Assembly: GCA_964353405.1 (NCBI GenBank)
Contig: CAYGWJ010000337.1
Coordinates: 1 to 52,182, forward strand
DNA: 52,182 nt
Reading direction: 5' to 3'
Origin: an uncultured Anaerolineae bacterium
GTDB taxonomy: Bacteria > Chloroflexota > Anaerolineae > Fen-1058
The notes under the pieces: generated by a model
The model's input: only the letters and a program-made list of their open reading frames with translations
What the model was told of the DNA's origin: nothing
The model's database searches: none
Part shown: in pieces, positions 1 through 52,182 of the stretch
Position numbering within the stretch: the first letter of the stretch is position 1
Layout of the letters: each line of letters opens with the position of its first letter
Position numbers and translations under genes: made by a program

Positions 1-21
1 GCGGCGCTGAACGACAAGTAG
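1..21 (+). CDS. pgk: 3' end (AALNDK*) of probable phosphoglycerate kinase, truncated by window edge
   Basis: gcg gcg ctg aac gac aag tag = AALNDK*, matching the typical PGK C-terminus (GKELPGVAALNDK). It is followed by a terminator, tpiA lies downstream (gap-pgk-tpi synteny), and the degenerate copy at 7177-7221 reads GKRLSDIAALNDK*. Confidence 0.65.
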   Translation, partial: AALNDK

Positions 22-28
22 TTCAACT
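1..28 (+). repeat. Left copy of 28-bp direct repeat (pgk 3' end, att-like)
   Basis: gcggcgctgaacgacaagtagttcaact vs 7201-7228 gccgcgctgaacgacaaatagttcaact: 26/28 identical, both mismatches synonymous. Confidence 0.85.
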
Positions 29-58
29 ATCAAATCTCAAATTTCAAATGTCAAAGGG

Positions 59-95
59 AAAGCCCGTTTTCTCGAGGAGGAGAGAACGGGCTTTT
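59..95. terminator. Bidirectional intrinsic terminator
   Basis: aaagcccgttttctc-loop-gagagaacgggctttt stem with A and T tails, between convergent pgk end and TPR gene. Confidence 0.8.
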
Positions 96-136
96 GGATT
101 TCCGTTGCAGTGAATGGTTTTCCAATGCAGCGTGTC

Positions 137-1696
137 TTATCCCGCCAATACGATCTGCGGCGGGTTCTGGGGCGAATGTCCTGCTAACCAAGCGACTGCA
201 CCAATCTTTTCCAGCAGTCGCTTGCCTTTTGACCACAGGCTGGCCTGCTCTTTTCCCGCCTTTAATGCGGCCAGCGAGAGCAGGCAAGCAGCTTGGTCAA
301 GTTGCCGCCCCATCCGCTGCGCCAGGCTCAAGGCCTCCCACAACAGAGGCTCCCGTTGGGCCATGGGCGACTGCTCGGCCAGAATGCGCAAAGCAAGAAT
401 CTGCAGCGTGGGCAAACTCTTCTCTCGGGCAACGCGAAGTGCCTGTTGGGCCAAATCTCGCGCTTCGTCCTCTCGCCCCTGCGCGGCGCGGCAGCGTGCG
501 TAACTGACATAGTTGCAGACCAATCCCTCAGGGCTGCCACGTTCCTCATGAAAGGCTCGGTTCACATCCAGGTCAGCCAGGGCAGCCGCGACATTTCCCC
601 GATGCAGCAGCGTCACACCCCGAATGCCTCGCGCTCGCATGATTTCATGGATATCCCTGTTTTGAGTGGCCATGTGTAGATGTCGCTCGCTGTACGATAG
701 AGCTTGTTCCAAATTGCCGCGCGATAGATAGACCAAGCCCATATTACCAACATGCACCGCCATCTGCCAGTGTGTCCCTTGCTGCTCGCTGAGGGCAATC
801 ATGTGTCTAAACAAGCTCTCGGCTCGATCAAGCTCCCCCATACTCCAGTACACGAGACCCAGATTCCCCTGGACGCTCGCCTCGGCGTAGCGGTCGCCGC
901 TGCCGGCGTAGAGCGCGGCGGCTTGATTCAGGTCAGCCACAGCCAGGTCGTATTCTCCCCGCACCCAGTGCACGATGCCGCGCGAGTCATAAGCCTCGCC
1001 ACTCAAATGAACGTCACCGGCCGAAGGGGTTTCCGCTGCCACCACAGCTTGGTCAACGCTGAGCAAAGCCCCTTCCAAGTCACCCCGGCGACGCAGGAAA
1101 CCAGAGCGAGTGAGGTATACATAGGCCAAAGCCGCGCCCGTATCGGCAGCTTGCCTCAAGTGTTGCTCAACCTGCTCCAGGATATCTCCAGCGTCTTTCA
1201 TTTTTCCCTGCCGCATCAAGATCTGAACCGCTAGGTCGGCGGCCCGCGCCAAGGGGATAGGAGCGTTTGTGGCGGCGCTGTATGTGACCACTTGCAGGCT
1301 CGTGTCCAGGGCCAAATCCAGCCGGCCGGTGTCGAGGAACAAATTAGCTAGCTCGACTAGAAGGGCGAAATAGCGGGCTGGTGTCTGCTGCGAGTCTGTC
1401 GCCGTCACCCCGAAGCGCAGCATTTCTTCCCAGGTGTCCCAGTAACCCCAGCGCGCGGGCCAGGCGCCGAGCGCGGCGACGAGTTCAGCGGCCTGGGTGT
1501 GCAATTGAGGCCAGGCAAGGGCATGCCCCAAGAGCGCCAGCAAGCTGTCACAGTGAGCCGACAACTTTTCCGGTTGGCGCGCATAGATCGTCGCCCACGC
1601 CAGTTGTTCTTGTAGACGACGCAGATAGTAATCGCTCCAGCGCGTCTGCTCCTCCGTCCAATTGCGATCAAAGCTGACACCCACTTGCGCACTCAT
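137..1696 (-). CDS. Tetratricopeptide-repeat protein (STAND-type sensor module encoded as a separate gene)
   Basis: Repeated TPR motifs (GIVHWVRGEYDLAVA, GNLGLVYWSMGELDRA, GNMGLVYLSRGNLEQA). Start chosen at ATG 1696 with GGGAGGAG RBS and an ATGA overlap with the upstream stop. Confidence 0.85.
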   Translation of the reverse strand: MSAQVGVSFDRNWTEEQTRWSDYYLRRLQEQLAWATIYARQPEKLSAHCDSLLALLGHALAWPQLHTQAAELVAALGAWPARWGYWDTWEEMLRFGVTATDSQQTPARYFALLVELANLFLDTGRLDLALDTSLQVVTYSAATNAPIPLARAADLAVQILMRQGKMKDAGDILEQVEQHLRQAADTGAALAYVYLTRSGFLRRRGDLEGALLSVDQAVVAAETPSAGDVHLSGEAYDSRGIVHWVRGEYDLAVADLNQAAALYAGSGDRYAEASVQGNLGLVYWSMGELDRAESLFRHMIALSEQQGTHWQMAVHVGNMGLVYLSRGNLEQALSYSERHLHMATQNRDIHEIMRARGIRGVTLLHRGNVAAALADLDVNRAFHEERGSPEGLVCNYVSYARCRAAQGREDEARDLAQQALRVAREKSLPTLQILALRILAEQSPMAQREPLLWEALSLAQRMGRQLDQAACLLSLAALKAGKEQASLWSKGKRLLEKIGAVAWLAGHSPQNPPQIVLAG

Positions 1697-3231
1697 AACG
1701 ACTCCTCCCAACCGTGCAGTATGTTGGTTTGCAGGAATGTGACCGTGAGGCGGTGCAGACGGTAGAAAGGATGCTCCAGGGAACCGGTCACCTGGAGCAA
1801 GGATAGTTCTATCAGTTGTGTCAGCGCCCCGTCCAGTGCTTCCGCCGCCATGCCGCTGGTCAACTGGAGCCATTCCATATCTTCTCCATTCGGAGAGACG
1901 AGCAGCATGTTCATCAACAACTGGCGCGTTGGTTCGTCGAGCAGCATCCAGGTGCGGCGGTAGATGAAGCTGTAAAGAGATTGGGCCGTCTGACTGTGGG
2001 CGCTCTGCAGGTCGTTCACGACGTGGGCCAGGGGCAGCCGGCTCAATTGGGCGGCGATCAACTTGATGGCGAGCGGCTGCCCGCCGACGGCGCGATAAAT
2101 AGCGTCCAGCGCGCTGTCGGGACGGGTTTCGTTTCGACGCCCTCTGCGTTCCAGTTCATGGCGCAGCAGGGCGATGCTATCGGTCCGAGAGAGAGGTGGG
2201 ACAGACAGAACCTGGACAAAGGCCAAGTCCCGCAACGAATAGCGGCTGGTCAGCAGGAAACGGCTTGGCTTTGCCATCGGGTGCAGGCGCGTGACCAGTG
2301 CGCTGTAATCCGCCATCGTCTCCAGGTTGTCCACGATGACCAGGCAGGGAGAGGCCTGGAAGATGGCCCGCAGAGCCTCTTCTCTGGCCTCGGGACTCGA
2401 AGCAATCAAGTCCTCTCGGCCAAGCTGCCCGGCCAGGCGAGAGAGCAGTTCGTCAAAAGTCAGCACCGGCCTGGAGAGAGTGCGGATTTCCCCGCTGGGA
2501 AGCAACTGCGTAGGTTGAGCGCTGACCCACAGGATGTCCGTGAAGGGACCTCTTTCAGCCAGGCGTATGGACACGGCTTGCGCCAGCGTGGTCTTGCCGA
2601 TGCCGCCCAGGCCGTCGAGGGCCACCAGGGGCGGGCCGGACGGGTCAGTCAGCAGGGCGGCCAGATCGGCCGTGAGTTGTTCGATGCCGAACAGTCTAAG
2701 ATAATCAGGAGGAGGCAAGTAACGGAAGATGTGTAAGTGATGGAGCCGACGGTGAGCGGCAATCTCGGCCTGTTGCAGTTGCTCGGCCAACAGATGCAGG
2801 CCCTGAGTCACGCGGCGCCTAAAGTGACGAGGAGAAAGCCGTGCGCTGGCCGCCAGTTCTGCCACGCTGAGGGGGACCGGGCAGAAATAGCGATGATACA
2901 ATGCGCTCCAAGCCTGCAGTTCGGTATTATTGCAACTAAAGTCACAAGACACATCGGCCATGATGCTCTCACGGGTGGGAGAGGCTGGCGGTTGTCCGGT
3001 CTCGAGCGGCGCCCTGGCATAGTGGGCAAGGTTTTCAGCGCGGCGGAGGCGGAGGAGCGATTCGGAGGCGAGCGTGCCCCAACGCTCGTGTAAAGCAAGG
3101 GCTTGCTCGGTAGGCGAGCCGGATGCTTCCAACAAGTGCAGGCTGAAAAGATCGGCCGGCAAGTCTTTGCCGAGGACAAGGGCGCGCAGACCTTGTTCGA
3201 TGAGCTGTGGCGTAATTGCATCCGGCTGCAT
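1693..3231 (-). CDS. NB-ARC/STAND ATPase with putative N-terminal HTH and no fused sensor
   Basis: Walker A GLGGIGKTT, Walker B LVIVDNLE, LLTSR, GGQPLAI (GLPL), terminal YRLHRL (MHD-like). HTH-like LSVAELAASARLSPRHFRRR. A TATAAT at 3276-3271 argues for a start at 3255 or 3231 rather than 3282. Confidence 0.85.
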   Translation of the reverse strand: MQPDAITPQLIEQGLRALVLGKDLPADLFSLHLLEASGSPTEQALALHERWGTLASESLLRLRRAENLAHYARAPLETGQPPASPTRESIMADVSCDFSCNNTELQAWSALYHRYFCPVPLSVAELAASARLSPRHFRRRVTQGLHLLAEQLQQAEIAAHRRLHHLHIFRYLPPPDYLRLFGIEQLTADLAALLTDPSGPPLVALDGLGGIGKTTLAQAVSIRLAERGPFTDILWVSAQPTQLLPSGEIRTLSRPVLTFDELLSRLAGQLGREDLIASSPEAREEALRAIFQASPCLVIVDNLETMADYSALVTRLHPMAKPSRFLLTSRYSLRDLAFVQVLSVPPLSRTDSIALLRHELERRGRRNETRPDSALDAIYRAVGGQPLAIKLIAAQLSRLPLAHVVNDLQSAHSQTAQSLYSFIYRRTWMLLDEPTRQLLMNMLLVSPNGEDMEWLQLTSGMAAEALDGALTQLIELSLLQVTGSLEHPFYRLHRLTVTFLQTNILHGWEESL

Positions 3232-3320
3232 ATCCCATTCCCTGCGCTCCCTCATGCGTCGCGCTGCTTTATTATACCCCAATTTGAATCAGCGCCGCCG
3301 GTTACAGGCAAACAATGGGC

Positions 3321-3348
3321 GTCTGATACTTGTCCGAGATGAGTCCGA
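3321..3348. promoter_or_regulatory. Three GTC(C/T)GA direct repeats at 11-bp period; candidate operator
   Basis: gtctga 3321, gtccga 3332, gtccga 3343 in the divergent intergenic region. Confidence 0.45.
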
Positions 3349-3447
3349 AGGGGCATAGACAGAACGAGACGCCAAGACGTAAATTAGAGTCAGCGACTTT
3401 TATCACCTTGCACCGTCAAGACAACACACGACGACAGGAGATCAACC

Positions 3448-4923
3448 ATGTTGACGCGCGCAAGTGCGCATGCGGCGGCTGCAACCATCCTGACCTTGAC
3501 CCTGCTCTTCGGTAAGACAAGCACTGCCTGGGGGACAACTCGAGCGGTCCCACAGCCCGCGCACGCGGTTCCGGGTGCGGCTGCTAACTGGCAGATTCAG
3601 ACGGTCACCACCGCAGGATGCCCCCTCGCCAGTACGCAGGGATTGGCGATCGACAAGACGGGCGCCCCGCACATTGCCTTTAGCTCCTCGGACGGTCTGC
3701 AATACGCCCGGTGGGACAAGACCAATGGTGTGTGGCGCTTTTCAACGGTGGACACCAATGGGCGCGATGCTTCACTTGCACTGGACGCGGCAGGCAATCC
3801 CCGCATCGCCTACATCTATTCTCCCCATAATGAGTTCGACCTGAGATATGCCTACTGGGATGCCAACGCCGGGCGATGGCGAATCCAGACTGTAGATAGC
3901 GGCATCACTCACTATCCCTCGCTCGCGCTGGATGGCCAGGGCGCTCCGCACATCAGCTATGGCGATTGGAATGCGAGCGATTTGAAATACACCTACTGGG
4001 ATAGCAGTGCCAGCCAGTGGCGGACTCGATTGCTCGACAGCGCAGGGGTCGTAGGCCAATGGACGTCAATCAAGCTCGACACTTCCGGCCATCCGCACAT
4101 TGGCTACTATGATCAGACCAATGGGAACCCCAAGTACGCCTACTGGGACGGCGGCAACTGGCATATCGAAACGGTGAGCGATGAACAGTGGGTCATGGGC
4201 ATCTCGCTGGCCGTGGACGGCAGCAACCGCATCCACATGAGCTATGTGGAAGCTGCGCAAGATGTGCTCCGCTACGCTCGCCGCGAGCCCGGCGGTGGGC
4301 CATGGCAAGTTCAAACGTTAGACACCGCTTACGACGAAGCAGCTTGGATCGCGCTGGCGCTGGACAAATCGGGTAATCCGCACATCAGCTATCAGCGTGG
4401 CAATCTGCAGTACACGTATTGGGACACGGGAACAAACGCCTGGAAGGCCGAGACGGTGATCGCAGGATGGCAGTCGGTCTCGGCGCTGGCGCTGGATGGC
4501 CTGGACGATCCGCACATCGTTTTCACCAACAACTATGAATGCAGCGGGCTGATGTACGCGCACAAGGAATCCATTCCCACTCTGCAATTGGGAACTGATC
4601 ATGTAGCGCTTTTGCGGGCTAGTGGAGAAACCAGTCCTACGCTGCTCGCTTTGCCCCTGAACAGCAGCGGCAGCGTCATTACCTGGACGGCCGCCATCAG
4701 CCCAACGGTCGGGTGGCTGAGCTTGACGCCGGTCACCGGCACAACGCCCAGTGTCATCCAGCTTACTTTTAGCCCGACCGGGCTGGGGTTAGGGCGTTAT
4801 GAGGCGCAGGTCGTCATCCAGCCTGCCGATGCTCAGATTGCGTCACGCTCTGTTCCGGTGACGCTGATCATCGCAGAGCATGTATTCGACGTTTACCTTC
4901 CGCTGATCCGGCGCGCCTCCTGA
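3448..4923 (+). CDS. Secreted 7-blade beta-propeller protein with BACON-like domain and C-terminal VYLPLIRR motif
   Basis: AGGAG RBS and signal peptide; seven repeats of (S/A)LALDxxGxPHI(S)Y; WTA...WLSLTPVTGTTPS BACON-like segment. Confidence 0.85.
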   Translation: MLTRASAHAAAATILTLTLLFGKTSTAWGTTRAVPQPAHAVPGAAANWQIQTVTTAGCPLASTQGLAIDKTGAPHIAFSSSDGLQYARWDKTNGVWRFSTVDTNGRDASLALDAAGNPRIAYIYSPHNEFDLRYAYWDANAGRWRIQTVDSGITHYPSLALDGQGAPHISYGDWNASDLKYTYWDSSASQWRTRLLDSAGVVGQWTSIKLDTSGHPHIGYYDQTNGNPKYAYWDGGNWHIETVSDEQWVMGISLAVDGSNRIHMSYVEAAQDVLRYARREPGGGPWQVQTLDTAYDEAAWIALALDKSGNPHISYQRGNLQYTYWDTGTNAWKAETVIAGWQSVSALALDGLDDPHIVFTNNYECSGLMYAHKESIPTLQLGTDHVALLRASGETSPTLLALPLNSSGSVITWTAAISPTVGWLSLTPVTGTTPSVIQLTFSPTGLGLGRYEAQVVIQPADAQIASRSVPVTLIIAEHVFDVYLPLIRRAS

Positions 4924-5018
4924 GTGTGACAGGTGGCGCTGATGAACCCGTGCTGATCGTTTTGGCACTCATGCTCAATGGCGGTCGTTTGAGATGACGC
5001 TTCCCTAGCAGCACATTC

Positions 5019-5082
5019 AGACTTCGGAAGTCGCCAGACGCGCTCCGGTTGGTCTAGGCGCTTCCGGCGACTTCCGAAGTCT
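5019..5082. repeat. REP-like palindrome (agacttcggaagtcgcc...ggcgacttccgaagtct)
   Basis: Perfect 17-bp inverted repeat in the intergenic region. Confidence 0.75.
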
Positions 5083-5112
5083 AAACAGCAACCCAAAAGA
5101 GGAGGAACAAAA

Positions 5113-5967
5113 ATGAAGACAAGAATCGTTCGCACACTTTTGCTCGCTGGCGTTGTAGCTGCCGTCTTGCTCGCGGCCTTTAGTTTGGTCAGCGTGCTCG
5201 GCTCGACTACCAGCGCCAACAATGTCTACAGTCTCCGTGCCCCGTCCTTCGTCGGCGTGGCTAATGCCCAGGGAGCAGGCCCGCAGGCCATCGCCAGCTT
5301 CCTGGATAGCGAAGCCGGCATTTCGGCCTACTTTTCGACCACCGGCCCGATTGACTTGCAAGCGGTCAAGGCCGCTTTCCGCACTATTGAAGTTCAAACC
5401 TCTGATTATATCATCGGCTCGGTAGCGGTTCCAGACTATCCCGAATCCGAAGATGTTCACGTTTACGTTCACAAGAACGGCTGGTTCCTGGCTTACTACC
5501 TTAAAGCAGACCCAACAGGCAAGATTTTTGACTGGCGGCGCTACACTACAAGCGCGATTTCAACTAAGCTTGAAAAGGCGCTGTCTACGGTATCCGTCCT
5601 GATTGGCATAACGTCCTTCACTCCTACCTTCTATGACTTTCGCTACCCTAACGCCAGCACTCTCATGCTGATTGCAGAGGACACCAACAGCGGAAACGAA
5701 TTCCAAGTCAACTTACCCGGCACTTTTACTTATTACGAAAGAAGCTGGTCGCTTGCTAGCAGCATGAGCTCCTGGGCATGTAGCCCCTTGGCACGGTGGA
5801 TGCTCGATAGTATGGAAATAGCGAGGCAACAGCAAGACGGGTATGCGACATCTCAAGGTGGTTTGACAGCAGCTCAACTGACGGCCAATACCTTTCATAC
5901 GGTCACAATACCAGTTCAATGTGGCAGTGCCTGGGGTGGACTTGCGCTCACTTACAGGGTGCCATAA
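5113..5967 (+). CDS. Secreted hypothetical protein
   Basis: GGAGG RBS, strong N-terminal signal/anchor, 284 aa, no family recognised. Confidence 0.8.
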   Translation: MKTRIVRTLLLAGVVAAVLLAAFSLVSVLGSTTSANNVYSLRAPSFVGVANAQGAGPQAIASFLDSEAGISAYFSTTGPIDLQAVKAAFRTIEVQTSDYIIGSVAVPDYPESEDVHVYVHKNGWFLAYYLKADPTGKIFDWRRYTTSAISTKLEKALSTVSVLIGITSFTPTFYDFRYPNASTLMLIAEDTNSGNEFQVNLPGTFTYYERSWSLASSMSSWACSPLARWMLDSMEIARQQQDGYATSQGGLTAAQLTANTFHTVTIPVQCGSAWGGLALTYRVP

Positions 5968-7103
5968 TGAATGCACGCAAACTGACCACAGTGCTAGCTA
6001 TGGCGCTGCTGGTGTTTGCTCTCATCACCGTCGCAGTGCCTGTGGCCGGCACACCTAACGATGACATTATTGTGAACGGCGCTGATGTGATCCGGCAAGA
6101 ATCGGTTGCCCGTTCGCAGGGGCTGATTGACTCGACAACCAACATCGGCGCGCGCATCGTTGCCCAATATGCCAACACGCTGCGGACGATCAACCTGGCG
6201 GCTGTGCCCGGCGCATTCCAAACGCTGCTTGGCCAGGTGCCCAGTCGCATTATCTTTGCATACGCCAACACGAATCGCCAATTTGACCTGGCCTCCGTCC
6301 CAGGCGCGTTCCAAACAGTGTTGGACCTGGTGCCAAACCGGATCATCTTTCAGTATGCCAACACCAATCGGAATCTCCCGCTGGCCTATCCTGCTGCGCT
6401 GATCAACGACGCCACTCCGCCTCAGATCAGCAACGTCAAGGCCAACGCAGTGAGCAACGATACGGCCGCCATCATCTGGACGACCGACGAGTTTGCGAAT
6501 AGCCAGGTCTCCTACGGGGTGCAATCGGGGCAGTATACAGGGACGGCGAGCGACCCGCTCTACGTCAAGCAGCACGTCATCACGCTGACGGAGATGATAC
6601 CCGACACCACGTACTATTATCAGGTCCACAGCGCAGACCAAAGCGGAAACGCCGGCACAGGCCCAGAGAACAGCTTCAAATTCCAGGCCGTGTTCGACAC
6701 GTTGGCGGTTCAGAAATCGGTCGCGCCCACGGGCGAGGTGCAGTATGGCAAGGAACTCACCTACACGCTGGTCATCTCGGCGGCGCAGAGCGCCTCGCTT
6801 GAGCTTTACGACCCGCTGACTGACACAACCTTTGTGCGCTTTGTTCAGCAGCCAACGGGCGTCATCCCCACCCTCCATTCGGTCACCGGCACATTGAACG
6901 TAGCGAGTGCGCTGCCCGTCACCGTTACCTTTGTCGTCCGGGTGGACGTTCCGGCTGTTGCCGGGCAGACCGTTGACGTGATCAACCAGGCTTGCGTCTA
7001 CGTGCTCCCCGACACCAGCACATGTAAACCGTCCAACCAGGTCACCAACCAGGCCTTCGCACCATACCGTGTCTTTTTGCCTGTGATACTCAAGAACCGG
7101 TGA
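5967..7103 (+). CDS. Secreted protein with 31-aa tandem repeats, Fn3-like and DUF11-like domains, and C-terminal VFLPVILK motif
   Basis: TAATG overlap with the upstream gene; signal peptide. DATPPQISNV..WTTDE..SQVSYG..HVITLT..PDTTYYYQV is Fn3-like; LAVQKSVAP..GKELTYTLVI is DUF11-like. Confidence 0.8.
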   Translation: MNARKLTTVLAMALLVFALITVAVPVAGTPNDDIIVNGADVIRQESVARSQGLIDSTTNIGARIVAQYANTLRTINLAAVPGAFQTLLGQVPSRIIFAYANTNRQFDLASVPGAFQTVLDLVPNRIIFQYANTNRNLPLAYPAALINDATPPQISNVKANAVSNDTAAIIWTTDEFANSQVSYGVQSGQYTGTASDPLYVKQHVITLTEMIPDTTYYYQVHSADQSGNAGTGPENSFKFQAVFDTLAVQKSVAPTGEVQYGKELTYTLVISAAQSASLELYDPLTDTTFVRFVQQPTGVIPTLHSVTGTLNVASALPVTVTFVVRVDVPAVAGQTVDVINQACVYVLPDTSTCKPSNQVTNQAFAPYRVFLPVILKNR

Positions 7104-7176
7104 GGGTCAAACGGGACAGCGGGATGTGCCATCACCCGCACACAGCCAGTCAACGGCCCAAACTTGCGAAAATGTG

Positions 7177-7228
7177 GGTGGCAAAAGGTTGTCCGACATA
7201 GCCGCGCTGAACGACAAATAGTTCAACT
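7177..7228 (+). pseudogene. Degenerate duplicate of pgk 3' end (right copy of direct repeat)
   Basis: Reads GGKRLSDIAALNDK*; no upstream pgk body is present. Confidence 0.6.
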
Positions 7229-7237
7229 GTAAGATAT

Positions 7238-7265
7238 TAAAAGCGGGCCGATCACTCGGCCCGCT
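7238..7265 (-). terminator. Intrinsic terminator downstream of YceI gene
   Basis: agcgggccga-tcac-tcggcccgct hairpin with an A-run on the left (U-tail on the minus strand). Confidence 0.75.
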
Positions 7266-7290
7266 GTTGTATTCAGTTCTAGTCGTTCAG

Positions 7291-8037
7291 TTATTGGCGC
7301 TGCAAGGTCACGTCGAGTTCCAGCGCGATATTGTCAACGATGCTCAACACGCGCGCCACGCGCGGCTGAGTGAGTGCAAAGTCCTCGAACTTGAACGCTG
7401 TAGTGGCCTGTCCGGTCACCTGATTGCCCTGCACCTGTGCTGTGACATCCCACGTGACCGGTTTGGTCACATTCCGCACCGTGAGATCGCCGATCAACTT
7501 GAACGTGACCTGGCCGGACTGCGGTAGCGGCGATGGCAGGCCGCTCGCCTGCGTTGGCACAAAGATGGCGCTCGGATACTGATTGACCTGCAAGACGTTG
7601 CCGCGCAGGAAGTTGTCGCGCATGGATTGATCGCTCGTGAGCGTCCCCATGTTGACGACGAATTTGCTGTCCGAAGATACGATCGAGCCATCCGGTTTGA
7701 TGACCAGCGTTCCGGTGAAATCTTTGGTGCGCCCGATGGCGTCGTTGGGCAAGCTTGCGTTGGCGAGTTGTTCGCGCACTCGAAAACGTGCTTCGCTTTT
7801 CTCCGGCACCAGCACAAATCGAATGGCGCCGCCACTTGAATTGCTGTCGGTTGCAGGTATTTGAGTTGAATCTGTGGTTGGCGCAGCTTGAACTGCCGTT
7901 GGTGCAACCGTAGGCGCAGTTGTCGGCGATGGGGCTGTGTTGACGGCGGGCGGCACGGTCTGCGTCGAAGCGCAGCCCGCAGCCAACAACGCGGCGGCGG
8001 TGCAGGTTAACCCAAAGTGAATCAATCGGCTGAACAT
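7291..8037 (-). CDS. YceI-family lipid/polyisoprenoid-binding lipoprotein
   Basis: GGAGAG RBS, lipobox LAAGC, Pro/Thr/Ala tether; SEARFRVRE, LTSDQSMRDNFLR, GDLTVRNVTKPVT and FEDFAL YceI motifs. Confidence 0.85.
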   Translation of the reverse strand: MFSRLIHFGLTCTAAALLAAGCASTQTVPPAVNTAPSPTTAPTVAPTAVQAAPTTDSTQIPATDSNSSGGAIRFVLVPEKSEARFRVREQLANASLPNDAIGRTKDFTGTLVIKPDGSIVSSDSKFVVNMGTLTSDQSMRDNFLRGNVLQVNQYPSAIFVPTQASGLPSPLPQSGQVTFKLIGDLTVRNVTKPVTWDVTAQVQGNQVTGQATTAFKFEDFALTQPRVARVLSIVDNIALELDVTLQRQ

Positions 8038-8124
8038 TGTCTCTCCTTTTGCTTGGCATAGGGATTCGATAGATGGTGAGGAACACCCTCTTCCCATATG
8101 GGCAAAATTGTACAAGTTACGGAT

Positions 8125-8143
8125 GATAATGATATTAATTCTC
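8125..8143. promoter_or_regulatory. Fur/PerR-type box
   Basis: GATAATGATATTAATTCTC matches 16/19 of the consensus GATAATGATAATCATTATC; about 90 bp upstream of the YceI start. Confidence 0.55.
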
Positions 8144-8349
8144 AATTAGAGTCTTCTCATCTCTTTTATGTGAAAATTGGAGCATGGAGACCAAGCCAGC
8201 GCCTCCCTCGGAAAACGGTCTGGGATAGGCTGGCTCGCATTGGTGTGTTGCCAGGTGATCTCCCTGTCTTACGCGCAAGCGCTCGGCCGGTCTTTTGTGC
8301 TATAATCAAGTTGCACACGTTAGCGCGCACCAGTCCGCAGGAGTTCCGT

Positions 8350-10032
8350 ATGACTTTTGCAATCGGAGAAAACGTCGGGCCGTATCGGATCATCGCCCAG
8401 CTTGGCAGCGGCGGAATGGCGACGGTTTACAAGGCCTATCACGCCGCGCTGGACCGCTATGTTGCTATCAAGGTAATGCACGCTGCGTTCAAAGAAGACC
8501 CTAATTTTCTCGCTCGTTTTCAGCGGGAAGCCAGAATTGTTGCCAGGCTGGAGCATCCCCACATCGTCCCCGTGTACGATTTCAACGAACATGAGGGGCA
8601 GCCTTACCTGGTGATGCGCTTTATCGAGGGCGATACGCTCAAGGCACGCTTGCAGGCCGGGCCAATGACAATTCCCCAGGTGACGGATATCCTCCGCCCG
8701 GTGTGCCAGGCACTGGCCTATGCTCATGACCAGGATGTGCTTCACCGCGACATCAAGCCTTCGAACATCTTGCTGACGGCGCAGGGTGGTGTGTTCCTCA
8801 CCGATTTTGGCTTGGCCAAAATCGCGCAGGCGGGCGAGTCCACGCTCAGCCAGGACACGATGATCGGCACGCCGCAGTATATTTCGCCGGAGCAGGCGCA
8901 AGGCAATGCCAGCCTGGATGTGCGGACGGATATTTATTCGCTCGGCGTGGTGATGTACGAGTTGCTCGTGGGTCGCGTGCCGTTCCAGGCCGACACGCCT
9001 TACGCTGTCATTCACGACCACATCTACTCGCCTTTGCCCATGCCGCGCAGCCTGAGGCCTGATTTGCCCGAGCCGTTCGAGCGCGTGCTGCTCAAATCGT
9101 TGGCGAAAGAACGCGACGACCGGTACACGACGGTAGAGGACATGTTGGCCGCGCTGGAAAGAGCAGTGACGCAAGCCGCTTCGTCCGCATCAACCGAAGT
9201 CAAGCCGCCGCCGCGCCAAGAACCCGCGCCGCCGATTCCGTCTCAAGCAGAAGCCAGCCTCCCATCGGCGACGGTTGCGGCGCAGGTCGCACCCGCCGTG
9301 AGCGTTTCGGTCAGCGCGACGCGCGTTGCGCCGACTGCTGAAGCATCACAGCCTCAAGTGACTGCAGCGCCCAAAAATACGTCCCGGCGGAATGCTTGGA
9401 TTGCGCTCGGCGTGGTGGCCTTGCTTGTGGTTTGTGTGGTTGCGGCGGTTGCCAACTTTGCCCCGGCACAACAGCATTTGCGCAAAGCTCGCCAGTTGCG
9501 TGATCAGGGCAAGGTGGACCAGGCGCTGGCGGAATATCAGGCGGCTGCGCAAGCCAACCACCGGCTGCAGGATACCTATGCCGAGTCAGCCGAGATGCTG
9601 ATGAATCGTGCACAGCCCGGCGATTTTTTACTTGCAGGCCAGACCTGTGAGCAAGGGCTCAGGTTTGATCCGAACGCCGCACAACTCAGGACGTGCGCGG
9701 CGCGCGCATGGTTTGCCACCAACGATTTGAACAACGCCGAGCCGCACCTGCAATGGCTGATCAAGAACAAGCCCGGCGATGCGTTGCCTCATGCCGGCCT
9801 GGCGTTCATTTTGCTTCAGCAGGGCCAGGTGGACGCGGCGCAAGAGCAGGCTCAAGCAGCGATCAACCGTGACCGGGATGCACCGGAAGGCCACATGGCA
9901 ATGGGTGCGGTGCTCTTGAGAAAAGGTCAACCCGTGCTGGCGCGCGAACAATTCAAAATCGCGTTGAATGCGCCTGTGCTCCCTCGCTGGTTGAAGGATC
10001 GGGCGCAGCAGATGATGAATGAAATCAAATAA
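8350..10032 (+). CDS. Hanks-type Ser/Thr protein kinase with TM helix and extracellular TPRs
   Basis: GSGGMATVY, VAIK, HRDIKPSN, DFG, GTPQYISPE; Pro/Ala linker, TM, TPR-like C-terminus. Extended -10 TGcTATAAT at 8298-8306 supports start 8350. Confidence 0.92.
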   Translation: MTFAIGENVGPYRIIAQLGSGGMATVYKAYHAALDRYVAIKVMHAAFKEDPNFLARFQREARIVARLEHPHIVPVYDFNEHEGQPYLVMRFIEGDTLKARLQAGPMTIPQVTDILRPVCQALAYAHDQDVLHRDIKPSNILLTAQGGVFLTDFGLAKIAQAGESTLSQDTMIGTPQYISPEQAQGNASLDVRTDIYSLGVVMYELLVGRVPFQADTPYAVIHDHIYSPLPMPRSLRPDLPEPFERVLLKSLAKERDDRYTTVEDMLAALERAVTQAASSASTEVKPPPRQEPAPPIPSQAEASLPSATVAAQVAPAVSVSVSATRVAPTAEASQPQVTAAPKNTSRRNAWIALGVVALLVVCVVAAVANFAPAQQHLRKARQLRDQGKVDQALAEYQAAAQANHRLQDTYAESAEMLMNRAQPGDFLLAGQTCEQGLRFDPNAAQLRTCAARAWFATNDLNNAEPHLQWLIKNKPGDALPHAGLAFILLQQGQVDAAQEQAQAAINRDRDAPEGHMAMGAVLLRKGQPVLAREQFKIALNAPVLPRWLKDRAQQMMNEIK

Positions 10033-10054
10033 GTCTCAACACAGGAGAAATGAC

Positions 10055-10825
10055 ATGCGTACACCCATCATTGCCGGAAACTGGAAGATGAACAAGACCG
10101 TCGCCGAGACGCTGGAGCTGGTCCGCGAAATTCGCCAGTCGCTCGGCGAAGCGCCGGAGAAAGTCGAAGTGGTACTCTGCCCGCCATTCACATCGTTGTG
10201 GGTCGCCAAGAATAGCCTGGGCCGCAGCAGGTACGGCCTGGGTGCGCAGAATCTTTACTGGGAACCCAAAGGCGCGTTCACGGGCGAAGTCAGCCCGGCG
10301 ATGCTGGCGGAGCTGGTGACCTACGTCATCATCGGCCATAGCGAGCGGCGTCAGTATTTTGGCGAGACGGATGAGACCGTGAACAAAAAGGTCAAGGCCG
10401 CGCTTGCGAACGGGCTCAAGCCCATCATGTGCGTGGGCGAAGTCCTGGCTGAATTTGAAGCCGGCAAGACGAACGAGGTCGTCAGCCGCCAAACACGCGG
10501 CGGACTGGCGGGACTCGCGCCTGAGCAGATGCAAAACGTCGTCATCGCGTACGAGCCCGTGTGGGCGATTGGCACAGGCAAGGCGGCCACTGGCCCAGGC
10601 GCGAACGTCGTTGTGGCGCAAGCGATTCGCGGCCCGTTGGCCGAAATGTTCGGCCGCGAGATTGCAGAGGCGACGCGCGTGCAGTATGGCGGCAGCGTCA
10701 CCCCGGCTAACATCGCCGAGTTCATGGCGCAGCCCGACCTCGATGGCGCTCTCGTCGGCGGCGCCAGTCTCAAAGCGGCGGACTTTGTTGAGATCATCAG
10801 GCAAACGGCGAAGGTCAAATCGTAA
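10055..10825 (+). CDS. tpiA: Triosephosphate isomerase
   Basis: IAGNWKMN, GHSERR, AYEPVWAIGTG, YGGSV, GALVGGASL; AGGAG RBS. Confidence 0.98.
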   Translation: MRTPIIAGNWKMNKTVAETLELVREIRQSLGEAPEKVEVVLCPPFTSLWVAKNSLGRSRYGLGAQNLYWEPKGAFTGEVSPAMLAELVTYVIIGHSERRQYFGETDETVNKKVKAALANGLKPIMCVGEVLAEFEAGKTNEVVSRQTRGGLAGLAPEQMQNVVIAYEPVWAIGTGKAATGPGANVVVAQAIRGPLAEMFGREIAEATRVQYGGSVTPANIAEFMAQPDLDGALVGGASLKAADFVEIIRQTAKVKS

Positions 10826-10895
10826 AGCGTAGAGTGTGGAGCGTAGAGCGTGTTGCGTGTTCCGTGTGTGTGATGAACGCGGAACGCGCAACACG
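10822..10895. repeat. Degenerate heptamer tandem repeats with inverted arm
   Basis: cgtaaag/cgtagag/tgtggag/cgtagag followed by cgtgttgcgtgttccg...cggaacgcgcaacacg. Confidence 0.6.
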
Positions 10896-10974
10896 TTTTG
10901 CCTCACGTTGCCCGCTATGGCAAGTGCGTTGGATGACCTGAGGCAGCGTGGTCGCGCTTGATGTGATGTGAGAC

Positions 10975-12078
10975 GTGAACGATCAAGTGACACTCATTGT
11001 CATGGCCGGTGGCGGAGGCGATTCGCCTGTCGAGCGCGCCGTGGCCGAAGCGTGCCGCGCCGCCGCGCGAGATACCCTTGAGCGTGCGCTTGAGGCAGAG
11101 GTAGCCAGTCGCATTTTCGTTGTTACCGATCAAGCTGAATGGGCAGCAACGCTGGCGGACCTGCCTGTAGTGATTGACCTCGACACATCAGGCGCGCCAT
11201 TTCACTTTGGTCAACGGCTGGCAGGCGTCATCGAGTGTCACGACATCCGCCGCGCGTTTTACCTGGGCGGCGGGAGCGCGCCGCTGATGAATGGCGCAAC
11301 GCTGCGCGCCATTGCTGACTCCATCCGTCACGACGACGGAGTGATCGTCACCAACAACATTTTTTCCAGCGATTGGGCCGCGTTCGCTCCGGCGGATGCG
11401 GCGGTGAAATACGCCGACCAACTCCGCTCGGACAATTCGTTGGGGTGGGTGCTTTCGCGGCACGGCGGGCTGACCGCGCGCGAGTGGCCCCGCTCGGCGG
11501 TAACGCAGTTTGACCTGGACACGCCGACCGATCTCATCATAGCGGGCTTGCAGACGGACATCGGGCCGCGTTTGCGTGCGCACATCGCAACGCTCGGTTG
11601 GGATGATTCGCACGTGCGCTTTGCCCGGCAGACCCTGATGACTCCGGCAAAACAGGTTATAATAGCGGGACGTGTGCCGCAGTCAACGCTGGCGCACCTG
11701 GAAAGCAAGACGCTGTGCTGGGTGCGCATGTTTTCCGAAGAGCGTGGGATGCGCGCCAGCGGACGGCTCGCCAGTGGGCTCGTGCGCTCGCTGTTGGCCG
11801 ATTACCTGGCGCTCGTTGGGTTGGAACGCTTCTTTGTCGAGATGGGCGAGCTGGCCGACGCGATGTTCCTGGACAGCCGGGTGATCATGGCCGCAAGAAG
11901 ACACGGGATGTGGCCTTCACCCGCCGACCGTTTCCTGTCCGACCTGCGCCGCCCGGACGACATCGCCGACCTGTTCTTGCACGATTTCACTGCCGCTGCG
12001 CTCGCCGCGCCGCTCCCGGTTGTCCTGGGCGGACATTCACTGGTCTCTGGCGGGCTGCTAGCTCTGATCACGGATTGA
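10975..12078 (+). CDS. Conserved hypothetical protein with CofC/nucleotidyltransferase-like fold
   Basis: N-terminal LIVMAGG and FDLDTPTDL resemble the CofC/MobA-like DxDTPxDL motif; 367 aa. Confidence 0.6.
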   Translation: MNDQVTLIVMAGGGGDSPVERAVAEACRAAARDTLERALEAEVASRIFVVTDQAEWAATLADLPVVIDLDTSGAPFHFGQRLAGVIECHDIRRAFYLGGGSAPLMNGATLRAIADSIRHDDGVIVTNNIFSSDWAAFAPADAAVKYADQLRSDNSLGWVLSRHGGLTAREWPRSAVTQFDLDTPTDLIIAGLQTDIGPRLRAHIATLGWDDSHVRFARQTLMTPAKQVIIAGRVPQSTLAHLESKTLCWVRMFSEERGMRASGRLASGLVRSLLADYLALVGLERFFVEMGELADAMFLDSRVIMAARRHGMWPSPADRFLSDLRRPDDIADLFLHDFTAAALAAPLPVVLGGHSLVSGGLLALITD

Positions 12079-12091
12079 CAGAGTAACTGTC

Positions 12092-12577
12092 GTGAAGACT
12101 ACCATCCTGTTCATCTGCACAGCCAACATGTGCCGTTCGCCGATGGCGGAAGGCTTGATGCGGAGCAAGCTCGAGCGCCTAGACCGCGCGCACGAGTTTC
12201 GTGCGGCCTCGGCTGGCGTCTGGACGGTGGATGGTCGCCCGGCTACCGAAAGCGCGATCATGGTGATGACCGAGCTGGGCATAGACATTCGTGGGCACCG
12301 CAGCCGTCTGCTGACCGAGAGGATCGTAGAGAATGCGGCGCTGATTCTCACCATGACCCACAGCCACGCGGAAGCGATTCGAGCCGAGTTCCCCGAGCAT
12401 AAGAATCGCGTGTTTCTGCTTTCAGAGATGGTGGGGTATGGTTACGACATCGCGGACCCGGTCGGAGGCTCGCTGTTGGATTATGAAGAAACGGCCCAGG
12501 AGATCGAAGCCCTTATCGAGACGGGATATGAGCGAATGATGCAGTGGATCGAACAACTGGCGGTTGGCGAGCGGTGA
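12092..12577 (+). CDS. Low-molecular-weight protein Tyr/Arg phosphatase
   Basis: ILFICTANMCRSPMAE P-loop, SAG, DIADP. Confidence 0.92.
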   Translation: MKTTILFICTANMCRSPMAEGLMRSKLERLDRAHEFRAASAGVWTVDGRPATESAIMVMTELGIDIRGHRSRLLTERIVENAALILTMTHSHAEAIRAEFPEHKNRVFLLSEMVGYGYDIADPVGGSLLDYEETAQEIEALIETGYERMMQWIEQLAVGER

Positions 12578-14029
12578 TCAAATCCCCGCGCCAACGGGTT
12601 TCTCTGCCATTTTGATTCGATCGAACGCGGCGTGAATCTCGGCCAACGCCTCGGCGCGCTCCGGCAATTCCCCATAGTGAACACCTACATAAGCCTCGGT
12701 CAATCGCGACAAATCTGATTCGCAGCCGGGAAAGGCCTGTCCCAACGCGGCGAGATGCTCGTAAGGCGTGTGTGCGGCCGGGCGGGGATAGCCGCGCGAC
12801 GCGGCCAGCTTGACGGTCTGCGCGTAAATGCGTCGGATGGTCAGCGCCGCAAACAGTCCGGTGGCGCCGAAACGCCCGGCGATGTCGGCCAGCCGCCCTA
12901 GTTGCGCCAGCCGGTTTCGCAGTTGCCGCCCGAGTTTTCCGAGTAGCGCACTGCCTGACCAGACCGACTCGTGCAGTTCGTCTTCACCTTCGGTCAGCCG
13001 CCGCCGCCGCATGCCCCAAGCCACGGCCACCAGCACAGCCAGCACAAGGAGGATCACCGCGATGACTTGCGCATATGGGCCGATGTAGAATCCGGTATCG
13101 GTCTGTTTCATTTTCTCAGCCGGGTTGCCCGAGCCGGGTGACAGATTGAAGAATTGAATAGCCACCGTCGCCAGCCAGTTTTGAAGGGGCCGAATGATGA
13201 TCTCCAGGATAATTCCGAGCAGGGCCACGAACGAGATAAAGATCAGGACGACGGGCGCGGCGATGATGCTGAGCAAGGGCCACAGCCGCATCAATAATTC
13301 GTCCGGCCCGATGCCGAGGATAAAGGCGCTGATGAGGCTGGCGAGCAAGACCACGACCCCCGTCGAGCTTACGAGTATCGTTGCCCACCAGCCACTCGCT
13401 CCGCGAGCAACGCGCCCTCCACGCTCACGCGCGATCATTTCCACGCGCGTCAGGCTGACGGCCAGCAACTGGCAAAAGAAGTAGGCTGGGATGAAAATGG
13501 TGAGGTCTTGTTCGACGTTTATGACCACCAGCAGCGACAGCATGACGATGCCGATCTGAAAACTCCTTGCCACGTCCGCGATGCTGGGCAGCCGGTCCGC
13601 CAGTTGCAGGCCGCGCCTGCACAGCCAGGCTACTGCCATCGCCGCAATGATCGTCTCGGGCAGCAACCGCGTCAGGTCGAGGATGTGGCCGGATGGCGCG
13701 CGCAGCCAGGCCCAATCGCCCAGGTGCGGAGCCGTGAACACGGCAACATTCATCACCTGCGCGCTTGCGCCGACCATGCCGATCAGAACCACCGCACGTT
13801 GAATCAGCGTGGGGGTGTGCACTGCGTCCATCGCACGCGTGGCGTACAGCGTTCCCAGAATGAGAACCAGGCAGGCCCCAACCGCGACCACGGGCACGAT
13901 GGTGCGACCGCCAGGCAGCAGCCCGATCAGCCACGGTGCGACGAGGATTGCCTCGGACAGCGCCTGTGCGGGCAGAATGGCTTCACGCCGCCAATTGGTA
14001 TTAAGAGATCCACCTTGCTCACGGTTCAA
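12578..14029 (-). CDS. Multi-pass membrane protein with C-terminal DUF4129 (paralog 2)
   Basis: Many TM helices; IRRIY..GYPRPAAHTPYEH..LTEAYVGVHYG motif; start uncertain (TTG). Confidence 0.8.
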   Translation of the reverse strand: MNREQGGSLNTNWRREAILPAQALSEAILVAPWLIGLLPGGRTIVPVVAVGACLVLILGTLYATRAMDAVHTPTLIQRAVVLIGMVGASAQVMNVAVFTAPHLGDWAWLRAPSGHILDLTRLLPETIIAAMAVAWLCRRGLQLADRLPSIADVARSFQIGIVMLSLLVVINVEQDLTIFIPAYFFCQLLAVSLTRVEMIARERGGRVARGASGWWATILVSSTGVVVLLASLISAFILGIGPDELLMRLWPLLSIIAAPVVLIFISFVALLGIILEIIIRPLQNWLATVAIQFFNLSPGSGNPAEKMKQTDTGFYIGPYAQVIAVILLVLAVLVAVAWGMRRRRLTEGEDELHESVWSGSALLGKLGRQLRNRLAQLGRLADIAGRFGATGLFAALTIRRIYAQTVKLAASRGYPRPAAHTPYEHLAALGQAFPGCESDLSRLTEAYVGVHYGELPERAEALAEIHAAFDRIKMAEKPVGAGI

Positions 14030-15497
14030 TGCTCAGTCTCGGTCCCGGTTTCTCTGTCGCTTCTGTTGGAGCCTTGATGCGCTCAAACGCCGCGCGGATT
14101 TCCAAGAGTGCGTCGGCGCGCTCCGGCAACTCTCCATAGTGAACGGCCACATAAGCCTCCGTCAGTTGGAACACATCCGATTCGCAGCCGGGGAAGGCCT
14201 GGCGCAAGGCGGCGAGATGCTCGTAGGGCGTGCGCGCCGCCGGGCGGGGATAACCGCGCGATGCGGCCAGCCGAACGGTCTGCGCGTAAATCCGGCGGAT
14301 GGTCAGCGCCGCGAACAGTCCGCCGGCGCCAAAGCGATCCAGGATGCTGGCCAGGTTTCTCAATTGCGCCAGGCGATTCAATAGTCGCGCGAGCAGCTTG
14401 CGCCCGAGTTCCCGGCTAGACCAGATGGACTCGTGCTGTTCGCCTCCTTCGCCGGCGGCGTTGGCGCGTCGCTTGCCGACCATTTGCACGACGCTTACCA
14501 CCACGGCCAATACCAGCAGAATGATCAGTAGACCGATGCCATATCCAATAACGCGCAGAACCACGACGACGAGCGCGGGCGGCTTGAAACTGAGCCATGG
14601 GCCCATGAGCGCCTGAAGCTGTTGGGCGAGAGTTGTCAACGCGCCGATCAGGGACATGAAAGCGGTCAGGAGCATCCGGGCGATGCGCTCGATCAAGCCC
14701 ATGAAGGGAAGCGAGAGCAAGAGCAGAGGCAGTGTGATAAGGGCGATGAAAGGCGCGAGCCAGAAGAATAACTGGTCGGGCGGCAGACCCAACACGAACG
14801 CGCTCACCGCGCCCGCGACGAGAATGACAACTCCCGTCGAGCCGAGGAGCGCCATGATCCACCATCCGCTCGACGGCAAACGTCTGCCGCCGCTCACGTG
14901 TGAAACGGTCTCGACCCGCGTCAAAGCCATGGCAAGCAGTTGGCTGAAGAAAAATGTCGAGACAAAGGCCGTAACGTATTGCGCGGTACTGACCAGGGCC
15001 ACCAGTGACAGCACGATCACTCCGACGTGAAACCCCAGCGCCGCTTCGCGCACGCTCACGGGCTGGTTGACCAGCCGCAGCCCGCGCCAGCACAGCCAGG
15101 TCACGCTCAACAAAATGACCAGACTGCCCGGCATGAGATAGACCAGGTTATTCAGGTCCAACAGTGCTTGCCGCCAGTCACGTTCCATCCACTGAGGCCC
15201 GCCGAACGCAAGCTGATACACGAGCCACGCGCTCAGGCCCAGGATGATGAGCAGAATCAGGCCGCGCTGAATCCATGCAGTCACACGCAGCGCGTCCATC
15301 ACGCGCGCAAGATACGACGCGCCGACGATGAGCGCGAGGCACGCGCCAGCGACGTGCTCGGGCCGGGCAGCCTGCCCCATCGGAAGAAATGATGCCAGCC
15401 AGGGCGCGATGAGGCATGTCTCCGCAACAGCTTGCGCAGGCAGAATCGCTTCGCGTCGCCAGTTGATTTTCCCAAGCCAAGACACTTGGCCGCTCAT
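14019..15497 (-). CDS. Multi-pass membrane protein with C-terminal DUF4129 (paralog 1)
   Basis: Same architecture and motifs; ATGA overlap with the DUF58 stop. Confidence 0.82.
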   Translation of the reverse strand: MSGQVSWLGKINWRREAILPAQAVAETCLIAPWLASFLPMGQAARPEHVAGACLALIVGASYLARVMDALRVTAWIQRGLILLIILGLSAWLVYQLAFGGPQWMERDWRQALLDLNNLVYLMPGSLVILLSVTWLCWRGLRLVNQPVSVREAALGFHVGVIVLSLVALVSTAQYVTAFVSTFFFSQLLAMALTRVETVSHVSGGRRLPSSGWWIMALLGSTGVVILVAGAVSAFVLGLPPDQLFFWLAPFIALITLPLLLLSLPFMGLIERIARMLLTAFMSLIGALTTLAQQLQALMGPWLSFKPPALVVVVLRVIGYGIGLLIILLVLAVVVSVVQMVGKRRANAAGEGGEQHESIWSSRELGRKLLARLLNRLAQLRNLASILDRFGAGGLFAALTIRRIYAQTVRLAASRGYPRPAARTPYEHLAALRQAFPGCESDVFQLTEAYVAVHYGELPERADALLEIRAAFERIKAPTEATEKPGPRLSIEP

Positions 15498-16753
15498 GGC
15501 GTGACCTCTCGCCACTGTGCAAAGATGTTGAGTTGGGCGATGGGGTTTTGCTCGGCGGGCATGGCCCAGTTGTTCTCGGGCAGGTGATGCGTCAACACAC
15601 CGTTCAGTTCAGGCGGCGGGTCCTTGGCCAACGACACGAGCACCATCTGCCGTCCCGCCGAGCGCAGCTGGATGACGGATGCGAGCAGCTCATCGGTGAT
15701 GACGGGCGTCACCACGACGAGGGTTGCACCCCACGGCAAGGCCGGGCTTGAGCGCAGGAGAAAGCGCCCCATCGGCACAGTCACGTAACCCGTGACAGCG
15801 GCCAGCAGTTCGAGGATGCGCGTGAGTTGGTCGGGACTGCGGCCGGGCATCACGCGGATGGGGCGGTCGGAGCGAGGCACTGCGCCGTTCGAGACCAGCC
15901 CGACCGAGTAGCGATGGTCGGTGGCATGTGCAGCCAGCGACGCGGACACGACGATGGCCCGTTCGAGCAGTTCGGGCAGGATGCCTTCCCACGGGCGCGC
16001 AAGCGTGGCGACGTTCAAGCAGATCACCGCCGTGAGCGTCGTCGTCGGCTCATAGACACGCGCCTGAAGCTGCTGGCGGCGCGCCGTGGCTGGCCAGTGG
16101 ACGTGGCGAAAGCTGTCGCCGGGCTGCATGTCGCGCGCCCCCATCGTCCGGCTGGGGTCTTCAAAGAGCCTACGTTGTGCGCGTGTGTCTCCAAAAGGCT
16201 CCTTCGACGGCAGGCCCAGCTCGGGTAAAGAATAGATGCGGGGGTAGACGATGAGGAAATCCTGTTCTTCGATCACTCGCTCGGTCTGAAACAGGCCGAA
16301 CACGTCGCCGGAACGCAGCCGCGTGGGGCCGAGGCCGTACACGCCGCGCCGTCCGGTCTGCAACGTATAATGGCGGCGGACGCGCTCGTACCAGCGCAGC
16401 GCAAAGACATGCGTCAGTTCGCCCATGTCGGCCACCGGTGAAGGGCCGAGCGCCTGCGTGTCGGTGGGCGGCACGGCCAGCGGCCATTCGTCGTCCACGC
16501 GCAGCCACGGCACGGGCAAGAGTTTAGAGTTTTCTACCATCACTTCAATGTCCACCGTCTCGCCGGGAAAGGCGCGCTTCCGGGCGATGCGTCGGCGATA
16601 GGTCACGTCGCGTAGCGCGCGGTCGTTCCACCAGTGGCCGGCGGCGATGGTCAACAGCAGAAAAATGGGCAGCACCAGCACGGCCCGCTGGCCTAGCAGC
16701 AGGCCCATCAAGATCATGAGGATGGAGAGTGTGATCCAGCGTTGGTTGAACAT
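15494..16753 (-). CDS. DUF58 (vWA-like) MoxR-associated protein
   Basis: NSKLLPVPWLRVDD, RRGVY..GP, LIVYP, GARDMQPGDSFRHVHWPATAR. Confidence 0.9.
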   Translation of the reverse strand: MFNQRWITLSILMILMGLLLGQRAVLVLPIFLLLTIAAGHWWNDRALRDVTYRRRIARKRAFPGETVDIEVMVENSKLLPVPWLRVDDEWPLAVPPTDTQALGPSPVADMGELTHVFALRWYERVRRHYTLQTGRRGVYGLGPTRLRSGDVFGLFQTERVIEEQDFLIVYPRIYSLPELGLPSKEPFGDTRAQRRLFEDPSRTMGARDMQPGDSFRHVHWPATARRQQLQARVYEPTTTLTAVICLNVATLARPWEGILPELLERAIVVSASLAAHATDHRYSVGLVSNGAVPRSDRPIRVMPGRSPDQLTRILELLAAVTGYVTVPMGRFLLRSSPALPWGATLVVVTPVITDELLASVIQLRSAGRQMVLVSLAKDPPPELNGVLTHHLPENNWAMPAEQNPIAQLNIFAQWREVTP

Positions 16754-16817
16754 TTGTCAGTGATTAGTAATCGGTGATCAGTCAATCAGTTTCTTGATCT
16801 GCCTGTCGGCTGTCACA

Positions 16818-17732
16818 CTACCGTCTGCCTCGCCGGAAAAGTCCCAAGTCTTGAAAGCTGCGGGCCGTTTCTGCCTCCATGCGTCCGCTGTCATACAAGA
16901 AACGGACAAAACGTTTCAAGCTGACCTGCGCATCGTCTGCTCCTGTGCCTATGCTTCCGAGGTAATGGTCCACATCGGCGGCAGTGATCTCAATCAGGGG
17001 GCGCGGCAGATCTTGCCCCAGGAGAGAGTTGGCAAAGGTTTCAATGTTGCCTACATGCTGTTCGACCATCTTGGGGCTGAGGCCGGATTTGTAGAGGCCC
17101 TTTTGAAATTCGCGAAGGAGTTTGGTGTTCCGGTCTTGATGGCTCTCTTTCATTTCATCTGCGGTAGGAGGCTGCGCAAGCGGAAGCAAGGTAGTGATGA
17201 TGCCTTCACGCTCTTGTGCTTCTCGATAGGTCTCGTTCAGTCTCCGCTTGATGCCGCCGCCGAAAGTGATGCGGTATGGAGCCAACAAGCTGTCGTAAGT
17301 GATCTGGTCTTCAAAGGGAATCAAAACGGCCTGGACAAGCACGGGCAGATACGGGCCGACGATTTGCTCCAGGGGACTGGTCAGACCAAGTACGCCATAG
17401 GCGCGAGCGGATGGGCTATCTTGCAAAAAGACCGTATATTTTTTGAGGTGTCGAAAGACAAAGAAATTTCCAGCGACGCGATATTGCCAACTGGCGACGA
17501 TGTCAAGGTCTGCCAGAGAAAGCCGGGAGGGATTCTCGGCGATAAAGCTCTCGCGTATCGAGTCATCGGCCCATAGAGCTTCGCGGATCTTGAGGGCCTT
17601 GGCGGGCTCGACCGATCCCTGCGTCGGTTGCGCTGGCAGGTCGGGGACAAGATGGCGTTGCGCATTGGTGTAGCTGAGCAACGCCCACCAGATTTTGTAA
17701 AAATGCTCGGTTTGGGCAGGTAGCAGAATCAT
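16818..17732 (-). CDS. Hypothetical protein; C-terminus resembles the SAM-like core-binding domain of tyrosine integrases
   Basis: AAGGAG RBS. FQKGLYKSGLSPKMVEQH..IETF..ITAADVDHYL..SLKRFVRFL pattern; no catalytic R-H-R-Y domain. Confidence 0.6.
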   Translation of the reverse strand: MILLPAQTEHFYKIWWALLSYTNAQRHLVPDLPAQPTQGSVEPAKALKIREALWADDSIRESFIAENPSRLSLADLDIVASWQYRVAGNFFVFRHLKKYTVFLQDSPSARAYGVLGLTSPLEQIVGPYLPVLVQAVLIPFEDQITYDSLLAPYRITFGGGIKRRLNETYREAQEREGIITTLLPLAQPPTADEMKESHQDRNTKLLREFQKGLYKSGLSPKMVEQHVGNIETFANSLLGQDLPRPLIEITAADVDHYLGSIGTGADDAQVSLKRFVRFLYDSGRMEAETARSFQDLGLFRRGRR

Positions 17733-17769
17733 TTGGCTCCTTTCTACGGATCACGGATTGACCGATTGA

Positions 17770-18705
17770 TCAACTTTCTACCGGTACAGGGACCGTGTCC
17801 ACGATTTCAGTGATAATATCCTCTGGCTTCCGGCCACGCAGGCGCACTTGGGGTTGGATGAGGATGCGGTGCGTGAGGACGTAGGGCGCGAGTATTTTGA
17901 TGTCGTCCGGCACGACAAAGGCTCGACCATGGATTGCGGCCCACGCTTGCGCGCTGTGATAGAGCGCCATCGTTCCGCGCGGGCTGGCGCCTAACGAGAC
18001 TTCGGAATGTCCGCGCGTGGCGCGCGTGATGGCGACGGCGTAATTCCGCACGCTGGCTTCGACGCGGATTTCGCGCACTTGATTTTGCATCGCCAACAGT
18101 TCGTCCGTCGTCACGACGGGCGAGAGCTTTTCCAGCGGGTCAGTCCGCTCAAAGCGGAGCAGGATGGCATTCTCTTCGTCCTGTGTCGGGTAGCCGATAG
18201 GCAGCTTGATGAGAAAGCGATCCACCTGCGCTTCGGGCAGTGGAAACGTGCCTTCCAGCTCGATAGGGTTTTGCGTCGCCAACACCAGAAAAGGACGCGG
18301 CAAGTGCTTGGTATCGCCGTCTACCGTCACCTGGCGTTCCTGCATCGCTTCCAGCAGCGCGGATTGTGTGCGCGGTGTAGCGCGGTTGATCTCGTCGGCC
18401 AACAAGAGTTGCGAGAAAACCGGCCCGGCGCGAAATTCCCACTCTTGATTCTTTTGGTTGAAATAGTTGATGCCGGTCACGTCGCTGGGCAACAGGTCGG
18501 GCGTGAACTGGATGCGGCGGAACGTGCAGCCCAGGCTGGCGGCGATGGATTTGGCGAGCGTCGTCTTGCCGATGCCGGGCACGTCCTCGATGAGAATGTG
18601 ACCCTCACACAATACGGCGACAAGTGCCAGGTTGATCTGCTCGTCCTTGCCGACGATGACTTGCTGGATGTTTTCGCGCGCGCGTTGCATGGATTCAGCG
18701 ATCAT
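17770..18705 (-). CDS. moxR: MoxR-family AAA+ ATPase
   Basis: EDVPGIGKT, RIQFTPDLLPSD, DEINRATPRTQSALLEAMQE, ATQNPIE.GTFPLPEAQ.DRF. Confidence 0.96.
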   Translation of the reverse strand: MIAESMQRARENIQQVIVGKDEQINLALVAVLCEGHILIEDVPGIGKTTLAKSIAASLGCTFRRIQFTPDLLPSDVTGINYFNQKNQEWEFRAGPVFSQLLLADEINRATPRTQSALLEAMQERQVTVDGDTKHLPRPFLVLATQNPIELEGTFPLPEAQVDRFLIKLPIGYPTQDEENAILLRFERTDPLEKLSPVVTTDELLAMQNQVREIRVEASVRNYAVAITRATRGHSEVSLGASPRGTMALYHSAQAWAAIHGRAFVVPDDIKILAPYVLTHRILIQPQVRLRGRKPEDIITEIVDTVPVPVES

Positions 18706-19054
18706 GGTTGTCCTTTCGATGACCGTCTATCGTATTGGCTTGACCAAGCTAAACTTGCTCTTGACTACCGTGGGCTAGAGCTTGTTGATGTGGTCGTAGG
18801 CAGCAGCGTGCTGCGCTATATCGTCAATGACAATCTGGCGGTTGGCTGCGTCCAGCAGGTAGGGGATGCGAAAGAGTTACGTTCTCATTCATGGGCGAGT
18901 CTCCTCGAGATGGTCCTCTCTACACTCAACGTGGAAACGCCTACTACGATGGGTGAATGAATACCGGATGTACCTCCTCGCTTCGATTATAGCACGAATC
19001 GTTGGCGAGTGTGGTATAATCGCGCCGCGCGATGCGCCTAGAAAGAAGACTCTT

Positions 19055-21940
19055 TTGAATCGAATCTATGTTGCTCTTGACCTCGAAACGACCGGCCTTG
19101 ATCCACAGCGTGATAGCATCTTGGAAATTGGCGCGGTCAAGTTTCGGGGCGACGAAATCCTTGACACGTTTACGAGCCTGGTCAACCCAGGCCGACCGGT
19201 TCCCCTCAAGATCACAGAACTGACCGGCATTGAAGATGCGATGGTGCAGAATGCGCCCTCGTTGTGGTCGGTGTTGCCGCGCTTGTCGGCCTTTGTGCGC
19301 GACCTGCCAGTCATCGGCCACAACGTCGCGTTCGATCTGGGTTTCTTGCGCCGCCAAAAAGTGCTGCTGTCCAACGAATCGCTCGATACATTCGAATTGG
19401 CCGGCATCCTCGTCCCACACGAGGAACGCTACTCGCTGGGCAAGCTGACACAGGCGCTCGGCGTGCAGGAGCCGCAAGACCACCGCGCGCTGGGCGACGC
19501 ACAACTGGCGTATCAGTTGTTCGTCAAGCTGTTCGACCGTGCGTGCCAGATTCCCACCAGTACGCTCCAAGAGATCGTCGAGCTGAGCCAGCAAGTGCGC
19601 TGGACGCCGGGCCAATTCTTTGAGGATGCGCTCAAAGCGGCGGCGCGCGGCGCGTTCGAGGCAGGTTCCATCGGCGCGCAGATTGCGGCCAAGCAAGCGG
19701 CGCAAAAGCGCAAGACCAAAAAAGCGTCAGCCTCGAGCACGCCCATGTTCCTCCCCGCGTTGGATGCCAAGCCGCTGCGGCCGAGCGGCGACGCTTCGCG
19801 TGTGCCGCTCGACGTGGACGCACTCGCGGCTTTGCTTGAACCAGGCGGGCCGCTCAGCCAGCAATTCCCTGGTTACGAGTTCCGCCCTCAGCAAGTGCAA
19901 ATGCTGCGCGCCGTGTCGCAGAGCTTGAACGAGGGCAGTCACGCGCTCGTCGAGGCGGGTACCGGCACTGGCAAGTCGCTGGCGTATCTATTGCCTGCCG
20001 TCCACTGGGCCCACGCAAACGGTCAGCGTGTCGTCGTCAGCACCAATACGATCAATTTGCAAGAGCAGCTCTATCACAAAGACTTGCCTGACCTGGCGCG
20101 CATCCTGTCGTTCGAGTTTCAGGCTGCTGTGCTCAAAGGCCGCAGCCATTATCTCTGCGCTTCGCGGCTCAAGGCGCTCAGGCACGCCGGGCCGGCCTCG
20201 CCGGAAGAAATGCGGGTACTGTGCAAAGTGTTGCTGTGGCTGCCCGGCACCGTCACGGGCGATGGCGACGAGTTGTTCATACCCAACCCGGTTGAACGCG
20301 CCGTCTGGTCGCGCTTGAGCGCTGATAACGAAGCCTGCACGCCGGAACGCTGCGCGGCCGCTCAGCGCGGCGAGTGTTTCTTTTATCGCGCGCGCAGGGC
20401 CGCCGAGTCCGCGCACGTCATTATCGTCAATCATGCGCTGCTGCTGGCCGACATCGCCGTGGACAACCGCGCGCTGCCGGAATACGACTACCTCATCGTG
20501 GACGAAGCGCATCACCTTGAAGGCGCCACGACGCAACAGCTCAGCTTCTCGGTGGATCGCAATGGGATGCAGCGGCTGCTGGCCGACATTGGCAAGGTGG
20601 GCGAGGGGAAGCGCGCACCTGGGTTGCTGGCCGATCTGATCGGCCGGGTCCGCCACGCTGTGCCCGATGAGCTCGCGCGCCCGGTAGAGTCGTTCGTGAA
20701 CCAGGCGGCCAAGACGGTAGAGGGCTTGATGCGCCAGTCGGATGATTTGTTTGATCAGGTAGCGCAATTTGTCGAAAGCGCGAAGGAAGACAATGGCGGT
20801 GAGTATTCGTTCAAGTTGAGACTCGTTCCTGCCGTTCGCGCGCAGCCCGCGTGGTCATCCATCGAGGTCGCGTGCGACAATCTGGGCAAAGGTTTGTTCG
20901 CGGTCGCGGATAGCCTGGCACGTCTGGGACAGGCGTTGAACGATCTGGACGAATACGACATTCCCGATGCCCAGGATTTGCTGGCGCGTGTTTTGGGTTC
21001 GCGTCGAGAAGTGGCAAAAGTGCGCGAGCAACTCTACGCGATTCTGTGCGAGCCCGAGTCGTCGGGCATTTACTGGGCCGAGCTAGCCTCGGATCAAAAC
21101 GGTGGATGGCGCGGCGGCAATCGGCTGCTCTCATTGCATTCGGCGCCACTGCATGTCGGGCCGCTGGTGGAGAAGCATCTATTCAAGAGCAAGAAATCGG
21201 TGGTGATGACTTCGGCTACGCTGCGGACCGGTGGAACGTTTGACTTTATCAAGGAACGCCTGCACGCCTGGGACGCGGACGAGTTGTCGGTTGGCTCGCC
21301 GTTCGATTTCAAGCGCTCGACCCTGTTGTACCTGGTGGCCGATGTGCCGGAGCCGGGCGCGCAAGGTTATCAACGCGCGTTGGAGCAGGGATTGATTTCG
21401 CTCTGCCGCGCGATGGGAGGCCGGACGCTGGTGCTGTTCCCCTCCTATAGCCAACTGCGTGCCACGAACAAAGCTCTCGCGCCCGCGCTGGTAAAAGACG
21501 ATGTCACAGTGTACGAGCAGAGTGACGGCTCCTCACGGCGGCAACTGCTGGAGAATTTCAAGAACGCCGAGCGGGGAGTGTTGCTGGGGACGCGCTCTTT
21601 CTGGGAGGGCGTAGACGTGCCGGGTGAGGCGCTTTCATGTCTAGCCATCGTGCGTCTGCCTTTTGCCGTCCCGACCGACCCGGTTTTTGCTGCACGCAGC
21701 GAGACGTTCGACCAGGCGTTCACGGAATACTCGGTACCGGATGCCATTCTTCGTTTTCGCCAGGGCTTTGGCCGCCTCATCCGCACTGCCACCGACCGGG
21801 GTGTGGTGGTCGTCTTTGACCGGCGGCTCCTCACCAAGACTTATGGGCAGACGTTTCTCAAATCGCTGCCCGAGTGCACGGTGCGGCGCGGCACTCTATT
21901 AGAGTTGGCGGGCGCCGTTGCAGAGTGGGTAAAGCGTTGA
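19055..21940 (+). CDS. dinG: DinG-family helicase with N-terminal DEDDh 3'-5' exonuclease
   Basis: ALDLETTG/HNVAFD/HRALGDA exonuclease motifs; EAGTGTGKS, DEAH, four Fe-S-type Cys, SATL, FWEGVD, QGFGRLIR. TTG start downstream of TGGTATAAT (19012-19020). Confidence 0.93.
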   Translation: MNRIYVALDLETTGLDPQRDSILEIGAVKFRGDEILDTFTSLVNPGRPVPLKITELTGIEDAMVQNAPSLWSVLPRLSAFVRDLPVIGHNVAFDLGFLRRQKVLLSNESLDTFELAGILVPHEERYSLGKLTQALGVQEPQDHRALGDAQLAYQLFVKLFDRACQIPTSTLQEIVELSQQVRWTPGQFFEDALKAAARGAFEAGSIGAQIAAKQAAQKRKTKKASASSTPMFLPALDAKPLRPSGDASRVPLDVDALAALLEPGGPLSQQFPGYEFRPQQVQMLRAVSQSLNEGSHALVEAGTGTGKSLAYLLPAVHWAHANGQRVVVSTNTINLQEQLYHKDLPDLARILSFEFQAAVLKGRSHYLCASRLKALRHAGPASPEEMRVLCKVLLWLPGTVTGDGDELFIPNPVERAVWSRLSADNEACTPERCAAAQRGECFFYRARRAAESAHVIIVNHALLLADIAVDNRALPEYDYLIVDEAHHLEGATTQQLSFSVDRNGMQRLLADIGKVGEGKRAPGLLADLIGRVRHAVPDELARPVESFVNQAAKTVEGLMRQSDDLFDQVAQFVESAKEDNGGEYSFKLRLVPAVRAQPAWSSIEVACDNLGKGLFAVADSLARLGQALNDLDEYDIPDAQDLLARVLGSRREVAKVREQLYAILCEPESSGIYWAELASDQNGGWRGGNRLLSLHSAPLHVGPLVEKHLFKSKKSVVMTSATLRTGGTFDFIKERLHAWDADELSVGSPFDFKRSTLLYLVADVPEPGAQGYQRALEQGLISLCRAMGGRTLVLFPSYSQLRATNKALAPALVKDDVTVYEQSDGSSRRQLLENFKNAERGVLLGTRSFWEGVDVPGEALSCLAIVRLPFAVPTDPVFAARSETFDQAFTEYSVPDAILRFRQGFGRLIRTATDRGVVVVFDRRLLTKTYGQTFLKSLPECTVRRGTLLELAGAVAEWVKR

Positions 21941-21999
21941 ACGCAATACGGGCTGCGTGATGGAATGCGCAGCCCGTATCACGTTTAACGGATGTGACT

Positions 22000-23301
22000 C
22001 TAATGCGCCTGGCTGGCCGAGGGCTGCTTGAAATACTCGATGGCAAAAGCCGCCATCACGCCGACGAGCAACCCCAGCGCCGCTGCAACGGCTGTGTTCG
22101 TGAGCCGCTTGGCGCTGACAGGTTTGTCGGGCACGGCGGCGGCGCTCGCCAACCTCACTCGCCCGGATGTATCCTGTGCGGCGATGCGCGTTTCCCCAAC
22201 TTTCTGGGCCAGGGTTGTGTAGACACTCTGGGCCAAGTCACGCTGGCGAGTCAAGCGCGCCTCTTCGGTCTTGGCCTCCTGAATCCGTCCCTGCAAAACT
22301 TTGATTTCGGTTGGCAGCAACTCTGCCTGTTGCTTGACCTCGGTCTGCTTGGCCTCGATGGTCTTGGCCAGGTCAGCCATGTACGCAGCCTGTTGGCCGA
22401 CGGTCTTGTTCGATAGACTGCCGGCGCCTGCCAATTGCAGTTGAATGGGGATATTCGACGGAACAGAGATGTCCGACGGAATGGGGATGTTCGACTGTGC
22501 ATTATTCAGGGCGTTGACTTGCAACAGCAGCGCTGACAGGTCCTCGCCCAGCGCGGACTGGTCTCCCGCCGGTTGACGCGAAAGTTGGTCTTGCAGGCTG
22601 CGTACGTTTTGCAGCAGCAACTTGAGTGATTCGTTCAAGCTGAGGTAATGGGCGAACGCGTCTTGCTTGGCAGTGAGTTGCGCTTGAAGGACCGTTGCAT
22701 CGTTGCGCTTTTGAAAGTCAACCAGGGCCTGGTCGGCTTTGTCCAGGTCACGCTGGGCTTGCTCCAACTGGGTTTCGAAAAATTTGAGCTGCTCGCCCGA
22801 CTGGCCGTACAGGTCGTTGATCTGCCGGACATACAGGCTGGCCCAGGTATTGGCGATCTTGGTCGTTCGCTGCGGGTCACTGTTGTTGGCAGTCAGGTTG
22901 ACGATCGAAGGATCATTCCCGGTTTTAGCTTTGACAGTTTCTCTGATCGCGGTCAGCGTCCGCTCTTTGGGCGGCAGGTCATTGCCGACGGCGTCAATGA
23001 CCTGTTGAAGCAGCGAGTCGCTCGTGGCCAAGTCCAGCGCAGCTTTGCCCGTGAGAAGCTGCTGTGCATTGGCATTATCCAGGTTCTGAATCTGTGGCGA
23101 AAACTGGAGCTGGTAAAGAGGCCGTGTAACCACGATCATCGCCGTGGCCTGGTAAGACGGCGGCAGGAACAAAGTGACGACAAATGCCGCCACCGCCGCA
23201 CCCACTGTCAATCCCGCAATCAGACGCCAGAAACGGATCAGGATATTGATGTAAACCCGCAGGTCAATTTCGTCTTCCACGTCATCTCCAAAAGTGCCCA
23301 T
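22000..23301 (-). CDS. Wzz/GumC-like polysaccharide chain-length determinant
   Basis: EDEIDLR N-terminus, TM, PPSYQATA, long coiled coil, AAVPDKPV plus C-terminal TM; no kinase domain. Confidence 0.85.
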   Translation of the reverse strand: MGTFGDDVEDEIDLRVYINILIRFWRLIAGLTVGAAVAAFVVTLFLPPSYQATAMIVVTRPLYQLQFSPQIQNLDNANAQQLLTGKAALDLATSDSLLQQVIDAVGNDLPPKERTLTAIRETVKAKTGNDPSIVNLTANNSDPQRTTKIANTWASLYVRQINDLYGQSGEQLKFFETQLEQAQRDLDKADQALVDFQKRNDATVLQAQLTAKQDAFAHYLSLNESLKLLLQNVRSLQDQLSRQPAGDQSALGEDLSALLLQVNALNNAQSNIPIPSDISVPSNIPIQLQLAGAGSLSNKTVGQQAAYMADLAKTIEAKQTEVKQQAELLPTEIKVLQGRIQEAKTEEARLTRQRDLAQSVYTTLAQKVGETRIAAQDTSGRVRLASAAAVPDKPVSAKRLTNTAVAAALGLLVGVMAAFAIEYFKQPSASQAH

Positions 23302-23324
23302 CCAGCGACGGGCACTCGCTTTTT

Positions 23325-23930
23325 CTAAAACAGACTGAGTTGTTCGGCTTCTGGAGGCGGCGGCTCGCTGTTTTCCATTTGCTCGAACTCGGCCAGGATG
23401 TCCGGCAGCTTGCCAAAGTCTGCTTCCACATCTTTGCGGAGCGAAGGCTGATGCAGCGCGGCGGCCGGGTGAAACATCGGTACGATGAGCCGCCCATCTA
23501 TCTTGCGGGGCTGGCCATGAATTGCGCTGATTTTGGCGTTGGGGAACCAGCGGGCCATCGAGTAACGCCCCAGCGTAACGACGACCTGAGGGTTGATCAG
23601 CTCGATCTGCCGGTCGAGGTAGGCCCGGCAGGCTTCGATCTCTTCGGGCATAGGGTCGCGATTACCGGGCGGGCGGCACTTGACCACGTTGGCGATGAAC
23701 ACCTCCTCGCGCTTCATACCGATGCCGGCCAGCAGCTCTTCGAGGAACTGCCCGGCCGCGCCCACAAACGGGCGGCCCTGCTTGTCTTCGTGAAAGCCCG
23801 GCCCTTCGCCCACGAACAGGATTTGCGCGTTCTCCGGGCCTTCGCCGGGCACGGCTTTGGTCCGTGATTTGCTCAAGATACACTTGGTGCAGGCGGCAAC
23901 TTGTTCGGCCAGTTTGGACAGTTCTGACAT
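23325..23930 (-). CDS. udg: Family-4 uracil-DNA glycosylase (4Fe-4S)
   Basis: CTKC, GEGPG, GRPFVG, NVVKCRPPGNRDP, FHPAA. Confidence 0.95.
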   Translation of the reverse strand: MSELSKLAEQVAACTKCILSKSRTKAVPGEGPENAQILFVGEGPGFHEDKQGRPFVGAAGQFLEELLAGIGMKREEVFIANVVKCRPPGNRDPMPEEIEACRAYLDRQIELINPQVVVTLGRYSMARWFPNAKISAIHGQPRKIDGRLIVPMFHPAAALHQPSLRKDVEADFGKLPDILAEFEQMENSEPPPPEAEQLSLF

Positions 23931-23933
23931 GGA

Positions 23934-24566
23934 TTATCCTTGCTTGGCTCCGCACGCTGGGCAGAACCTGGCGGAGGCCGGCATCTTTTCACCGCACTCG
24001 GTGCAGTGCTTTTCGGAAACGACCGGCTTGCCGCATTCGGGGCAGAACTTGCCGCCGGTCAACTTGGCGCCGCAGTTGGGGCAGGCGCCGACGACGTTCT
24101 TTTCAAATTTCTCTTTGGTCACATACGTGGCTTCCCGCGCCACGTTCCGCGCTTGCTCGACGGCGGCTTCTTCCTGTGCCACGGCATACTCTTCTTCCAG
24201 GTCAGGCGCGCAATCTTTGCACAAGCCACGCTCATTGTTCCAGCAAATCTCGCGGCACACCCACTTGCCGCAGCGCTTGCATTGGTTAAAATTAGGTTTG
24301 GCTTCTTGCACCGCCGTGTTGAAGGCATCGTCGCGAGCCTTTTGCCATCCGGCGGAATGGACACGGTGTGCGGCATCGGCCGCGTTTCCGAGCAGTCCCC
24401 CGAACAGCCCTGAAGCTACGTCCAGCGCGTCGGTAACGATTCCGCTGGCGGTAGGCTGGAAGCGCGTCGTGTAGCCATTGCCGCACTTGTCGCAAAAGAA
24501 CTCGAACTGGAACCCCCGGTCGGTGCTGTGGTCAGAGTGGTTGTGGGTAAACTGAATCAGCGGCAT
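23934..24566 (-). CDS. Double zinc-ribbon protein
   Basis: Multiple CxxC pairs (CDKC, CKRC, CKDC, CPNC, CPEC, CTEC, CPAC); GAGGAG RBS. Confidence 0.88.
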   Translation of the reverse strand: MPLIQFTHNHSDHSTDRGFQFEFFCDKCGNGYTTRFQPTASGIVTDALDVASGLFGGLLGNAADAAHRVHSAGWQKARDDAFNTAVQEAKPNFNQCKRCGKWVCREICWNNERGLCKDCAPDLEEEYAVAQEEAAVEQARNVAREATYVTKEKFEKNVVGACPNCGAKLTGGKFCPECGKPVVSEKHCTECGEKMPASARFCPACGAKQG

Positions 24567-24601
24567 GCTTCATTCTCCTCTTTCAAAGAGTCGGGGCAAG
24601 A

Positions 24602-25225
24602 TTATAGCGGTGCCGCCGCCTTTTGTCCAGCAGGGCGCTTGACTCCGGCGCGCAAGCGCATCCAGAGCGCTTCTTGCAGGCGGGCGAATTTACGCCGGTA
24701 TTCCTCGCCCGCCACGCCTTCGACCGTCATGATGTGAGCGTCCTCGTCGTTGTCGCGATAGTAACGCGGCCGGGTGCCGGTGATGACAAAGCCATATTTG
24801 CGGTAGAGGTTTTGGGCCACGGTGTTTGTGACGCGCACTTCGAGTGTCGCCATCACTGCTTTCATGCCCAGCGCCTGTTCGATCATGGCCGTGAGCAAAA
24901 GCTCGCCCAATCCCCGCCCGCACCACTTTTTTGCAACGGCAAGTGTGCTGATGTGCGCTTCGTCGGCGATGAGCCAAAAGCCGCCGTAGCCGACGATCGG
25001 GGGCGAGGTAGGCCGTAGCATGCGCTTCCACCAGGCCTGTGCGTCCGAACCCTGGACTCGCGAGCGGATGACCATGTAATGCGAGTTCTTGTTCTCGGTT
25101 AGCTCGTGGCGGTAGGTGTAGCTCGACCACGGCAATGGGAACGATTCGCGCTCGATCACCATGATGGCCGGGACGTCATCCCAGCGCATGGGTTGGACGA
25201 TGTAAGGGAGTTGGCCGTTGCCCAT
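24602..25225 (-). CDS. rimI: Ribosomal protein S18 alanine N-acetyltransferase
   Basis: ESFPLPWS, EAHISTLAV, LEVRVTN.VAQNLY.KYGF, RPRYYRDNDEDAHIM; follows tsaB. Confidence 0.93.
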   Translation of the reverse strand: MGNGQLPYIVQPMRWDDVPAIMVIERESFPLPWSSYTYRHELTENKNSHYMVIRSRVQGSDAQAWWKRMLRPTSPPIVGYGGFWLIADEAHISTLAVAKKWCGRGLGELLLTAMIEQALGMKAVMATLEVRVTNTVAQNLYRKYGFVITGTRPRYYRDNDEDAHIMTVEGVAGEEYRRKFARLQEALWMRLRAGVKRPAGQKAAAPL

Positions 25226-25941
25226 CAAGCAGGACTCCCGAACGGCGTTTGAATGTAAATGGGAGCGAGGGTGGCCGGGTCATCGGATTCCCCACCGTAA
25301 AGTCTAGCCCAGCCCAATTCGGCCAGGAAGCCCGCGCGCCGCAAGGACGCGGCAGGCGATGCCAGTTCCACTCGCTTGCCTAACCGTTTCTGCAGTTCAT
25401 GCCGCTCCTCGGCGGAAAGCTCGCCGCACACGCGCGTGGTCTCTTGCCAATCTGCGCCCAGATCGCGCGCAGTGGTGAGCCACGCCGGGCCTTCGGCTAT
25501 CATCTCCAGCTTGCTCAGGCGATATTTGGCCGCGCACAGCCGACCGCGCCCGGCGGCCAGCACGGCCACCACAGGCGACGGTGAATCTTTCATCGCCTGT
25601 GCAATGATGTCGAGCGTGGGCACGCCGACCAGCTTGAGACCGCGCGACATGGCCAGACCTTTGGCGGCCGCCACGCCCACGCGCAAACCGGTGAACGAGC
25701 CTGGGCCGAGCGACACGGCAATGCCCGCCAAATCGTCCACGGTCGCTTCGAGCTGCGCCAGCATTCCCGAGATGCGCGGCGTCAGCTCGACGGTGTGATA
25801 GTCTTGCGACTCCCACGAAATCTCGACGCGCACACGCGCGCCATCGTGCAAGGCCAGGCTTGCGGCGCGTGTGGCGGTGTCAATGGCTAAAAGTAAACTC
25901 ATCGTCTGTACCTGTGGTGGCGCGTTCAGCTCGCGCATCAT
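25225..25941 (-). CDS. tsaB: tRNA t6A biosynthesis protein TsaB
   Basis: LLAIDTAT, GPGSFTGLRVG, LAPIY; start may be 25902. Confidence 0.95.
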   Translation of the reverse strand: MMRELNAPPQVQTMSLLLAIDTATRAASLALHDGARVRVEISWESQDYHTVELTPRISGMLAQLEATVDDLAGIAVSLGPGSFTGLRVGVAAAKGLAMSRGLKLVGVPTLDIIAQAMKDSPSPVVAVLAAGRGRLCAAKYRLSKLEMIAEGPAWLTTARDLGADWQETTRVCGELSAEERHELQKRLGKRVELASPAASLRRAGFLAELGWARLYGGESDDPATLAPIYIQTPFGSPA

Positions 25942-26438
25942 CCCCCAAACGCCGCTCGCCTAAAATTCTCCAGCAGGGTTTGATAACTTGCGCCGTGCGC
26001 TTCCATGTGGAGCATTCGGCGCATCTCGTCTATCGCCGTGAGCCGAATCCACAATCGCTCGGCGGGCAGAATGGCCTGCGCGCGCTCCGGCCATTCGATG
26101 ATGCAAACGTTGCCTCCCACCCACACGTCGTCCAGCCCCAGCGCCCACGCTTCTGCTGCGCTGGCGATGCGGTACAGGTCAACGTGGTAAAGCTTGCGCC
26201 GGTCGCCGGGGCGGCGGTATTCGTGAATGAGCGTGAAGGTGGGGCTGCGCACCGGGCCGGTCACGCCCCAGCCAGTGGCGATGCCTTGCGCCAGACAGGT
26301 CTTGCCTGCGCCCAACTCGCCTTCCAGGCAAATCCATTCGCCGCCGCGCAGCAACTCGCCCAGGCGCGTCCCCAATCGGCGCGTCTGCTCCGGGCTGCGG
26401 CTGATGAATTCGAGCGTGTTGGAATCGAGAATCGGCAT
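25938..26438 (-). CDS. tsaE: tRNA t6A biosynthesis ATPase TsaE
   Basis: LEGELGAGKT, VRSPTFTL, HVDLYR, IIEWPE. Confidence 0.96.
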   Translation of the reverse strand: MPILDSNTLEFISRSPEQTRRLGTRLGELLRGGEWICLEGELGAGKTCLAQGIATGWGVTGPVRSPTFTLIHEYRRPGDRRKLYHVDLYRIASAAEAWALGLDDVWVGGNVCIIEWPERAQAILPAERLWIRLTAIDEMRRMLHMEAHGASYQTLLENFRRAAFGG

Positions 26439-26513
26439 AGCGTCCGCGATTATACCTCTGTGTTTGCAGTGCCACAAGCCACGCCGAAAGTCCACCAGGG
26501 TCTTGGCGGTGAG

Positions 26514-26900
26514 TTAGTCCAAAGACTCGGGGCCGAACGATTCGGGCAAGAGCTGGTCGAGCGTGAACGGCCGCACGTGGCCTGCGTCATCGGCCAGCAG
26601 GATGCGCAGATGTGGGGCAAACTCGCGCAGGACCTGTCGGCATGCGCCACACGGGCTGCCGCCGTTGCGCGTGGCGATGGCGATGGCGGAAAACTCGCGC
26701 TGTCCTTCCGACACGGCCTTGACGACGGCCGTCTGCTCGGCACACAGGCACAGAGGGTACACGGCATTTTCCACGTTGCAGCCGGTAAACACCTGGCCAG
26801 ATAGGGTCAGCAGGGCTGCGCCGACGCTGTAATGCGAGTAGGGAGCATAAGCTGCCTTGCGCGCCTCTTGCGCCAGCACGACGAGTTGTTGGTCGTCCAT
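26514..26900 (-). CDS. cdd: Cytidine deaminase (homotetrameric type)
   Basis: AYAPYSHYSVGAA, GCNVENA, CAE, PCGACRQ, LLPESF. Confidence 0.96.
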   Translation of the reverse strand: MDDQQLVVLAQEARKAAYAPYSHYSVGAALLTLSGQVFTGCNVENAVYPLCLCAEQTAVVKAVSEGQREFSAIAIATRNGGSPCGACRQVLREFAPHLRILLADDAGHVRPFTLDQLLPESFGPESLD

Positions 26901-26902
26901 GA

Positions 26903-28219
26903 TCACTCCTGAGAAGGAGAAGGTTCTCTCCGGACGCGCACCTTGCCGATGCGCCGCCCGGAAACGTTGAGCACTTGTATCACCCATTCGCCAAAGTGCA
27001 ACTGTTCGCCCGCCACTGGAACTTTGCCGAGTTGGGTATAGAGAAAACCGCCGAGCGTGTCGTACGATTCATCGGCGGGGAGTGGTGCGCCGAGCAACTG
27101 GCTCACGTCGTCGAGATTAGCGCGCGCGTCAAAGACGTAGGCGCCTTCGGCTTCTTGCTGGAACAGTGGCTCTTCGCTCGCGTCGTACTCGTCTTGAATC
27201 TCGCCGACGATTTCTTCCAGGATGTCTTCAATCGTCACCAGGCCGGCCACGCCGCCGTATTCGTCCACGACGATGGCCACGTGGACACGGCGCTTTTGCA
27301 GTTCTTCCAGCAGGTCACTCACCTTTTTGGCTTCCGGCACAAAGTAGGCCGGGCGCGCCACCTGAGTGAGTGGGACGGTCAGGTCGCCCGCGCGCAAGAC
27401 GCGTAGCAGGTCTTTGGCATACAGCACGCCCACCACGTTGTCAATGGTGTCCTGGTAAACTGGCACGCGGCTGTGCGTGGCCTGGATGACGAGATCAGCC
27501 GCTTCGGTCAGCGGCATGGAGGCGTCAATGGCTACCACGTCAATGCGTGGGACCATCACCTCGCGGGTCAGGGTGTCGCCAAAGTCAAAGATGGAATAGA
27601 TCATCTCCTTTTCTTCTTCTTCGAGCACGCCGCCTTCTTCACCTGCGTCCACCACCGTCTTGATTTCCTCTTCGGTGATAAGGCCCATGCCCACCCGTGA
27701 AGCTCCACCGAGTGGCCCGGTGATCAGGTTCGATAGTTTGACGAGTAGCTTGACCAGCGGAGCTGCTGTAGTGGCAGCGAGGTCGAGGGGACGCGCCACA
27801 AAGAGAGCGATGGGTTCGGCGTGGCGCACGGCCAGCGACTTGGGCACGAGCTCGCCCAAGATGAGCATCACCAGACCTAGCAGGAAGGTGACGATCAAAA
27901 CCGCCAACAACAGACTGTATGGCGCGAGCCAGGTGGCTCGCGCCAGGGTAGTTGCCAGCTGAGGCGCGAGTGTCACGGCGGCGGTTCCAGCGGCGAAGAA
28001 ACCCGCCAGTATCGTGCCGAGTTGAAGTGTGGCGAGCGTCCGGCTGGAATCTTGCGCCAACCGTTCTAACACCTTTGCCTGCGCGTGACCTGCCTCGACC
28101 AATTGCGCCAGGCGCGATTTGCGGATTTCCGCAATCGCCACTTCCGATGCGGCAAGAAAGGCATTCAGTATCAGGAGCGCAACGAGCAGGATGAATTCTG
28201 GAATCACTTGACCATCCAT
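26903..28219 (-). CDS. HlyC/CorC-family membrane protein (DUF21 + CBS pair + CorC_HlyC)
   Basis: [54 protein letters not shown]. Confidence 0.95.
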
Positions 28220-28267
28220 CCGATGCAGGACGAATACCGAAGGGTGAACACCGTCAATCGTCTTTCG

Positions 28268-29626
28268 TCACGTAGAGTGGGCCTGTGTCTCTTTTAACCG
28301 AGCGGGCACTCCATACGCCAACGCGCCGTCCGGCACATCATGCGTGACCACGCTGCCCGCGCCGGTCACCGCATTCTTGCCGATGGTGACGGGCGCGCGT
28401 AGCAGCGTGTCGCTGCCGATGAACGCGCCTTCGCCGATAACCGTCTTGTGCTTGTTCTGGCCGTCATAGTTGCAGGTGATGACGCCGCAACTGATGTTCA
28501 CATCCGCGCCCACGTCGGCATCGCCCAAGTAACTAAAGTGGCCCATCTTGGCGCCAGGCCCCAGCCGCGAGTTTTTCACTTCGCCAAAGTTGCCCATGTG
28601 GACGTGACGGCACAGATAGGCGCCTTTCCGGAGATGCGCGAACGGCCCCACATCCACGTCGTCTTCTAACGTCGCGCCTTCAAAGAAGGAGGCCTTGACG
28701 ATGCACCGGTCGCCAATCACCGAATCCTCGATGACGGCGTTCGGGCCAATCTTGCACGCGCGTCCGATGACGGTCTTGCCGCGCAGATGAGTGTTCGGCA
28801 AAACGATTGTGTCCGCGCCGAGGGTCACGCTTGCTTCGATGTAGGTGGTGGCCGGGTCCAACATCGTTACGCCGGCAAGCATCCACTGCTCATTGATGCG
28901 CGCGCGCATTTCCGTTTCGGCCCAGGCCAGGCGGGCGCGGTCGTCAAGGCCCATCACTTGGTCTGGGTCGGCGTCCAAGGTAGCGACGGTGCGGCCCTCG
29001 GCCACAGCCAGCTCGACCAGGTCGGTGAGGTATTGCTCGCCATGCTTGACCGGCAATTGCTCGATGTGCGACCAGAGCCACTCGGCCTGAAAGCACTGGA
29101 TGCCGCTGTTGCACTCGAGGCTCGCCTTTTGCTCCGATGTGGCTTCCCTGAATTCAACAATCGCGCGCACGTGACCGGCTTTATTTCGGACGATGCGGCC
29201 AAAGCGTAGCGGATCGGGTGGGCGAAAAGTGAGGAGGGTCACACGGGCGTTTTCGCTCGTGTGACGTTCCAGCATCGCCCGGAGCGTTTCAGCGGAGATG
29301 AATGGCGTGTCGCCATATACCACGAGCACCGTATCGGTTCTGCCTTCCAGCATAGAGCGCGCTTGCAGCATGGCATGGCCGGTCCCCCGTTGTGGTTCTT
29401 GAACAACGATGTCGGCGCTCTCCGCAAGTGCTTGGCGGACTTGGTCCGCGCCGTAGCCGACGACGACGAGCGGACGTGTTCCCGTCAGTTCGCGCGCCGC
29501 GTCCACGACAAAAGCCACCATCGGCCTGCCGCACACGCGATGCAGCACCTTGGGCAAATCGGATTTCATCCGCGTTCCCATTCCAGCGGCAAGGATCACA
29601 ACAGCAACTGACATTTTGTTCTCCAT
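28268..29626 (-). CDS. glmU: Bifunctional UDP-GlcNAc pyrophosphorylase/GlcN-1-P acetyltransferase
   Basis: ILAAGMGTRMKS.LPKVLH, YLTD, hexapeptide repeats, NYDGQNKHKT. Confidence 0.97.
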   Translation of the reverse strand: MENKMSVAVVILAAGMGTRMKSDLPKVLHRVCGRPMVAFVVDAARELTGTRPLVVVGYGADQVRQALAESADIVVQEPQRGTGHAMLQARSMLEGRTDTVLVVYGDTPFISAETLRAMLERHTSENARVTLLTFRPPDPLRFGRIVRNKAGHVRAIVEFREATSEQKASLECNSGIQCFQAEWLWSHIEQLPVKHGEQYLTDLVELAVAEGRTVATLDADPDQVMGLDDRARLAWAETEMRARINEQWMLAGVTMLDPATTYIEASVTLGADTIVLPNTHLRGKTVIGRACKIGPNAVIEDSVIGDRCIVKASFFEGATLEDDVDVGPFAHLRKGAYLCRHVHMGNFGEVKNSRLGPGAKMGHFSYLGDADVGADVNISCGVITCNYDGQNKHKTVIGEGAFIGSDTLLRAPVTIGKNAVTGAGSVVTHDVPDGALAYGVPARLKETQAHST

Positions 29627-29670
29627 GCTTCAGAGTAGACCAGCAGACAAGAACAGGTGGACAAGACGTA

Positions 29671-29702
29671 AGTCGGGCAATCAGAACACGGATTGCCCGA
29701 CT
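29671..29702. repeat. 12-bp inverted repeat immediately after the glmU -10 element
   Basis: agtcgggcaatc-N8-gattgcccgact; TATAAT on the minus strand at 29708-29703. Confidence 0.6.
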
Positions 29703-29736
29703 ATTATACTACCGGACGGTGGGATTGTGGGAGAGC

Positions 29737-30660
29737 CTATGGCTTGGGCGTTGCAGGCGCGGACTTGCGCCGCGAGCGCGCATAGCGAACCACCAGGTAG
29801 AGCGGAAAACCAATCAACAGTGCGGCGGGCAGGATACAAATGCCCGTAATGATCAGGAGGTCACCGAGGCGTTGCAGCGCCCAGATCAACGCCTGGAACG
29901 CCGTGCGCGCAGTGCCTTGCGGTCGCCACGTGCCAATGGAGACAGGTTGCGCCAGCTCGTCCGGCGTGACGGTGATGTTCACCGTGGCGAGCTTGACGCT
30001 TTCCTTCAGCTTCAACTGCCGGCCGGTCAGCGTGTTGATCTGGCCTTGCACCTGGTCGAGCCGCGTCTGGATGTTGAGGATGTCTTCCATCTTGGTAGCG
30101 CGATCAAGCAACTTGCGGTACGAGTCTCGCTGGGCGGTGAGGTTCTCGATCTCAGCCTGGGTATCGGCATACTGGTCGGTCACGTCCTGCCCGGTGAGGT
30201 TTTCGCTTTCCACGGTCATTGCCAGCGACTTGATTTTGGCGAGTGTTGCCTTTAGCTGGAGCAGGTCTTCGCCGGGGACGCGAATGGCCATCGTCGCACG
30301 GGCATGCCCTTCGTCCTGGTACACGTTTGACGAAATGACGAAACCGCCGACGTCTTTGGCAATCTGGGTGATCTGCTCGACGGTTGAGCGCGCGTCTTTG
30401 ACAACCAACGACAACTGGCCGGTGTAGACAATCATCCGCTCCGCGCCGGCAGCATTGGCCGATTGAGGTTGGTTGACGGCCTGGGTCACGCCGTCGGCGG
30501 CGGACTGGGGCGCTTCCTGGGGCGGCGCGGCGGGCGCTCCGCCAGAGGGAGCGACGCCACCCGAGACTTGCGGCGCTGGCGCAGCAGATCGGGAGGCGGC
30601 GCATCCGGCAGATGCGACGAGTAGAAAGATCACAAAAAGGGTAATGAATTGGCGTTTCAT
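29737..30660 (-). CDS. DUF4349-domain lipoprotein with C-terminal TM
   Basis: Lipobox SAGC, Pro/Ala tether; RMIVYTGQLSL.V, GGFV, IRVP, DVTDQYAD motifs. Confidence 0.9.
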   Translation of the reverse strand: MKRQFITLFVIFLLVASAGCAASRSAAPAPQVSGGVAPSGGAPAAPPQEAPQSAADGVTQAVNQPQSANAAGAERMIVYTGQLSLVVKDARSTVEQITQIAKDVGGFVISSNVYQDEGHARATMAIRVPGEDLLQLKATLAKIKSLAMTVESENLTGQDVTDQYADTQAEIENLTAQRDSYRKLLDRATKMEDILNIQTRLDQVQGQINTLTGRQLKLKESVKLATVNITVTPDELAQPVSIGTWRPQGTARTAFQALIWALQRLGDLLIITGICILPAALLIGFPLYLVVRYARSRRKSAPATPKP

Positions 30661-30696
30661 TCGGGCGCTCCTTTCGTCACGGCGACTCTGTATTTA

Positions 30697-30723
30697 GGAC
30701 GCCGGTTGTCGCTATCGAGTTCC
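30697..30723 (-). promoter_or_regulatory. Candidate ECF-sigma promoter GGAAC-N17-CGTCC
   Basis: Minus strand GGAACtcgatagcgacaaccggCGTCCtaa, about 36 bp upstream of the DUF4349 start. Confidence 0.55.
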
Positions 30724-30736
30724 GCGCCGACGGGAC

Positions 30737-31471
30737 CTAGTGCCCGACGGCCAACCGCTCGATCAAGCGGTGCGGCAGCTTGACCGCGCGCATCCGGCTC
30801 TGCGTCAGCACAATGGGATACTCGACGCGCCGGTGCTCCAACGTGCCTGCTTCCGGGTCGAGGATGGCATAGGCGGCGCGCGGGTTGCCGTCACGCGGCT
30901 GGCCTACGCTGCCGGGGTTGATGATCCACCGCCCGCTCGCAAGCGAGACGGGTTGCTTGTAACGCGGGGCGCGCGGCTCGCACAAGTGATCGTCGCTCGA
31001 GTCAGGCATGTAAAAGCTGATGGGCACGTGCGTGTGGCCGACCAGGCAAATGGGCGTCTTGAAAGCGGGGAAATTTAGCTCGGCGGTCAACGGGTCGAGG
31101 ATGTATTCCCAGACCGGCTGGCGCGGGCTGCCGTGCGCCAGGGTATAGCCCTTCTCAAAATGCTGGGGCTCCAGGCCATCCAGGTACGCCATCGCGTCCG
31201 GGTCGAGCACGCTGCGTGCCCATTGATTGGCCGAGCGCGCGTCGGTGTTAAAGCCCCGCATGTCCAGTTTGCCCAGCACCGCCCAGTCGTGGTTGCCAGC
31301 CAGGCAGACGTGCGGATATTCTCGCAATCGGGCTATGCACTCGTTGGGGTTTGGCCCGTAGCCCACCATATCACCCAGGCACCAGATCATGTCGAACTGG
31401 CCCGCGTTGAGGATCACTGCTTCCAACGCGGCCAGGTTGCCGTGAACGTCGGAAATCACCAGACAGCGCAT
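30737..31471 (-). CDS. Calcineurin-like metallophosphoesterase
   Basis: SDVHGN, LGDMVGYGP, GNHD, AHGSP, GHTH, NPGSVGQPRDG. Confidence 0.93.
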   Translation of the reverse strand: MRCLVISDVHGNLAALEAVILNAGQFDMIWCLGDMVGYGPNPNECIARLREYPHVCLAGNHDWAVLGKLDMRGFNTDARSANQWARSVLDPDAMAYLDGLEPQHFEKGYTLAHGSPRQPVWEYILDPLTAELNFPAFKTPICLVGHTHVPISFYMPDSSDDHLCEPRAPRYKQPVSLASGRWIINPGSVGQPRDGNPRAAYAILDPEAGTLEHRRVEYPIVLTQSRMRAVKLPHRLIERLAVGH

Positions 31472-31626
31472 GCATATCTGACCTTGTACAAATTGTGCCA
31501 AGTGTATCACGGATTGCGCCGTTTGGCTAGTAAATCCGCCGAGCGGCAACTGCCTCTGAAATAGTGCTATAATATTGTCAGTCAGGACCGAACGATCGGT
31601 GGGTGGTTTGGAAAGGAGCGATTCGA

Positions 31627-32688
31627 ATGGCTGGGGCAAGGGTGTCACTGGCCCAGATCCTCGACGAGATGACGGTAGAGGGCGAGCTGTACCAAAAGCT
31701 CAAAGATGATGCGGTGCGGTGCTACGCCTGCGCGCATCGTTGCTTCCTCAAGCCAGGGCGGCGTGGTATCTGCCAGGTGCGCTACAACGAGGGCGGCACG
31801 CTGCGCGTCCCGCATGGCTACGTCGCCGCGCTCAACGTGGACCCCACCGAGAAAAAGCCGTTCTTTCACGTCTTGCCTGGCTCGCAGACGCTCACATTTG
31901 GCATGTTGGGCTGCGATCTGCATTGCGCCAATTGCCAAAACTGGGAAATCTCGCAGACGTTGCGCGACACGCGCGCCGGGGTCGAACCGCAGCTTGTGAC
32001 AGCCGACCAGATGATCAAGATCGCTCAACGCTATGGCGCGGAGCTTATCGGCTCGTCCTACAACGAGCCGCTCATCACGTCCGAATGGGCTGTCGAGGTG
32101 TTCAAGAAGGCGAAAGAGGCCGGATTGCGCTGTGTCTACATCTCCAACGGCAACGCTACGCGCGAGGTCATGGAATATCTGCGGCCTTTTGTGGATGGTT
32201 ACAAAATTGACCTCAAGACGATGAGCGACAGGAACTATCGGCAGCTCGGCGCGGTGCTGAACAATGTGCTGGATGGCATCCGGTTGGCGCGCGAGATGGG
32301 GTTCTGGGTCGAGATCGTCACGTTGGTGATTCCCGGCTTTAACGACAGCAACGACGAGTTGTGGGACGCGGCTCGGTTCCTCGTTTCGCTTTCGCCGGAT
32401 ATCCCCTGGCACCTGACGGCGTTCCACAGAGACTATAAAATGACCGACCCGGATAACACGGACGCCAAAACCCTCTTGCGCGCCGCCGAAATCGGGCAGG
32501 AGGCCGGGCTGCATCACGTCTACACCGGCAACTTGCCCGGCATGACGGGGATGTACGAAAACACGTTTTGTCACAACTGCGGCGAGCTGCTCATCGCTCG
32601 ACTGGGTTATTACATTCGGACGAATAAACTCTCCGGCACGGGCCGCTGTTCCAAGTGTAACACGGCCATCGCTGGAATCTGGAAGTGA
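31627..32688 (+). CDS. amrS: AmmeMemoRadiSam system radical SAM enzyme
   Basis: CYACAHRC..GICQVR, DPTEKKPFFH, GCDLHCANCQNWEISQ, YNEP, C-terminal CxxC pairs; AAGGAG RBS. Confidence 0.92.
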   Translation: MAGARVSLAQILDEMTVEGELYQKLKDDAVRCYACAHRCFLKPGRRGICQVRYNEGGTLRVPHGYVAALNVDPTEKKPFFHVLPGSQTLTFGMLGCDLHCANCQNWEISQTLRDTRAGVEPQLVTADQMIKIAQRYGAELIGSSYNEPLITSEWAVEVFKKAKEAGLRCVYISNGNATREVMEYLRPFVDGYKIDLKTMSDRNYRQLGAVLNNVLDGIRLAREMGFWVEIVTLVIPGFNDSNDELWDAARFLVSLSPDIPWHLTAFHRDYKMTDPDNTDAKTLLRAAEIGQEAGLHHVYTGNLPGMTGMYENTFCHNCGELLIARLGYYIRTNKLSGTGRCSKCNTAIAGIWK

Positions 32689-33014
32689 CCATGCCATCCT
32701 CCACAGGAGACCCACGAGTCAAGCTGTTAATGTCCTATGACATCGTGACACAGTCGCAGCAGACTTATTACGAGTTCATCCTGCGCGAATTTATCCCCAG
32801 GGCGCAAGAGATGGGACTGGCGATCAGCGAAGCGTGGCACACGGCCTACGGCGACTATCCGGCGCGGATGACGGGCTTTGTCGCGCCGGACCGGAAAACG
32901 CTGGACAAGATTATGCAGAGTGACGAGTGGGCAGACTTGCGGGAGCGGCTTGACCCGTTTGTGACCAATCTCCGGTTCAAGATCGTGCCGTTCCGGGACA
33001 GCTTTCAGTTCTGA
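32685..33014 (+). CDS. Small conserved hypothetical protein (NIPSNAP/dimeric alpha-beta barrel-like)
   Basis: KLLMSYDI..YYEF..EFIP..GL..AWHTAYGDYP; overlaps the amrS stop; start may be the ATG at 32691. Confidence 0.65.
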   Translation: MTMPSSTGDPRVKLLMSYDIVTQSQQTYYEFILREFIPRAQEMGLAISEAWHTAYGDYPARMTGFVAPDRKTLDKIMQSDEWADLRERLDPFVTNLRFKIVPFRDSFQF

Positions 33015-33023
33015 TGTGTTGAT

Positions 33024-35078
33024 TCATTGATCTTGGCCCACTTGCACAGGTGGGAGCAACACACGGTCGCCCGTGACCTTGTCGCCGTCATAGACCATCA
33101 TCCGTACAGTGGGCGGATTGGGTTGAACGGCCGAGGGAATGTCACGCATGTACACGCCAACTTCCAGCGGGTATTGGCCGGGGCCTGTATCGGGCGGGAT
33201 GACGAAACGATGCACTTGCGCGAACTCGTCGCCGGGCTGCCACTGCCACGAGGGATATCCAATCAAATCCTGCTGAGCCAGCACCGGGCCTTGGGGTGTT
33301 TTGAGCAGATGTGTGAATAGCACAGTCTCTTTGTTCGGGTCAGTCGTCGAGCGAATGCGCCACAATGTCACGACGGTCAACTCGCTGCCGGCCTTGTTTT
33401 GTGCTGCCTTGGTAGAGTAACCGACAAGATCGAGTGTGTGGCCGAAATCCACCGGCGCTTCGGGCTCGTGGAAAGAGCCGCCCTGCACACCGTTCCATTC
33501 GAACACGTCAAAGCGTGGGTTCAAGTCATCGGGACGGAGCAGGCGAGCGTCGGTTTGGCGCGCACTGCGTGAAACCATGTCCGCCAGCGCCGGGTCAATG
33601 GGCGAGATGGCCTGAACGATCAATCGCGAACCGGCGGGCGCCAGTGCCAGCGCACTACGTCCGTCGAACCAGCGGAGTGAAACGTCGCGGCGGCGCAGTG
33701 TCATTCCCATCGTGTACGGATCGTGAAAGCGGCCTGGATAGATGGACGAGATGGCCGCTGTTCCGCTTACAGGTTGACTGTCGAGGTAGCGCGCGATTTC
33801 GAACAGCGTGGTGTGATAAGCAACGCGCACATCGCGCGCGTTTGCCCAGGTGACAATATAATCCCGAAAGCTCAACGTGGCCGTGATCGCGATGAGTATT
33901 GTTACCAAGACGCCGAGACCCCAGAAAAACTTTTTCGATCTTTGCGCCTGTGTGTCTTTGTGGTAAAGACGCTCTCGCAACCAACGCGCTAGCGTAACTA
34001 TCGTCAGCGCCGGGAATAGATACAACACGGGTTGAATCGCCACGGCCCGTGTGCCGCTGGCGACAATGCCCGTCATCAGGCTGGGGAATGCGCCGGCGAC
34101 CAGCCATGCCAGTGACAAGAGATAAGCCGGCTTGCGCCAGTTCCACATTGCCACGCCGATGCCGGCGTAGAATAACAGCCCCGTCACTGGATCTAGCCAC
34201 GGCTTGCCGGGCAGATTGTAGAGCCAGAGCGGGTCGGCGCGAAAGGTGAACATCCCCAGCGCTTCGAGGATGTTCCGTAGCACCTCATTCGGATTTCCAC
34301 TGGCCAGGAGCCGCAACGGCTCGCCCAATTGCCCCAGTCGCTGTTCCGCGCCCGGATGCATTTGCAGCCAAAAGAACATTGGCGCGGCCAGTAAAGCCCC
34401 TGACGCGAGCGTCAACAACATTCCGCGCCAGCGCGCCTTGAAGCGGTCGCGGTCCAAGACGCAGGCCAGCGCCGGGCCAATCACAAAGAGAATCCACGTG
34501 GCGCGCGCGGCCATGTACGTCCATAGCGTGGCGGCCAGGAACAGACCGGCAAGTGCAAAGTGGAGAGTGGACGCCCGGAAGGCGGGAGAGTGGAGAGCAG
34601 CATAGCCTTTCCACCAAGAGTACACGGCAAAAGCAAGCACTGCGGGAAACATAACCGAGCGCAGCGCTTGCCTCGACGTGGAAATGGCCCAGAACGAAAC
34701 GGCCAGCATTGCCGTTGTGATGAGCGCGGTGGAAACGTCGAACATGCGACGGATACAGACGAAAGTGGCGGCAACGGTCAACAGGCCAAACAAGACCGAG
34801 GTCAATCGCACGGCAAGATAGTCGGTGCGGGCCAGGAGGCTCATCGTCACCGCGATGGCATAGTCGTACAGCGGCTCACGTCCGTAGCCAATGGTTTCAT
34901 ACATAGGGCGTGCGCCGTGAAGGATGGCGATGGCGTCGTTCCCGTGCGCGGCTTCATCGTGGGTAAAGCCGGGCGGGGCCACGTCGAGTTGATAGAGGCG
35001 CAGAAATGCCGCGACGAGCAGAATCGCTACAAGGATCAGCCATTCCGAACGACGCGAAACCCGAGAAGGTAGCGACAT
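33024..35078 (-). CDS. GT39/ArnT-like (GT-C) glycosyltransferase with C-terminal Ig-like domain
   Basis: LRLYQL..PPGFTHDEA, GREPLY, many TMs; C-terminal LVGY..TLW..FTHL..AQQD..W.PGD..PGQYPLEVG domain. Confidence 0.88.
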   Translation of the reverse strand: MSLPSRVSRRSEWLILVAILLVAAFLRLYQLDVAPPGFTHDEAAHGNDAIAILHGARPMYETIGYGREPLYDYAIAVTMSLLARTDYLAVRLTSVLFGLLTVAATFVCIRRMFDVSTALITTAMLAVSFWAISTSRQALRSVMFPAVLAFAVYSWWKGYAALHSPAFRASTLHFALAGLFLAATLWTYMAARATWILFVIGPALACVLDRDRFKARWRGMLLTLASGALLAAPMFFWLQMHPGAEQRLGQLGEPLRLLASGNPNEVLRNILEALGMFTFRADPLWLYNLPGKPWLDPVTGLLFYAGIGVAMWNWRKPAYLLSLAWLVAGAFPSLMTGIVASGTRAVAIQPVLYLFPALTIVTLARWLRERLYHKDTQAQRSKKFFWGLGVLVTILIAITATLSFRDYIVTWANARDVRVAYHTTLFEIARYLDSQPVSGTAAISSIYPGRFHDPYTMGMTLRRRDVSLRWFDGRSALALAPAGSRLIVQAISPIDPALADMVSRSARQTDARLLRPDDLNPRFDVFEWNGVQGGSFHEPEAPVDFGHTLDLVGYSTKAAQNKAGSELTVVTLWRIRSTTDPNKETVLFTHLLKTPQGPVLAQQDLIGYPSWQWQPGDEFAQVHRFVIPPDTGPGQYPLEVGVYMRDIPSAVQPNPPTVRMMVYDGDKVTGDRVLLPPVQVGQDQ
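33904..33964. repeat. Degenerate accac/aagacac...gtgtctttgtggt palindromic repeat inside the GT39 ORF
   Basis: accaagacgccgaga...ctttgcgcctgtgtgtctttgtggt; translated as HKDTQAQRSKKFFWGLGVLV. Confidence 0.5.
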
Positions 35079-35088
35079 GCTCAACGCC

Positions 35089-35742
35089 TTAGCCCAACGC
35101 TTCGAGTTGTGTGAGCCAATCGTCAAAGTGTGGACATTCGGCGCGGATCCGGTCGAGACCGATACTGAGGATAATCAGCGGCCCGTGTAAGGGTTTCTCG
35201 TATTCAGGGACAAGTTTGATGATCCGTTTGGATGGAGGAGCTTGGTCATTGATTTCTTCTGGAGATCTGAACTTGGCCTTGATCTTGAATAGCTCTGGAA
35301 GCACAATTTTGTCGGGGAAGGCCTGGGCAATTTGCTGAGGGTCCGTGAATACCATCGCCTCAAACTCGTAAAGCTCCAGGTAGGGCAGAAACTTGCGATG
35401 ACCTATATCTTCTTGCCACTTGTTTTCCAGATATTTGACTCGTTTGTAACACGAGCCTTTTGATACGCGGTTCCGCCCTGGAAAATCTTTGGGAAGACGA
35501 TACAAGTCTAGCATTGTCGTCACCTTTGCGGCGCTTGTGTCACCCAAGAGCCTGGTAAGGTCGTTTCTAATTCTGCCGTAGGTGATGACGCCGCCTTTGA
35601 AATTGGGGCCGCCTTTCACACGCTTGGTCGTGGCAAGTTTGGGAATAACGTCAACTCTGACCTTTTGCAGATGTGGCCCTAGAACTTTGGTGACAAATGT
35701 CTCCTCAGCTTGACCCTCGACGAGGATGAGCACTTTTTTCAT
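35089..35742 (-). CDS. DUF4276-family (TOPRIM-like) protein
   Basis: ILVEGQAEE, TTMLDLY.LP.DFPG, YEFEAMVF, PEEIND..PSKRI, CPHFDDWL; ATGA overlap with the ATPase. Confidence 0.85.
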   Translation of the reverse strand: MKKVLILVEGQAEETFVTKVLGPHLQKVRVDVIPKLATTKRVKGGPNFKGGVITYGRIRNDLTRLLGDTSAAKVTTMLDLYRLPKDFPGRNRVSKGSCYKRVKYLENKWQEDIGHRKFLPYLELYEFEAMVFTDPQQIAQAFPDKIVLPELFKIKAKFRSPEEINDQAPPSKRIIKLVPEYEKPLHGPLIILSIGLDRIRAECPHFDDWLTQLEALG

Positions 35743-36830
35743 CGGCTGGGCCTCCCGCCGATAATGTTCTTTTCCCAAAGTTCACCGAGGCTATACTCTT
35801 GAAGCCACTGCTTGAGTCGGCGCGTGTTCAGTCGGTTGAACTTGGACTGTCTACCCTCCCGATCAACGACGATGATATCGCGAGGCGAAAACTGATCCAC
35901 CAGCGAGGCAGACTGGGTGGATACAATCACTTGGGTCTGAGCCGCCACGCTCTTTAACATGCTGGCGAGCAATGTGATCGCGTAGGGATGCAGTCCGAGC
36001 TCGGGTTCGTCAATGAGAACTGTGGCGGGCAAGGTGGGCTGAAGCAGGAGCGTCGCCAGGCAGATGAAACGCAGCGTTCCGTCTGAGAGGGTGTGTGCGT
36101 CAAAATACATATCTGAATCTCGCTCGCTCCATTCGAGCTGGATTTTCTTGCGGTTCAGTCTTGAAGGTTGGAGCGCAAAATCATTGAAAAAAGGCGCTAC
36201 CAAGCGGATTGTCTTTGCGATTCTGCCATAGTATTCCCGCTGTACTTCTCGCAGCCAGTAAAGGAACGCGGCGAGGTTTGAGGCATCTGGTCTCAATGCG
36301 GCATTGTCTTCAATGTCGCACGTTGCTTTGATCTTAGCGCTGTCGCTGGTGTCGTGAAAATGATAGACCTTCCAGCTTCTCAAGTCCTTGAGCACATAGT
36401 CGGCGACCTCGCTTTGGACGGCGGCGTCGTGGAGCAGCGTTTCTTTGTGCCCACTGCCAAGATATACATTAAACGGTTGCGGATACTTGTCGCTGTCGTG
36501 AAACCAGCAGCTTTCGTGGGCAAAGACGAGGGTGTCCCCAGCAGACGGCGCCAGCCGGGCTTCGTAGCCGTTGGCTCCAAAGTGCAGCCTGATGACAATT
36601 TCGCTTGTGGCCTTCCGCCCATAATGTAGCAGCCTATCTGCGCCGCCCGATTGGCCGATATAGAGTTGGAGGTTCCCTTCTACAAGATGGTTCAAGAGTT
36701 CAAAAACTGAGATGAAGTTGGTTTTCCCCGCGCCATTCGCGCCGATCATGATATTGAGGTTGCGAAGCAGCAAATCCATTTCTTGGATGGATTTGAACCC
36801 TTGTACTTCGATCCGTTCAAGCGATCTCAT
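35739..36830 (-). CDS. AAA_21-type ABC ATPase
   Basis: GFKSI, IGANGAGKTN, LSDGTLRF, LIDEPELGLHP, QVIVSTQS. Confidence 0.92.
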   Translation of the reverse strand: MRSLERIEVQGFKSIQEMDLLLRNLNIMIGANGAGKTNFISVFELLNHLVEGNLQLYIGQSGGADRLLHYGRKATSEIVIRLHFGANGYEARLAPSAGDTLVFAHESCWFHDSDKYPQPFNVYLGSGHKETLLHDAAVQSEVADYVLKDLRSWKVYHFHDTSDSAKIKATCDIEDNAALRPDASNLAAFLYWLREVQREYYGRIAKTIRLVAPFFNDFALQPSRLNRKKIQLEWSERDSDMYFDAHTLSDGTLRFICLATLLLQPTLPATVLIDEPELGLHPYAITLLASMLKSVAAQTQVIVSTQSASLVDQFSPRDIIVVDREGRQSKFNRLNTRRLKQWLQEYSLGELWEKNIIGGRPSR

Positions 36831-36877
36831 AGATACCTCGCTCAGAATTGTGTGTCCAAGTGTGTCAACGTGCCAAG

Positions 36878-37648
36878 TTAGCCCGATCGTGCGGTGATGA
36901 ACTGGTGTGCCTTTTGCCACACTTGCTCTTTTTCACTGTCCACCCATAGGCAGTGGCCCGAGTTGGTCAGCCAGATCAGCTCTTTGTCCTTCGAAGCGAT
37001 GCGGTCCAAGGCGTACACACCGCTCTTGGGCTTGACGCTCTGGTCGCGGGTGCTCATCAAGATCAGGGCCGGCCGGGTGATCTTGCGCAGATCGCGGCGC
37101 ACCGAATGCTCGAGCAGGTTGAGTTGCTCGACTGCTGCTACAGGCGTGCCCATGTATGACCACAAGTAACGCTCTCGCGCTTCTGGATCGGTCAGGTCAT
37201 CGCCGTCGCGCGCGGGGTCATAAGGATTGAACTGGGTGAAATATTTGATGGCCCACGCCAGCCCCGAGCGCCGGTCCACGGTAAACAGCGCGGGAGCCAT
37301 CGGAACGATCCCAGCAATTTCGGGATGGCGCTCGGCCAGGTGAAGCGTCAGCAATCCGCCCATCGAGCCGCCGCACACAAAGACCTGGCGGCAGCGGCCT
37401 TGGAGCTGCCGGTAAGACTGCTCGACGGCATCGGTCCACTCGTGCCACTTGCGGCGGGCCAGGTCTTGCCAGTTCGTCCCGTGACCGGGCAACAGTGGCC
37501 CGACCACCGTGTGGCCCTTTTGGGCAAGATACTGTCCCATCGGGCGCATCTCGGATGGACTGCCCGTAAAGCCATGAATCAACAGCACGCCGGTCGAGTT
37601 GCCGGGATAATCGAATGCATCGGGTACGGGCAGTGGATAGTTTGTCAT
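36878..37648 (-). CDS. Alpha/beta-hydrolase carboxylesterase (Est30/YvaK-like)
   Basis: HGFTGSP, LPGHG, GGSMGG nucleophile elbow, D and SGH triad residues. Confidence 0.92.
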   Translation of the reverse strand: MTNYPLPVPDAFDYPGNSTGVLLIHGFTGSPSEMRPMGQYLAQKGHTVVGPLLPGHGTNWQDLARRKWHEWTDAVEQSYRQLQGRCRQVFVCGGSMGGLLTLHLAERHPEIAGIVPMAPALFTVDRRSGLAWAIKYFTQFNPYDPARDGDDLTDPEARERYLWSYMGTPVAAVEQLNLLEHSVRRDLRKITRPALILMSTRDQSVKPKSGVYALDRIASKDKELIWLTNSGHCLWVDSEKEQVWQKAHQFITARSG

Positions 37649-38181
37649 GAGGGTATCTCCATTTGAGCGATGGCGTGAATGTCCGGCCAGCCATACGCGA
37701 TCTCGATCAAGCTGGCTCCGCCGATTTCGATGGTTTTTTCATACAGATACTCGCCGCCGAGCGCCTCGTAAAACTGGCGCGAAGGATTTTGCGCCAGCAC
37801 CCATACCAGCATCGAAGACAAGCCCATTTCGATCAGCCGACGCGCGACCGTTTGCGCCAGTTGGCGGCCAATTCCCCGGCGCAGATAGTCGGGATGCAGA
37901 TAGATGGCGTACAATTCGCCTGTGTAGTTTGGATCACCGTCACGTTCCGGCCCGCCACCGGCAAAGCCGATGATGGTTCCGTCATCACCTTGGGCGACGT
38001 AGACGAAAGATGCACTGTCGGCATTCGAGAGCGATTCTCGCCATCGGCCGGCGCGTTTCTCGTATGAAAGCGAGGCCAGATGTTCGTCAGGCACAATGCC
38101 CTTGTACGCTACACGCCAACTATCCACGTGAACACGGGCAAGGCCATCGGCGTCATTGGCGTGGGCCAGGCGAATTTGCAC
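37645..38181 (-). CDS. GNAT acetyltransferase
   Basis: HVDSWR.AYKGI, ELYAIYLHP..RRGIGRQL, WVLAQNP.RQFYEALGG. Confidence 0.92.
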   Translation of the reverse strand: MQIRLAHANDADGLARVHVDSWRVAYKGIVPDEHLASLSYEKRAGRWRESLSNADSASFVYVAQGDDGTIIGFAGGGPERDGDPNYTGELYAIYLHPDYLRRGIGRQLAQTVARRLIEMGLSSMLVWVLAQNPSRQFYEALGGEYLYEKTIEIGGASLIEIAYGWPDIHAIAQMEIPS

Positions 38182-38240
38182 AGGTTATCTCCTGAAGGAG
38201 GCGCAAAGCGAGTATAGCCGCTTTCGAGAGGTGCGTCAAA

Positions 38241-40688
38241 CTAACGCACGGTGACGGACAGCAGGTTGACGTGGTCTGTGGCCGCGCCAGAGGCGAGTTG
38301 AAGCGGCCAACGCGTCATCGTATCCGGCGAATAGACGCCGAGTTCAAGTTGATAAACTCCGGGCGGCGTGTCGGGCTTGATGGGCGCGCGAACATGCTGA
38401 ACGATCACATCGCCGATTTCCAGTCCGCGCAATGCCGTACCCCAGCCATCATATTGGCCGACGATTTGCAATCCGTCACTCGTGACGTGGGCAAAAAACG
38501 CGATAGGCGGCACCAGATCGCCCGTCACGCGCCAATAGGTCGTCAGGTCGAGCGCATCGCCGCGCGCGACGTAGGGCGATTCGATTCGATAGCCGATAAG
38601 CGCAAGCTTGCCATCGAAATCGGCGGGTAGGCCTTGCGGCATGGGTGCGCGCCACTGCGCCAGTTGCGATTCGACCAGTGGTCGCGCATCAACCATGAGC
38701 GCATCGCCGTCCTTTTGTCCGATGGCACGAAAGGTCCGGCGCAAGTCGCGGTCGAACGGCAGTGGATCGGGCGCGATGTAACGCGCCGGGCCGTTCATTG
38801 CAAAAATGAACACGTCGGGGTTGTCGGCCCACTTGACGATGAGGCGATGTCCGGGTGCGACGCCAAGCGTCTGCGGGTTGACGGCATACGCCGGTGTGCT
38901 GACGATTACGGCGCGGTCCATTGGCGTGTTAGCCGCGTAATCTACTTGGTAGATCAGAATCGAATAGCCCGCGCGCGCGATGGGAGTCTTGTCTCGAAAG
39001 TAAGCGAACAAGTCTTGCTCGCGGTAGACCAAGCCCAGGCGCAGGCTGGTGGCGCTGATGGCGTACCAGCCTGGCTCCGGTGAGTAGGGATTGAACGAGT
39101 CCACCTCCGGCCCGATGACAAAGTGCAAAAAGCCGGGCAGCGGCCAGTAGCGCACGCCATAGGCCGCCGGCAAGGCTGTGCCAAAATATGAAAGGTTCAC
39201 AACCTCAATTTCATTCTCATCCATCCACGCTTTGAGCGCGGGCAAGTCCTGTCCCCAATCCAGGTTCGAGTCCACGAGGATGTTGTGCGCGTTGACTGGT
39301 CCACCGGCTAGTTCATTAAAGTATGAGAGGTGATGAGGAAAGATCAGGACTGTGCTTATCATTTGCCACAGGAAGATAAGGAGACACGCGCCGCTGGACA
39401 AGGTGACAAGGTGAGATTTGAAATTTGAAATTTGAGATTTGAAATTTGCTGTGTTGCCCGCGAGGATGATGACGAACGGCAGAACAGGCAGGATATGCCG
39501 GTAGCCGATGGTCAACGGGCTGAACATGGCGGCGGCCATTGCAAAGGCAGGGGGAATCCACGCGGCCGATGTGCGTTGCCAAATGCGCTTGCTTGCGATG
39601 ACGATGATGCCGACGACAAGAAGGATCAGTGTGGGCAGGGGTGTCTTGAGCGCCAAGGTCACGGGAAAGTAGTACCACCAGCCAGTGCGGCTCACCTGAC
39701 CCATCAGGAACGTTGGGTAGCCTTGTGAGTATTCGGCGTAAACCTTGGCGAGTCCGCGCCAGTAGGTTGCAGCGGGCAGACCGTTGCGGATCTCAAAGCC
39801 ATACACGGCCCAGATGACGAGGAGCGCAATGAGACCTGCGATCGTGAGGGCGAGCAGCCGCTGAAATCTCGTCGCGACACCCAGTCTGTCACTCTGAGCC
39901 GCCGAGCGGCGAAGGGTCACTGTCCTGCGAGAAGGAGATTCTTCGCCGCTTCGCGGCTCAGAATGACAAGGCTGTGTAGAATAGAGCGACGCTTCGCTGC
40001 TTCGCGGCTCAGAATGACAAGGCTTTGTAGGATAGAGCGACGCTGCAAACACAAACATCGGCGCAAGCACGAGTCCGGTGAACTTGGTCCCCATCGCCGC
40101 GCCCGCCGCCACGCCGACCCACACCAGATTCCATCGCGTCGGTTTTTTCAGCCAGGCCCACAGTCGCCACATCGCAATCGTCATTGTGGCGGCCAGGCCC
40201 AGGTCGGTCGTCGAGAGACGCGAGTGGGCGATGAGGTTCGGGTCGAATGCGTACAGCGCCAGCGCGAGGAGGGCGGCGTTGAGGCCGAACAAGTCACGTG
40301 TGAAGCGGAATACGACCGCACCCAGCAGCACGCCCAGCGCGATGATGGGCAAGCGGCCTAGCAGGACCAGCCGCACCGCAATGTCGGAATTGGCTTGCCA
40401 GAGGAACGCATCGCCAAAATCGTCGGGCACGGCGTTTTGCCACGCGGGTATGTCAATCGGCAATGTGGGTTTGAGGAACTCGAGCGGCAGCGCGTTCCAC
40501 ACGTTTACCAGCGGCGGATGCTCGGTCGCAAGGCGCGGGTCGCCTGTGCGGAGATAGGCATAGCCTGCTGCCAGGTGATACTCTTCATCAAACGCCGCCG
40601 AGTTGGCCGGCGAGCCGAGCGCGGCTTGCGCGGCGAAGAGGATAAGCAAGAGTGCGGCGAGTAGGATGTGCCAGGGTTTCAAATGCAA
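38241..40688 (-). CDS. GT39/ArnT-like glycosyltransferase with C-terminal Ig-like domain
   Basis: AFDEEYHL.AGY, EHPPL, KFTG, YFNEL.GG, DSNLDWGQD; contains in-frame repeat insertions. Confidence 0.9.
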   Translation of the reverse strand: MHLKPWHILLAALLLILFAAQAALGSPANSAAFDEEYHLAAGYAYLRTGDPRLATEHPPLVNVWNALPLEFLKPTLPIDIPAWQNAVPDDFGDAFLWQANSDIAVRLVLLGRLPIIALGVLLGAVVFRFTRDLFGLNAALLALALYAFDPNLIAHSRLSTTDLGLAATMTIAMWRLWAWLKKPTRWNLVWVGVAAGAAMGTKFTGLVLAPMFVFAASLYPTKPCHSEPRSSEASLYSTQPCHSEPRSGEESPSRRTVTLRRSAAQSDRLGVATRFQRLLALTIAGLIALLVIWAVYGFEIRNGLPAATYWRGLAKVYAEYSQGYPTFLMGQVSRTGWWYYFPVTLALKTPLPTLILLVVGIIVIASKRIWQRTSAAWIPPAFAMAAAMFSPLTIGYRHILPVLPFVIILAGNTANFKSQISNFKSHLVTLSSGACLLIFLWQMISTVLIFPHHLSYFNELAGGPVNAHNILVDSNLDWGQDLPALKAWMDENEIEVVNLSYFGTALPAAYGVRYWPLPGFLHFVIGPEVDSFNPYSPEPGWYAISATSLRLGLVYREQDLFAYFRDKTPIARAGYSILIYQVDYAANTPMDRAVIVSTPAYAVNPQTLGVAPGHRLIVKWADNPDVFIFAMNGPARYIAPDPLPFDRDLRRTFRAIGQKDGDALMVDARPLVESQLAQWRAPMPQGLPADFDGKLALIGYRIESPYVARGDALDLTTYWRVTGDLVPPIAFFAHVTSDGLQIVGQYDGWGTALRGLEIGDVIVQHVRAPIKPDTPPGVYQLELGVYSPDTMTRWPLQLASGAATDHVNLLSVTVR
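39397..39448. repeat. In-frame octamer and heptamer tandem repeats
   Basis: (gacaaggt)x2 followed by ga(g/a)attt heptamers; encodes NFKSQISNFKSHLVTLS. The same heptamer family occurs at 31-55. Confidence 0.75.
39887..40042. repeat. In-frame REP-like TGTCA..TGACA palindrome plus 51-bp tandem duplication
   Basis: tgtcactctgagccgccgagcggcgaagggtc...gattcttcgccgcttcgcggctcagaatgaca; 39941-39991 is near-duplicated at 39992-40042; sibling element at 50123-50209. Confidence 0.85.
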
Positions 40689-40819
40689 GTCCCAAAGATC
40701 AAGCGCAGCTCAGAAACTCGGCGAGGTCGTTTTGTTCGATTTCTAGTACCCGGCCATGAAACACAGGCAATCTATCTTGACGAAGCTGGAATAGGGTCGT
40801 CATATATAGCTATGGAGAT

Positions 40820-41851
40820 TTATTGAATAGGTTCAAGGATTGCTTTTGCAGGTGGACGCCAAAAATCAAGCAGGTATTCGAATGTCGTTCCCATCGTAAT
40901 ATAGTTCGAGGGCCACCCAAAGATACCGATCCGGTTCACGATGTTGGTGCGATCCCAAATGATCGTATTCCGCAGTTCATATCCGCGTCGTCGCAGCTCT
41001 TGCACTAATGCAACGTGAATTGTGATCCGCTGATTCTCCCACCACATATCCGGCACGTTAATGACACAATGCGCTTTTGGCTTCAAGAGGGGCAGCAATT
41101 GCTCAAAGATTTCTCCCATTGCCGCAGTATATTGTTCCAGCGGCAGCGTTCCAAGATCACGCGCGTCTTGAGAATATTGTTCCACCTTGCCAAGTTGATC
41201 GTTTTTCCGTTCATCGCCACGCCGCGATTTATTCTTGCGCTTTCGATTCAATAGATTCGCGTAGGGTGGTGAAGTCCATATCAAACTCACTGTTTCATGT
41301 GCTATATAACGAGGAATATAAAGCGCGTCATCCTGTAGGGCAATCTGTTGAGCCTGATTGCAGGAATTGTTACTGGCCAGTCGTTCGACACATAGATCAA
41401 CATACTTTTCCTGCAAATCGAATCCGACGGCATTCCTATTGAGGTCTTGTGCTGCAACCAGTGTTGTGCCACTGCCTACGAAAGGGTCCAGAACCAATTC
41501 GCCTTCATGTGTGAATAGCTCAATTATTTTCCTTGCAAGTGCGATTGGAAAAGTGGCTGGGTGTTTCTCTTTATCTCGGACATCGCGCTTCTCATATGAG
41601 AATTGCCATACGCCTAACTGACTCTTTATCCATTCTTTTGCCGTCATGCAATTCAAGTGGTTGGCAGGATGTTCGCAAGTTCTTGTATAGCCGATGTTGA
41701 GGCAAGCTCGATGCAGACCACTCGCTTCCTTGATAGCGCGTGGCAAACCAGTGTCTTGAGGGAATATTTCTTTTCCTGCTTTTGGTGTTGCGGGCTCTTC
41801 TTTCGGAGAATCCGATCTCTTTGGCACTGTCTTACTCGATTTCCCAGACAT
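40820..41851 (-). CDS. Orphan amino-DNA methyltransferase (probably N4-cytosine)
   Basis: HPATFP, LDPFVGSGTT (motif I) precedes WTSPPY (motif IV); visibly AT-richer than flanks; start 41851 or 41860. Confidence 0.9.
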   Translation of the reverse strand: MSGKSSKTVPKRSDSPKEEPATPKAGKEIFPQDTGLPRAIKEASGLHRACLNIGYTRTCEHPANHLNCMTAKEWIKSQLGVWQFSYEKRDVRDKEKHPATFPIALARKIIELFTHEGELVLDPFVGSGTTLVAAQDLNRNAVGFDLQEKYVDLCVERLASNNSCNQAQQIALQDDALYIPRYIAHETVSLIWTSPPYANLLNRKRKNKSRRGDERKNDQLGKVEQYSQDARDLGTLPLEQYTAAMGEIFEQLLPLLKPKAHCVINVPDMWWENQRITIHVALVQELRRRGYELRNTIIWDRTNIVNRIGIFGWPSNYITMGTTFEYLLDFWRPPAKAILEPIQ

Positions 41852-42068
41852 GTTCTTCATCTTGAATGTCGTCAATTTCACTATCTGGCTTGGCATCCCA
41901 CAACCAGGATCTAGCACCATCCTCGTTCTTAATCTCAACTGTTGTTAGGCCAAGCTTGCTGTCATTCTCAAGAGCAATGGCTTGTCGTTCAGCATCGTGA
42001 TAGTCCTGAGCTTCTATCCTTCGCTTGAGAATGACCACCCTGGCATAAGTGAGTGTAAAAGTCGGCAC
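41832..42068 (-). CDS. Small acidic hypothetical protein (78 aa)
   Basis: GAGGAG RBS then GTG; MPTFTLTYARVV...EHVWEIE; overlaps the MTase start. Confidence 0.55.
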   Translation of the reverse strand: MPTFTLTYARVVILKRRIEAQDYHDAERQAIALENDSKLGLTTVEIKNEDGARSWLWDAKPDSEIDDIQDEEHVWEIE

Positions 42069-42196
42069 GGTGTCTCCTCTTGTCGAATAACAGCGTCTGT
42101 CGGCGCCAATAGCGAAGCGAATCTCAACTCTAGTGAGATACGCGCCTCGCATGAATATGATACCACAAAACATCAAACGCTGGCTTTAGAAAGGAA

Positions 42197-42231
42197 TAAA
42201 AGCGGCGCGAGGTGATTTGCCTCGCGCCGCT
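42197..42231 (-). terminator. Intrinsic terminator after the A2M gene
   Basis: agcggcgcgagg-N7-cctcgcgccgct with an A-run on the left. Confidence 0.75.
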
Positions 42232-42278
42232 CCACTCTACTCTCCACGCTCAACGCTCTAGAGCGGTTTCCTGATCAG

Positions 42279-42354
42279 TGTACGGGATGGCTGCTCACGG
42301 CGGATTGCCAAATCCGCCGCTGGATTTGGCAATCCAGCGGGAGCACGCCGTACA
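42279..42354. repeat. Nested palindromic element (outer stem with two inner hairpins)
   Basis: tgtacgg...ccgtaca enclosing ggcggattgccaaatccgcc and cgctggatttggcaatccagcg. Confidence 0.65.
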
Positions 42355-42377
42355 TGCAACTGGAATTCGCTCTAAGG

Positions 42378-45300
42378 TCACGGCCTTGCTTGCACGCTAA
42401 CCAGTGACGGTGGCTGGAGGCCGGAGACGTCGGGATTGTAGTAATCGTACACCGACGACGGCGGCGCTTGCGCCTTGAGCGGGAACTTGGCCCGCAGCCG
42501 ATACCCAAAGCTGATCTTGTAATCCAGGTTCTCCATGTACAGGATAATCTGCGAACCGGTCAGCTCGTAGCGGCGCACCTTGGTGGCAAGCTGGCTGCTC
42601 TGGCTCACGAGCGCGTCCAGATCCTCGCTCAGCACGTCAAAGCCGGGCGGCACGCCCAGGTCAACGATGGCCCATTGCACCTTGGCGTTCTTGTTGAGCG
42701 TAATGTCCACCTTTGCCGTCATCTCGTCGCCCACGAACAAGTTGGCGTTGTCATACGTCACCTTGACCTCCACCGGCGGTTGAGCCGGAGCGGTCGCGAT
42801 TGACCACGGCACGTAAGCGGAGGTTGTGACCTGGTACATCAGGTTCTCGGTGTTCGAGCCGCTGACGCGCAGGCTCACGCGATTGTCGCCCGATTGCACG
42901 TCGTCAAAGGCGACGACGTGCACCACGTCGGCGTTCTCGGACGTGAGACGCACGGTCTGCGGCGTTCTCCCGTTGAGCGAGACGCTCACCGTCGCATCGG
43001 GCTGTGGCTTGTCTGTGCTCGACGCGGCCAGCAGCGCCTTGAGCGAAAGGATGGTGGCTTGCGTGGACTCCCACGTGCCAAAGCTGTCCTTGGAGCGCGT
43101 GAGGAAGCGCAGGCCCGCTTGAGCCAGGTCGTGGTTGCTCTTGCCGCTCACGAGCGCCTGCGTTGCCAGCGCAGACGTTTCAATGTCGGCCACGTTGCCC
43201 GAAGCGCCCGTGAACGATTGGGCGCGGGCCGTCCAGCGCGCGGTGTCTTGCTCGCGCGTCGCGAACGACGCCAGCTTGGTGAGCGCGGGTTGGGCCGTGC
43301 TGTCACTGGCCGCCGTCAGCGCGTTGGCGACGAGCGCCAGCGTGTACGCATCGTCGGCCTCGCTCCAACGCGAGCGCAGATACGAGAGCGCGCGCTGCGT
43401 GCCAGACTCGTTCCCATAGCCCGCTTCGATCAGCGCCCACGTGATATAGGCCGTGGTGGGCAGCTTGTCGTTCTTGAGCGTCGTCCAGCTTTCCATATAG
43501 CCCGCCGAGCCTTGGCCGCCCCACGATCCGTCGCCGCTTTGTTGACCCAGCAGCCAGCGCGCGGTGCGCTCGATCACGGCGCCATCCACCGCGTACACGT
43601 GCTGCATGTCCGAAAACTCCATCAGCCCATACGCGGTGTGCATCAACGTGGCGGGCGGATTGCCGAACAGACTGAACCCGCCGCCCTCGACTTCATACGT
43701 GAGCAGGCGTTGATAACCGGCCGCGATGTAGGTCTGCGCCTTCATCCGAACTTGCGGCGCGGCGCGGCCCGTGCGATTGAGATAGTCCAGGATCAACACA
43801 TCCGGGTAGAGCGTGGACAAAGTCTGCTCGAAGCAGCCATCGGGCATCCGCAGCAGCGCGTCCAGTCCTTCGACGATTTGCGCAGATGCGCCCGCATAGA
43901 CTTTGACTTGTATGCGCGCGGTTCCATTGATCGCTTGCGCTGGAACGACGACGGTCGCTTCGGTGTCCCCGGTCAACAGGTCGCTGGTCGAGCTACGCAC
44001 CTGCGTGCCGTTCGGCGCCACGCGCACATCTTTGGCGATGGCATCGGACATGGCCGTGCCTCGACCGGTGACGGTCATCCGGCCCAGTCCGAACTGCTTG
44101 ACGCGGATGCGAAAGTAGACCACGTCAATGTCGTTCGCGCCGATGGTGATCGTCTTGGTCTGGTCGTCCATCAGATCGAACCACTCGGCGGACGCAAGCT
44201 CCAACTTGACTTGCTGTGATTCAGGCAGATAGTTGTACACGGCCACAGGCACGGCCACTTCGTCATCCACCGTCAACTGCACGGGCAGGTCGAGGTCAAT
44301 AAAGAAATCCTGGAACACACGCAAGCCGTAGGTCTGTGAGCCGATCTGCCCGTTCTGCGTCGAAGCGAGCGCCGTGAGCCGCCAGGTAGTGATGCTATCG
44401 GCCAGTGGCACGTCGAGCTTTAAACGTCCGTCTTGGTCGGTGAGGGCTTCAGGATTCCAGTACATGGTTTCCGGGAAGAACTGACGCAAGCGCACCGGCT
44501 CGGCAGGCGCGGCTTGACCAGCGGGCTTGGCGACTTGAACTGTTGGCTGTGCTGCGGGCGCTTGGGTCGGCGCGGGTGCGCGGGTGGGCGCTGCTGCCGC
44601 GGGCGCACTGGTTGCAGCCGCCGGAATTTTGGGGTTTGCTTGTCTATCAAATGCCCCAGGCGTTGCTGCCGGGCTACAACCGGCCAGCCAACCGACCGGC
44701 CCGGCGTAGGCCACCGGATTGCCGAGCGTGCGCACAAACAGCGAGTGCGACCCGCTTAGCGCTGCTGTGATGACGATGGGCAGCCACAGGAAGCCGACGA
44801 GCGTAGAGGCCCACGCGGCCGGGCGTTTGCCTTCCAGGCGCAATCCTTGTCCAAAGATCACCAGCACCAAGATCATCCCGGCGAACGTCACGATCGTCCA
44901 TGTCAACGCGCGGCCTTTCAGGTCGCCGCCGTTTTCGGCCACGTAAGCCATCAGCACGCCGAGCAGCGTGTAGGCCATCGTGAGGCCGGTCATCAACTGC
45001 GCGCGCGGGTCCTCGTTGCGCCAGGCATAGATCGCAAAAGCAATCCACGCGGACAGCCAGACCAGCGCGGCCAGGATCACGGCCAGCGGGCCCAAGATCG
45101 CGTTGGCGCTCCACAGTCCAATGTACAGGCCGATGGCGCAGAATGGCGCGGCCAGGATGGCCAGGAGCGACCACTTGCCGACCGTGCGCATGGCTTTGCC
45201 CAGCACGCCGCTCGGGCGCAGTCCCCAGATGAGGACGATGAGCGCGAGGAGGGGCAGAATGATGAGCGTCTTGCTCAGCGTGCCGGAAAGCTGGATGAAA

Positions 45301-47588
45301 GCTTTTACCTTTTGACTCGCCAGGTCGGACAGCTTTTCAAGACGCGAACGGATGTCGAACGCCAGGTTGGTGACGGGGCTGCCCACCCATGAAGCCTTGG
45401 CGGCTTTATCCTGCGCCTGGATCACTTGCGGCGGCGTCGAGGCCGAAAGCAGCGTCGGCACGTCAAAACCTTTGACGTCCACCTTAGGTTCGAGCAATTC
45501 CTTTTCGAGCAAAAAGTAGAGCCTGGCAAAGCCGGGCGCCTGATCTTGAACGGCAAAGACAGATTCGTCCACGATGCCGATGCCTAGCGCGCTCTGAATC
45601 GGCTGGCCGCCCTGCAGCGTCGTCGTCATCGCCATGCGCGCCGTCTGGCCGGGGCGATACACGTCATGGTCGGCGCCAATGCCCACGTTCACTTCTTGCG
45701 CCTGATCTATCACAACCAGCCGCGTGTCACGCGCGAGGCCGGTACCCGGCATGACGACGTAAGCATGTAATTCGAGCGTGCCGAACATGGCCGTGTCCAG
45801 GTCAACTGCCAAGACCGCGCGACCATCTTTGATCGGCGCGCTGAACGCGGCGATGGTCTGTTGGTCTTTAACCAGATCAAGGTAGATTGCGCCGGACTGG
45901 ACGGTGGTCAACACTTCGGCCTTGAGCGTCTCGCCCACGCGATAGGCGGCGCGCTCGGTGCGGAGCAGCACTGTTCCGGCGCCAGCTTCGGTGTTGAGGT
46001 TGACGGTCTTGCGCGCCGATGCGCCGGTATTGTCCTGCGCGCTGATGTCGAGCGTCGTTCCTGTAGACGACGTGGGGACGAAGCGATATTCGGCCAGTCC
46101 ATATTCACCGGTCTGTAGGGGCGGGGTTACCCCGCCCCGAGCGTCATTAACGTTCACCGTCGCTTTGGCCGGGCGTCCATCGGGATATGAGACGAGGAGG
46201 TAGACAATGTTCTCCACACCCGGGCGCAGCGTGCCGCTTTCGGCAACAGCGTCAATCACCAGCGGGTCGCGCGCGATGGTGAGCACCTGGCTCACTTGTT
46301 CGCGGTGCTCGGCCTGATCAATGACCGCCACTTGCAGATCAAAGGTTGCTGTGCCCTTGTCGCCCGCGATGGCCAGCGGCGGCAGGTTGAACTCAAAGTG
46401 GAATTGTCCCTGGGCATTGGTCTGCCCAAAGAGCTCAACGGTCTGGCGGCGATTCGGGTCATATGTGTACCCATGCAGCTCAACGCGCGCTTCGGACGTG
46501 GGCTTGCCGAAAAAGTAGTCGGCCTGCACCTCACCTTTGACGCGCGCCCCGGGCGAATAGTACGGTCGGTCAGTCTCGATATTCACCTTGAACTTGGGCA
46601 ACACATACGGCTTGACCTCGACGCTGCGCTCGCTGGTCGTGTCGCCCAGCACGGCTTGCAGGTTGTACTTGCCGGTGATGAGCTGCGAGGCCAGTTGGAA
46701 ATCAGCGCTGGCGATGCCAAAGGCCGACGTGTTGACTTGTTGCCGGAAGACTTTGTCGCCGTTTGGATTGCTGGCGATGAACTCGATCCCCTGGCTGGCG
46801 ACGGCGTGATGGTCGAACGCATTCAGCGCCAGCGCGCGCAGGTGGATCATCTGGCCGGGCTGATAGATGGGCTTGTCGGTAGAGAGGTACAGCTTGTACG
46901 AGCGCTTGATCTGCACCGGGCGCTCGATATGATCTTGCCCCAGCGACGAACGGGTCCGCACGACGAGCGTGGCTTTGCCTTCCATGTCCGCCGGAATGTC
47001 AAGCGAGACGTTGGCCGAGCCGGTCGTGTCGGTCTTGCCGTTGTAGACGACGGGAGCTTGCGCACTTGTGAGTGTTACATTGACATCGGCTCCCGCGATG
47101 GGTTGACCGTCGCTCACCTTGCGCACGACGACACGCACACTGGCCGGGCTGCCGGGCGCGAATTGATCCTGGCCCATCACAATCGTCTCTTGATCGTCGG
47201 CGCGCGCGGTGAACGTCGTCGCGTTCCACGCGGCCACGCTAAAGATCGCCACGAGCAGCGCCAGCGTCGCCTGCGCCAGCGCATAGCGCCTTTTCACGAG
47301 CGGCTGGAACAGCTCGGCCAGGTTCACCAACAGCCCACGCAGCGAAGGGCGGTTTTGCTCGGCGCGGATGCGCTCGCGGGTGCGGACGCTGGCGGCATCG
47401 TTCAGCTTGACCTTCGACATGCGCGTCTTGAACGTGGTGTCCACATCGGCGTGAAACGATTGTGCGAGCGCCAGTTCCCCGCGGCACGACTCGCACTCGT
47501 CCAGGTGCGCCTTGACGCGCGAGGTCTCCTCCGGCGAAAGCGCGCCGTCGAGATAGGCAATGAGGTCTTGCGTCACATGACCCTTCAT
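42378..47588 (-). CDS. Zinc-finger anti-sigma (ZAS) / alpha-2-macroglobulin thioester protein fusion with internal 6-TM bundle
   Basis: YLDGALSPEE..HLDECESC (HxxxCxxC), then a TM. A2M motifs: TDKPIYQPGQ, YVLPKF, VDES, FFPET, DSITTW, FQDFFIDLDLP, MPDGCFEQT thioester, DLGVPPGF, VYDYYNP. Confidence 0.92.
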   Translation of the reverse strand: MKGHVTQDLIAYLDGALSPEETSRVKAHLDECESCRGELALAQSFHADVDTTFKTRMSKVKLNDAASVRTRERIRAEQNRPSLRGLLVNLAELFQPLVKRRYALAQATLALLVAIFSVAAWNATTFTARADDQETIVMGQDQFAPGSPASVRVVVRKVSDGQPIAGADVNVTLTSAQAPVVYNGKTDTTGSANVSLDIPADMEGKATLVVRTRSSLGQDHIERPVQIKRSYKLYLSTDKPIYQPGQMIHLRALALNAFDHHAVASQGIEFIASNPNGDKVFRQQVNTSAFGIASADFQLASQLITGKYNLQAVLGDTTSERSVEVKPYVLPKFKVNIETDRPYYSPGARVKGEVQADYFFGKPTSEARVELHGYTYDPNRRQTVELFGQTNAQGQFHFEFNLPPLAIAGDKGTATFDLQVAVIDQAEHREQVSQVLTIARDPLVIDAVAESGTLRPGVENIVYLLVSYPDGRPAKATVNVNDARGGVTPPLQTGEYGLAEYRFVPTSSTGTTLDISAQDNTGASARKTVNLNTEAGAGTVLLRTERAAYRVGETLKAEVLTTVQSGAIYLDLVKDQQTIAAFSAPIKDGRAVLAVDLDTAMFGTLELHAYVVMPGTGLARDTRLVVIDQAQEVNVGIGADHDVYRPGQTARMAMTTTLQGGQPIQSALGIGIVDESVFAVQDQAPGFARLYFLLEKELLEPKVDVKGFDVPTLLSASTPPQVIQAQDKAAKASWVGSPVTNLAFDIRSRLEKLSDLASQKVKAFIQLSGTLSKTLIILPLLALIVLIWGLRPSGVLGKAMRTVGKWSLLAILAAPFCAIGLYIGLWSANAILGPLAVILAALVWLSAWIAFAIYAWRNEDPRAQLMTGLTMAYTLLGVLMAYVAENGGDLKGRALTWTIVTFAGMILVLVIFGQGLRLEGKRPAAWASTLVGFLWLPIVITAALSGSHSLFVRTLGNPVAYAGPVGWLAGCSPAATPGAFDRQANPKIPAAATSAPAAAAPTRAPAPTQAPAAQPTVQVAKPAGQAAPAEPVRLRQFFPETMYWNPEALTDQDGRLKLDVPLADSITTWRLTALASTQNGQIGSQTYGLRVFQDFFIDLDLPVQLTVDDEVAVPVAVYNYLPESQQVKLELASAEWFDLMDDQTKTITIGANDIDVVYFRIRVKQFGLGRMTVTGRGTAMSDAIAKDVRVAPNGTQVRSSTSDLLTGDTEATVVVPAQAINGTARIQVKVYAGASAQIVEGLDALLRMPDGCFEQTLSTLYPDVLILDYLNRTGRAAPQVRMKAQTYIAAGYQRLLTYEVEGGGFSLFGNPPATLMHTAYGLMEFSDMQHVYAVDGAVIERTARWLLGQQSGDGSWGGQGSAGYMESWTTLKNDKLPTTAYITWALIEAGYGNESGTQRALSYLRSRWSEADDAYTLALVANALTAASDSTAQPALTKLASFATREQDTARWTARAQSFTGASGNVADIETSALATQALVSGKSNHDLAQAGLRFLTRSKDSFGTWESTQATILSLKALLAASSTDKPQPDATVSVSLNGRTPQTVRLTSENADVVHVVAFDDVQSGDNRVSLRVSGSNTENLMYQVTTSAYVPWSIATAPAQPPVEVKVTYDNANLFVGDEMTAKVDITLNKNAKVQWAIVDLGVPPGFDVLSEDLDALVSQSSQLATKVRRYELTGSQIILYMENLDYKISFGYRLRAKFPLKAQAPPSSVYDYYNPDVSGLQPPSLVSVQARP

Positions 47589-48196
47589 AGTTCCACCCCC
47601 GTACCCGTAGAGACGGCCCGCCGGGCCGTCTCTACCCGGGCCGTCTCTACCACAGGTGAGAGGCTTTTCTGCAAGGCCTGGTGCGCGTAAAACAGCCGCG
47701 ACTTGACCGTGCCCTGGCTGATGCTCAATGCCTCGGCGATCTCATCGTAGGCGAGGTCGGATAGATAACGCAACGCGATGATCTCTCGCTGCGCGTCGGG
47801 CAAGCCATCCACTGCCTGCCAGATCGCATCGCGCATCTCGCGCTTGAGCGCCGAGTGTTCGGGGTCGCCGTTGACGCCTGCGACCAGCTCGTCGGCCAGC
47901 TCGTCCCAGTCGGCAGAAGGCGGACGTTTGCGCCTGAAGCGGCTGCGGCAGCGGTTGACGGTGATGCGATACAGCCACGTCTCGAACCGCGCCGGGCCGT
48001 CTAGCTTGAAGCGCGGCAGGGCGTGAAGGAGATCGAGGAACGTCTCTTGCGTGGCTTCTTCGGCATCACCGCTGTTGCGGGTGACAAAGAACGCCACGCG
48101 ATAGACATAGTCCTTGTACCGCTCGAACAGCGCGTCGAACGCGCCGGGCTGGCCGCGTTGAAAGCGGCGGATAAGGTCATCGGTGGCAACAGGCAT
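47585..48196 (-). CDS. ECF RNA polymerase sigma factor
   Basis: AFDALFERY, DAEEATQETF, FETWLYRITVN, LPDAQREIIALRY..LAYDEIAEAL.ISQGTVKSRL; GGGGAGG RBS; ATGA overlap with the anti-sigma fusion. Confidence 0.96.
   Translation of the reverse strand: MPVATDDLIRRFQRGQPGAFDALFERYKDYVYRVAFFVTRNSGDAEEATQETFLDLLHALPRFKLDGPARFETWLYRITVNRCRSRFRRKRPPSADWDELADELVAGVNGDPEHSALKREMRDAIWQAVDGLPDAQREIIALRYLSDLAYDEIAEALSISQGTVKSRLFYAHQALQKSLSPVVETARVETARRAVSTGTGVEL
47607..47650. repeat. GTAG-type REP palindrome plus half copy inside the sigma factor 3' end
   Basis: gtagagacggcccg-c-cgggccgtctctac perfect 14-bp IR, then ccgggccgtctctac; encodes VETARVETARRAVST. Confidence 0.85.
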
Positions 48197-48232
48197 GGCC
48201 GCCTCCCCTCTGTGAGTCTGGGTTGCTGCTAA

Positions 48233-48262
48233 TTACACGCAGCAACGGGGGTAAATGTTCAA
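48233..48262 (-). promoter_or_regulatory. Putative ECF promoter driving the sigma/anti-sigma-A2M operon
   Basis: Minus strand TTGAACA-tttacccccgttg-CTGCGTGTAA. Confidence 0.8.
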
Positions 48263-48354
48263 TTTCAGTATATGCCCACTTTTGGGGATTGACAAGCCCC
48301 TTAATTCGGAGTAAAACCATTACGGAGCTAAGTGGGCAACCTGGCCCGGCGCGG

Positions 48355-48384
48355 TTGAACAAAATCGCCCCGACCTGCGTGTAA
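48355..48384 (+). promoter_or_regulatory. Putative ECF promoter driving the vWA lipoprotein
   Basis: TTGAACA-aaatcgccccgac-CTGCGTGTAA; boxes and spacing identical to 48233-48262. Confidence 0.8.
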
Positions 48385-48445
48385 CAAACAGATTCAACGA
48401 ACAAGCCGGTCACGCCGAACCGGCCCAGTATGCAGGAGGAAAAAA

Positions 48446-50119
48446 ATGAAGACCCGCTTGATGCTTAATATCTTATTCGCCGTCATATCTGTTGCCGTGT
48501 TGATTCTCCCTGCCTGTGCGCCTGCGGCAACGCCCGCGCCGGTTCAGGTGCAGAGCAAGCCCGGTGCCACGTCAGCACCCGCACAAGCTCCCAGAGCCGC
48601 CCAGCCGACCCAGGCGCCCGCCGCGCCCGGTGCGTTCGCTGCGACGCCTATCCCCGTCGCCGTGGTGCGCCGGCCAGGCTCCGGTGGACAGGTGATCGTG
48701 ACGCCCTCGTATCAAACGCCCAACCCCGACTTGCCGCCCGAGTCCTGGCCGGCCGACATGTTCTTCAGGCAGTATGGCGTCAACCCGCTGATGGACACCC
48801 AGGAGGAGCACCTCTCTACCTTCGCGATGGATGTGGACACGGCCTCGTACACCTTGATGCGCAAGTACATCACCGATGGCCGCCTGCCGCCGCCCGAATC
48901 CGTCCGCGTGGAAGAGTACGTCAACTACTTTAACTATGACTATCCTGGGCCGGAAACGGGTGCGTTCGCGATTCATCTCGAAGGCGCTCCATCGCCTTTC
49001 CGCGAGGGATACTATGTACTGCGTGTCGGCCTGCAAGGCAAGCGCATTGACGCTTCCCAGCGCAAGGACGCCGTGCTGACTTTCCTGATTGACGTGTCCG
49101 GTTCGATGGGCGACAACAACAAGCTGGAGACGGTCAAGCAGGCATTGGGCATGTTGGTCAATGAACTGCGCCCGACTGATATGGTTGGCATTGTCGTCTT
49201 TACCACGCAGGCGCGTGAGGTGCTACAGCCTACGCCCGCTTCGGAAAAAAGCCGCATCATGTCCGTCATCAATAGCCTGCGACCAGAGAATTCTACCAAC
49301 GTGCAAGATGGATTGACGCTGGCATACAAGATGGCCTCGCGCGCCTATCGCAAGGGCTTGATCAACCACGTGGTTCTGTGCTCCGATGGCGTCGCCAACG
49401 TCGCTGGCACGAGTGCGGATACGATTCTCGCGCAGGCCAAGGAATATGCCACACGCGACATTACCCTTTCGACCGTTGGCGTAGGTATGGGGAATTACAA
49501 CGATGTGATCCTGGAGCAATTGGCTGACAAAGGCAATGGCAACTATTCCTACGTGGACACACTCGAACAGGCGCACCGCGTGTTCGTGGAGAACTTGACC
49601 GGCACCCTGCAAGTCATCGCCAAGGATGCCAAAGTGCAGGTGGATTTCAATCCCGCCGTCGTCAGCCGCTTCCGCCTGATCGGATACGAGAACCGCGCGA
49701 TTGAGAATAAGGACTTTCGCAACGACACGGTGGACGCGGGCGAGGTCGGCGCAGGGCACAACGTTACCGCTCTGTACGAGGTCAAGTTCAAGGATGAGGT
49801 TCCGTCGAGCCAGCAGGGCAACGCGCTGATCGTGTACGTGCGGTATCAGGATATCGAGACCAGCCAGGTGCGTGAGATCAACCAGACATTTGGTCGCACG
49901 CAATTCGCCGGCTCGTTCGATGTGACTTCGCCGCGCTTCAAGCTGGCCGCCGCCGTGGCCGAATATGCCGAGATTCTGCGCAGCAGCTACTGGGCCAGAG
50001 GTTCGAGCCTGGAGAGTGTTCAAGGTCTGGCTCAGAGAGTGCGGCCGGCTTTGCCAAACGACCAGGACGTGGCCGAGTTCGCGCAACTCGTCAGCCGCGC
50101 CAGCCAGTTGCGCAAATAA
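48446..50119 (+). CDS. YfbK-like vWA lipoprotein (vWF_A + VWA + DUF3520)
   Basis: Lipobox LPAC; STFAMDVDTASY, VRVEEYVNYF.YDY, MIDAS DVSGSM, SDGVAN, IAKDAKVQVDFNP, LIGYENR, DAGEVGAGH.VTALYE. Confidence 0.95.
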   Translation: MKTRLMLNILFAVISVAVLILPACAPAATPAPVQVQSKPGATSAPAQAPRAAQPTQAPAAPGAFAATPIPVAVVRRPGSGGQVIVTPSYQTPNPDLPPESWPADMFFRQYGVNPLMDTQEEHLSTFAMDVDTASYTLMRKYITDGRLPPPESVRVEEYVNYFNYDYPGPETGAFAIHLEGAPSPFREGYYVLRVGLQGKRIDASQRKDAVLTFLIDVSGSMGDNNKLETVKQALGMLVNELRPTDMVGIVVFTTQAREVLQPTPASEKSRIMSVINSLRPENSTNVQDGLTLAYKMASRAYRKGLINHVVLCSDGVANVAGTSADTILAQAKEYATRDITLSTVGVGMGNYNDVILEQLADKGNGNYSYVDTLEQAHRVFVENLTGTLQVIAKDAKVQVDFNPAVVSRFRLIGYENRAIENKDFRNDTVDAGEVGAGHNVTALYEVKFKDEVPSSQQGNALIVYVRYQDIETSQVREINQTFGRTQFAGSFDVTSPRFKLAAAVAEYAEILRSSYWARGSSLESVQGLAQRVRPALPNDQDVAEFAQLVSRASQLRK

Positions 50120-50122
50120 GCC

Positions 50123-50209
50123 TGTCATTCTGAGCCGCCGAAGGTGGCGAAGAATCTCTCCCATGCAACAGAGACCCTTCGCCGCCCGAAGGGATGGCTC
50201 AGGGTGACA
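50123..50209. repeat. Intergenic TGTCATTCTGAG-type REP palindrome
   Basis: tgtcattctgagccgccgaaggtggcgaagaatctc...gagacccttcgccgcccgaagggatggctcagggtgaca. Confidence 0.85.
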
Positions 50210-50222
50210 ACACGAGAAACGC

Positions 50223-50256
50223 AAAAGGCCCCTCGCAGTCGAGGGGCCTTTATTTT
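50223..50256. terminator. Bidirectional terminator between the vWA gene and groEL
   Basis: aaaaggcccctcg-cagt-cgaggggcctttatttt. Confidence 0.85.
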
Positions 50257-50270
50257 CCTTACTTACGACT

Positions 50271-51908
50271 CTAGTAATCCATCCCGCCACCGGGCGGCAT
50301 CTGAGGCATTTCCTTCTTCTCAGGAATGTCGGTGATGAGCGCTTCGGTGGTGAGAATCATGGCGGCGATGGACGCGGCGTTCTGCACGGCGCTGCGCGTG
50401 ACCTTGGCCGGGTCAATGATGCCGCGCTTGACCAGGTCGGTGTATTCCTGCGCCATCACATCGTAGCCAATGTTCTTGTTCTTTTCTTCCTTCTGCCTGC
50501 TACGAATGTTCTCGAGGACGACGGCGCCGTCCATGCCGGCGTTCTCGACGATGCCCTTGAGCGGGGCTTCCAGCGCGCGGCGCACGATGTTGACGCCCGT
50601 CTGCTCGTCATCGTATTCCATCTTGACTTTATCGAGCACGATAGCCGCGTTGATGAGCGCCACGCCGCCGCCGACCACGATGCCTTCCTCAACTGCGGCG
50701 CGCGTCGCGGACAGCGCGTCTTCCACGCGGTGCTTCTTTTCCTTCAGCTCGACCTCGGTGCCCGCGCCCACGCGGACGATGGCGACGCCACCCGCCAGCT
50801 TGGCCAGCCGCTCTTGCAGCTTTTCCTTGTCATAGTCGCTGGTGGTGTTTTCCATCTCAGCCTTGATCTGCTCGATGCGGCCCTTGATGGCGGAAACCTT
50901 GCCAGCGCCGTCGATAATCGTCGTGTTATCCTTGTCGGCCACGACTTTGCCGGCGTGGCCCAGGTCTTCGAGCGTCACGGATTCGAGCTTGCGGCCCAGT
51001 TCTTCGGTGATGACCGTGCCGCCGGTCAGGACGGCAATGTCTTCCAGCATGGCCTTGCGGCGATCACCAAAGCCCGGCGCCTTGACGGCCAGCAGGTTGA
51101 ACATACCGCGCAGCTTGTTCAGCACGAGCGTCGCCAGAGCTTCGCCGTCCAGGTCTTCGGCGATGACGACGCAATCGCGCTTGCCCTTCTGGACGAGCTT
51201 TTCCAAGATCGGCACAATATCGCTGGCAGCCGAAATCTTTTTGTCGTGAATGAGGATGTAAGGCTCTTCGAGGACGGCTTCCATCGTCTCGGGGCTGGTG
51301 ACGAAATACGGGCTGATATAGCCGCGGTCAAACTGCATACCCTCGACGTATTCCTTCTCGAAGGCGAGGCCCTTGCTCTCTTCCACGGTGATGACGCCGT
51401 CCTTGCCAACCTTGTCCATCACTTCGGCGATGAGGTCGCCGATTTCACTGTCGGCGGCGGAGATGGAGGCGACGTGCGCGATGTCATTCTTGTCGTTGAC
51501 GGAGACGGATTGCTTCTTGAGCGAAGCCACTACCGCTTCGGTCGCGGCTTCGATGCCGTGCTTGATCAGCATCGGGTTCGCGCCCGCGGCGACCATCTTC
51601 AAGCCTTCGTTCACGATGGTCTGCGCCAGAACGGTCGCAGTCGTGGTGCCGTCACCGGCGACGTCGTTGGTCTTGGTGGCGGCTTCCTTGAGAAGCTGCG
51701 CGCCCATATTCTCGTACGGGTCCTTGAGTTCGATTTCCTTCGCAACGGTGACGCCGTCGTGCGTGACGGTGGGGGCGCCGAATTTCTTGTCGAGTGCAAC
51801 GTTGCGGCCTTTGGGGCCAAGCGTCGTGGCCACCGCAAAGGCCAGGGTGTCAATACCGGTCTTTAGTTTTCTTCGAGCTTCTTCGCTGAAAACGAGTTGC
51901 TTTGCCAT
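50271..51908 (-). CDS. groEL: Chaperonin GroEL
   Basis: [47 protein letters not shown]. Confidence 0.99.
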
Positions 51909-51926
51909 TTTATCTTCTCCCTCCGA

Positions 51927-52182
51927 TTACTTTACCACGATTGCAAGAATGTCGCTCTCTTTGAGGATGAGGACCTTCTTGTCATCGAGTTTGATTTCGG
52001 TGCCCGCATACTTGGCATACAGGACCGAGTCACCGAGCTTGACATCCATCGGGACGATCTTGCCGTCGTCATCGCGGCGGCCTGGGCCCACGGCGATAAT
52101 GGTGCCTTCCTGCGGCTTTTCCTTGGCCGTTTCGGGCAAAATAATGCCGCTGGCAGTGCGCTCCTCTTTTTCGAGCGGTTCA
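51927..52182 (-). CDS. groES: Co-chaperonin GroES (5' truncated)
   Basis: [40 protein letters not shown]. Confidence 0.98.

What the first reader, a model, noticed from the sequence alone, without database searches (positions are those of the whole stretch)
42378..50119. Candidate new system: ECF sigma + anti-sigma/alpha-2-macroglobulin fusion + divergent vWA lipoprotein
Seen: an ECF sigma overlaps (ATGA) a 1736-aa gene that starts with an HxxxCxxC zinc anti-sigma domain and a TM. The gene continues as a complete A2M/thioester protein (MG domains, FPET, GCFEQ, receptor-binding end). A YfbK-like vWA lipoprotein with an intact MIDAS (DVSGS) is divergent and shares the promoter motif. Established: bacterial A2Ms such as E. 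coli YfhM/ECAM are protease traps triggered by bait cleavage, ZAS domains sequester ECF sigmas, and thioester proteins pair with vWA domains in complement (C3b with factor B). Inference: this is a protease-trap receptor that turns attack by an extracellular protease into a transcriptional response inducing itself and the vWA partner. I do not know of a described anti-sigma/A2M fusion.
Basis: partly seen in the sequence, partly recalled or inferred. Interest (0 to 1): 0.93.

Follow-up and report, generated by a model that had tools for sequence, protein, structure and literature searches.

The report
Anti-sigma factor fused to membrane protease trap
A sediment bacterium couples a gene switch (an ECF sigma factor) to a membrane protein that joins the switch's inhibitor to a complete thioester protease trap, and the same switch also appears to drive a neighbouring vWA lipoprotein gene, so this looks like an undescribed surface alarm-and-defence circuit.

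Summary
An ECF sigma gene (47585-48196, -) overlaps by ATGA a 1736-aa gene (42378-47588, -). That gene encodes zf-HC2, one TM, MG domains, A2M, a TED with GCFEQ and a receptor-binding end. A YfbK-type vWA lipoprotein gene is divergent.

The fusion is not an assembly artefact. It forms one clade, with 110 of 113 database clusters carrying the zinc motif and 33 metagenome contigs reading through it. An orthologous sigma lies directly upstream in 35 of 36 loci.

The motif TGAAC-N16-GC(A/G)TGTAA occurs three times in the 5.6-Mb genome. Two of those sites face the sigma and the vWA gene. The motif also precedes vWA orthologues placed elsewhere in three other genomes, and a second A2M paralogue in three genomes. 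The regulon link is therefore well supported.

- The canonical bait region is replaced by a six-helix membrane bundle plus a hypervariable linker behind an internal lipobox.
- Most fused relatives have lost the TED.
- Many unfused paralogues carry TGA plus a SECIS-like hairpin at the thioester cysteine.

Protease sensing is still inference. The proposed complement-like TED:vWA pairing has no evidence behind it.

The parts
47585..48196 (-). ECF sigma factor gene (203 aa)
   Evidence: Pfam Sigma70_r2, r4_2, Sigma70_ECF; NCBIfam sigma70-ECF 1.1e-33. Orthologues of 50-97% identity lie directly upstream of the fused gene in 35 of 36 metagenome loci and in 4 of 4 related genomes that hold the gene's 5' end.
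42378..47588 (-). Anti-sigma/A2M fusion gene (1736 aa); its ATG overlaps the sigma stop (ATGA)
   Evidence: The -4 overlap is conserved in 5 of 5 close loci.
47481..47576 (-). zf-HC2 (ZAS) anti-sigma domain, aa 5-36, H28-x3-C32-x2-C35
   Evidence: Pfam PF13490 4.9e-11. H28, C32 and C35 are invariant in the 5-sequence alignment A3.
47223..47288 (-). TM1, aa about 101-122, preceded by KRR (cytoplasmic side)
   Evidence: Hydropathy peaks. One N-terminal TM in 117 of 121 family proteins.
45309..47201 (-). Extracytoplasmic MG domains and bait-region domain (aa about 130-760)
   Evidence: Pfam MG4, MG2, MG3, A2M_BRD.
44754..45284 (-). Six-helix membrane bundle inserted at the bait/ANA position (aa about 769-945)
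   Evidence: Six hydropathy peaks. AlphaFold2 gives six long helices at pLDDT 84-98. No solved fold at E<=0.001.
44676..44687 (-). Internal lipobox-like L968-A-G-C971
   Evidence: Present in 24 of 24 ZAS-type proteins and in 7 of 97 others. Lipidation or cleavage is not tested.
44484..44675 (-). Hypervariable Pro/Ala/Thr-rich linker (aa about 972-1035); candidate bait
   Evidence: Length 38-112 aa across 18 relatives, majority fraction 0.30 against 0.58-0.64 in the flanking domains. pLDDT below 50.
44196..44468 (-). A2M (MG7) domain, starts with FFPET
   Evidence: Pfam PF00207 1.8e-22. Aligns to human A2M from residue 730 and to the C3b alpha' chain from residue 12.
43032..43877 (-). Thioester domain; G-C1252-F-E-Q at 43824-43838
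   Evidence: PF07678 4.7e-45. GCFEQ is present in 121 of 121 family proteins.
42426..42674 (-). A2M receptor-binding (MG8-like) end
   Evidence: PF07677 4.6e-11.
48233..48261 (-). Promoter motif TGAAC-N16-GCGTGTAA, 37 nt upstream of the sigma ATG
   Evidence: The same motif lies upstream of the sigma in 29 of 36 metagenome loci and in G010, G004, G060, G045, G063 and G064.
48356..48384 (+). Second copy of the motif, 62 nt upstream of the vWA ATG
   Evidence: It is conserved upstream of vWA orthologues in L153, L155, L157, G010:C170, G063:C113 and G064:C105.
48446..50119 (+). YfbK-type vWA lipoprotein (557 aa); lipobox L-P-A-C24; MIDAS DVSGS at 49091-49105
   Evidence: Pfam PF12450, PF00092, PF12034. 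Invariant MIDAS residues.

Best explanation
This is an autoregulated ECF sigma/anti-sigma module of an Anaerolineae-type bacterium. The anti-sigma factor is a cytoplasmic zinc (ZAS) domain joined through one TM helix to a surface-exposed, membrane-embedded alpha-2-macroglobulin-type thioester protein.

Topology (inferred from hydropathy and charge). ZAS is inside. MG1-6 are outside. A six-helix bundle then dips through the membrane and returns. The lipobox-like Cys971, the hypervariable linker, MG7, the TED with its thioester and the receptor-binding end are outside.

Regulon (shown by comparative genomics). The sigma's promoter drives its own operon and a YfbK-type vWA lipoprotein. In relatives it also drives a second, unfused A2M paralogue.

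Most likely mechanism (inferred):
1. At rest the ZAS domain holds the sigma at the membrane.
2. An extracellular protease cuts the exposed linker, or otherwise the ectodomain.
3. The cut ectodomain makes the anti-sigma a substrate for regulated membrane proteolysis, as in RseA or RsiW.
4. The freed sigma resupplies the trap and induces the vWA lipoprotein.

In this window the sensor and the covalent trap are one protein. In the derived TED-less relatives the sensor keeps only MG1-7, the bundle and the linker, and the trap is a separate sigma-dependent gene.

My odds: functional sigma/anti-sigma pair 0.9; vWA as a regulon member 0.85; protease cleavage as the trigger about 0.4.
For: - Domains over Pfam cut-offs.
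- ATGA coupling, conserved in 5 of 5 close loci.
- Single origin of the fusion: 22 ZAS tips fall in one clade of 26 with support 1.0. The four others are 2 fragments and 2 H-x5-C-x2-C variants.
- Sigma upstream in 35 of 36 loci and the zinc motif in 35 of 36.
- 110 of 113 database clusters carry the zinc motif.
- Motif statistics: 3 genome hits against about 0.18 expected. G063 and G064 have 4 hits each with 0 control hits, and two genomes without the fusion (G065, G066) have 0 hits.
- Targets:
  - vWA in G000, G010, G063 and G064.
  - The A2M paralogue in G010, G063 and G064.
  - A META lipoprotein followed by an HtrA-like protease in G060.
- The linker is hypervariable and disordered and sits at the bait/ANA position.
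- GCFEQ is kept in 121 of 121 family proteins.
Against: - No experiment and no expression data exist for this system.
- Sigma:ZAS binding was not modelled or tested here.
- No canonical bait is present.
- The thioester is dispensable for the anti-sigma role in most relatives: 91 of 110 ZAS-bearing entries lack it, although some of those are fragments. 11 of 17 complete metagenome ORFs are TED-less forms of 1151-1211 aa that end after MG7.
- The six-helix bundle has no known function and no structural relative.
- vWA is absent from the flanks of the more distant fused loci. No close vWA orthologue was found in G004, which is 85% complete.
- 7 of 36 loci lack the strict promoter motif.
Confidence: 0.45

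Rival explanations
1. The module is a general envelope-stress ECF system. The anti-sigma is degraded by the usual site-1/site-2 cascade in response to membrane or wall damage. The A2M part is only an effector that became fused to the regulator, for example by fusion of an anti-sigma gene with a downstream regulon gene that already had an N-terminal TM anchor.
For: - Unfused family members have the same architecture with only an N-terminal TM anchor.
- In G060 the regulon holds a META lipoprotein and an HtrA-like protease, which are typical stress genes.
- TED-less forms show that the trap chemistry is not needed for regulation.
Against: - TED-less anti-sigmas still keep about 1000 aa of MG1-7, the six-helix bundle, the lipobox and the linker. 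That is hard to explain if the ectodomain were only cargo.
- The general family has no conserved sigma neighbour: sigma hits in 3 of 81 sources including the window itself, and no conserved neighbour cluster.
Confidence: 0.25
2. The module is a thiol/redox switch. The ZAS domain releases zinc and the sigma upon oxidation, as RsrA does, and the A2M part is irrelevant to signalling.
For: The HxxxCxxC motif is conserved. NCBIfam gives a weak RsrA match, 29.7 bits against a cut-off of 62.5.
Against: - The protein is membrane-anchored with a large ectodomain. From recall, known membrane ZAS factors such as RsiW act by proteolysis rather than oxidation.
- The regulon holds surface proteins, not thiol-repair genes.
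Confidence: 0.08
3. The module is a complement-like tagging system. The activated thioester attaches covalently to a foreign surface and the vWA lipoprotein docks on it through its MIDAS, as factor B or CR3 do on C3 fragments.
For: - Co-regulation of a thioester protein and a MIDAS-intact vWA protein in four genomes.
- The closest solved sequences are eukaryotic TEPs: CD109, A2ML1, A2M, TEP1, C4 and C3.
Against: - There is no C345C domain and no protease domain on the vWA protein.
- The vWA family is very large, with 7996 hits, and is mostly unlinked to A2M genes.
- TED-less sensors also co-occur with vWA.
Confidence: 0.05
4. The fusion is an assembly or gene-calling artefact.
For: The window comes from a 499-contig MAG with 3.6% contamination.
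Against: - 33 independent metagenome contigs read through the ZAS-MG junction in one frame without a stop.
- Full-length orthologues exist in G010 and G004.
- L153 matches the window over the first 240 aa at 100% protein identity.
- Contigs of two runs from different studies bridge the sigma/ZAS junction.
Confidence: 0.01

Closest known systems
RsiW/SigW and RseA/SigE: ECF sigma factors held by single-pass anti-sigma factors that are destroyed by regulated proteolysis (recalled knowledge)
   Same: An ECF sigma is co-transcribed with a membrane anti-sigma that has an N-terminal cytoplasmic inhibitory domain (zf-HC2, as in RsiW). The promoter is autoregulatory with an AAC-type -35 and a CGT-type -10.
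   Different: The ectodomain here is a roughly 1600-aa thioester A2M that re-enters the membrane six times. No site-1 signal or protease is known for it. The regulon is built around protease traps and a vWA lipoprotein.
Eukaryotic thioester proteins CD109, A2ML1, A2M, insect TEP1 and C3/C4
   Same: These are the best solved sequence relatives (CD109 8s3o_A at 8.3e-68). MG domains, A2M/MG7, TED with CxEQ and the receptor-binding end are shared. Like CD109, the protein is tethered to the cell surface; that CD109 is GPI-anchored is recalled.
   Different: The bait (A2M) or ANA (C3/C4/C5) position is occupied by a six-helix membrane bundle plus a linker. A cytoplasmic anti-sigma domain is attached. 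The host is prokaryotic.
Bacterial A2Ms of the ECAM/YfhM and MagD types (recalled: periplasmic lipoproteins, the former beside pbpC)
   Same: It is a bacterial protease-trap candidate anchored to the cytoplasmic membrane. The thioester motif is present, as in ECAM.
   Different: The bacterial-specific Pfam models bMG3, bMG5 and bMG10 score below their cut-offs. The anchor is an N-terminal TM, not an N-terminal lipobox. The flanking genes are a DNA methylase, PMT_2 and GroEL, not a PBP. No bacterial A2M is among the 60 best solved hits.
ECF289-type anti-sigma factors carrying DUF3520 fused to a von Willebrand domain (Casas-Pastor et al. 2021, PMC7826278; one passage seen)
   Same: The same vWA + DUF3520 (YfbK_C) module is tied to ECF signalling.
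   Different: Here the module is a separate lipoprotein that is a target of the sigma, not the anti-sigma itself.
Bacterial selenoproteins with Cys homologues (applies to the paralogues, not to the window's gene)
   Same: There is an in-frame TGA at the position of a catalytic Cys. A hairpin starts 10-11 nt downstream. selA, selB and tRNA-Sec are present.
   Different: The Sec would replace the cysteine of an internal thioester, giving a selenoester. I found no description of that.

Membership tests
ECF (group 4) sigma-70 factors | Only sigma-2 and sigma-4 domains, about 200 aa | tested here: met
   Sigma70_r2 23-91, r4_2 123-169, Sigma70_ECF 7-179; TIGR02937 at 116 bits against a cut-off of 42.9.
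ECF (group 4) sigma-70 factors | Autoregulatory promoter with conserved -35 and -10 elements upstream of its own gene | tested here: met
   TGAAC-N16-GC[AG]TGTAA lies upstream of the sigma in the window and in 29 of 36 metagenome loci. Transcription itself was not measured.
ECF (group 4) sigma-70 factors | Assignment to a numbered ECF group | not testable with these tools
   No ECF-group HMMs were on hand. All NCBIfam equivalogs (RpoE, SigW and others) score below their cut-offs.
Class I anti-sigma domain, ZAS subfamily | H-x3-C-x2-C zinc motif in an N-terminal helical domain | tested here: met
   PF13490 at 43 bits against a cut-off of 22.2; HLDECESC at aa 28; motif invariant in A3.
Class I anti-sigma domain, ZAS subfamily | Binds and inhibits its cognate sigma | not tested
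   Inferred from gene coupling and 35 of 36 co-occurrence.
Alpha-2-macroglobulin / thioester-containing proteins | MG-domain core, A2M (MG7), TED, receptor-binding domain | tested here: met
   All are over the Pfam cut-offs. CD109 matches at 8.3e-68.
Alpha-2-macroglobulin / thioester-containing proteins | CxEQ thioester motif | tested here: met
   GCFEQ at 1251-1255, present in 121 of 121 relatives. Bond formation is not testable here.
Alpha-2-macroglobulin / thioester-containing proteins | Exposed soluble bait region between the MG6 halves | tested here: not met
   The position holds six TM helices plus a disordered linker. The linker may act as a bait; this is not tested.
Bacterial ECAM/YfhM-type A2M | N-terminal lipoprotein signal, bacterial MG domains, pbpC neighbour | tested here: not met
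   The N-terminus is ZAS plus a TM. bMG3, bMG5 and bMG10 are below their cut-offs. The neighbours are a methylase, PMT_2 and GroEL.
YfbK-like vWA proteins | PF12450 + VWA + PF12034 (DUF3520) with an intact MIDAS | tested here: met
   DxSxS, T and D are invariant in 28 sequences.
Complement C3b / factor B pair | C345C domain on the thioester protein; protease domain on the vWA partner | tested here: not met
   Neither domain was found by Pfam.
Bacterial selenoproteins (paralogues in relatives only) | In-frame TGA aligned to Cys in homologues, a downstream SECIS hairpin, and Sec machinery in the genome | tested here: met
   - TGA in 17 of 74 loci.
- A perfect stem of 6 bp or more in 17 of 17 TGA loci against 0 of 57 Cys loci.
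- One compensatory change, in L093.
- selB in 5 of 5 genomes, selA in 4 of 5, tRNA-Sec in 5 of 5.
- Incorporation of Sec is not testable here.

The most novel reading that the evidence does not exclude
This is a bacterial surface-immunity circuit built from a complement/A2M-type protein. The A2M-derived receptor would be split or lipid-anchored at its internal lipobox, much as C3 and C4 are cut into two chains at the same position. It would report cleavage of its hypervariable linker across the membrane through the six-helix bundle. That frees an ECF sigma, which induces fresh traps and a vWA lipoprotein. In relatives the induced traps include A2Ms whose thioester cysteine is selenocysteine, giving a more reactive selenoester warhead.
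Probability: 0.2. Interest if true: 0.92.

Novelty: new variant of a known kind. Interest (0 to 1): 0.78.

Why it matters
ECF anti-sigma factors are known with many sensor domains. A thioester protease trap as the sensor would be a new way of turning proteolytic attack into transcription. It would also give bacterial A2Ms, whose physiology is poorly understood, a defined regulon.

The work exposes a large family of A2Ms threaded through the membrane at the bait position: 1054 hits at E<=0.001 among 8000 scored candidates. The listed and sampled six-helix members are mostly Chloroflexota/Anaerolineae. It also exposes a subfamily that appears to use selenocysteine in place of the thioester cysteine. 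If confirmed, that would be the first natural protein selenoester I know of. The promoter motif, the small regulon and the modular protein make the hypothesis directly testable by reconstitution.

Tried and rejected
- **TED:vWA complex model (collected at 109).** The job covered A2M aa 1230-1736 with vWA aa 100-557 and Mg. The verdict was 'no answer' (score 0.00), which is no evidence either way.
- **Protein atlas on the six-helix region.** No usable hit.
- **Foldseek of the model against PDB.** 0 matches at E<=0.001, only generic helical bundles.
- **Expression.** No RNA holder was listed, so nothing can be said about expression.
- **Read laying.** It gave only short contigs. They bridge the sigma/ZAS junction (X2 47541-47719, X3 47398-47705) but none spans the whole stretch.
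- **Conserved neighbours of the general A2M family.** None was found in 80 loci. The top clusters were antisense or fragment ORFs of the A2M gene itself.
- **Sigma, vWA or ZAS near unfused family genes.** Sigma hits in 3, vWA hits in 3 and ZAS hits in 1 of 81 sources, the window itself included in each count.
- **Other motif hits in G000 (C107, C94, C420).** I saw no convincing downstream gene and treat them as chance.
- **Six identical motif-like hits in G010.** They lie in a repeat at or near contig ends. I set them aside as a repeat element.
- **G010:C284 hit.** The downstream ORF was not identified.
- **A 49-50-aa ORF behind the motif in G063 and G064.** It had no convincing match in G000.
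- **Literature.** Searches and text look-ups found no anti-sigma/A2M fusion, no membrane-threaded bacterial A2M and no Sec-A2M. Supplements, for example the tables of PMC7826278, are closed and might list such architectures.
- **Database names.** Automatic annotations such as 'anti-sigma factor RsiW', 'zf-HC2 domain-containing protein' and 'MG2 domain-containing protein' do exist for relatives.
- **Unpublished genome.** G014 enters only the tally (50 of 61 genomes with a match). No other claim rests on it.

Full report
**What is in the window.**
- The 203-aa protein is an ECF sigma factor: Sigma70_r2, r4_2 and Sigma70_ECF, plus TIGR02937 at 116 bits.
- Its stop overlaps by ATGA the start of a 1736-aa gene.
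- That gene's product matches zf-HC2 (aa 5-36, HLDECESC), MG4, MG2, MG3, A2M_BRD, A2M, TED_complement (4.7e-45; G-C1252-F-E-Q) and A2M_recep. All are over the curated cut-offs.
- The divergent 557-aa gene encodes a lipoprotein (L-P-A-C24) with vWF_A (PF12450), VWA and YfbK_C. Its MIDAS residues are invariant across 28 homologues.
- The flanking genes are ordinary: a DNA methylase in a low-GC patch, PMT_2 glycosyltransferases and GroEL.

Between A2M_BRD and the FFPET start of the A2M/MG7 domain lie six strongly hydrophobic segments (aa about 769-945).
- They are followed by a short conserved stretch that ends in a lipobox-like L-A-G-C971.
- Next comes a Pro/Ala/Thr-rich linker.
- AlphaFold2 on a 41-sequence alignment gives six long helices at pLDDT 84-98 and a linker below 50.
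- The FFPET region aligns to human A2M from residue 730 and to residue 12 of the C3b alpha' chain. The insertion therefore occupies the place of the A2M bait and the C3 ANA domain. The numbering of the human bait is recalled.
- An even number of helices, with positive charges on alternate loops (read from the sequence), puts ZAS in the cytoplasm and both A2M halves outside. That topology is inferred.
- The bundle has no structural or feature-based relative.

**Family context.**
- The protein belongs to a very large family: 1054 hits at E<=0.001 among 8000 scored candidates, with 121 sequences examined.
- All 121 keep GCFEQ. 103 of the 121 show one N-terminal TM plus six central TM peaks.
- Genome contigs hold 564 relatives. 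Among the best 80 loci, the Chloroflexota-type genes carry the insertion. Cousins from Armatimonadota, Hydrogenedentota, WOR-3 and others are about 100 aa shorter in this region and show no central TM peaks.
- The 60 best solved sequence relatives are all eukaryotic thioester proteins, led by CD109. The bacterial-specific Pfam MG models fall below their cut-offs.
- The general family has no conserved neighbour.

**The fusion is real and has one origin.**
- In a tree of 116 family proteins, the 22 with H-x3-C-x2-C fall in one clade of 26 tips with support 1.0. The other four are two N-terminally cut fragments and two H-x5-C-x2-C variants.
- Full-length orthologues occur in related genomes G010 and G004. 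5'-containing pieces occur in G060 and G045. In all four, an orthologous sigma of 55-86% identity lies directly upstream.
- A metagenome scan gave 36 loci with both ZAS and MG matches:
  - 33 read through in one frame without a stop.
  - 35 have the zinc motif.
  - 35 have the sigma upstream. The exception starts inside the gene.
  - 29 have the promoter motif.
- A profile search of the 5.8-billion-protein collection listed 113 clusters, of which 110 have the zinc motif.
- Short contigs from two independent studies bridge the sigma/ZAS junction.

**The regulon.**
- Upstream of the sigma in five orthologous loci, and upstream of the vWA gene, stands TGAAC-N16-GC(A/G)TGTAA.
- In the whole 5.58-Mb genome the strict motif occurs three times against about 0.18 expected. 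Two of the three are the divergent pair at 48233-48261 (-) and 48356-48384 (+). I saw no convincing downstream gene for the third.
- All five close metagenome loci keep the divergent pair:
  - The downstream gene is the YfbK-type vWA lipoprotein in L153, L155 and L157.
  - Only its first codons are visible in L154.
  - In L156 it is a different vWA-domain lipoprotein behind the same signal peptide.
- The motif also precedes vWA orthologues that are not adjacent to the sigma:
  - In G010 it is on another contig.
  - In G063 it lies downstream of the operon with its own motif.
  - In G064 it is on another contig.
- It precedes an unfused A2M paralogue in G010, G063 and G064.
- In G060 it precedes a lipoprotein with six META domains, followed by an HtrA-like protease.
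- G063 and G064 have four hits each and no hit of the reversed control pattern. G065 and G066 have only unfused A2Ms and no hit.
- I take the vWA lipoprotein and the A2M paralogue as conserved targets. This is inferred from motif conservation, because transcription was not measured.

**A derived subclade that bears on the mechanism.**
- 17 metagenome loci hold a complete ORF. Of these, 4 are full-length with GCFEQ, and 11 are 1151-1211 aa ending about 150 aa after FPET at TAA, TAG or TGA. The last 2 (L165 at 1428 aa and L174 at 1082 aa) are other variants without FPET. The 357-aa L185 and 206-aa L188 reads, which also end at a stop but break the ZAS-MG frame, are left out of this count.
- G063 and G064 have the same short form. 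Pfam finds zf-HC2, MG2, MG3, A2M_BRD and A2M but no TED.
- These 13 TED-less forms are monophyletic and nested inside the fused clade, with node support 0.71.
- In the database list, 91 of the 110 zinc-motif entries lack GC.EQ, though some are fragments.
- The window's full-length form is therefore the older and rarer type. The thioester is not needed for the anti-sigma role.
- The short forms keep the MG core, the six-helix bundle, the lipobox and the variable linker.
- Where the sensor lost its TED (G063, G064), a full-length A2M paralogue carries the sigma's motif.

**How it most likely works.**
- Shown: the domain content, the coupling, the recurrence and the motif distribution.
- Inferred from knowledge of ECF systems: ZAS sequesters the sigma at the membrane, and release needs destruction of the anti-sigma.
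- My proposal, at about 0.4: the exposed hypervariable linker, or the ectodomain more broadly, is the bait, and its cleavage by a foreign protease starts that destruction. The sigma then resupplies the trap and induces the vWA lipoprotein.
- The roles of the six-helix bundle and of the vWA protein are open.
- The main rival is generic envelope-stress control with the A2M as cargo, at 0.25.
- Redox control through ZAS and a complement-like TED:vWA pairing rank lower. The single complex job on TED:vWA returned no verdict.

**Two side findings.**
- *Internal lipobox.* The L-x-[GS]-C motif before the linker is present in 24 of 24 ZAS-type proteins and in 7 of 97 others. If Lgt and Lsp act on it, the protein would be lipid-anchored or cut into two chains at the position where C3 and C4 are processed. 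That comparison is recalled, and the idea is untested.
- *Selenocysteine at the thioester position.*
  - In unfused paralogues the thioester cysteine codon is TGA in 17 of 74 loci. The same holds in six further related genomes.
  - All 17 carry a perfect stem of 6-7 bp that starts 10-11 nt after the TGA. None of the 57 Cys loci has a stem of 6 bp or more.
  - L093 shows a compensatory change in the stem.
  - selB is present in 5 of 5 genomes tested, selA in 4 of 5 and tRNA-Sec in 5 of 5. aragorn calls a tRNA-SeC(tca) in G000.
  - Two selenoproteome reviews do not mention macroglobulins or thioesters (text look-ups). Three full-text searches found nothing relevant.
  - The window's own gene has Cys.

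**Comparison and novelty.**
- The sigma/anti-sigma logic is that of known ECF systems. The sensor domain is new.
- My searches found no description of an anti-sigma/A2M fusion. They found none in the main texts of the two ECF classification papers either. Their supplements could not be seen.
- One of those papers notes anti-sigma factors carrying DUF3520 plus a von Willebrand domain in group ECF289 (passage seen). That ties the YfbK-type module to ECF signalling in another way.
- I rate the finding as a new variant of a known kind, with interest 0.78. The membrane-threaded A2M family and the Sec variants add to its value.

Noticed in passing
L005-L008, L011, L013, L015, L019, L022, L026, L035, L038, L039, L042, L045, L047, L052; L089-L094: In unfused paralogues of the A2M family the thioester cysteine codon is TGA (context LPHG*FEQS). 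A perfect hairpin of 6-7 bp starts 10-11 nt downstream, in 17 of 17 TGA loci against 0 of 57 Cys loci. selA, selB and tRNA-Sec are present in the genomes tested. This is a candidate selenocysteine 'selenoester' A2M, and I found it in no paper.
   Followed up: partly
L159-L161, L166, L168-L170, L173, L177, L187, L194, L225, L226: There is a monophyletic subclade of ZAS-fused proteins of about 1150-1220 aa. They end after the A2M/MG7 domain and lack CUB, TED and the receptor-binding domain. Such TED-less forms are 91 of the 110 ZAS-bearing database entries listed.
   Followed up: partly
window 44676-44687 (-), aa 968-971: An internal lipobox-like L-A-G-C follows the six-helix bundle. After it comes SPAATP, much like the mature N-terminus of the neighbouring lipoprotein. 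It occurs in 24 of 24 ZAS-type proteins and 7 of 97 others. It may be an internal lipidation or signal-peptidase II site.
   Followed up: partly
L041, L043, L048, L049, L053-L062, L066, L070, L071, L079: Family members from Armatimonadota, Hydrogenedentota, WOR-3, Planctomycetota and others lack the six central TM peaks and are about 100 aa shorter between DESVF and FPET. The membrane insertion therefore looks like a Chloroflexota-type trait.
   Followed up: partly
L152 (G060:C27:30900-36900) 178-4014 and 4154-5533: In G060 the sigma-type motif precedes a 1278-aa lipoprotein with six META domains and DUF4377, followed by an HtrA-like Trypsin_2 + PDZ protease.
   Followed up: partly
L229 1300-1452 (-), L230 1576-1725 (+): In G063 and G064 a fourth motif copy precedes a conserved 49-50-aa hydrophobic ORF. 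L230 holds a second copy of that ORF about 1.1 kb downstream. G000 has no convincing match.
   Followed up: partly
L156 about 1-1404 (-): The signal peptide (MKTRSMLN...LPAC) and the promoter are the same as for the YfbK-type vWA gene. The mature protein is a different vWA-domain protein (MIDAS DATGS), as if the body had been exchanged.
   Followed up: no
L155 5881-7304: A response-regulator-like ORF, up to 413 aa in the open frame, is inserted between the vWA gene and the sigma in one close relative.
   Followed up: no
G010: C117, C274, C410, C411, C472 (two sites): Six identical copies of a sequence that fits the motif (GAACGTATTTCTATACGGTTGCGTGTAA) lie at or near contig ends. It is probably a repeat or insertion element that matches by chance.
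   Followed up: no
window 40001-42000: GC drops to 0.52 against about 0.60 elsewhere. The region holds an N6/N4 DNA methylase gene (40820-41938, -) just downstream of the A2M gene. An AAA_21 (AbiEii-like) ATPase lies at 35739-36920. This may be a small acquired insert.
   Followed up: no
P0131/P0005 and P0150/P0023: A vWA homologue and a ZAS-A2M protein share the same longest-contig length (22477 and 19871). This hints that they sit on one contig in two further metagenomes.
   Followed up: no

Follow-up and report, generated by a model that had tools for sequence, protein, structure and literature searches.

The proteins of the A2M, TEP and complement families are known to act as traps that are either soluble or tethered at the periphery. 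CD109 is membrane-tethered through a C-terminal GPI anchor and has a soluble bait loop; together with A2M, A2ML1 and TEP1 it forms a group with an MG ring, the bait at the MG6 split, a G-C-x-E-Q thioester, a TED and an RBD, with neither transmembrane (TM) helices in the bait region nor a cytoplasmic regulatory domain. Bacterial members, i.e., ECAM (YfhM) from E. coli, the Salmonella A2M and MagD from Pseudomonas, are monomeric protease traps anchored to the membrane; they have an N-terminal lipid anchor and a soluble bait, lack a TM insert and an anti-sigma domain, and are built of bMG-type domains, and the thioester of ECAM is CxEQ. Complement C3, C4 and C5 carry a helical ANA domain and a chain-processing site at which C3 is processed into its beta and alpha chains; ANA, which is small and soluble, is a helical bundle set free to act as a mediator. 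On the side of transcriptional control, anti-sigma factors of the RsiW/RsrA-like type, with a zf-HC2 (ZAS-type) domain, have an N-terminal H-x3-C-x2-C motif and one TM helix, and are co-transcribed with the gene of an ECF sigma factor. In the literature we found no A2M, TEP or complement protein described as integral to the membrane or as linked to a transcription factor, and no description of an A2M with a TM bundle in the bait position.

The window analysed here, i.e., a stretch of 52,182 nucleotides from an uncultured Anaerolineae bacterium of the Chloroflexota, contains on its minus strand, which also carries every feature given with coordinates below, an open reading frame (42378-47588) for an A2M/TEP-type protein of 1736 residues, P0001. 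There is strong support for its product being a membrane protein with seven helices that belongs to the A2M/TEP superfamily. The Pfam matches follow the order zf-HC2, MG4/MG2/MG3, A2M_BRD, A2M, TED_complement and A2M_recep, and those to MG4, MG2, MG3, A2M_BRD and A2M are all above the cut-offs. The zf-HC2 anti-sigma domain (residues 5-36; 47481-47576; PF13490, 4.9e-11, above the cut-off) has the H-x3-C-x2-C motif in the form HLDECESC. A stretch rich in K and R precedes the first TM helix, TM0 (residues about 103-122; 47223-47282), seen in hydropathy and in the AF2 model and oriented N-in. The MG1-MG6a half of the ring follows (45552-47201); it was delimited with Pfam, Foldseek and the beta strands that the AF2 model has in this region, and it includes the MG4, MG2 and MG3 matches, the A2M_BRD match (542-679) and, at its end, the VDES motif at residue 673 (nt 45572). 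Residues 680-747 (45348-45551) are the pre-bundle part of the bait-region domain, with a helix in which Q726, A730, A732 and W734 are conserved, as judged from the alignment and AF2.

The second half of the protein begins after the insert with FFPET at residue 1037 (nt 44480) and the A2M domain (MG6b/MG7, residues 1037-1131; 44196-44480; PF00207, 1.8e-22). The thioester domain (residues 1238-1519; 43032-43877; PF07678, 4.7e-45) carries G-C-F-E-Q at 1251-1255, with CFEQ starting at 1252, and a receptor-binding, MG8-type domain (residues 1639-1721; 42426-42674; PF07677, 4.6e-11) closes the chain. The best matches in sequence and fold are CD109 and the A2M/A2ML1/TEP1 group (phmmer E 8e-68; Foldseek E 5e-39). 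An AF2 model of residues 1-1200 matched CD109, C4b, C3 and A2ML1 with Foldseek E values from 5e-39 to 1e-35 over about 1110-1150 columns; ECAM came at rank 44 (E 3e-30), and the bMG match in P0001 stays below the cut-off. The protein is closer to eukaryote-type A2M models than to bacterial ones. Residues 497-1063 gave zero phmmer matches against PDB sequences.

The region between VDES and FFPET is occupied by six hydrophobic helices, as proposed in a sequence-only reading of this DNA and as borne out by hydropathy, AF2 and the relatives. With the Kyte-Doolittle scale (19-residue window, mean of at least 1.6), only seven hydrophobic peaks exist in the whole of P0001, one at 101-127 and six between 767 and 947, the latter with means of 1.64-2.53. 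In a set formed by P0001 and its 120 best database relatives, the six peaks are in the same place in 120 of the 121 proteins; P0015 has five at the threshold used. The AF2 model of the bundle, built from a 61-row alignment, has a mean pLDDT of 90.5 and a pTM of 0.82, and places long helices at 748-790, 796-832, 835-857, 861-885, 893-918 and 922-944, followed by three short ones at 950-968. The bundle was thus assigned to residues 748-944 (44757-45347) on hydropathy, AF2 and charge pattern. The interval first proposed for it, 44755-45270, corresponds to residues 773-945 and does contain the hydrophobic core, but the module is larger, spanning residues 748-968 (nt 45347-44685).

The loops that follow helices 1, 3 and 5 are RPSGVLGKAMR, RNEDPR and RLEGKRP, in agreement with the earlier reading of the translation. 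This distribution of charge holds for the family: the mean number of K plus R over the 121 proteins is 3.8, 2.8 and 1.9 in loops 1-2, 3-4 and 5-6, and 0.5 and 0.76 in loops 2-3 and 4-5. Because the basic residues are in loops 1-2, 3-4 and 5-6, both halves of the A2M should be extracytoplasmic; the number of helices is even, so the odd count that would have left the thioester half in the cytoplasm does not apply, and the proposed outer position of both the MG ring and the thioester half was supported. The N-terminal zf-HC2 domain, the basic stretch and the seventh, N-in helix are consistent with this topology. A complex prediction of TM0 (88-135) with the bundle (740-975) scored 0.01, a value with no bearing either way.

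The point of insertion can be defined precisely. In alignments, RLRQFFPET of P0001 falls on HVRKHFPETW of CD109 (residue 706) and, in the C3b alpha' chain, on residue 12, which places the insert at the bait/ANA site, as had been suggested. It is strongly supported that the bundle crosses the membrane in and out three times exactly at the A2M bait or C3 ANA site, and that the membrane holds P0001 at two places, near its N-terminus and halfway along the chain. The difference from C3, C4 and C5 is that ANA is soluble and the insert of P0001 is a hydrophobic membrane bundle. Other Chloroflexota A2M-like proteins without the insert (L033-L035, 1387-1511 residues) have the same domain order, the RQ[YF]FPETW motif and the thioester motif GCGEQ, with a soluble stretch of about 60-80 residues where P0001 has 748-1030; they show a single N-terminal hydrophobic stretch, which in L034 is a clear lipoprotein signal peptide (LVGC), and one of the three has a single extra hydrophobic peak.

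Behind the bundle there is a conserved motif (residues 945-971; 44676-44756; from the alignment), R-x-L-G-N-P-x-x-Y-x-G-P-x-G-W-L-A-G-C, and then a hypervariable, bait-like linker rich in Pro, Ala and Thr (residues 972-1030; 44499-44675), defined by pLDDT and length variation. The linker is predicted to be disordered, with AF2 pLDDT values below 50 over 970-1028 and an onset at Cys971. In 103 relatives its length goes from 35 to 123 residues (median 57; 64 in P0001) and its composition is 24% A, 19% P and 9% T, with abundant E as well. The idea that the bundle takes the place of the bait was right as to position, but the bundle is not the whole of the bait region, since this disordered segment follows it; likewise, a bait tethered to the membrane fits the linker, which is held at its N-terminal end, and not the bundle itself. 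We take the linker to be the real bait-like segment, one that may work as a bait; it also resembles the ordinary Pro/Ala/Thr tethers seen in lipoproteins of the same genome, so that its role may instead be that of a spacer.

The bundle was found only in the protein family of P0001, in which all named records are from Chloroflexota. Among 1.84 billion representatives searched with phmmer, 53 match the bundle. Of these, 52 sit in an A2M context, collinear with P0001, and no stand-alone bundle was found; the other one, P0155, was discarded because its match is repetitive and hydrophobic and BLAST gave no alignment for it. The segment is standard in a large database family, one for which our literature searches gave no description.

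Another relevant aspect is the gene that precedes the A2M gene. It encodes an ECF sigma factor of 203 residues (47585-48196; Sigma70_r2 7.8e-19, r4_2 1.5e-14, Sigma70_ECF 4.3e-11; TIGR02937 1.1e-33), and its stop codon and the start codon of the A2M gene overlap in the sequence ATGA, which together with a ribosome-binding site indicates translational coupling. The two genes are bracketed by a sigma-70-like promoter match upstream of the sigma gene (TTGTCA-17-TATACT; 48267-48295), a match to the consensus only in a region where four such matches were found versus 1.5 expected, and by a terminator-like hairpin of 14 pairs with a T-rich tail about 145 nt past the stop codon (42199-42233). NCBIfam anti-sigma models scored far under their cut-offs for P0001. 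A homologous ECF sigma gene is located directly upstream in the six loci L001-L006, whose A2M has zf-HC2, and about 2.4 kb upstream in L008; it is directly upstream in none of the 12 loci with full flanks and no zf-HC2 (L007, L009-L016, L018-L020), a count that leaves aside L017, which has no upstream DNA. A FastTree phylogeny of 100 of the 121 rows places the zf-HC2 forms essentially in one clade of 30 rows. The arrangement resembles that of the RsiW/RsrA-like factors, with the difference that the outer part of P0001 is a 1600-residue A2M with six further TM helices. No conserved downstream partner genes were found in L001, L002, L005, L006 and L008, and a divergent VWA/YfbK_C gene considered as part of the system was rejected, as it is near the A2M gene in only one of 26 loci (L012). 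The transmembrane signalling envisaged at the outset is plausible only because P0001 is fused to an anti-sigma domain and its gene is coupled to that of an ECF sigma factor, two features absent from the earlier reading.

The best explanation of these observations, to which we give about an even chance, is a protease trap stapled to the membrane at the cell surface, which also acts as the sensor and anti-sigma partner of an ECF sigma factor. The layout is strongly supported: the zf-HC2 domain is cytoplasmic and TM0 leads outward to the MG1-MG6a half-ring; past the bundle, the conserved exit motif (L-A-G-C), the disordered linker of around 60 residues and MG6b-MG7-CUB-TED-RBD are outside. A foreign protease at the cell surface would cleave the linker, and an A2M-type rearrangement would expose the thioester, so that the protease would be captured at the membrane. 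In proteins of the fused clade, helix 6 and MG6b would no longer constrain each other; this change would be relayed by the bundle and TM0, directly or because P0001 becomes a substrate of regulated proteolysis, and the ECF sigma factor would be set free to switch on its regulon. After the cut in the linker, the N-terminal chain would keep about 650 extracytoplasmic residues and seven TM helices, which is unusual for a substrate of an RseP/RasP-type site-2 protease and counts against this scheme.

An alternative that we consider unlikely is that the bundle is a passive anchor that holds the A2M flat with its bait near the lipid and transmits nothing; in the fused clade the sigma factor would merely be sequestered, and freed only on turnover of the whole protein. 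In its favour, the bundle is conserved with or without the anti-sigma domain, which the motif test did not detect in 78 of the 121 proteins, and with or without the thioester domain, given that it also occurs in 17 zf-HC2 forms that end after MG7. From this retention it follows that neither sigma signalling nor the capture by thioester can in itself be what the bundle is primarily for. The membrane cores also have no conserved polar residues, and structure searches matched no known signalling fold. Nevertheless, six helices, the conserved cytoplasmic loops (W-R-x-R-D-x-R and G-x-G-L-x-x-E-G-x-R) and the exit motif far exceed what anchoring needs; moreover, TM0 already anchors every member, and the relatives devoid of the insert make do with one lipid anchor.

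Internal lipoprotein processing, which is compatible with the favoured trap and sensor, is likewise unlikely. According to this possibility, Lgt, and possibly LspA, would act at Cys971, and the chain may be split into a 7-TM chain with the anti-sigma domain and MG1-6 and a lipid-anchored chain with the linker, MG6b and TED, both joined in the MG ring. LAGC at 968-971 fits the lipobox [LVI][ASTVI][GAS]C; the tetrad ends in Cys in 107 of the 121 proteins, 90 of these being canonical, and Cys971 is invariant in 61-row alignments and the sole invariant Cys in residues 1-1200. The predicted disorder begins exactly at residue 970, and the residues after the Cys, i.e., S, A or G and then a Pro/Ala/Thr run, resemble the mature N-termini of the 127 lipoproteins predicted in this genome by regular expression, with lipoboxes such as LAAC, LSAC and LAGC. 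The genome encodes LspA (PF01252, two matches above the cut-off) and Lgt (PF01790, four matches above the cut-off, at least three homologues). Helix 6 runs from in to out behind a basic loop, as in a signal peptide, and the insert-less relatives bear their lipobox at the N-terminus instead. On the other hand, Cys971 lies 27 residues past helix 6, behind a conserved Gly/Pro-rich motif, which would make a non-canonical signal peptide, and 14 of the 121 proteins lack the Cys; to our knowledge, internal lipobox processing of a polytopic protein is not established. P0001 was not classed as a lipoprotein, because the lipobox is internal and not directly behind an N-terminal hydrophobic core.

An extension of this possibility, which we hold to be improbable, combines internal processing and signalling in one cassette, a complement-like two-chain receptor that senses proteases and uses selenocysteine (Sec) in sister lineages. 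Helix 6 and L-A-G-C would be an internal signal peptide, lipidated and cleaved by Lgt and LspA at Cys971; the products would be a 7-TM anti-sigma chain with MG1-6 and a lipid-anchored bait-thioester chain. A cut in the bait would detach the thioester chain from its lipid anchor, the protease would be captured covalently, and the rearrangement would free the ECF sigma factor. The reactive Cys would be selenocysteine in the sister lineages.

This last element comes from the thioester codon. In P0001 it is TGC (nt 43835-43833), and GCFEQ is kept in 36 of the 37 relatives of at least 1500 residues. In all 12 related loci in which the annotated protein ends early, the codon of the thioester Cys is an in-frame TGA, and the frame remains open for 168-492 codons past it. 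A hairpin, ACGUC-N3-GACGU, is located 14 nt downstream of the TGA in the 12 loci, with only one pair that covaries; none was found in the five Cys forms read. In the genomes of the TGA type, SelA was found in 3/3, tRNA-Sec in 5/5 and SelB in 4/5. These features make selenocysteine a candidate for the residue encoded by the TGA. The choice between Sec and Cys does not cleanly follow the presence of the Sec machinery: the P0001 genome has a 72.5-bit tRNA-Sec match and no SelA was found in its 91%-complete assembly, and L010 has a TGT codon though its genome has SelA. The reading of the short entries as TED-less was dropped, given that most of them end at the in-frame TGA; about half of the database entries of the family are truncated by annotation in this way. 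If the residue is selenocysteine, it would be the first selenoester-type reactive centre in the A2M/TEP superfamily.

A transporter, channel or intramembrane enzyme, with the A2M scaffold as a lid or a substrate-recognition domain, is very improbable. The fold of the bundle has no assigned family, and six-helix bundles are frequent among transporters and intramembrane proteases; nevertheless, within the helix cores, conservation is absent for Asp, Glu, His, Ser, Asn and Gln and for any other polar or charged residue; positions 854, 885 and 914, at helix ends, reach 33-40%. No internal 3+3 repeat was detected (hhalign of helices 1-3 against 4-6, probability 0.2%). Pfam and NCBIfam gave only noise for the bundle alone (DUF5931, E 0.2; MSC_0624_12TM, E 0.016), far under the cut-offs; Foldseek gave no PDB match at E ≤0.001, the ESM Atlas no usable match, and the best Z of VIA-align wide, 9.9, was to helical repeats that are designed or soluble, a score inside the background given for models of this helical kind. 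We infer that the bundle is a structural and coupling module and neither an enzyme nor a transporter. Finally, that the helices form a soluble ANA-like domain instead of spanning the membrane, or that the reading frame is an artefact of assembly or fusion, is barely credible: C3, C4 and C5 do have a helical domain at the same insertion point, but the six helices of the bundle all have windows with a mean hydropathy of 1.64-2.53 and lack a conserved polar face, the positive-inside alternation of charge is present in 121 sequences, and the same architecture on many independent contigs excludes an artefact.

Given its conservation, the internal lipobox makes the long-assumed rule that lipoprotein processing occurs only at N-termini directly testable; the two-chain cassette, if true, would be a bacterial complement-like pathway for sensing proteases, in parallel with the beta/alpha processing that C3 undergoes at the corresponding site. 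If the favoured trap and sensor holds, the MG6 insertion site would be shown to accept a membrane domain, besides the bait of A2M and the ANA of C3, and the cleavage of a bait by a protease would be converted into gene expression, a new type of input for ECF sigma signalling. For these Chloroflexota, the anti-sigma fusion may let the cell sense the proteases that attack it.

The gene that encodes the A2M/TEP-type protein P0001 (1736 residues) is an open reading frame on the minus strand (42378-47588), present as a single copy in the window genome. Its Pfam domains follow the order zf-HC2 (an anti-sigma zinc finger, residues 5-36), MG4, MG2 and MG3 (macroglobulin-type domains, lying between zf-HC2 and the bait-region domain), A2M bait-region (542-679), A2M (1041-1131), complement-type thioester (1238-1519) and receptor-binding (1639-1721). 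The motifs VDES, FFPET and the thioester C-F-E-Q occur at residues 673, 1037 and 1252, where the sequence-only reading had placed them. The six hydrophobic helices that it had described between VDES and FFPET (44755-45270, i.e., residues 773-945) are confirmed by a Kyte-Doolittle scan (19-residue), by AlphaFold2 and by the relatives. The scan showed six peaks at residues 767-947, one more at 101-127 and no others. For residues 740-975, the AlphaFold check that had been proposed (61-row alignment) predicted six long and three short helices before residue 969 (mean pLDDT 90.5, pTM 0.82), and a model of residues 1-1200 (pLDDT 82.2) showed the same helices, with beta-sandwich MG domains flanking both sides.

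A search restricted to residues 660-1140 against 5.8 billion proteins yielded 1579 matches with E <= 0.001 among 8000 scored candidates, and the family statistics refer to the best 120 of these plus P0001 (121 proteins). Six hydropathy peaks were found at the equivalent place in 120 of the 121; the other protein, P0015, has five at the threshold used. The mean number of K+R is 3.8, 2.8 and 1.9 in loops 1-2, 3-4 and 5-6, and 0.5 and 0.76 in loops 2-3 and 4-5; therefore, the topology deduced from the basic loops of P0001, which places the two ends of the bundle and the MG and thioester domains on the same side, is supported family-wide. The zf-HC2 domain and a K/R-rich stretch before the helix at residues 103-122 place the N-terminus inside, and thus P0001 has seven spans, N-in and C-out. 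Among these best 120 of 1579 relatives, the proteins with a named source belong to Anaerolineae, Thermoflexales or 'Chloroflexi'; likewise, all 20 loci from the species-genome collection are from Chloroflexota MAGs. The bundle segment was matched at E <= 0.001 in 27 of 301 sampled genomes of the window's class, the weakest few of these matches being doubtful.

The closest solved relatives by sequence are CD109, A2ML1, human A2M, TEP1 and C3/C4/C5, and the best fold matches of the 1-1200 model are CD109, C4b, C3 and A2ML1 (E 5e-39 to 1e-35); E. coli ECAM ranks 44th. Alignment pairs the conserved R-L-R-Q-F-F-P-E-T with CD109 at residue 706 (H-V-R-K-H-F-P-E-T-W) and with the C3b alpha' chain at its residue 12; in both, we take this position to come right behind the bait or ANA segment. 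The bundle is inserted at the bait/ANA site. Elsewhere in the phylum, there are A2M-like proteins of approx. 1400 residues whose profile positions on either side of the insert are only approx. 57 codons apart. Three of these insert-less A2M-like proteins (L033-L035, 1387-1511 residues) have a single N-terminal hydrophobic stretch and a soluble stretch before R-Q-[YF]-F-P-E-T-W, and their thioester motif is G-C-G-E-Q; one of the three shows a single extra hydrophobic peak. No paper on this A2M architecture was found in the openly accessible full-text literature; passages of PMC5898192 had no bearing on it.

Past helix 6 the family shares the motif R-x-L-G-N-P-x-x-Y-x-G-P-x-G-W-L-x-G-C, whose final tetrad has Cys as its last residue in 107 of the 121 proteins; 90 of the 107 match the lipobox [LVI][ASTVI][GAS]C. 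In P0001 this residue is Cys971, invariant in two 61-row alignments (both built from Cys-bearing rows) and the sole invariant Cys in residues 1-1200. It is followed by a Pro/Ala/Thr linker; residues 970-1028 have pLDDT < 50 and are predicted to be disordered. Between the Cys and the conserved P-R-L-R-Q-F-F-P-E-T this linker is hypervariable, with 35-123 residues (median 57) and a composition of A 24%, P 19%, T 9% and E 9% in the 103 rows with both landmarks. The earlier proposal of a membrane-tethered bait thus stands as regards the tether, located at the N-terminal end of the linker, and has to be amended as regards the bait, whose probable counterpart is the linker and not the bundle. Internal lipidation or cleavage at the lipobox-like Cys971, as a rival or an addition to this reading, seems to us unlikely. 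Matches to LspA (2) and Lgt (4) are present in the window genome, as are 127 candidate N-terminal lipoproteins detected by regular expression, with lipoboxes such as LAAC, LSAC and LAGC followed by an Ala/Pro/Thr tether of the same kind as the linker; however, unlike in a canonical lipoprotein, Cys971 sits 27 residues beyond helix 6, and lipidation or cleavage there is therefore not put forward as the main reading. In the insert-less L033-L035, which belong to other lineages of the same phylum, the N-terminal hydrophobic stretch lies where the window's family has its TM anchor, and in L034 it clearly represents a lipoprotein signal peptide, with the lipobox LVGC. This comparison suggests that the lipobox-like motif shifted from the N-terminus to a place after the bundle.

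The bundle gave nothing above noise against Pfam and NCBIfam, nothing at E <= 0.001 with Foldseek and no usable match in the ESM Atlas, and an exhaustive structural comparison returned generic helical matches only (best Z 9.9, within the stated background for helical models). A phmmer search with the bundle against 1.84 billion representatives retrieved 53 proteins, 52 of them collinear with P0001 in an A2M context; the short ones are fragments, and none of the 53 is a stand-alone membrane protein. None of the six helix cores contains a conserved polar or charged residue; conservation falls on Pro779, Leu790, Ala872, Gly913, Gly915 and Pro937, and the cytoplasmic loops bear conserved motifs such as W-R-x-R-D-x-R. 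The bundle looks like a module with a structural or coupling role, and not like an enzyme or a transporter. An origin by duplication of two halves was not supported by comparing them.

Directly upstream of the A2M gene lies an ECF sigma factor gene (47585-48196, minus strand), whose stop overlaps the A2M start (ATGA) and whose own ATG is preceded by GGAGG. A sigma-70-like match (48295-48267) and a terminator-like hairpin of 14 pairs (42233-42199) were detected, so both genes look like one operon. A homologous sigma gene is immediately upstream in L001-L006, related loci whose A2M proteins start with zf-HC2, and approx. 2.4 kb upstream in L008; the 12 loci that lack zf-HC2 and have complete flanks (L007, L009-L016, L018-L020) showed no sigma gene upstream, a count that leaves aside L017, which has no upstream DNA. 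Proteins without zf-HC2 begin with a plain N-in signal-anchor helix. In a FastTree phylogeny built from 100 rows of the 121 (the 21 omitted are truncated at either end), the zf-HC2 forms essentially make up one 30-row clade, with two changes of state. The bundle is therefore the ancestral state of the family, to which the clade of P0001 later added the anti-sigma fusion.

A genuine second, short architecture exists among the zf-HC2 forms (approx. 1160-1200 residues; P0031-P0041 and similar; L001, L002, L006), which end past MG7 (...M-S-D-A-V-A-R-E-V-T-V-E-P), with unrelated genes downstream, and retain the bundle and the lipobox-like Cys without a thioester domain. In L005 (nt 3657-7212) the zf-HC2 homologue is present as two ORFs of 656 and 506 residues, broken just ahead of the pre-bundle segment (query 658/666) by a frameshift or a real split. 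Within the window, an N6/N4 DNA methylase ORF (PF01555, 3e-33; 40820-41938, minus strand) closely follows the A2M terminator and lies in a stretch (within 41000-42000) with a GC content of 0.46-0.47, versus approx. 0.62 around it; it may represent an insert of foreign origin. A divergent gene for a vWF_A/VWA/YfbK_C protein of 557 residues (48446-50119, plus strand) has a homologue upstream of the A2M gene in just one related locus, L012. Neither the PMT_2-type glycosyltransferase gene (815 residues; 38241-40688, minus strand) nor the Cpn60/GroEL-type chaperonin gene (545 residues; 50271-51908, minus strand) shows a link to the A2M operon.

Another aspect of the family concerns the thioester itself. 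Of the 121 proteins, 61, all without zf-HC2, terminate at ...P-x-G, one residue short of the thioester cysteine; P0084 (1166 residues), 92% identical to P0091 (1647 residues), stops exactly there. In all 12 such loci with DNA (L009, L011, L013-L020, L025 and L026; e.g., L019 nt 7420) the next codon is TGA, at the thioester Cys of G-C-F-E-Q, after which the frame resumes with F-E-Q and continues for 388-492 codons or, in loci whose sequence runs out first, for 168-230; tblastn alignments to P0001 extend through this point. A hairpin (ACGUC-N3-GACGU) lies 14 nt 3' of the TGA in the 12 loci; it is a candidate structure, because covariation is limited to one pair and the DNA here is protein-coding. 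Five Cys-codon genes, the window's included, encode a near-identical peptide with other codons and without the hairpin. SelA was found in three of three TGA-type genomes tested and also in one Cys-form genome, a tRNA-Sec match of at least 67 bits in five of five TGA-type genomes, and the SelB wing domain in four of five. These data fit selenocysteine as a candidate residue at the thioester position of the TGA relatives. The codon in the window's gene is TGC (43835-43833). In the window genome, tRNA-Sec gave a match of 72.5 bits, but the assembly, which is 91% complete, yielded no SelA. Nothing relevant on selenocysteine and macroglobulins was found in the accessible part of the full-text literature. 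This side result alters the reading of the family.

P0001 is an A2M/TEP protein whose bait site holds a membrane module specific to its family, here fused to an anti-sigma domain; our data support this architecture and the topology given above. Difficulties for a sensing mechanism are that 78 of 121 proteins carry the bundle without an anti-sigma domain (motif test), that 17 zf-HC2 forms with the bundle end after MG7 and have no thioester domain, and that cleavage of the linker is not expected to generate a typical site-2 protease substrate. We favour, as plausible, a function modelled on known A2M and zf-HC2 anti-sigma behaviour, in which the bait would be cleaved, the thioester would capture the protease and the sigma factor would be released: the family would act as a membrane-stapled surface protease trap in which the Pro/Ala/Thr linker would serve as bait, and in the fused clade the trap may also serve the ECF sigma factor as its sensor.

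Follow-up and report, generated by a model that had tools for sequence, protein, structure and literature searches.

A Motif Shared by Two Divergent Genes

The window (the whole stretch of 52,182 nucleotides that was analysed) contains a gene for an ECF sigma factor and a gene for a vWA protein that point away from each other, and the intergenic region between them (48197-48445) carries the same pair of boxes on both strands. This arrangement raises the question of whether the boxes are promoters and, if they are, which sigma factor reads them. As described below, comparisons between genomes make it quite probable that both are separate ECF-type promoters and that the ECF sigma factor encoded at 47585-48196 reads them. 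To our knowledge, few Anaerolineae have been cultured and hardly any of their promoters are known. YGAAC-N16-GCRTGTAA would be a comparison-backed promoter motif for an uncharacterised ECF sigma lineage of the Anaerolineae (Chloroflexota). The features of the locus are the following.

42199..42233, minus strand: terminator-like hairpin, about 145 nt past the anti-sigma stop
42378..47588, minus strand: anti-sigma gene (1736 aa), N-terminal zf-HC2 domain fused to a full alpha-2-macroglobulin (Pfam)
47585..48196, minus strand: ECF sigma factor gene (203 aa); Pfam Sigma70_r2, Sigma70_r4_2 and Sigma70_ECF, NCBIfam TIGR02937 above cut-off
48233..48262, minus strand: predicted ECF promoter for autoregulation of the sigma/anti-sigma operon; -35 TTGAACA at 48262-48256, -10 CTGCGTGTAA at 48242-48233
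48355..48384, plus strand: predicted ECF promoter with the vWA lipoprotein gene as its target; -35 TTGAACA at 48355-48361, -10 CTGCGTGTAA at 48375-48384
48446..50119, plus strand: gene for a secreted or lipoprotein-like vWA protein (557 aa); Pfam vWF_A, VWA and YfbK_C

A pattern search finds TTGAACA-N13-CTGCGTGTAA exactly twice in the window, at 48355-48384 on the plus strand and at 48233-48262 on the minus strand. All of the specified bases (17/17) are identical in the two copies and the spacing is equal, but the spacers, AAATCGCCCCGAC in the plus-strand copy and TTTACCCCCGTTG in the minus-strand copy, are unlike. The preliminary description of this DNA had reported such twin divergent boxes, with equal spacing and unlike spacers on opposite strands, and the search recovers them as described. 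Its distances are also right when measured against the mapped ATGs: from the end of the -10 box it is 37 bp to the ATG of the sigma gene (48196) and 62 bp to that of the vWA gene (48446).

When up to three mismatches are allowed, there are still just two matches in the window, and none of 100 shuffled sequences reached two. A genome-wide scan, which the preliminary description had proposed, gives the same picture: the 15-base core is exact at these two sites only in the 5,577,249-base assembly (G000; 5.58 Mb in 499 contigs, 91% complete). With two mismatches, the core has 20 further matches in this genome versus eight in the reversed control. Relaxed patterns (GAAC-N17-CGTGT, TGAAC-N16-18-GCGT and others), which were used to look for a wider regulon in the same genome, gave no excess over reversed controls. 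A relaxed pattern has three extra exact matches there (contigs C94, C107 and C420), and all three fall within coding frames or at their ends. On C94 a small ORF (L096:1135-1446, minus strand) follows a frame in which the last codons happen to resemble the motif; we take the ORF to be DUF497/BrnT-like, of the toxin-antitoxin type, and the preceding frame to be DUF1330-like.

These numbers bear on another explanation of the boxes, by which they would be a repeat that arose by chance or would mark the ends of a small mobile element as its terminal inverted repeats. The boxes do form an inverted repeat that flanks about 92 nt, and one contig of sequencing run X3 (see the last section) skips exactly the stretch between them. 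However, only 0.10 matches per window are expected by chance, which is the mean of the shuffled sequences, and the genome has two copies only, whereas terminal inverted repeats would need many copies paired at a fixed distance. Furthermore, the boxes have been conserved in five families, in contrast to the DNA that separates them. We consider the probability of this explanation to be close to negligible.

Contigs of four DNA runs were aligned on 47800-48800 to look for variation. Among the differences listed, those in the intergenic region are at 48329, 48348, 48350, 48353, 48354 and 48411, with indels at 48326 and 48440, and no listed difference falls inside either of the 30-nt motifs, in an alignment that has 97 more differences and thin cover.

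The Sigma Factor and Its Anti-Sigma Factor

The sigma factor has regions 2 and 4 only, is about 200 amino acids long and is followed directly by the gene for a zf-HC2 protein, all of which are traits of an ECF sigma factor. Its closest solved chains are Escherichia coli sigma-E (1or7), an AlgU-type sigma (6in7) and Bacillus subtilis SigW (5wuq); these three are all autoregulated envelope-stress sigma factors. Among the generic NCBIfam and Pfam models that were applied, all of the equivalog NCBIfam models are below their cut-offs, and so by the equivalog models the protein is in no named orthologous family.

The start of the anti-sigma gene overlaps the sigma stop by 4 nt. The encoded protein begins with the zf-HC2 domain (residues 5-36, E = 4.9e-11), which is followed by a hydrophobic segment (103-121), by MG2, MG3 and MG4, by the bait-region domain (A2M_BRD), by six more hydrophobic segments between 769 and 945 and then by the A2M, TED_complement and A2M_recep (receptor-binding) domains; the TED domain has a CFEQ thioester motif at 1252. 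The same layout is found in the anti-sigma factors of two other genomes (G010 and G004), and the gene after the sigma gene is a zf-HC2/macroglobulin fusion in each of the four genomes that were checked (G010, G004, G045 and G060). The gene identities given in the preliminary description (ECF sigma, zf-HC2 anti-sigma and vWA) are those assigned by Pfam, which adds the fusion of the anti-sigma factor to alpha-2-macroglobulin. We found no description of an anti-sigma/alpha-2-macroglobulin fusion in the literature that was searched. Because a terminator-like hairpin follows the anti-sigma gene, the operon probably consists of two genes.

Conservation Upstream of the Sigma Gene

When 61 related genomes and a sample of 401 genomes of the class were searched at the protein level, orthologs of the sigma factor with 56-85% identity turned up in 20 genomes, including the genome of the window; the next-best matches have at most 43% identity. 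These genomes belong to five Anaerolineae families: three are from f1, one each from f25, f15 and f3, and 14 from f40. One genome (G014) was counted in the ortholog tallies only. GAAC-N16-GCRTGTAA is present upstream of the sigma gene, on the sigma strand, in 20/20 genomes; 18 of the sites are exact, and those in G182 and G202 each differ from it at one base. The 20 genomes contribute 18 distinct 28-mers. The motif is 16-153 nt before the aligned sigma start and the spacing between the boxes is constant in all 20.

Metagenome contigs provided 22 more loci with an ortholog of the sigma factor (54-98% identity). The core YGAAC-N16-GCRTGTAA is present in 21 of the 22 (19 exact and two with one mismatch), in a collection of related genomes and contigs that are not all independent of one another; certain contigs repeat a genome's 28-mer. 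The 22nd contig (L159) has TGCATGTAAC at base 1, that is, it is cut inside the -10 box. Conservation in orthologous loci had been set beforehand as a test of the motif, and the motif passed it among the genomes and among the contigs.

Pooling the sites yields 59 distinct 46-mers, including one false positive from a coding region. All 59 have GAAC, with T or C before it, and GCRTGTAA begins exactly 16 nt after GAAC in every one; the boxes are fixed and the spacers are variable, A/T-rich at first and then C-rich. In the -10 box the first G is present in 58/59 sites and the C in 59/59, the R is A in 35 and G in 24, and the remaining bases are T, G, T (53/59), A and A. In ECF promoters the -10 element is expected to be CGT or a close variant located about 16-17 nt from the AAC. 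The sites described here have AAC in the -35 box and CGT or its variant at a fixed distance, and at the orthologous sigma loci they lie upstream of the sigma gene. The preliminary description had named CGT as the common -10 element of ECF promoters. CGT is present in the genome of the window, but most orthologs have CAT, and the conserved form is GCRTGTAA. A conserved CA(G) occurs about 5 nt after the TAA in the pooled sites, and as a sign of a putative transcription start it would be only a hint.

We also considered a sigma-70 reading of the boxes and rejected it. In this reading TTGAAC and GTGTAA would be separated by an 18-nt spacer, and GTGTAA matches TATAAT at only 1/6 positions; in addition, the -35 sequence is GCGAAC in family f40.

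The Copy Upstream of the vWA Gene

The vWA protein has a hydrophobic segment at residues 5-23 followed by a Cys. Among four ortholog genomes tested, only G010 has an ortholog of this protein (61-65% identity), and there it is on a different contig from the sigma gene; a GAF/Hpt/P2 CheA-like gene instead of the vWA gene is located upstream of the G010 sigma gene. The G010 vWA gene nevertheless has the motif, TTGAACAAAATCGCCCCAGGCTGCATGTAA (GAACAAAATCGCCCCAGGCTGCATGTAA), 56 nt before its start. This site resembles the one in the window even in most of the spacer, and the flanks are unalignable.

The five closest metagenome relatives (L154-L158, 85-97% identity in the sigma factor) all have a second, divergent copy of the motif. 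The distance between the two copies varies greatly: it is 98 nt in L154, 440 nt in L155, 91 nt in L156, 1358 nt in L157 and 1193 nt in L158. The two longest distances contain a gene, one for a response regulator/histidine kinase in L157 and one for a CDP-alcohol phosphatidyltransferase in L158. The gene behind the second copy encodes the same vWA protein in L154, L155 and L157 (98, 87 and 83% identity, respectively) and a different VWA_4 lipoprotein with the same signal peptide in L156; the L158 contig ends 86 nt past the second motif. When the sequences of the window, L154 and L156 are aligned, both motifs are kept and the intervening DNA has diverged. Each copy therefore stays with its own gene, as would be expected of two independent promoters but not of paired operators or of mobile-element ends.

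The VWA_4-type lipoprotein, which has the signal peptide MKTRSMLN..., is encoded by L156:47-1306 (minus strand) and also by G001:C421 (L239:1109-2371) and G002:C1 (L238), with the promoter kept. It seems that in these relatives the gene body was exchanged behind a fixed promoter and leader.

Thirteen other Chloroflexota genomes encode homologs of the vWA protein (43-56% identity). The sigma ortholog is absent from all of these genomes and the motif from 12 of them, which indicates that the motif follows the sigma factor and not the vWA family. The vWA homolog loci were also examined as a possible source of the motif, and 0/42 had an exact match. One of them (L112) has a one-mismatch variant, GCGTCTAA, in the promoter position, in a genome with no sigma ortholog, and a one-mismatch match about 480 nt upstream of another vWA homolog (L135) is probably due to chance. 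On its other side, the vWA gene of the window is convergent with groEL (50271-51908, minus strand), and the end of groES (51927-52181, minus strand) lies at the end of the window.

A Hairpin at the Predicted Sigma-Side Promoter

The sigma-side copy of the motif has a second kind of symmetry.

48222..48246, no strand assigned: 8-bp perfect palindrome, GTTGCTGC / GCAGCAAC, with the sigma-side -10 box in the loop

Hairpins with the -10 box in the loop occur at many of the orthologous sigma promoters, including those of the close relatives L155-L157, and the arms differ between lineages; examples are GTTGCTGC/GCAGCAAC, GCCTGC/GCAGGC, TACCGG/CCGGTA and TTGCCA/TGGCAA. The hairpins at the sigma promoters have a mean of -7.3 kcal/mol versus -5.5 +/- 0.39 for permuted flanks, and 0/300 permutations reached this value, although kinship between the sequences inflates the difference. 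The mean for target promoters is -4.3 (n = 24), weaker than a mean of -6.8 (n = 35). Presentation of the -10 box in a hairpin may be a further layer of control.

These hairpins, together with the fact that the two copies in the window make an inverted repeat, would suit another explanation, namely that the boxes are not promoters but either a protein operator for a dimeric regulator or a structural element in a leader RNA or in the DNA. Several observations do not agree with it. Most orthologous loci have a single copy, which is always on the strand of the downstream gene, and where there are two copies, anything between 91 and 1358 nt separates them. At many target-side sites the hairpin is slight or absent; the vWA site of the window, for instance, has -0.2 kcal/mol. 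A search of 47900-48700 against Rfam gave no family at E values up to 1. Finally, the bipartite form, the invariant 16-nt gap and the YGAAC -35 box are those of an ECF promoter. We consider the operator or structural explanation to be very improbable.

Which Sigma Factor Reads the Motif?

The exact pattern GAACW-N15-GCRTGTAA was searched for genome-wide, with the reversed pattern as a control. The 20 genomes with the sigma factor have 42 exact matches versus four in the control; 20 related genomes in which no sigma ortholog was detected have nine matches versus 11 in the control. The 42 matches belong to three classes.

Class 1: sigma-proximal, 17 matches
Class 2: upstream of and co-directional with a gene, 17 matches
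Class 3: within a coding frame, at its end, or ambiguous, 8 matches, including all three of the extra matches in the genome of the window

The gene-proximal targets are the following.

vWA: two genomes (G000, the genome of the window, and G010)
Second macroglobulin: G010
META/DUF4377: six genomes, all of one genus
PA14 + SH3_3: three genomes
SH3_3: two genomes
DUF4349: one genome
ORFs without a Pfam match: two genomes

The preliminary description had placed the sigma, anti-sigma and vWA genes in one regulon. This is supported in the genome of the window and its closest relatives, but elsewhere other secreted proteins take the place of the vWA protein. The motif would define a very small regulon of secreted proteins.

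The second macroglobulin deserves a separate description. An alpha-2-macroglobulin-like gene without an anti-sigma domain, the product of which is about 50% identical to the fused protein, is present in G010 (C309, L110), G002 (L245), G003 (C81, L246) and G001 (C61, L244). Upstream of it the motif is exact in G010 and has one mismatch in G002 and G003, and in G001 the gap is 12 nt instead of 16. The assembled part of the genome of the window contains no VWA_4 gene and no close paralog of the macroglobulin.

Three of the genomes named above are more difficult to explain, because a protein search did not find a sigma ortholog in G001, G002 or G003. In G001 and G002, which are in the same genus, a VWA_4 lipoprotein gene is preceded by the motif at a distance of 60-70 nt; these two sites belong to the nine matches counted where no ortholog was detected, and they are not noise. 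In G003 the ortholog of the anti-sigma factor (80% identity) begins at base 2 of a contig, from residue 94, and so the sigma gene was lost to a contig break. The missing sigma gene may likewise be an assembly gap in G001 (590 contigs) and G002 (82% complete), and it is also possible that these genomes have a second sigma factor with the same specificity.

The motif-bearing targets of G001 and G002 would also suit the explanation that the boxes are real ECF-type promoters read by a paralogous ECF sigma factor, with the adjacent sigma gene as a target of that factor and not an autoregulator. Candidates for such a role are plentiful, as these genomes have many ECF paralogs (four to 42 first-look candidates per genome). 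In addition, one paralog locus (L019, 39% identity) has GAAC-N16-GCGTATAA in the promoter position, which is what would be expected of a related ECF sigma factor. However, the exact motif was found in 0/25 loci of ECF sigma factors that are 36-43% identical to this one, and only two of the 25 have it with one mismatch. The motif is present at every sigma ortholog examined, the enrichment described above is confined to genomes with an ortholog, and the case of G003 is accounted for by a contig break. Reading by a paralog is improbable in our judgment, though less so than the explanations discussed in the previous sections. We infer that the sigma factor encoded next to the boxes is the one that reads them.

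The Predicted Circuit and Known Systems

The predicted circuit is as follows. Region 4 of the sigma factor would contact YGAAC as the -35 element and region 2 would contact GCRTGTAA as the -10 element, 16 nt apart. The minus-strand copy would drive the sigma and anti-sigma genes, which is positive autoregulation, and the plus-strand copy would drive the vWA lipoprotein gene. In the resting state the anti-sigma factor in the membrane would hold the sigma factor by means of its zf-HC2 domain. A signal at the envelope would free the sigma factor, which would then activate its own operon together with a very small regulon; in the genome of the window this regulon would consist of the vWA gene alone, beside the sigma factor's own operon.

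The logic of this circuit is textbook ECF autoregulation. According to Casas-Pastor et al. (2021; PMC7826278), ECF sigma factors usually autoregulate and the members of an ECF group share a promoter motif. As in the promoters of E. coli sigma-E and B. subtilis SigW, the motif is bipartite with AAC in the -35 box and a fixed spacer, the -10 box is short with G/C followed by a T-rich part, the promoter is directly upstream of a sigma/anti-sigma operon, and there are a few extra target promoters for envelope proteins. Unlike in the sigma-E and SigW systems, the -10 box has eight bases, GCRTGTAA, in which R is more often A than G, and the regulon is tiny and changes between lineages.

The vWA gene recalls a different group. 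In ECF289 the anti-sigma factor consists of DUF3520 fused to a von Willebrand domain, again according to the same paper (PMC7826278), and so a vWA protein with DUF3520 (now YfbK_C) is genetically tied to an ECF sigma factor there as it is here. However, the vWA/YfbK_C protein of the window has a lipoprotein-type signal peptide and is encoded divergently behind a predicted promoter of its own, and it is the zf-HC2/alpha-2-macroglobulin protein that takes the place of the anti-sigma factor. The possibility that the vWA protein is an anti-sigma factor of the ECF289 type was considered and rejected: Pfam gives vWF_A, VWA and YfbK_C and no anti-sigma domain, and the protein has a signal peptide and a Cys. 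Some vWA loci of other phyla have an ECF sigma gene about 0.8-1.6 kb upstream of a vWA/YfbK_C homolog and co-directional with it; they are L123 and L124 (Thermoanaerobaculia/Acidobacteriota) and L143 and L146 (Clostridia). These four loci recall the arrangement of ECF289 as the same paper (PMC7826278) presents it.

The anti-sigma factor resembles RsrA, ChrR and RsiW, the zf-HC2 class I anti-sigma factors, in that the zf-HC2 domain is N-terminal and is followed by a transmembrane segment, and in that its gene is directly after the sigma gene with an overlapping stop and start. Unlike these proteins, it carries a complete thioester alpha-2-macroglobulin on the outside, with another six hydrophobic segments midway along it. 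This fusion is the more unusual part of the system.

One reading would make the anti-sigma factor itself the sensor. The outside part would act as a protease trap, as a thioester alpha-2-macroglobulin does; attack by a foreign protease would change the shape of this domain or mark it for degradation, and the freed sigma factor would raise its own operon together with lineage-variable secreted proteins of the trap or adhesion type (the vWA protein, the second macroglobulin, META and PA14/SH3). Such a protease-alarm circuit is possible but on balance doubtful. We did not find a signal input of this kind described for ECF systems in the literature that was searched. In any case, a new question could arise on the input side, where the anti-sigma factor carries a complete thioester alpha-2-macroglobulin, and the sigma factor, its promoter and the anti-sigma factor would form an orthogonal set for possible heterologous testing.

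Other Elements Between the Two Predicted Promoters

The preliminary description had also pointed to a TTGACA at 48289 as a possible source of basal transcription. TTGACA is present on the plus strand at 48289-48294, but its sole plus-strand -10 partner is TAAAAC, and the site is better read on the minus strand.

48267..48295, minus strand: sigma-70-like promoter candidate TTGTCA-N17-TATACT, 10/12 matches; one found versus 0.3 in shuffled sequences

This candidate overlaps the TTGACA, is located upstream of the ECF promoter and is aimed at the sigma gene. L154 and L155 have kept it, but L156 has not. The candidate is plausible as a basal promoter of the sigma gene, not of the vWA gene.

A 9-nt perfect inverted repeat, TGCCCACTT / AAGTGGGCA, is present at 48273-48281 and 48330-48338, with 48 nt between the arms. 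It brackets the sigma-70-like -35 element and lies between both of the ECF promoters. In run X3, one contig (depth 4.67, alignment threshold of 85% likeness) joins 48263 to 48351 and so skips the 87 nt that separate the two -35 boxes; this contig may represent a strain with a different or shorter stretch between the two promoters.
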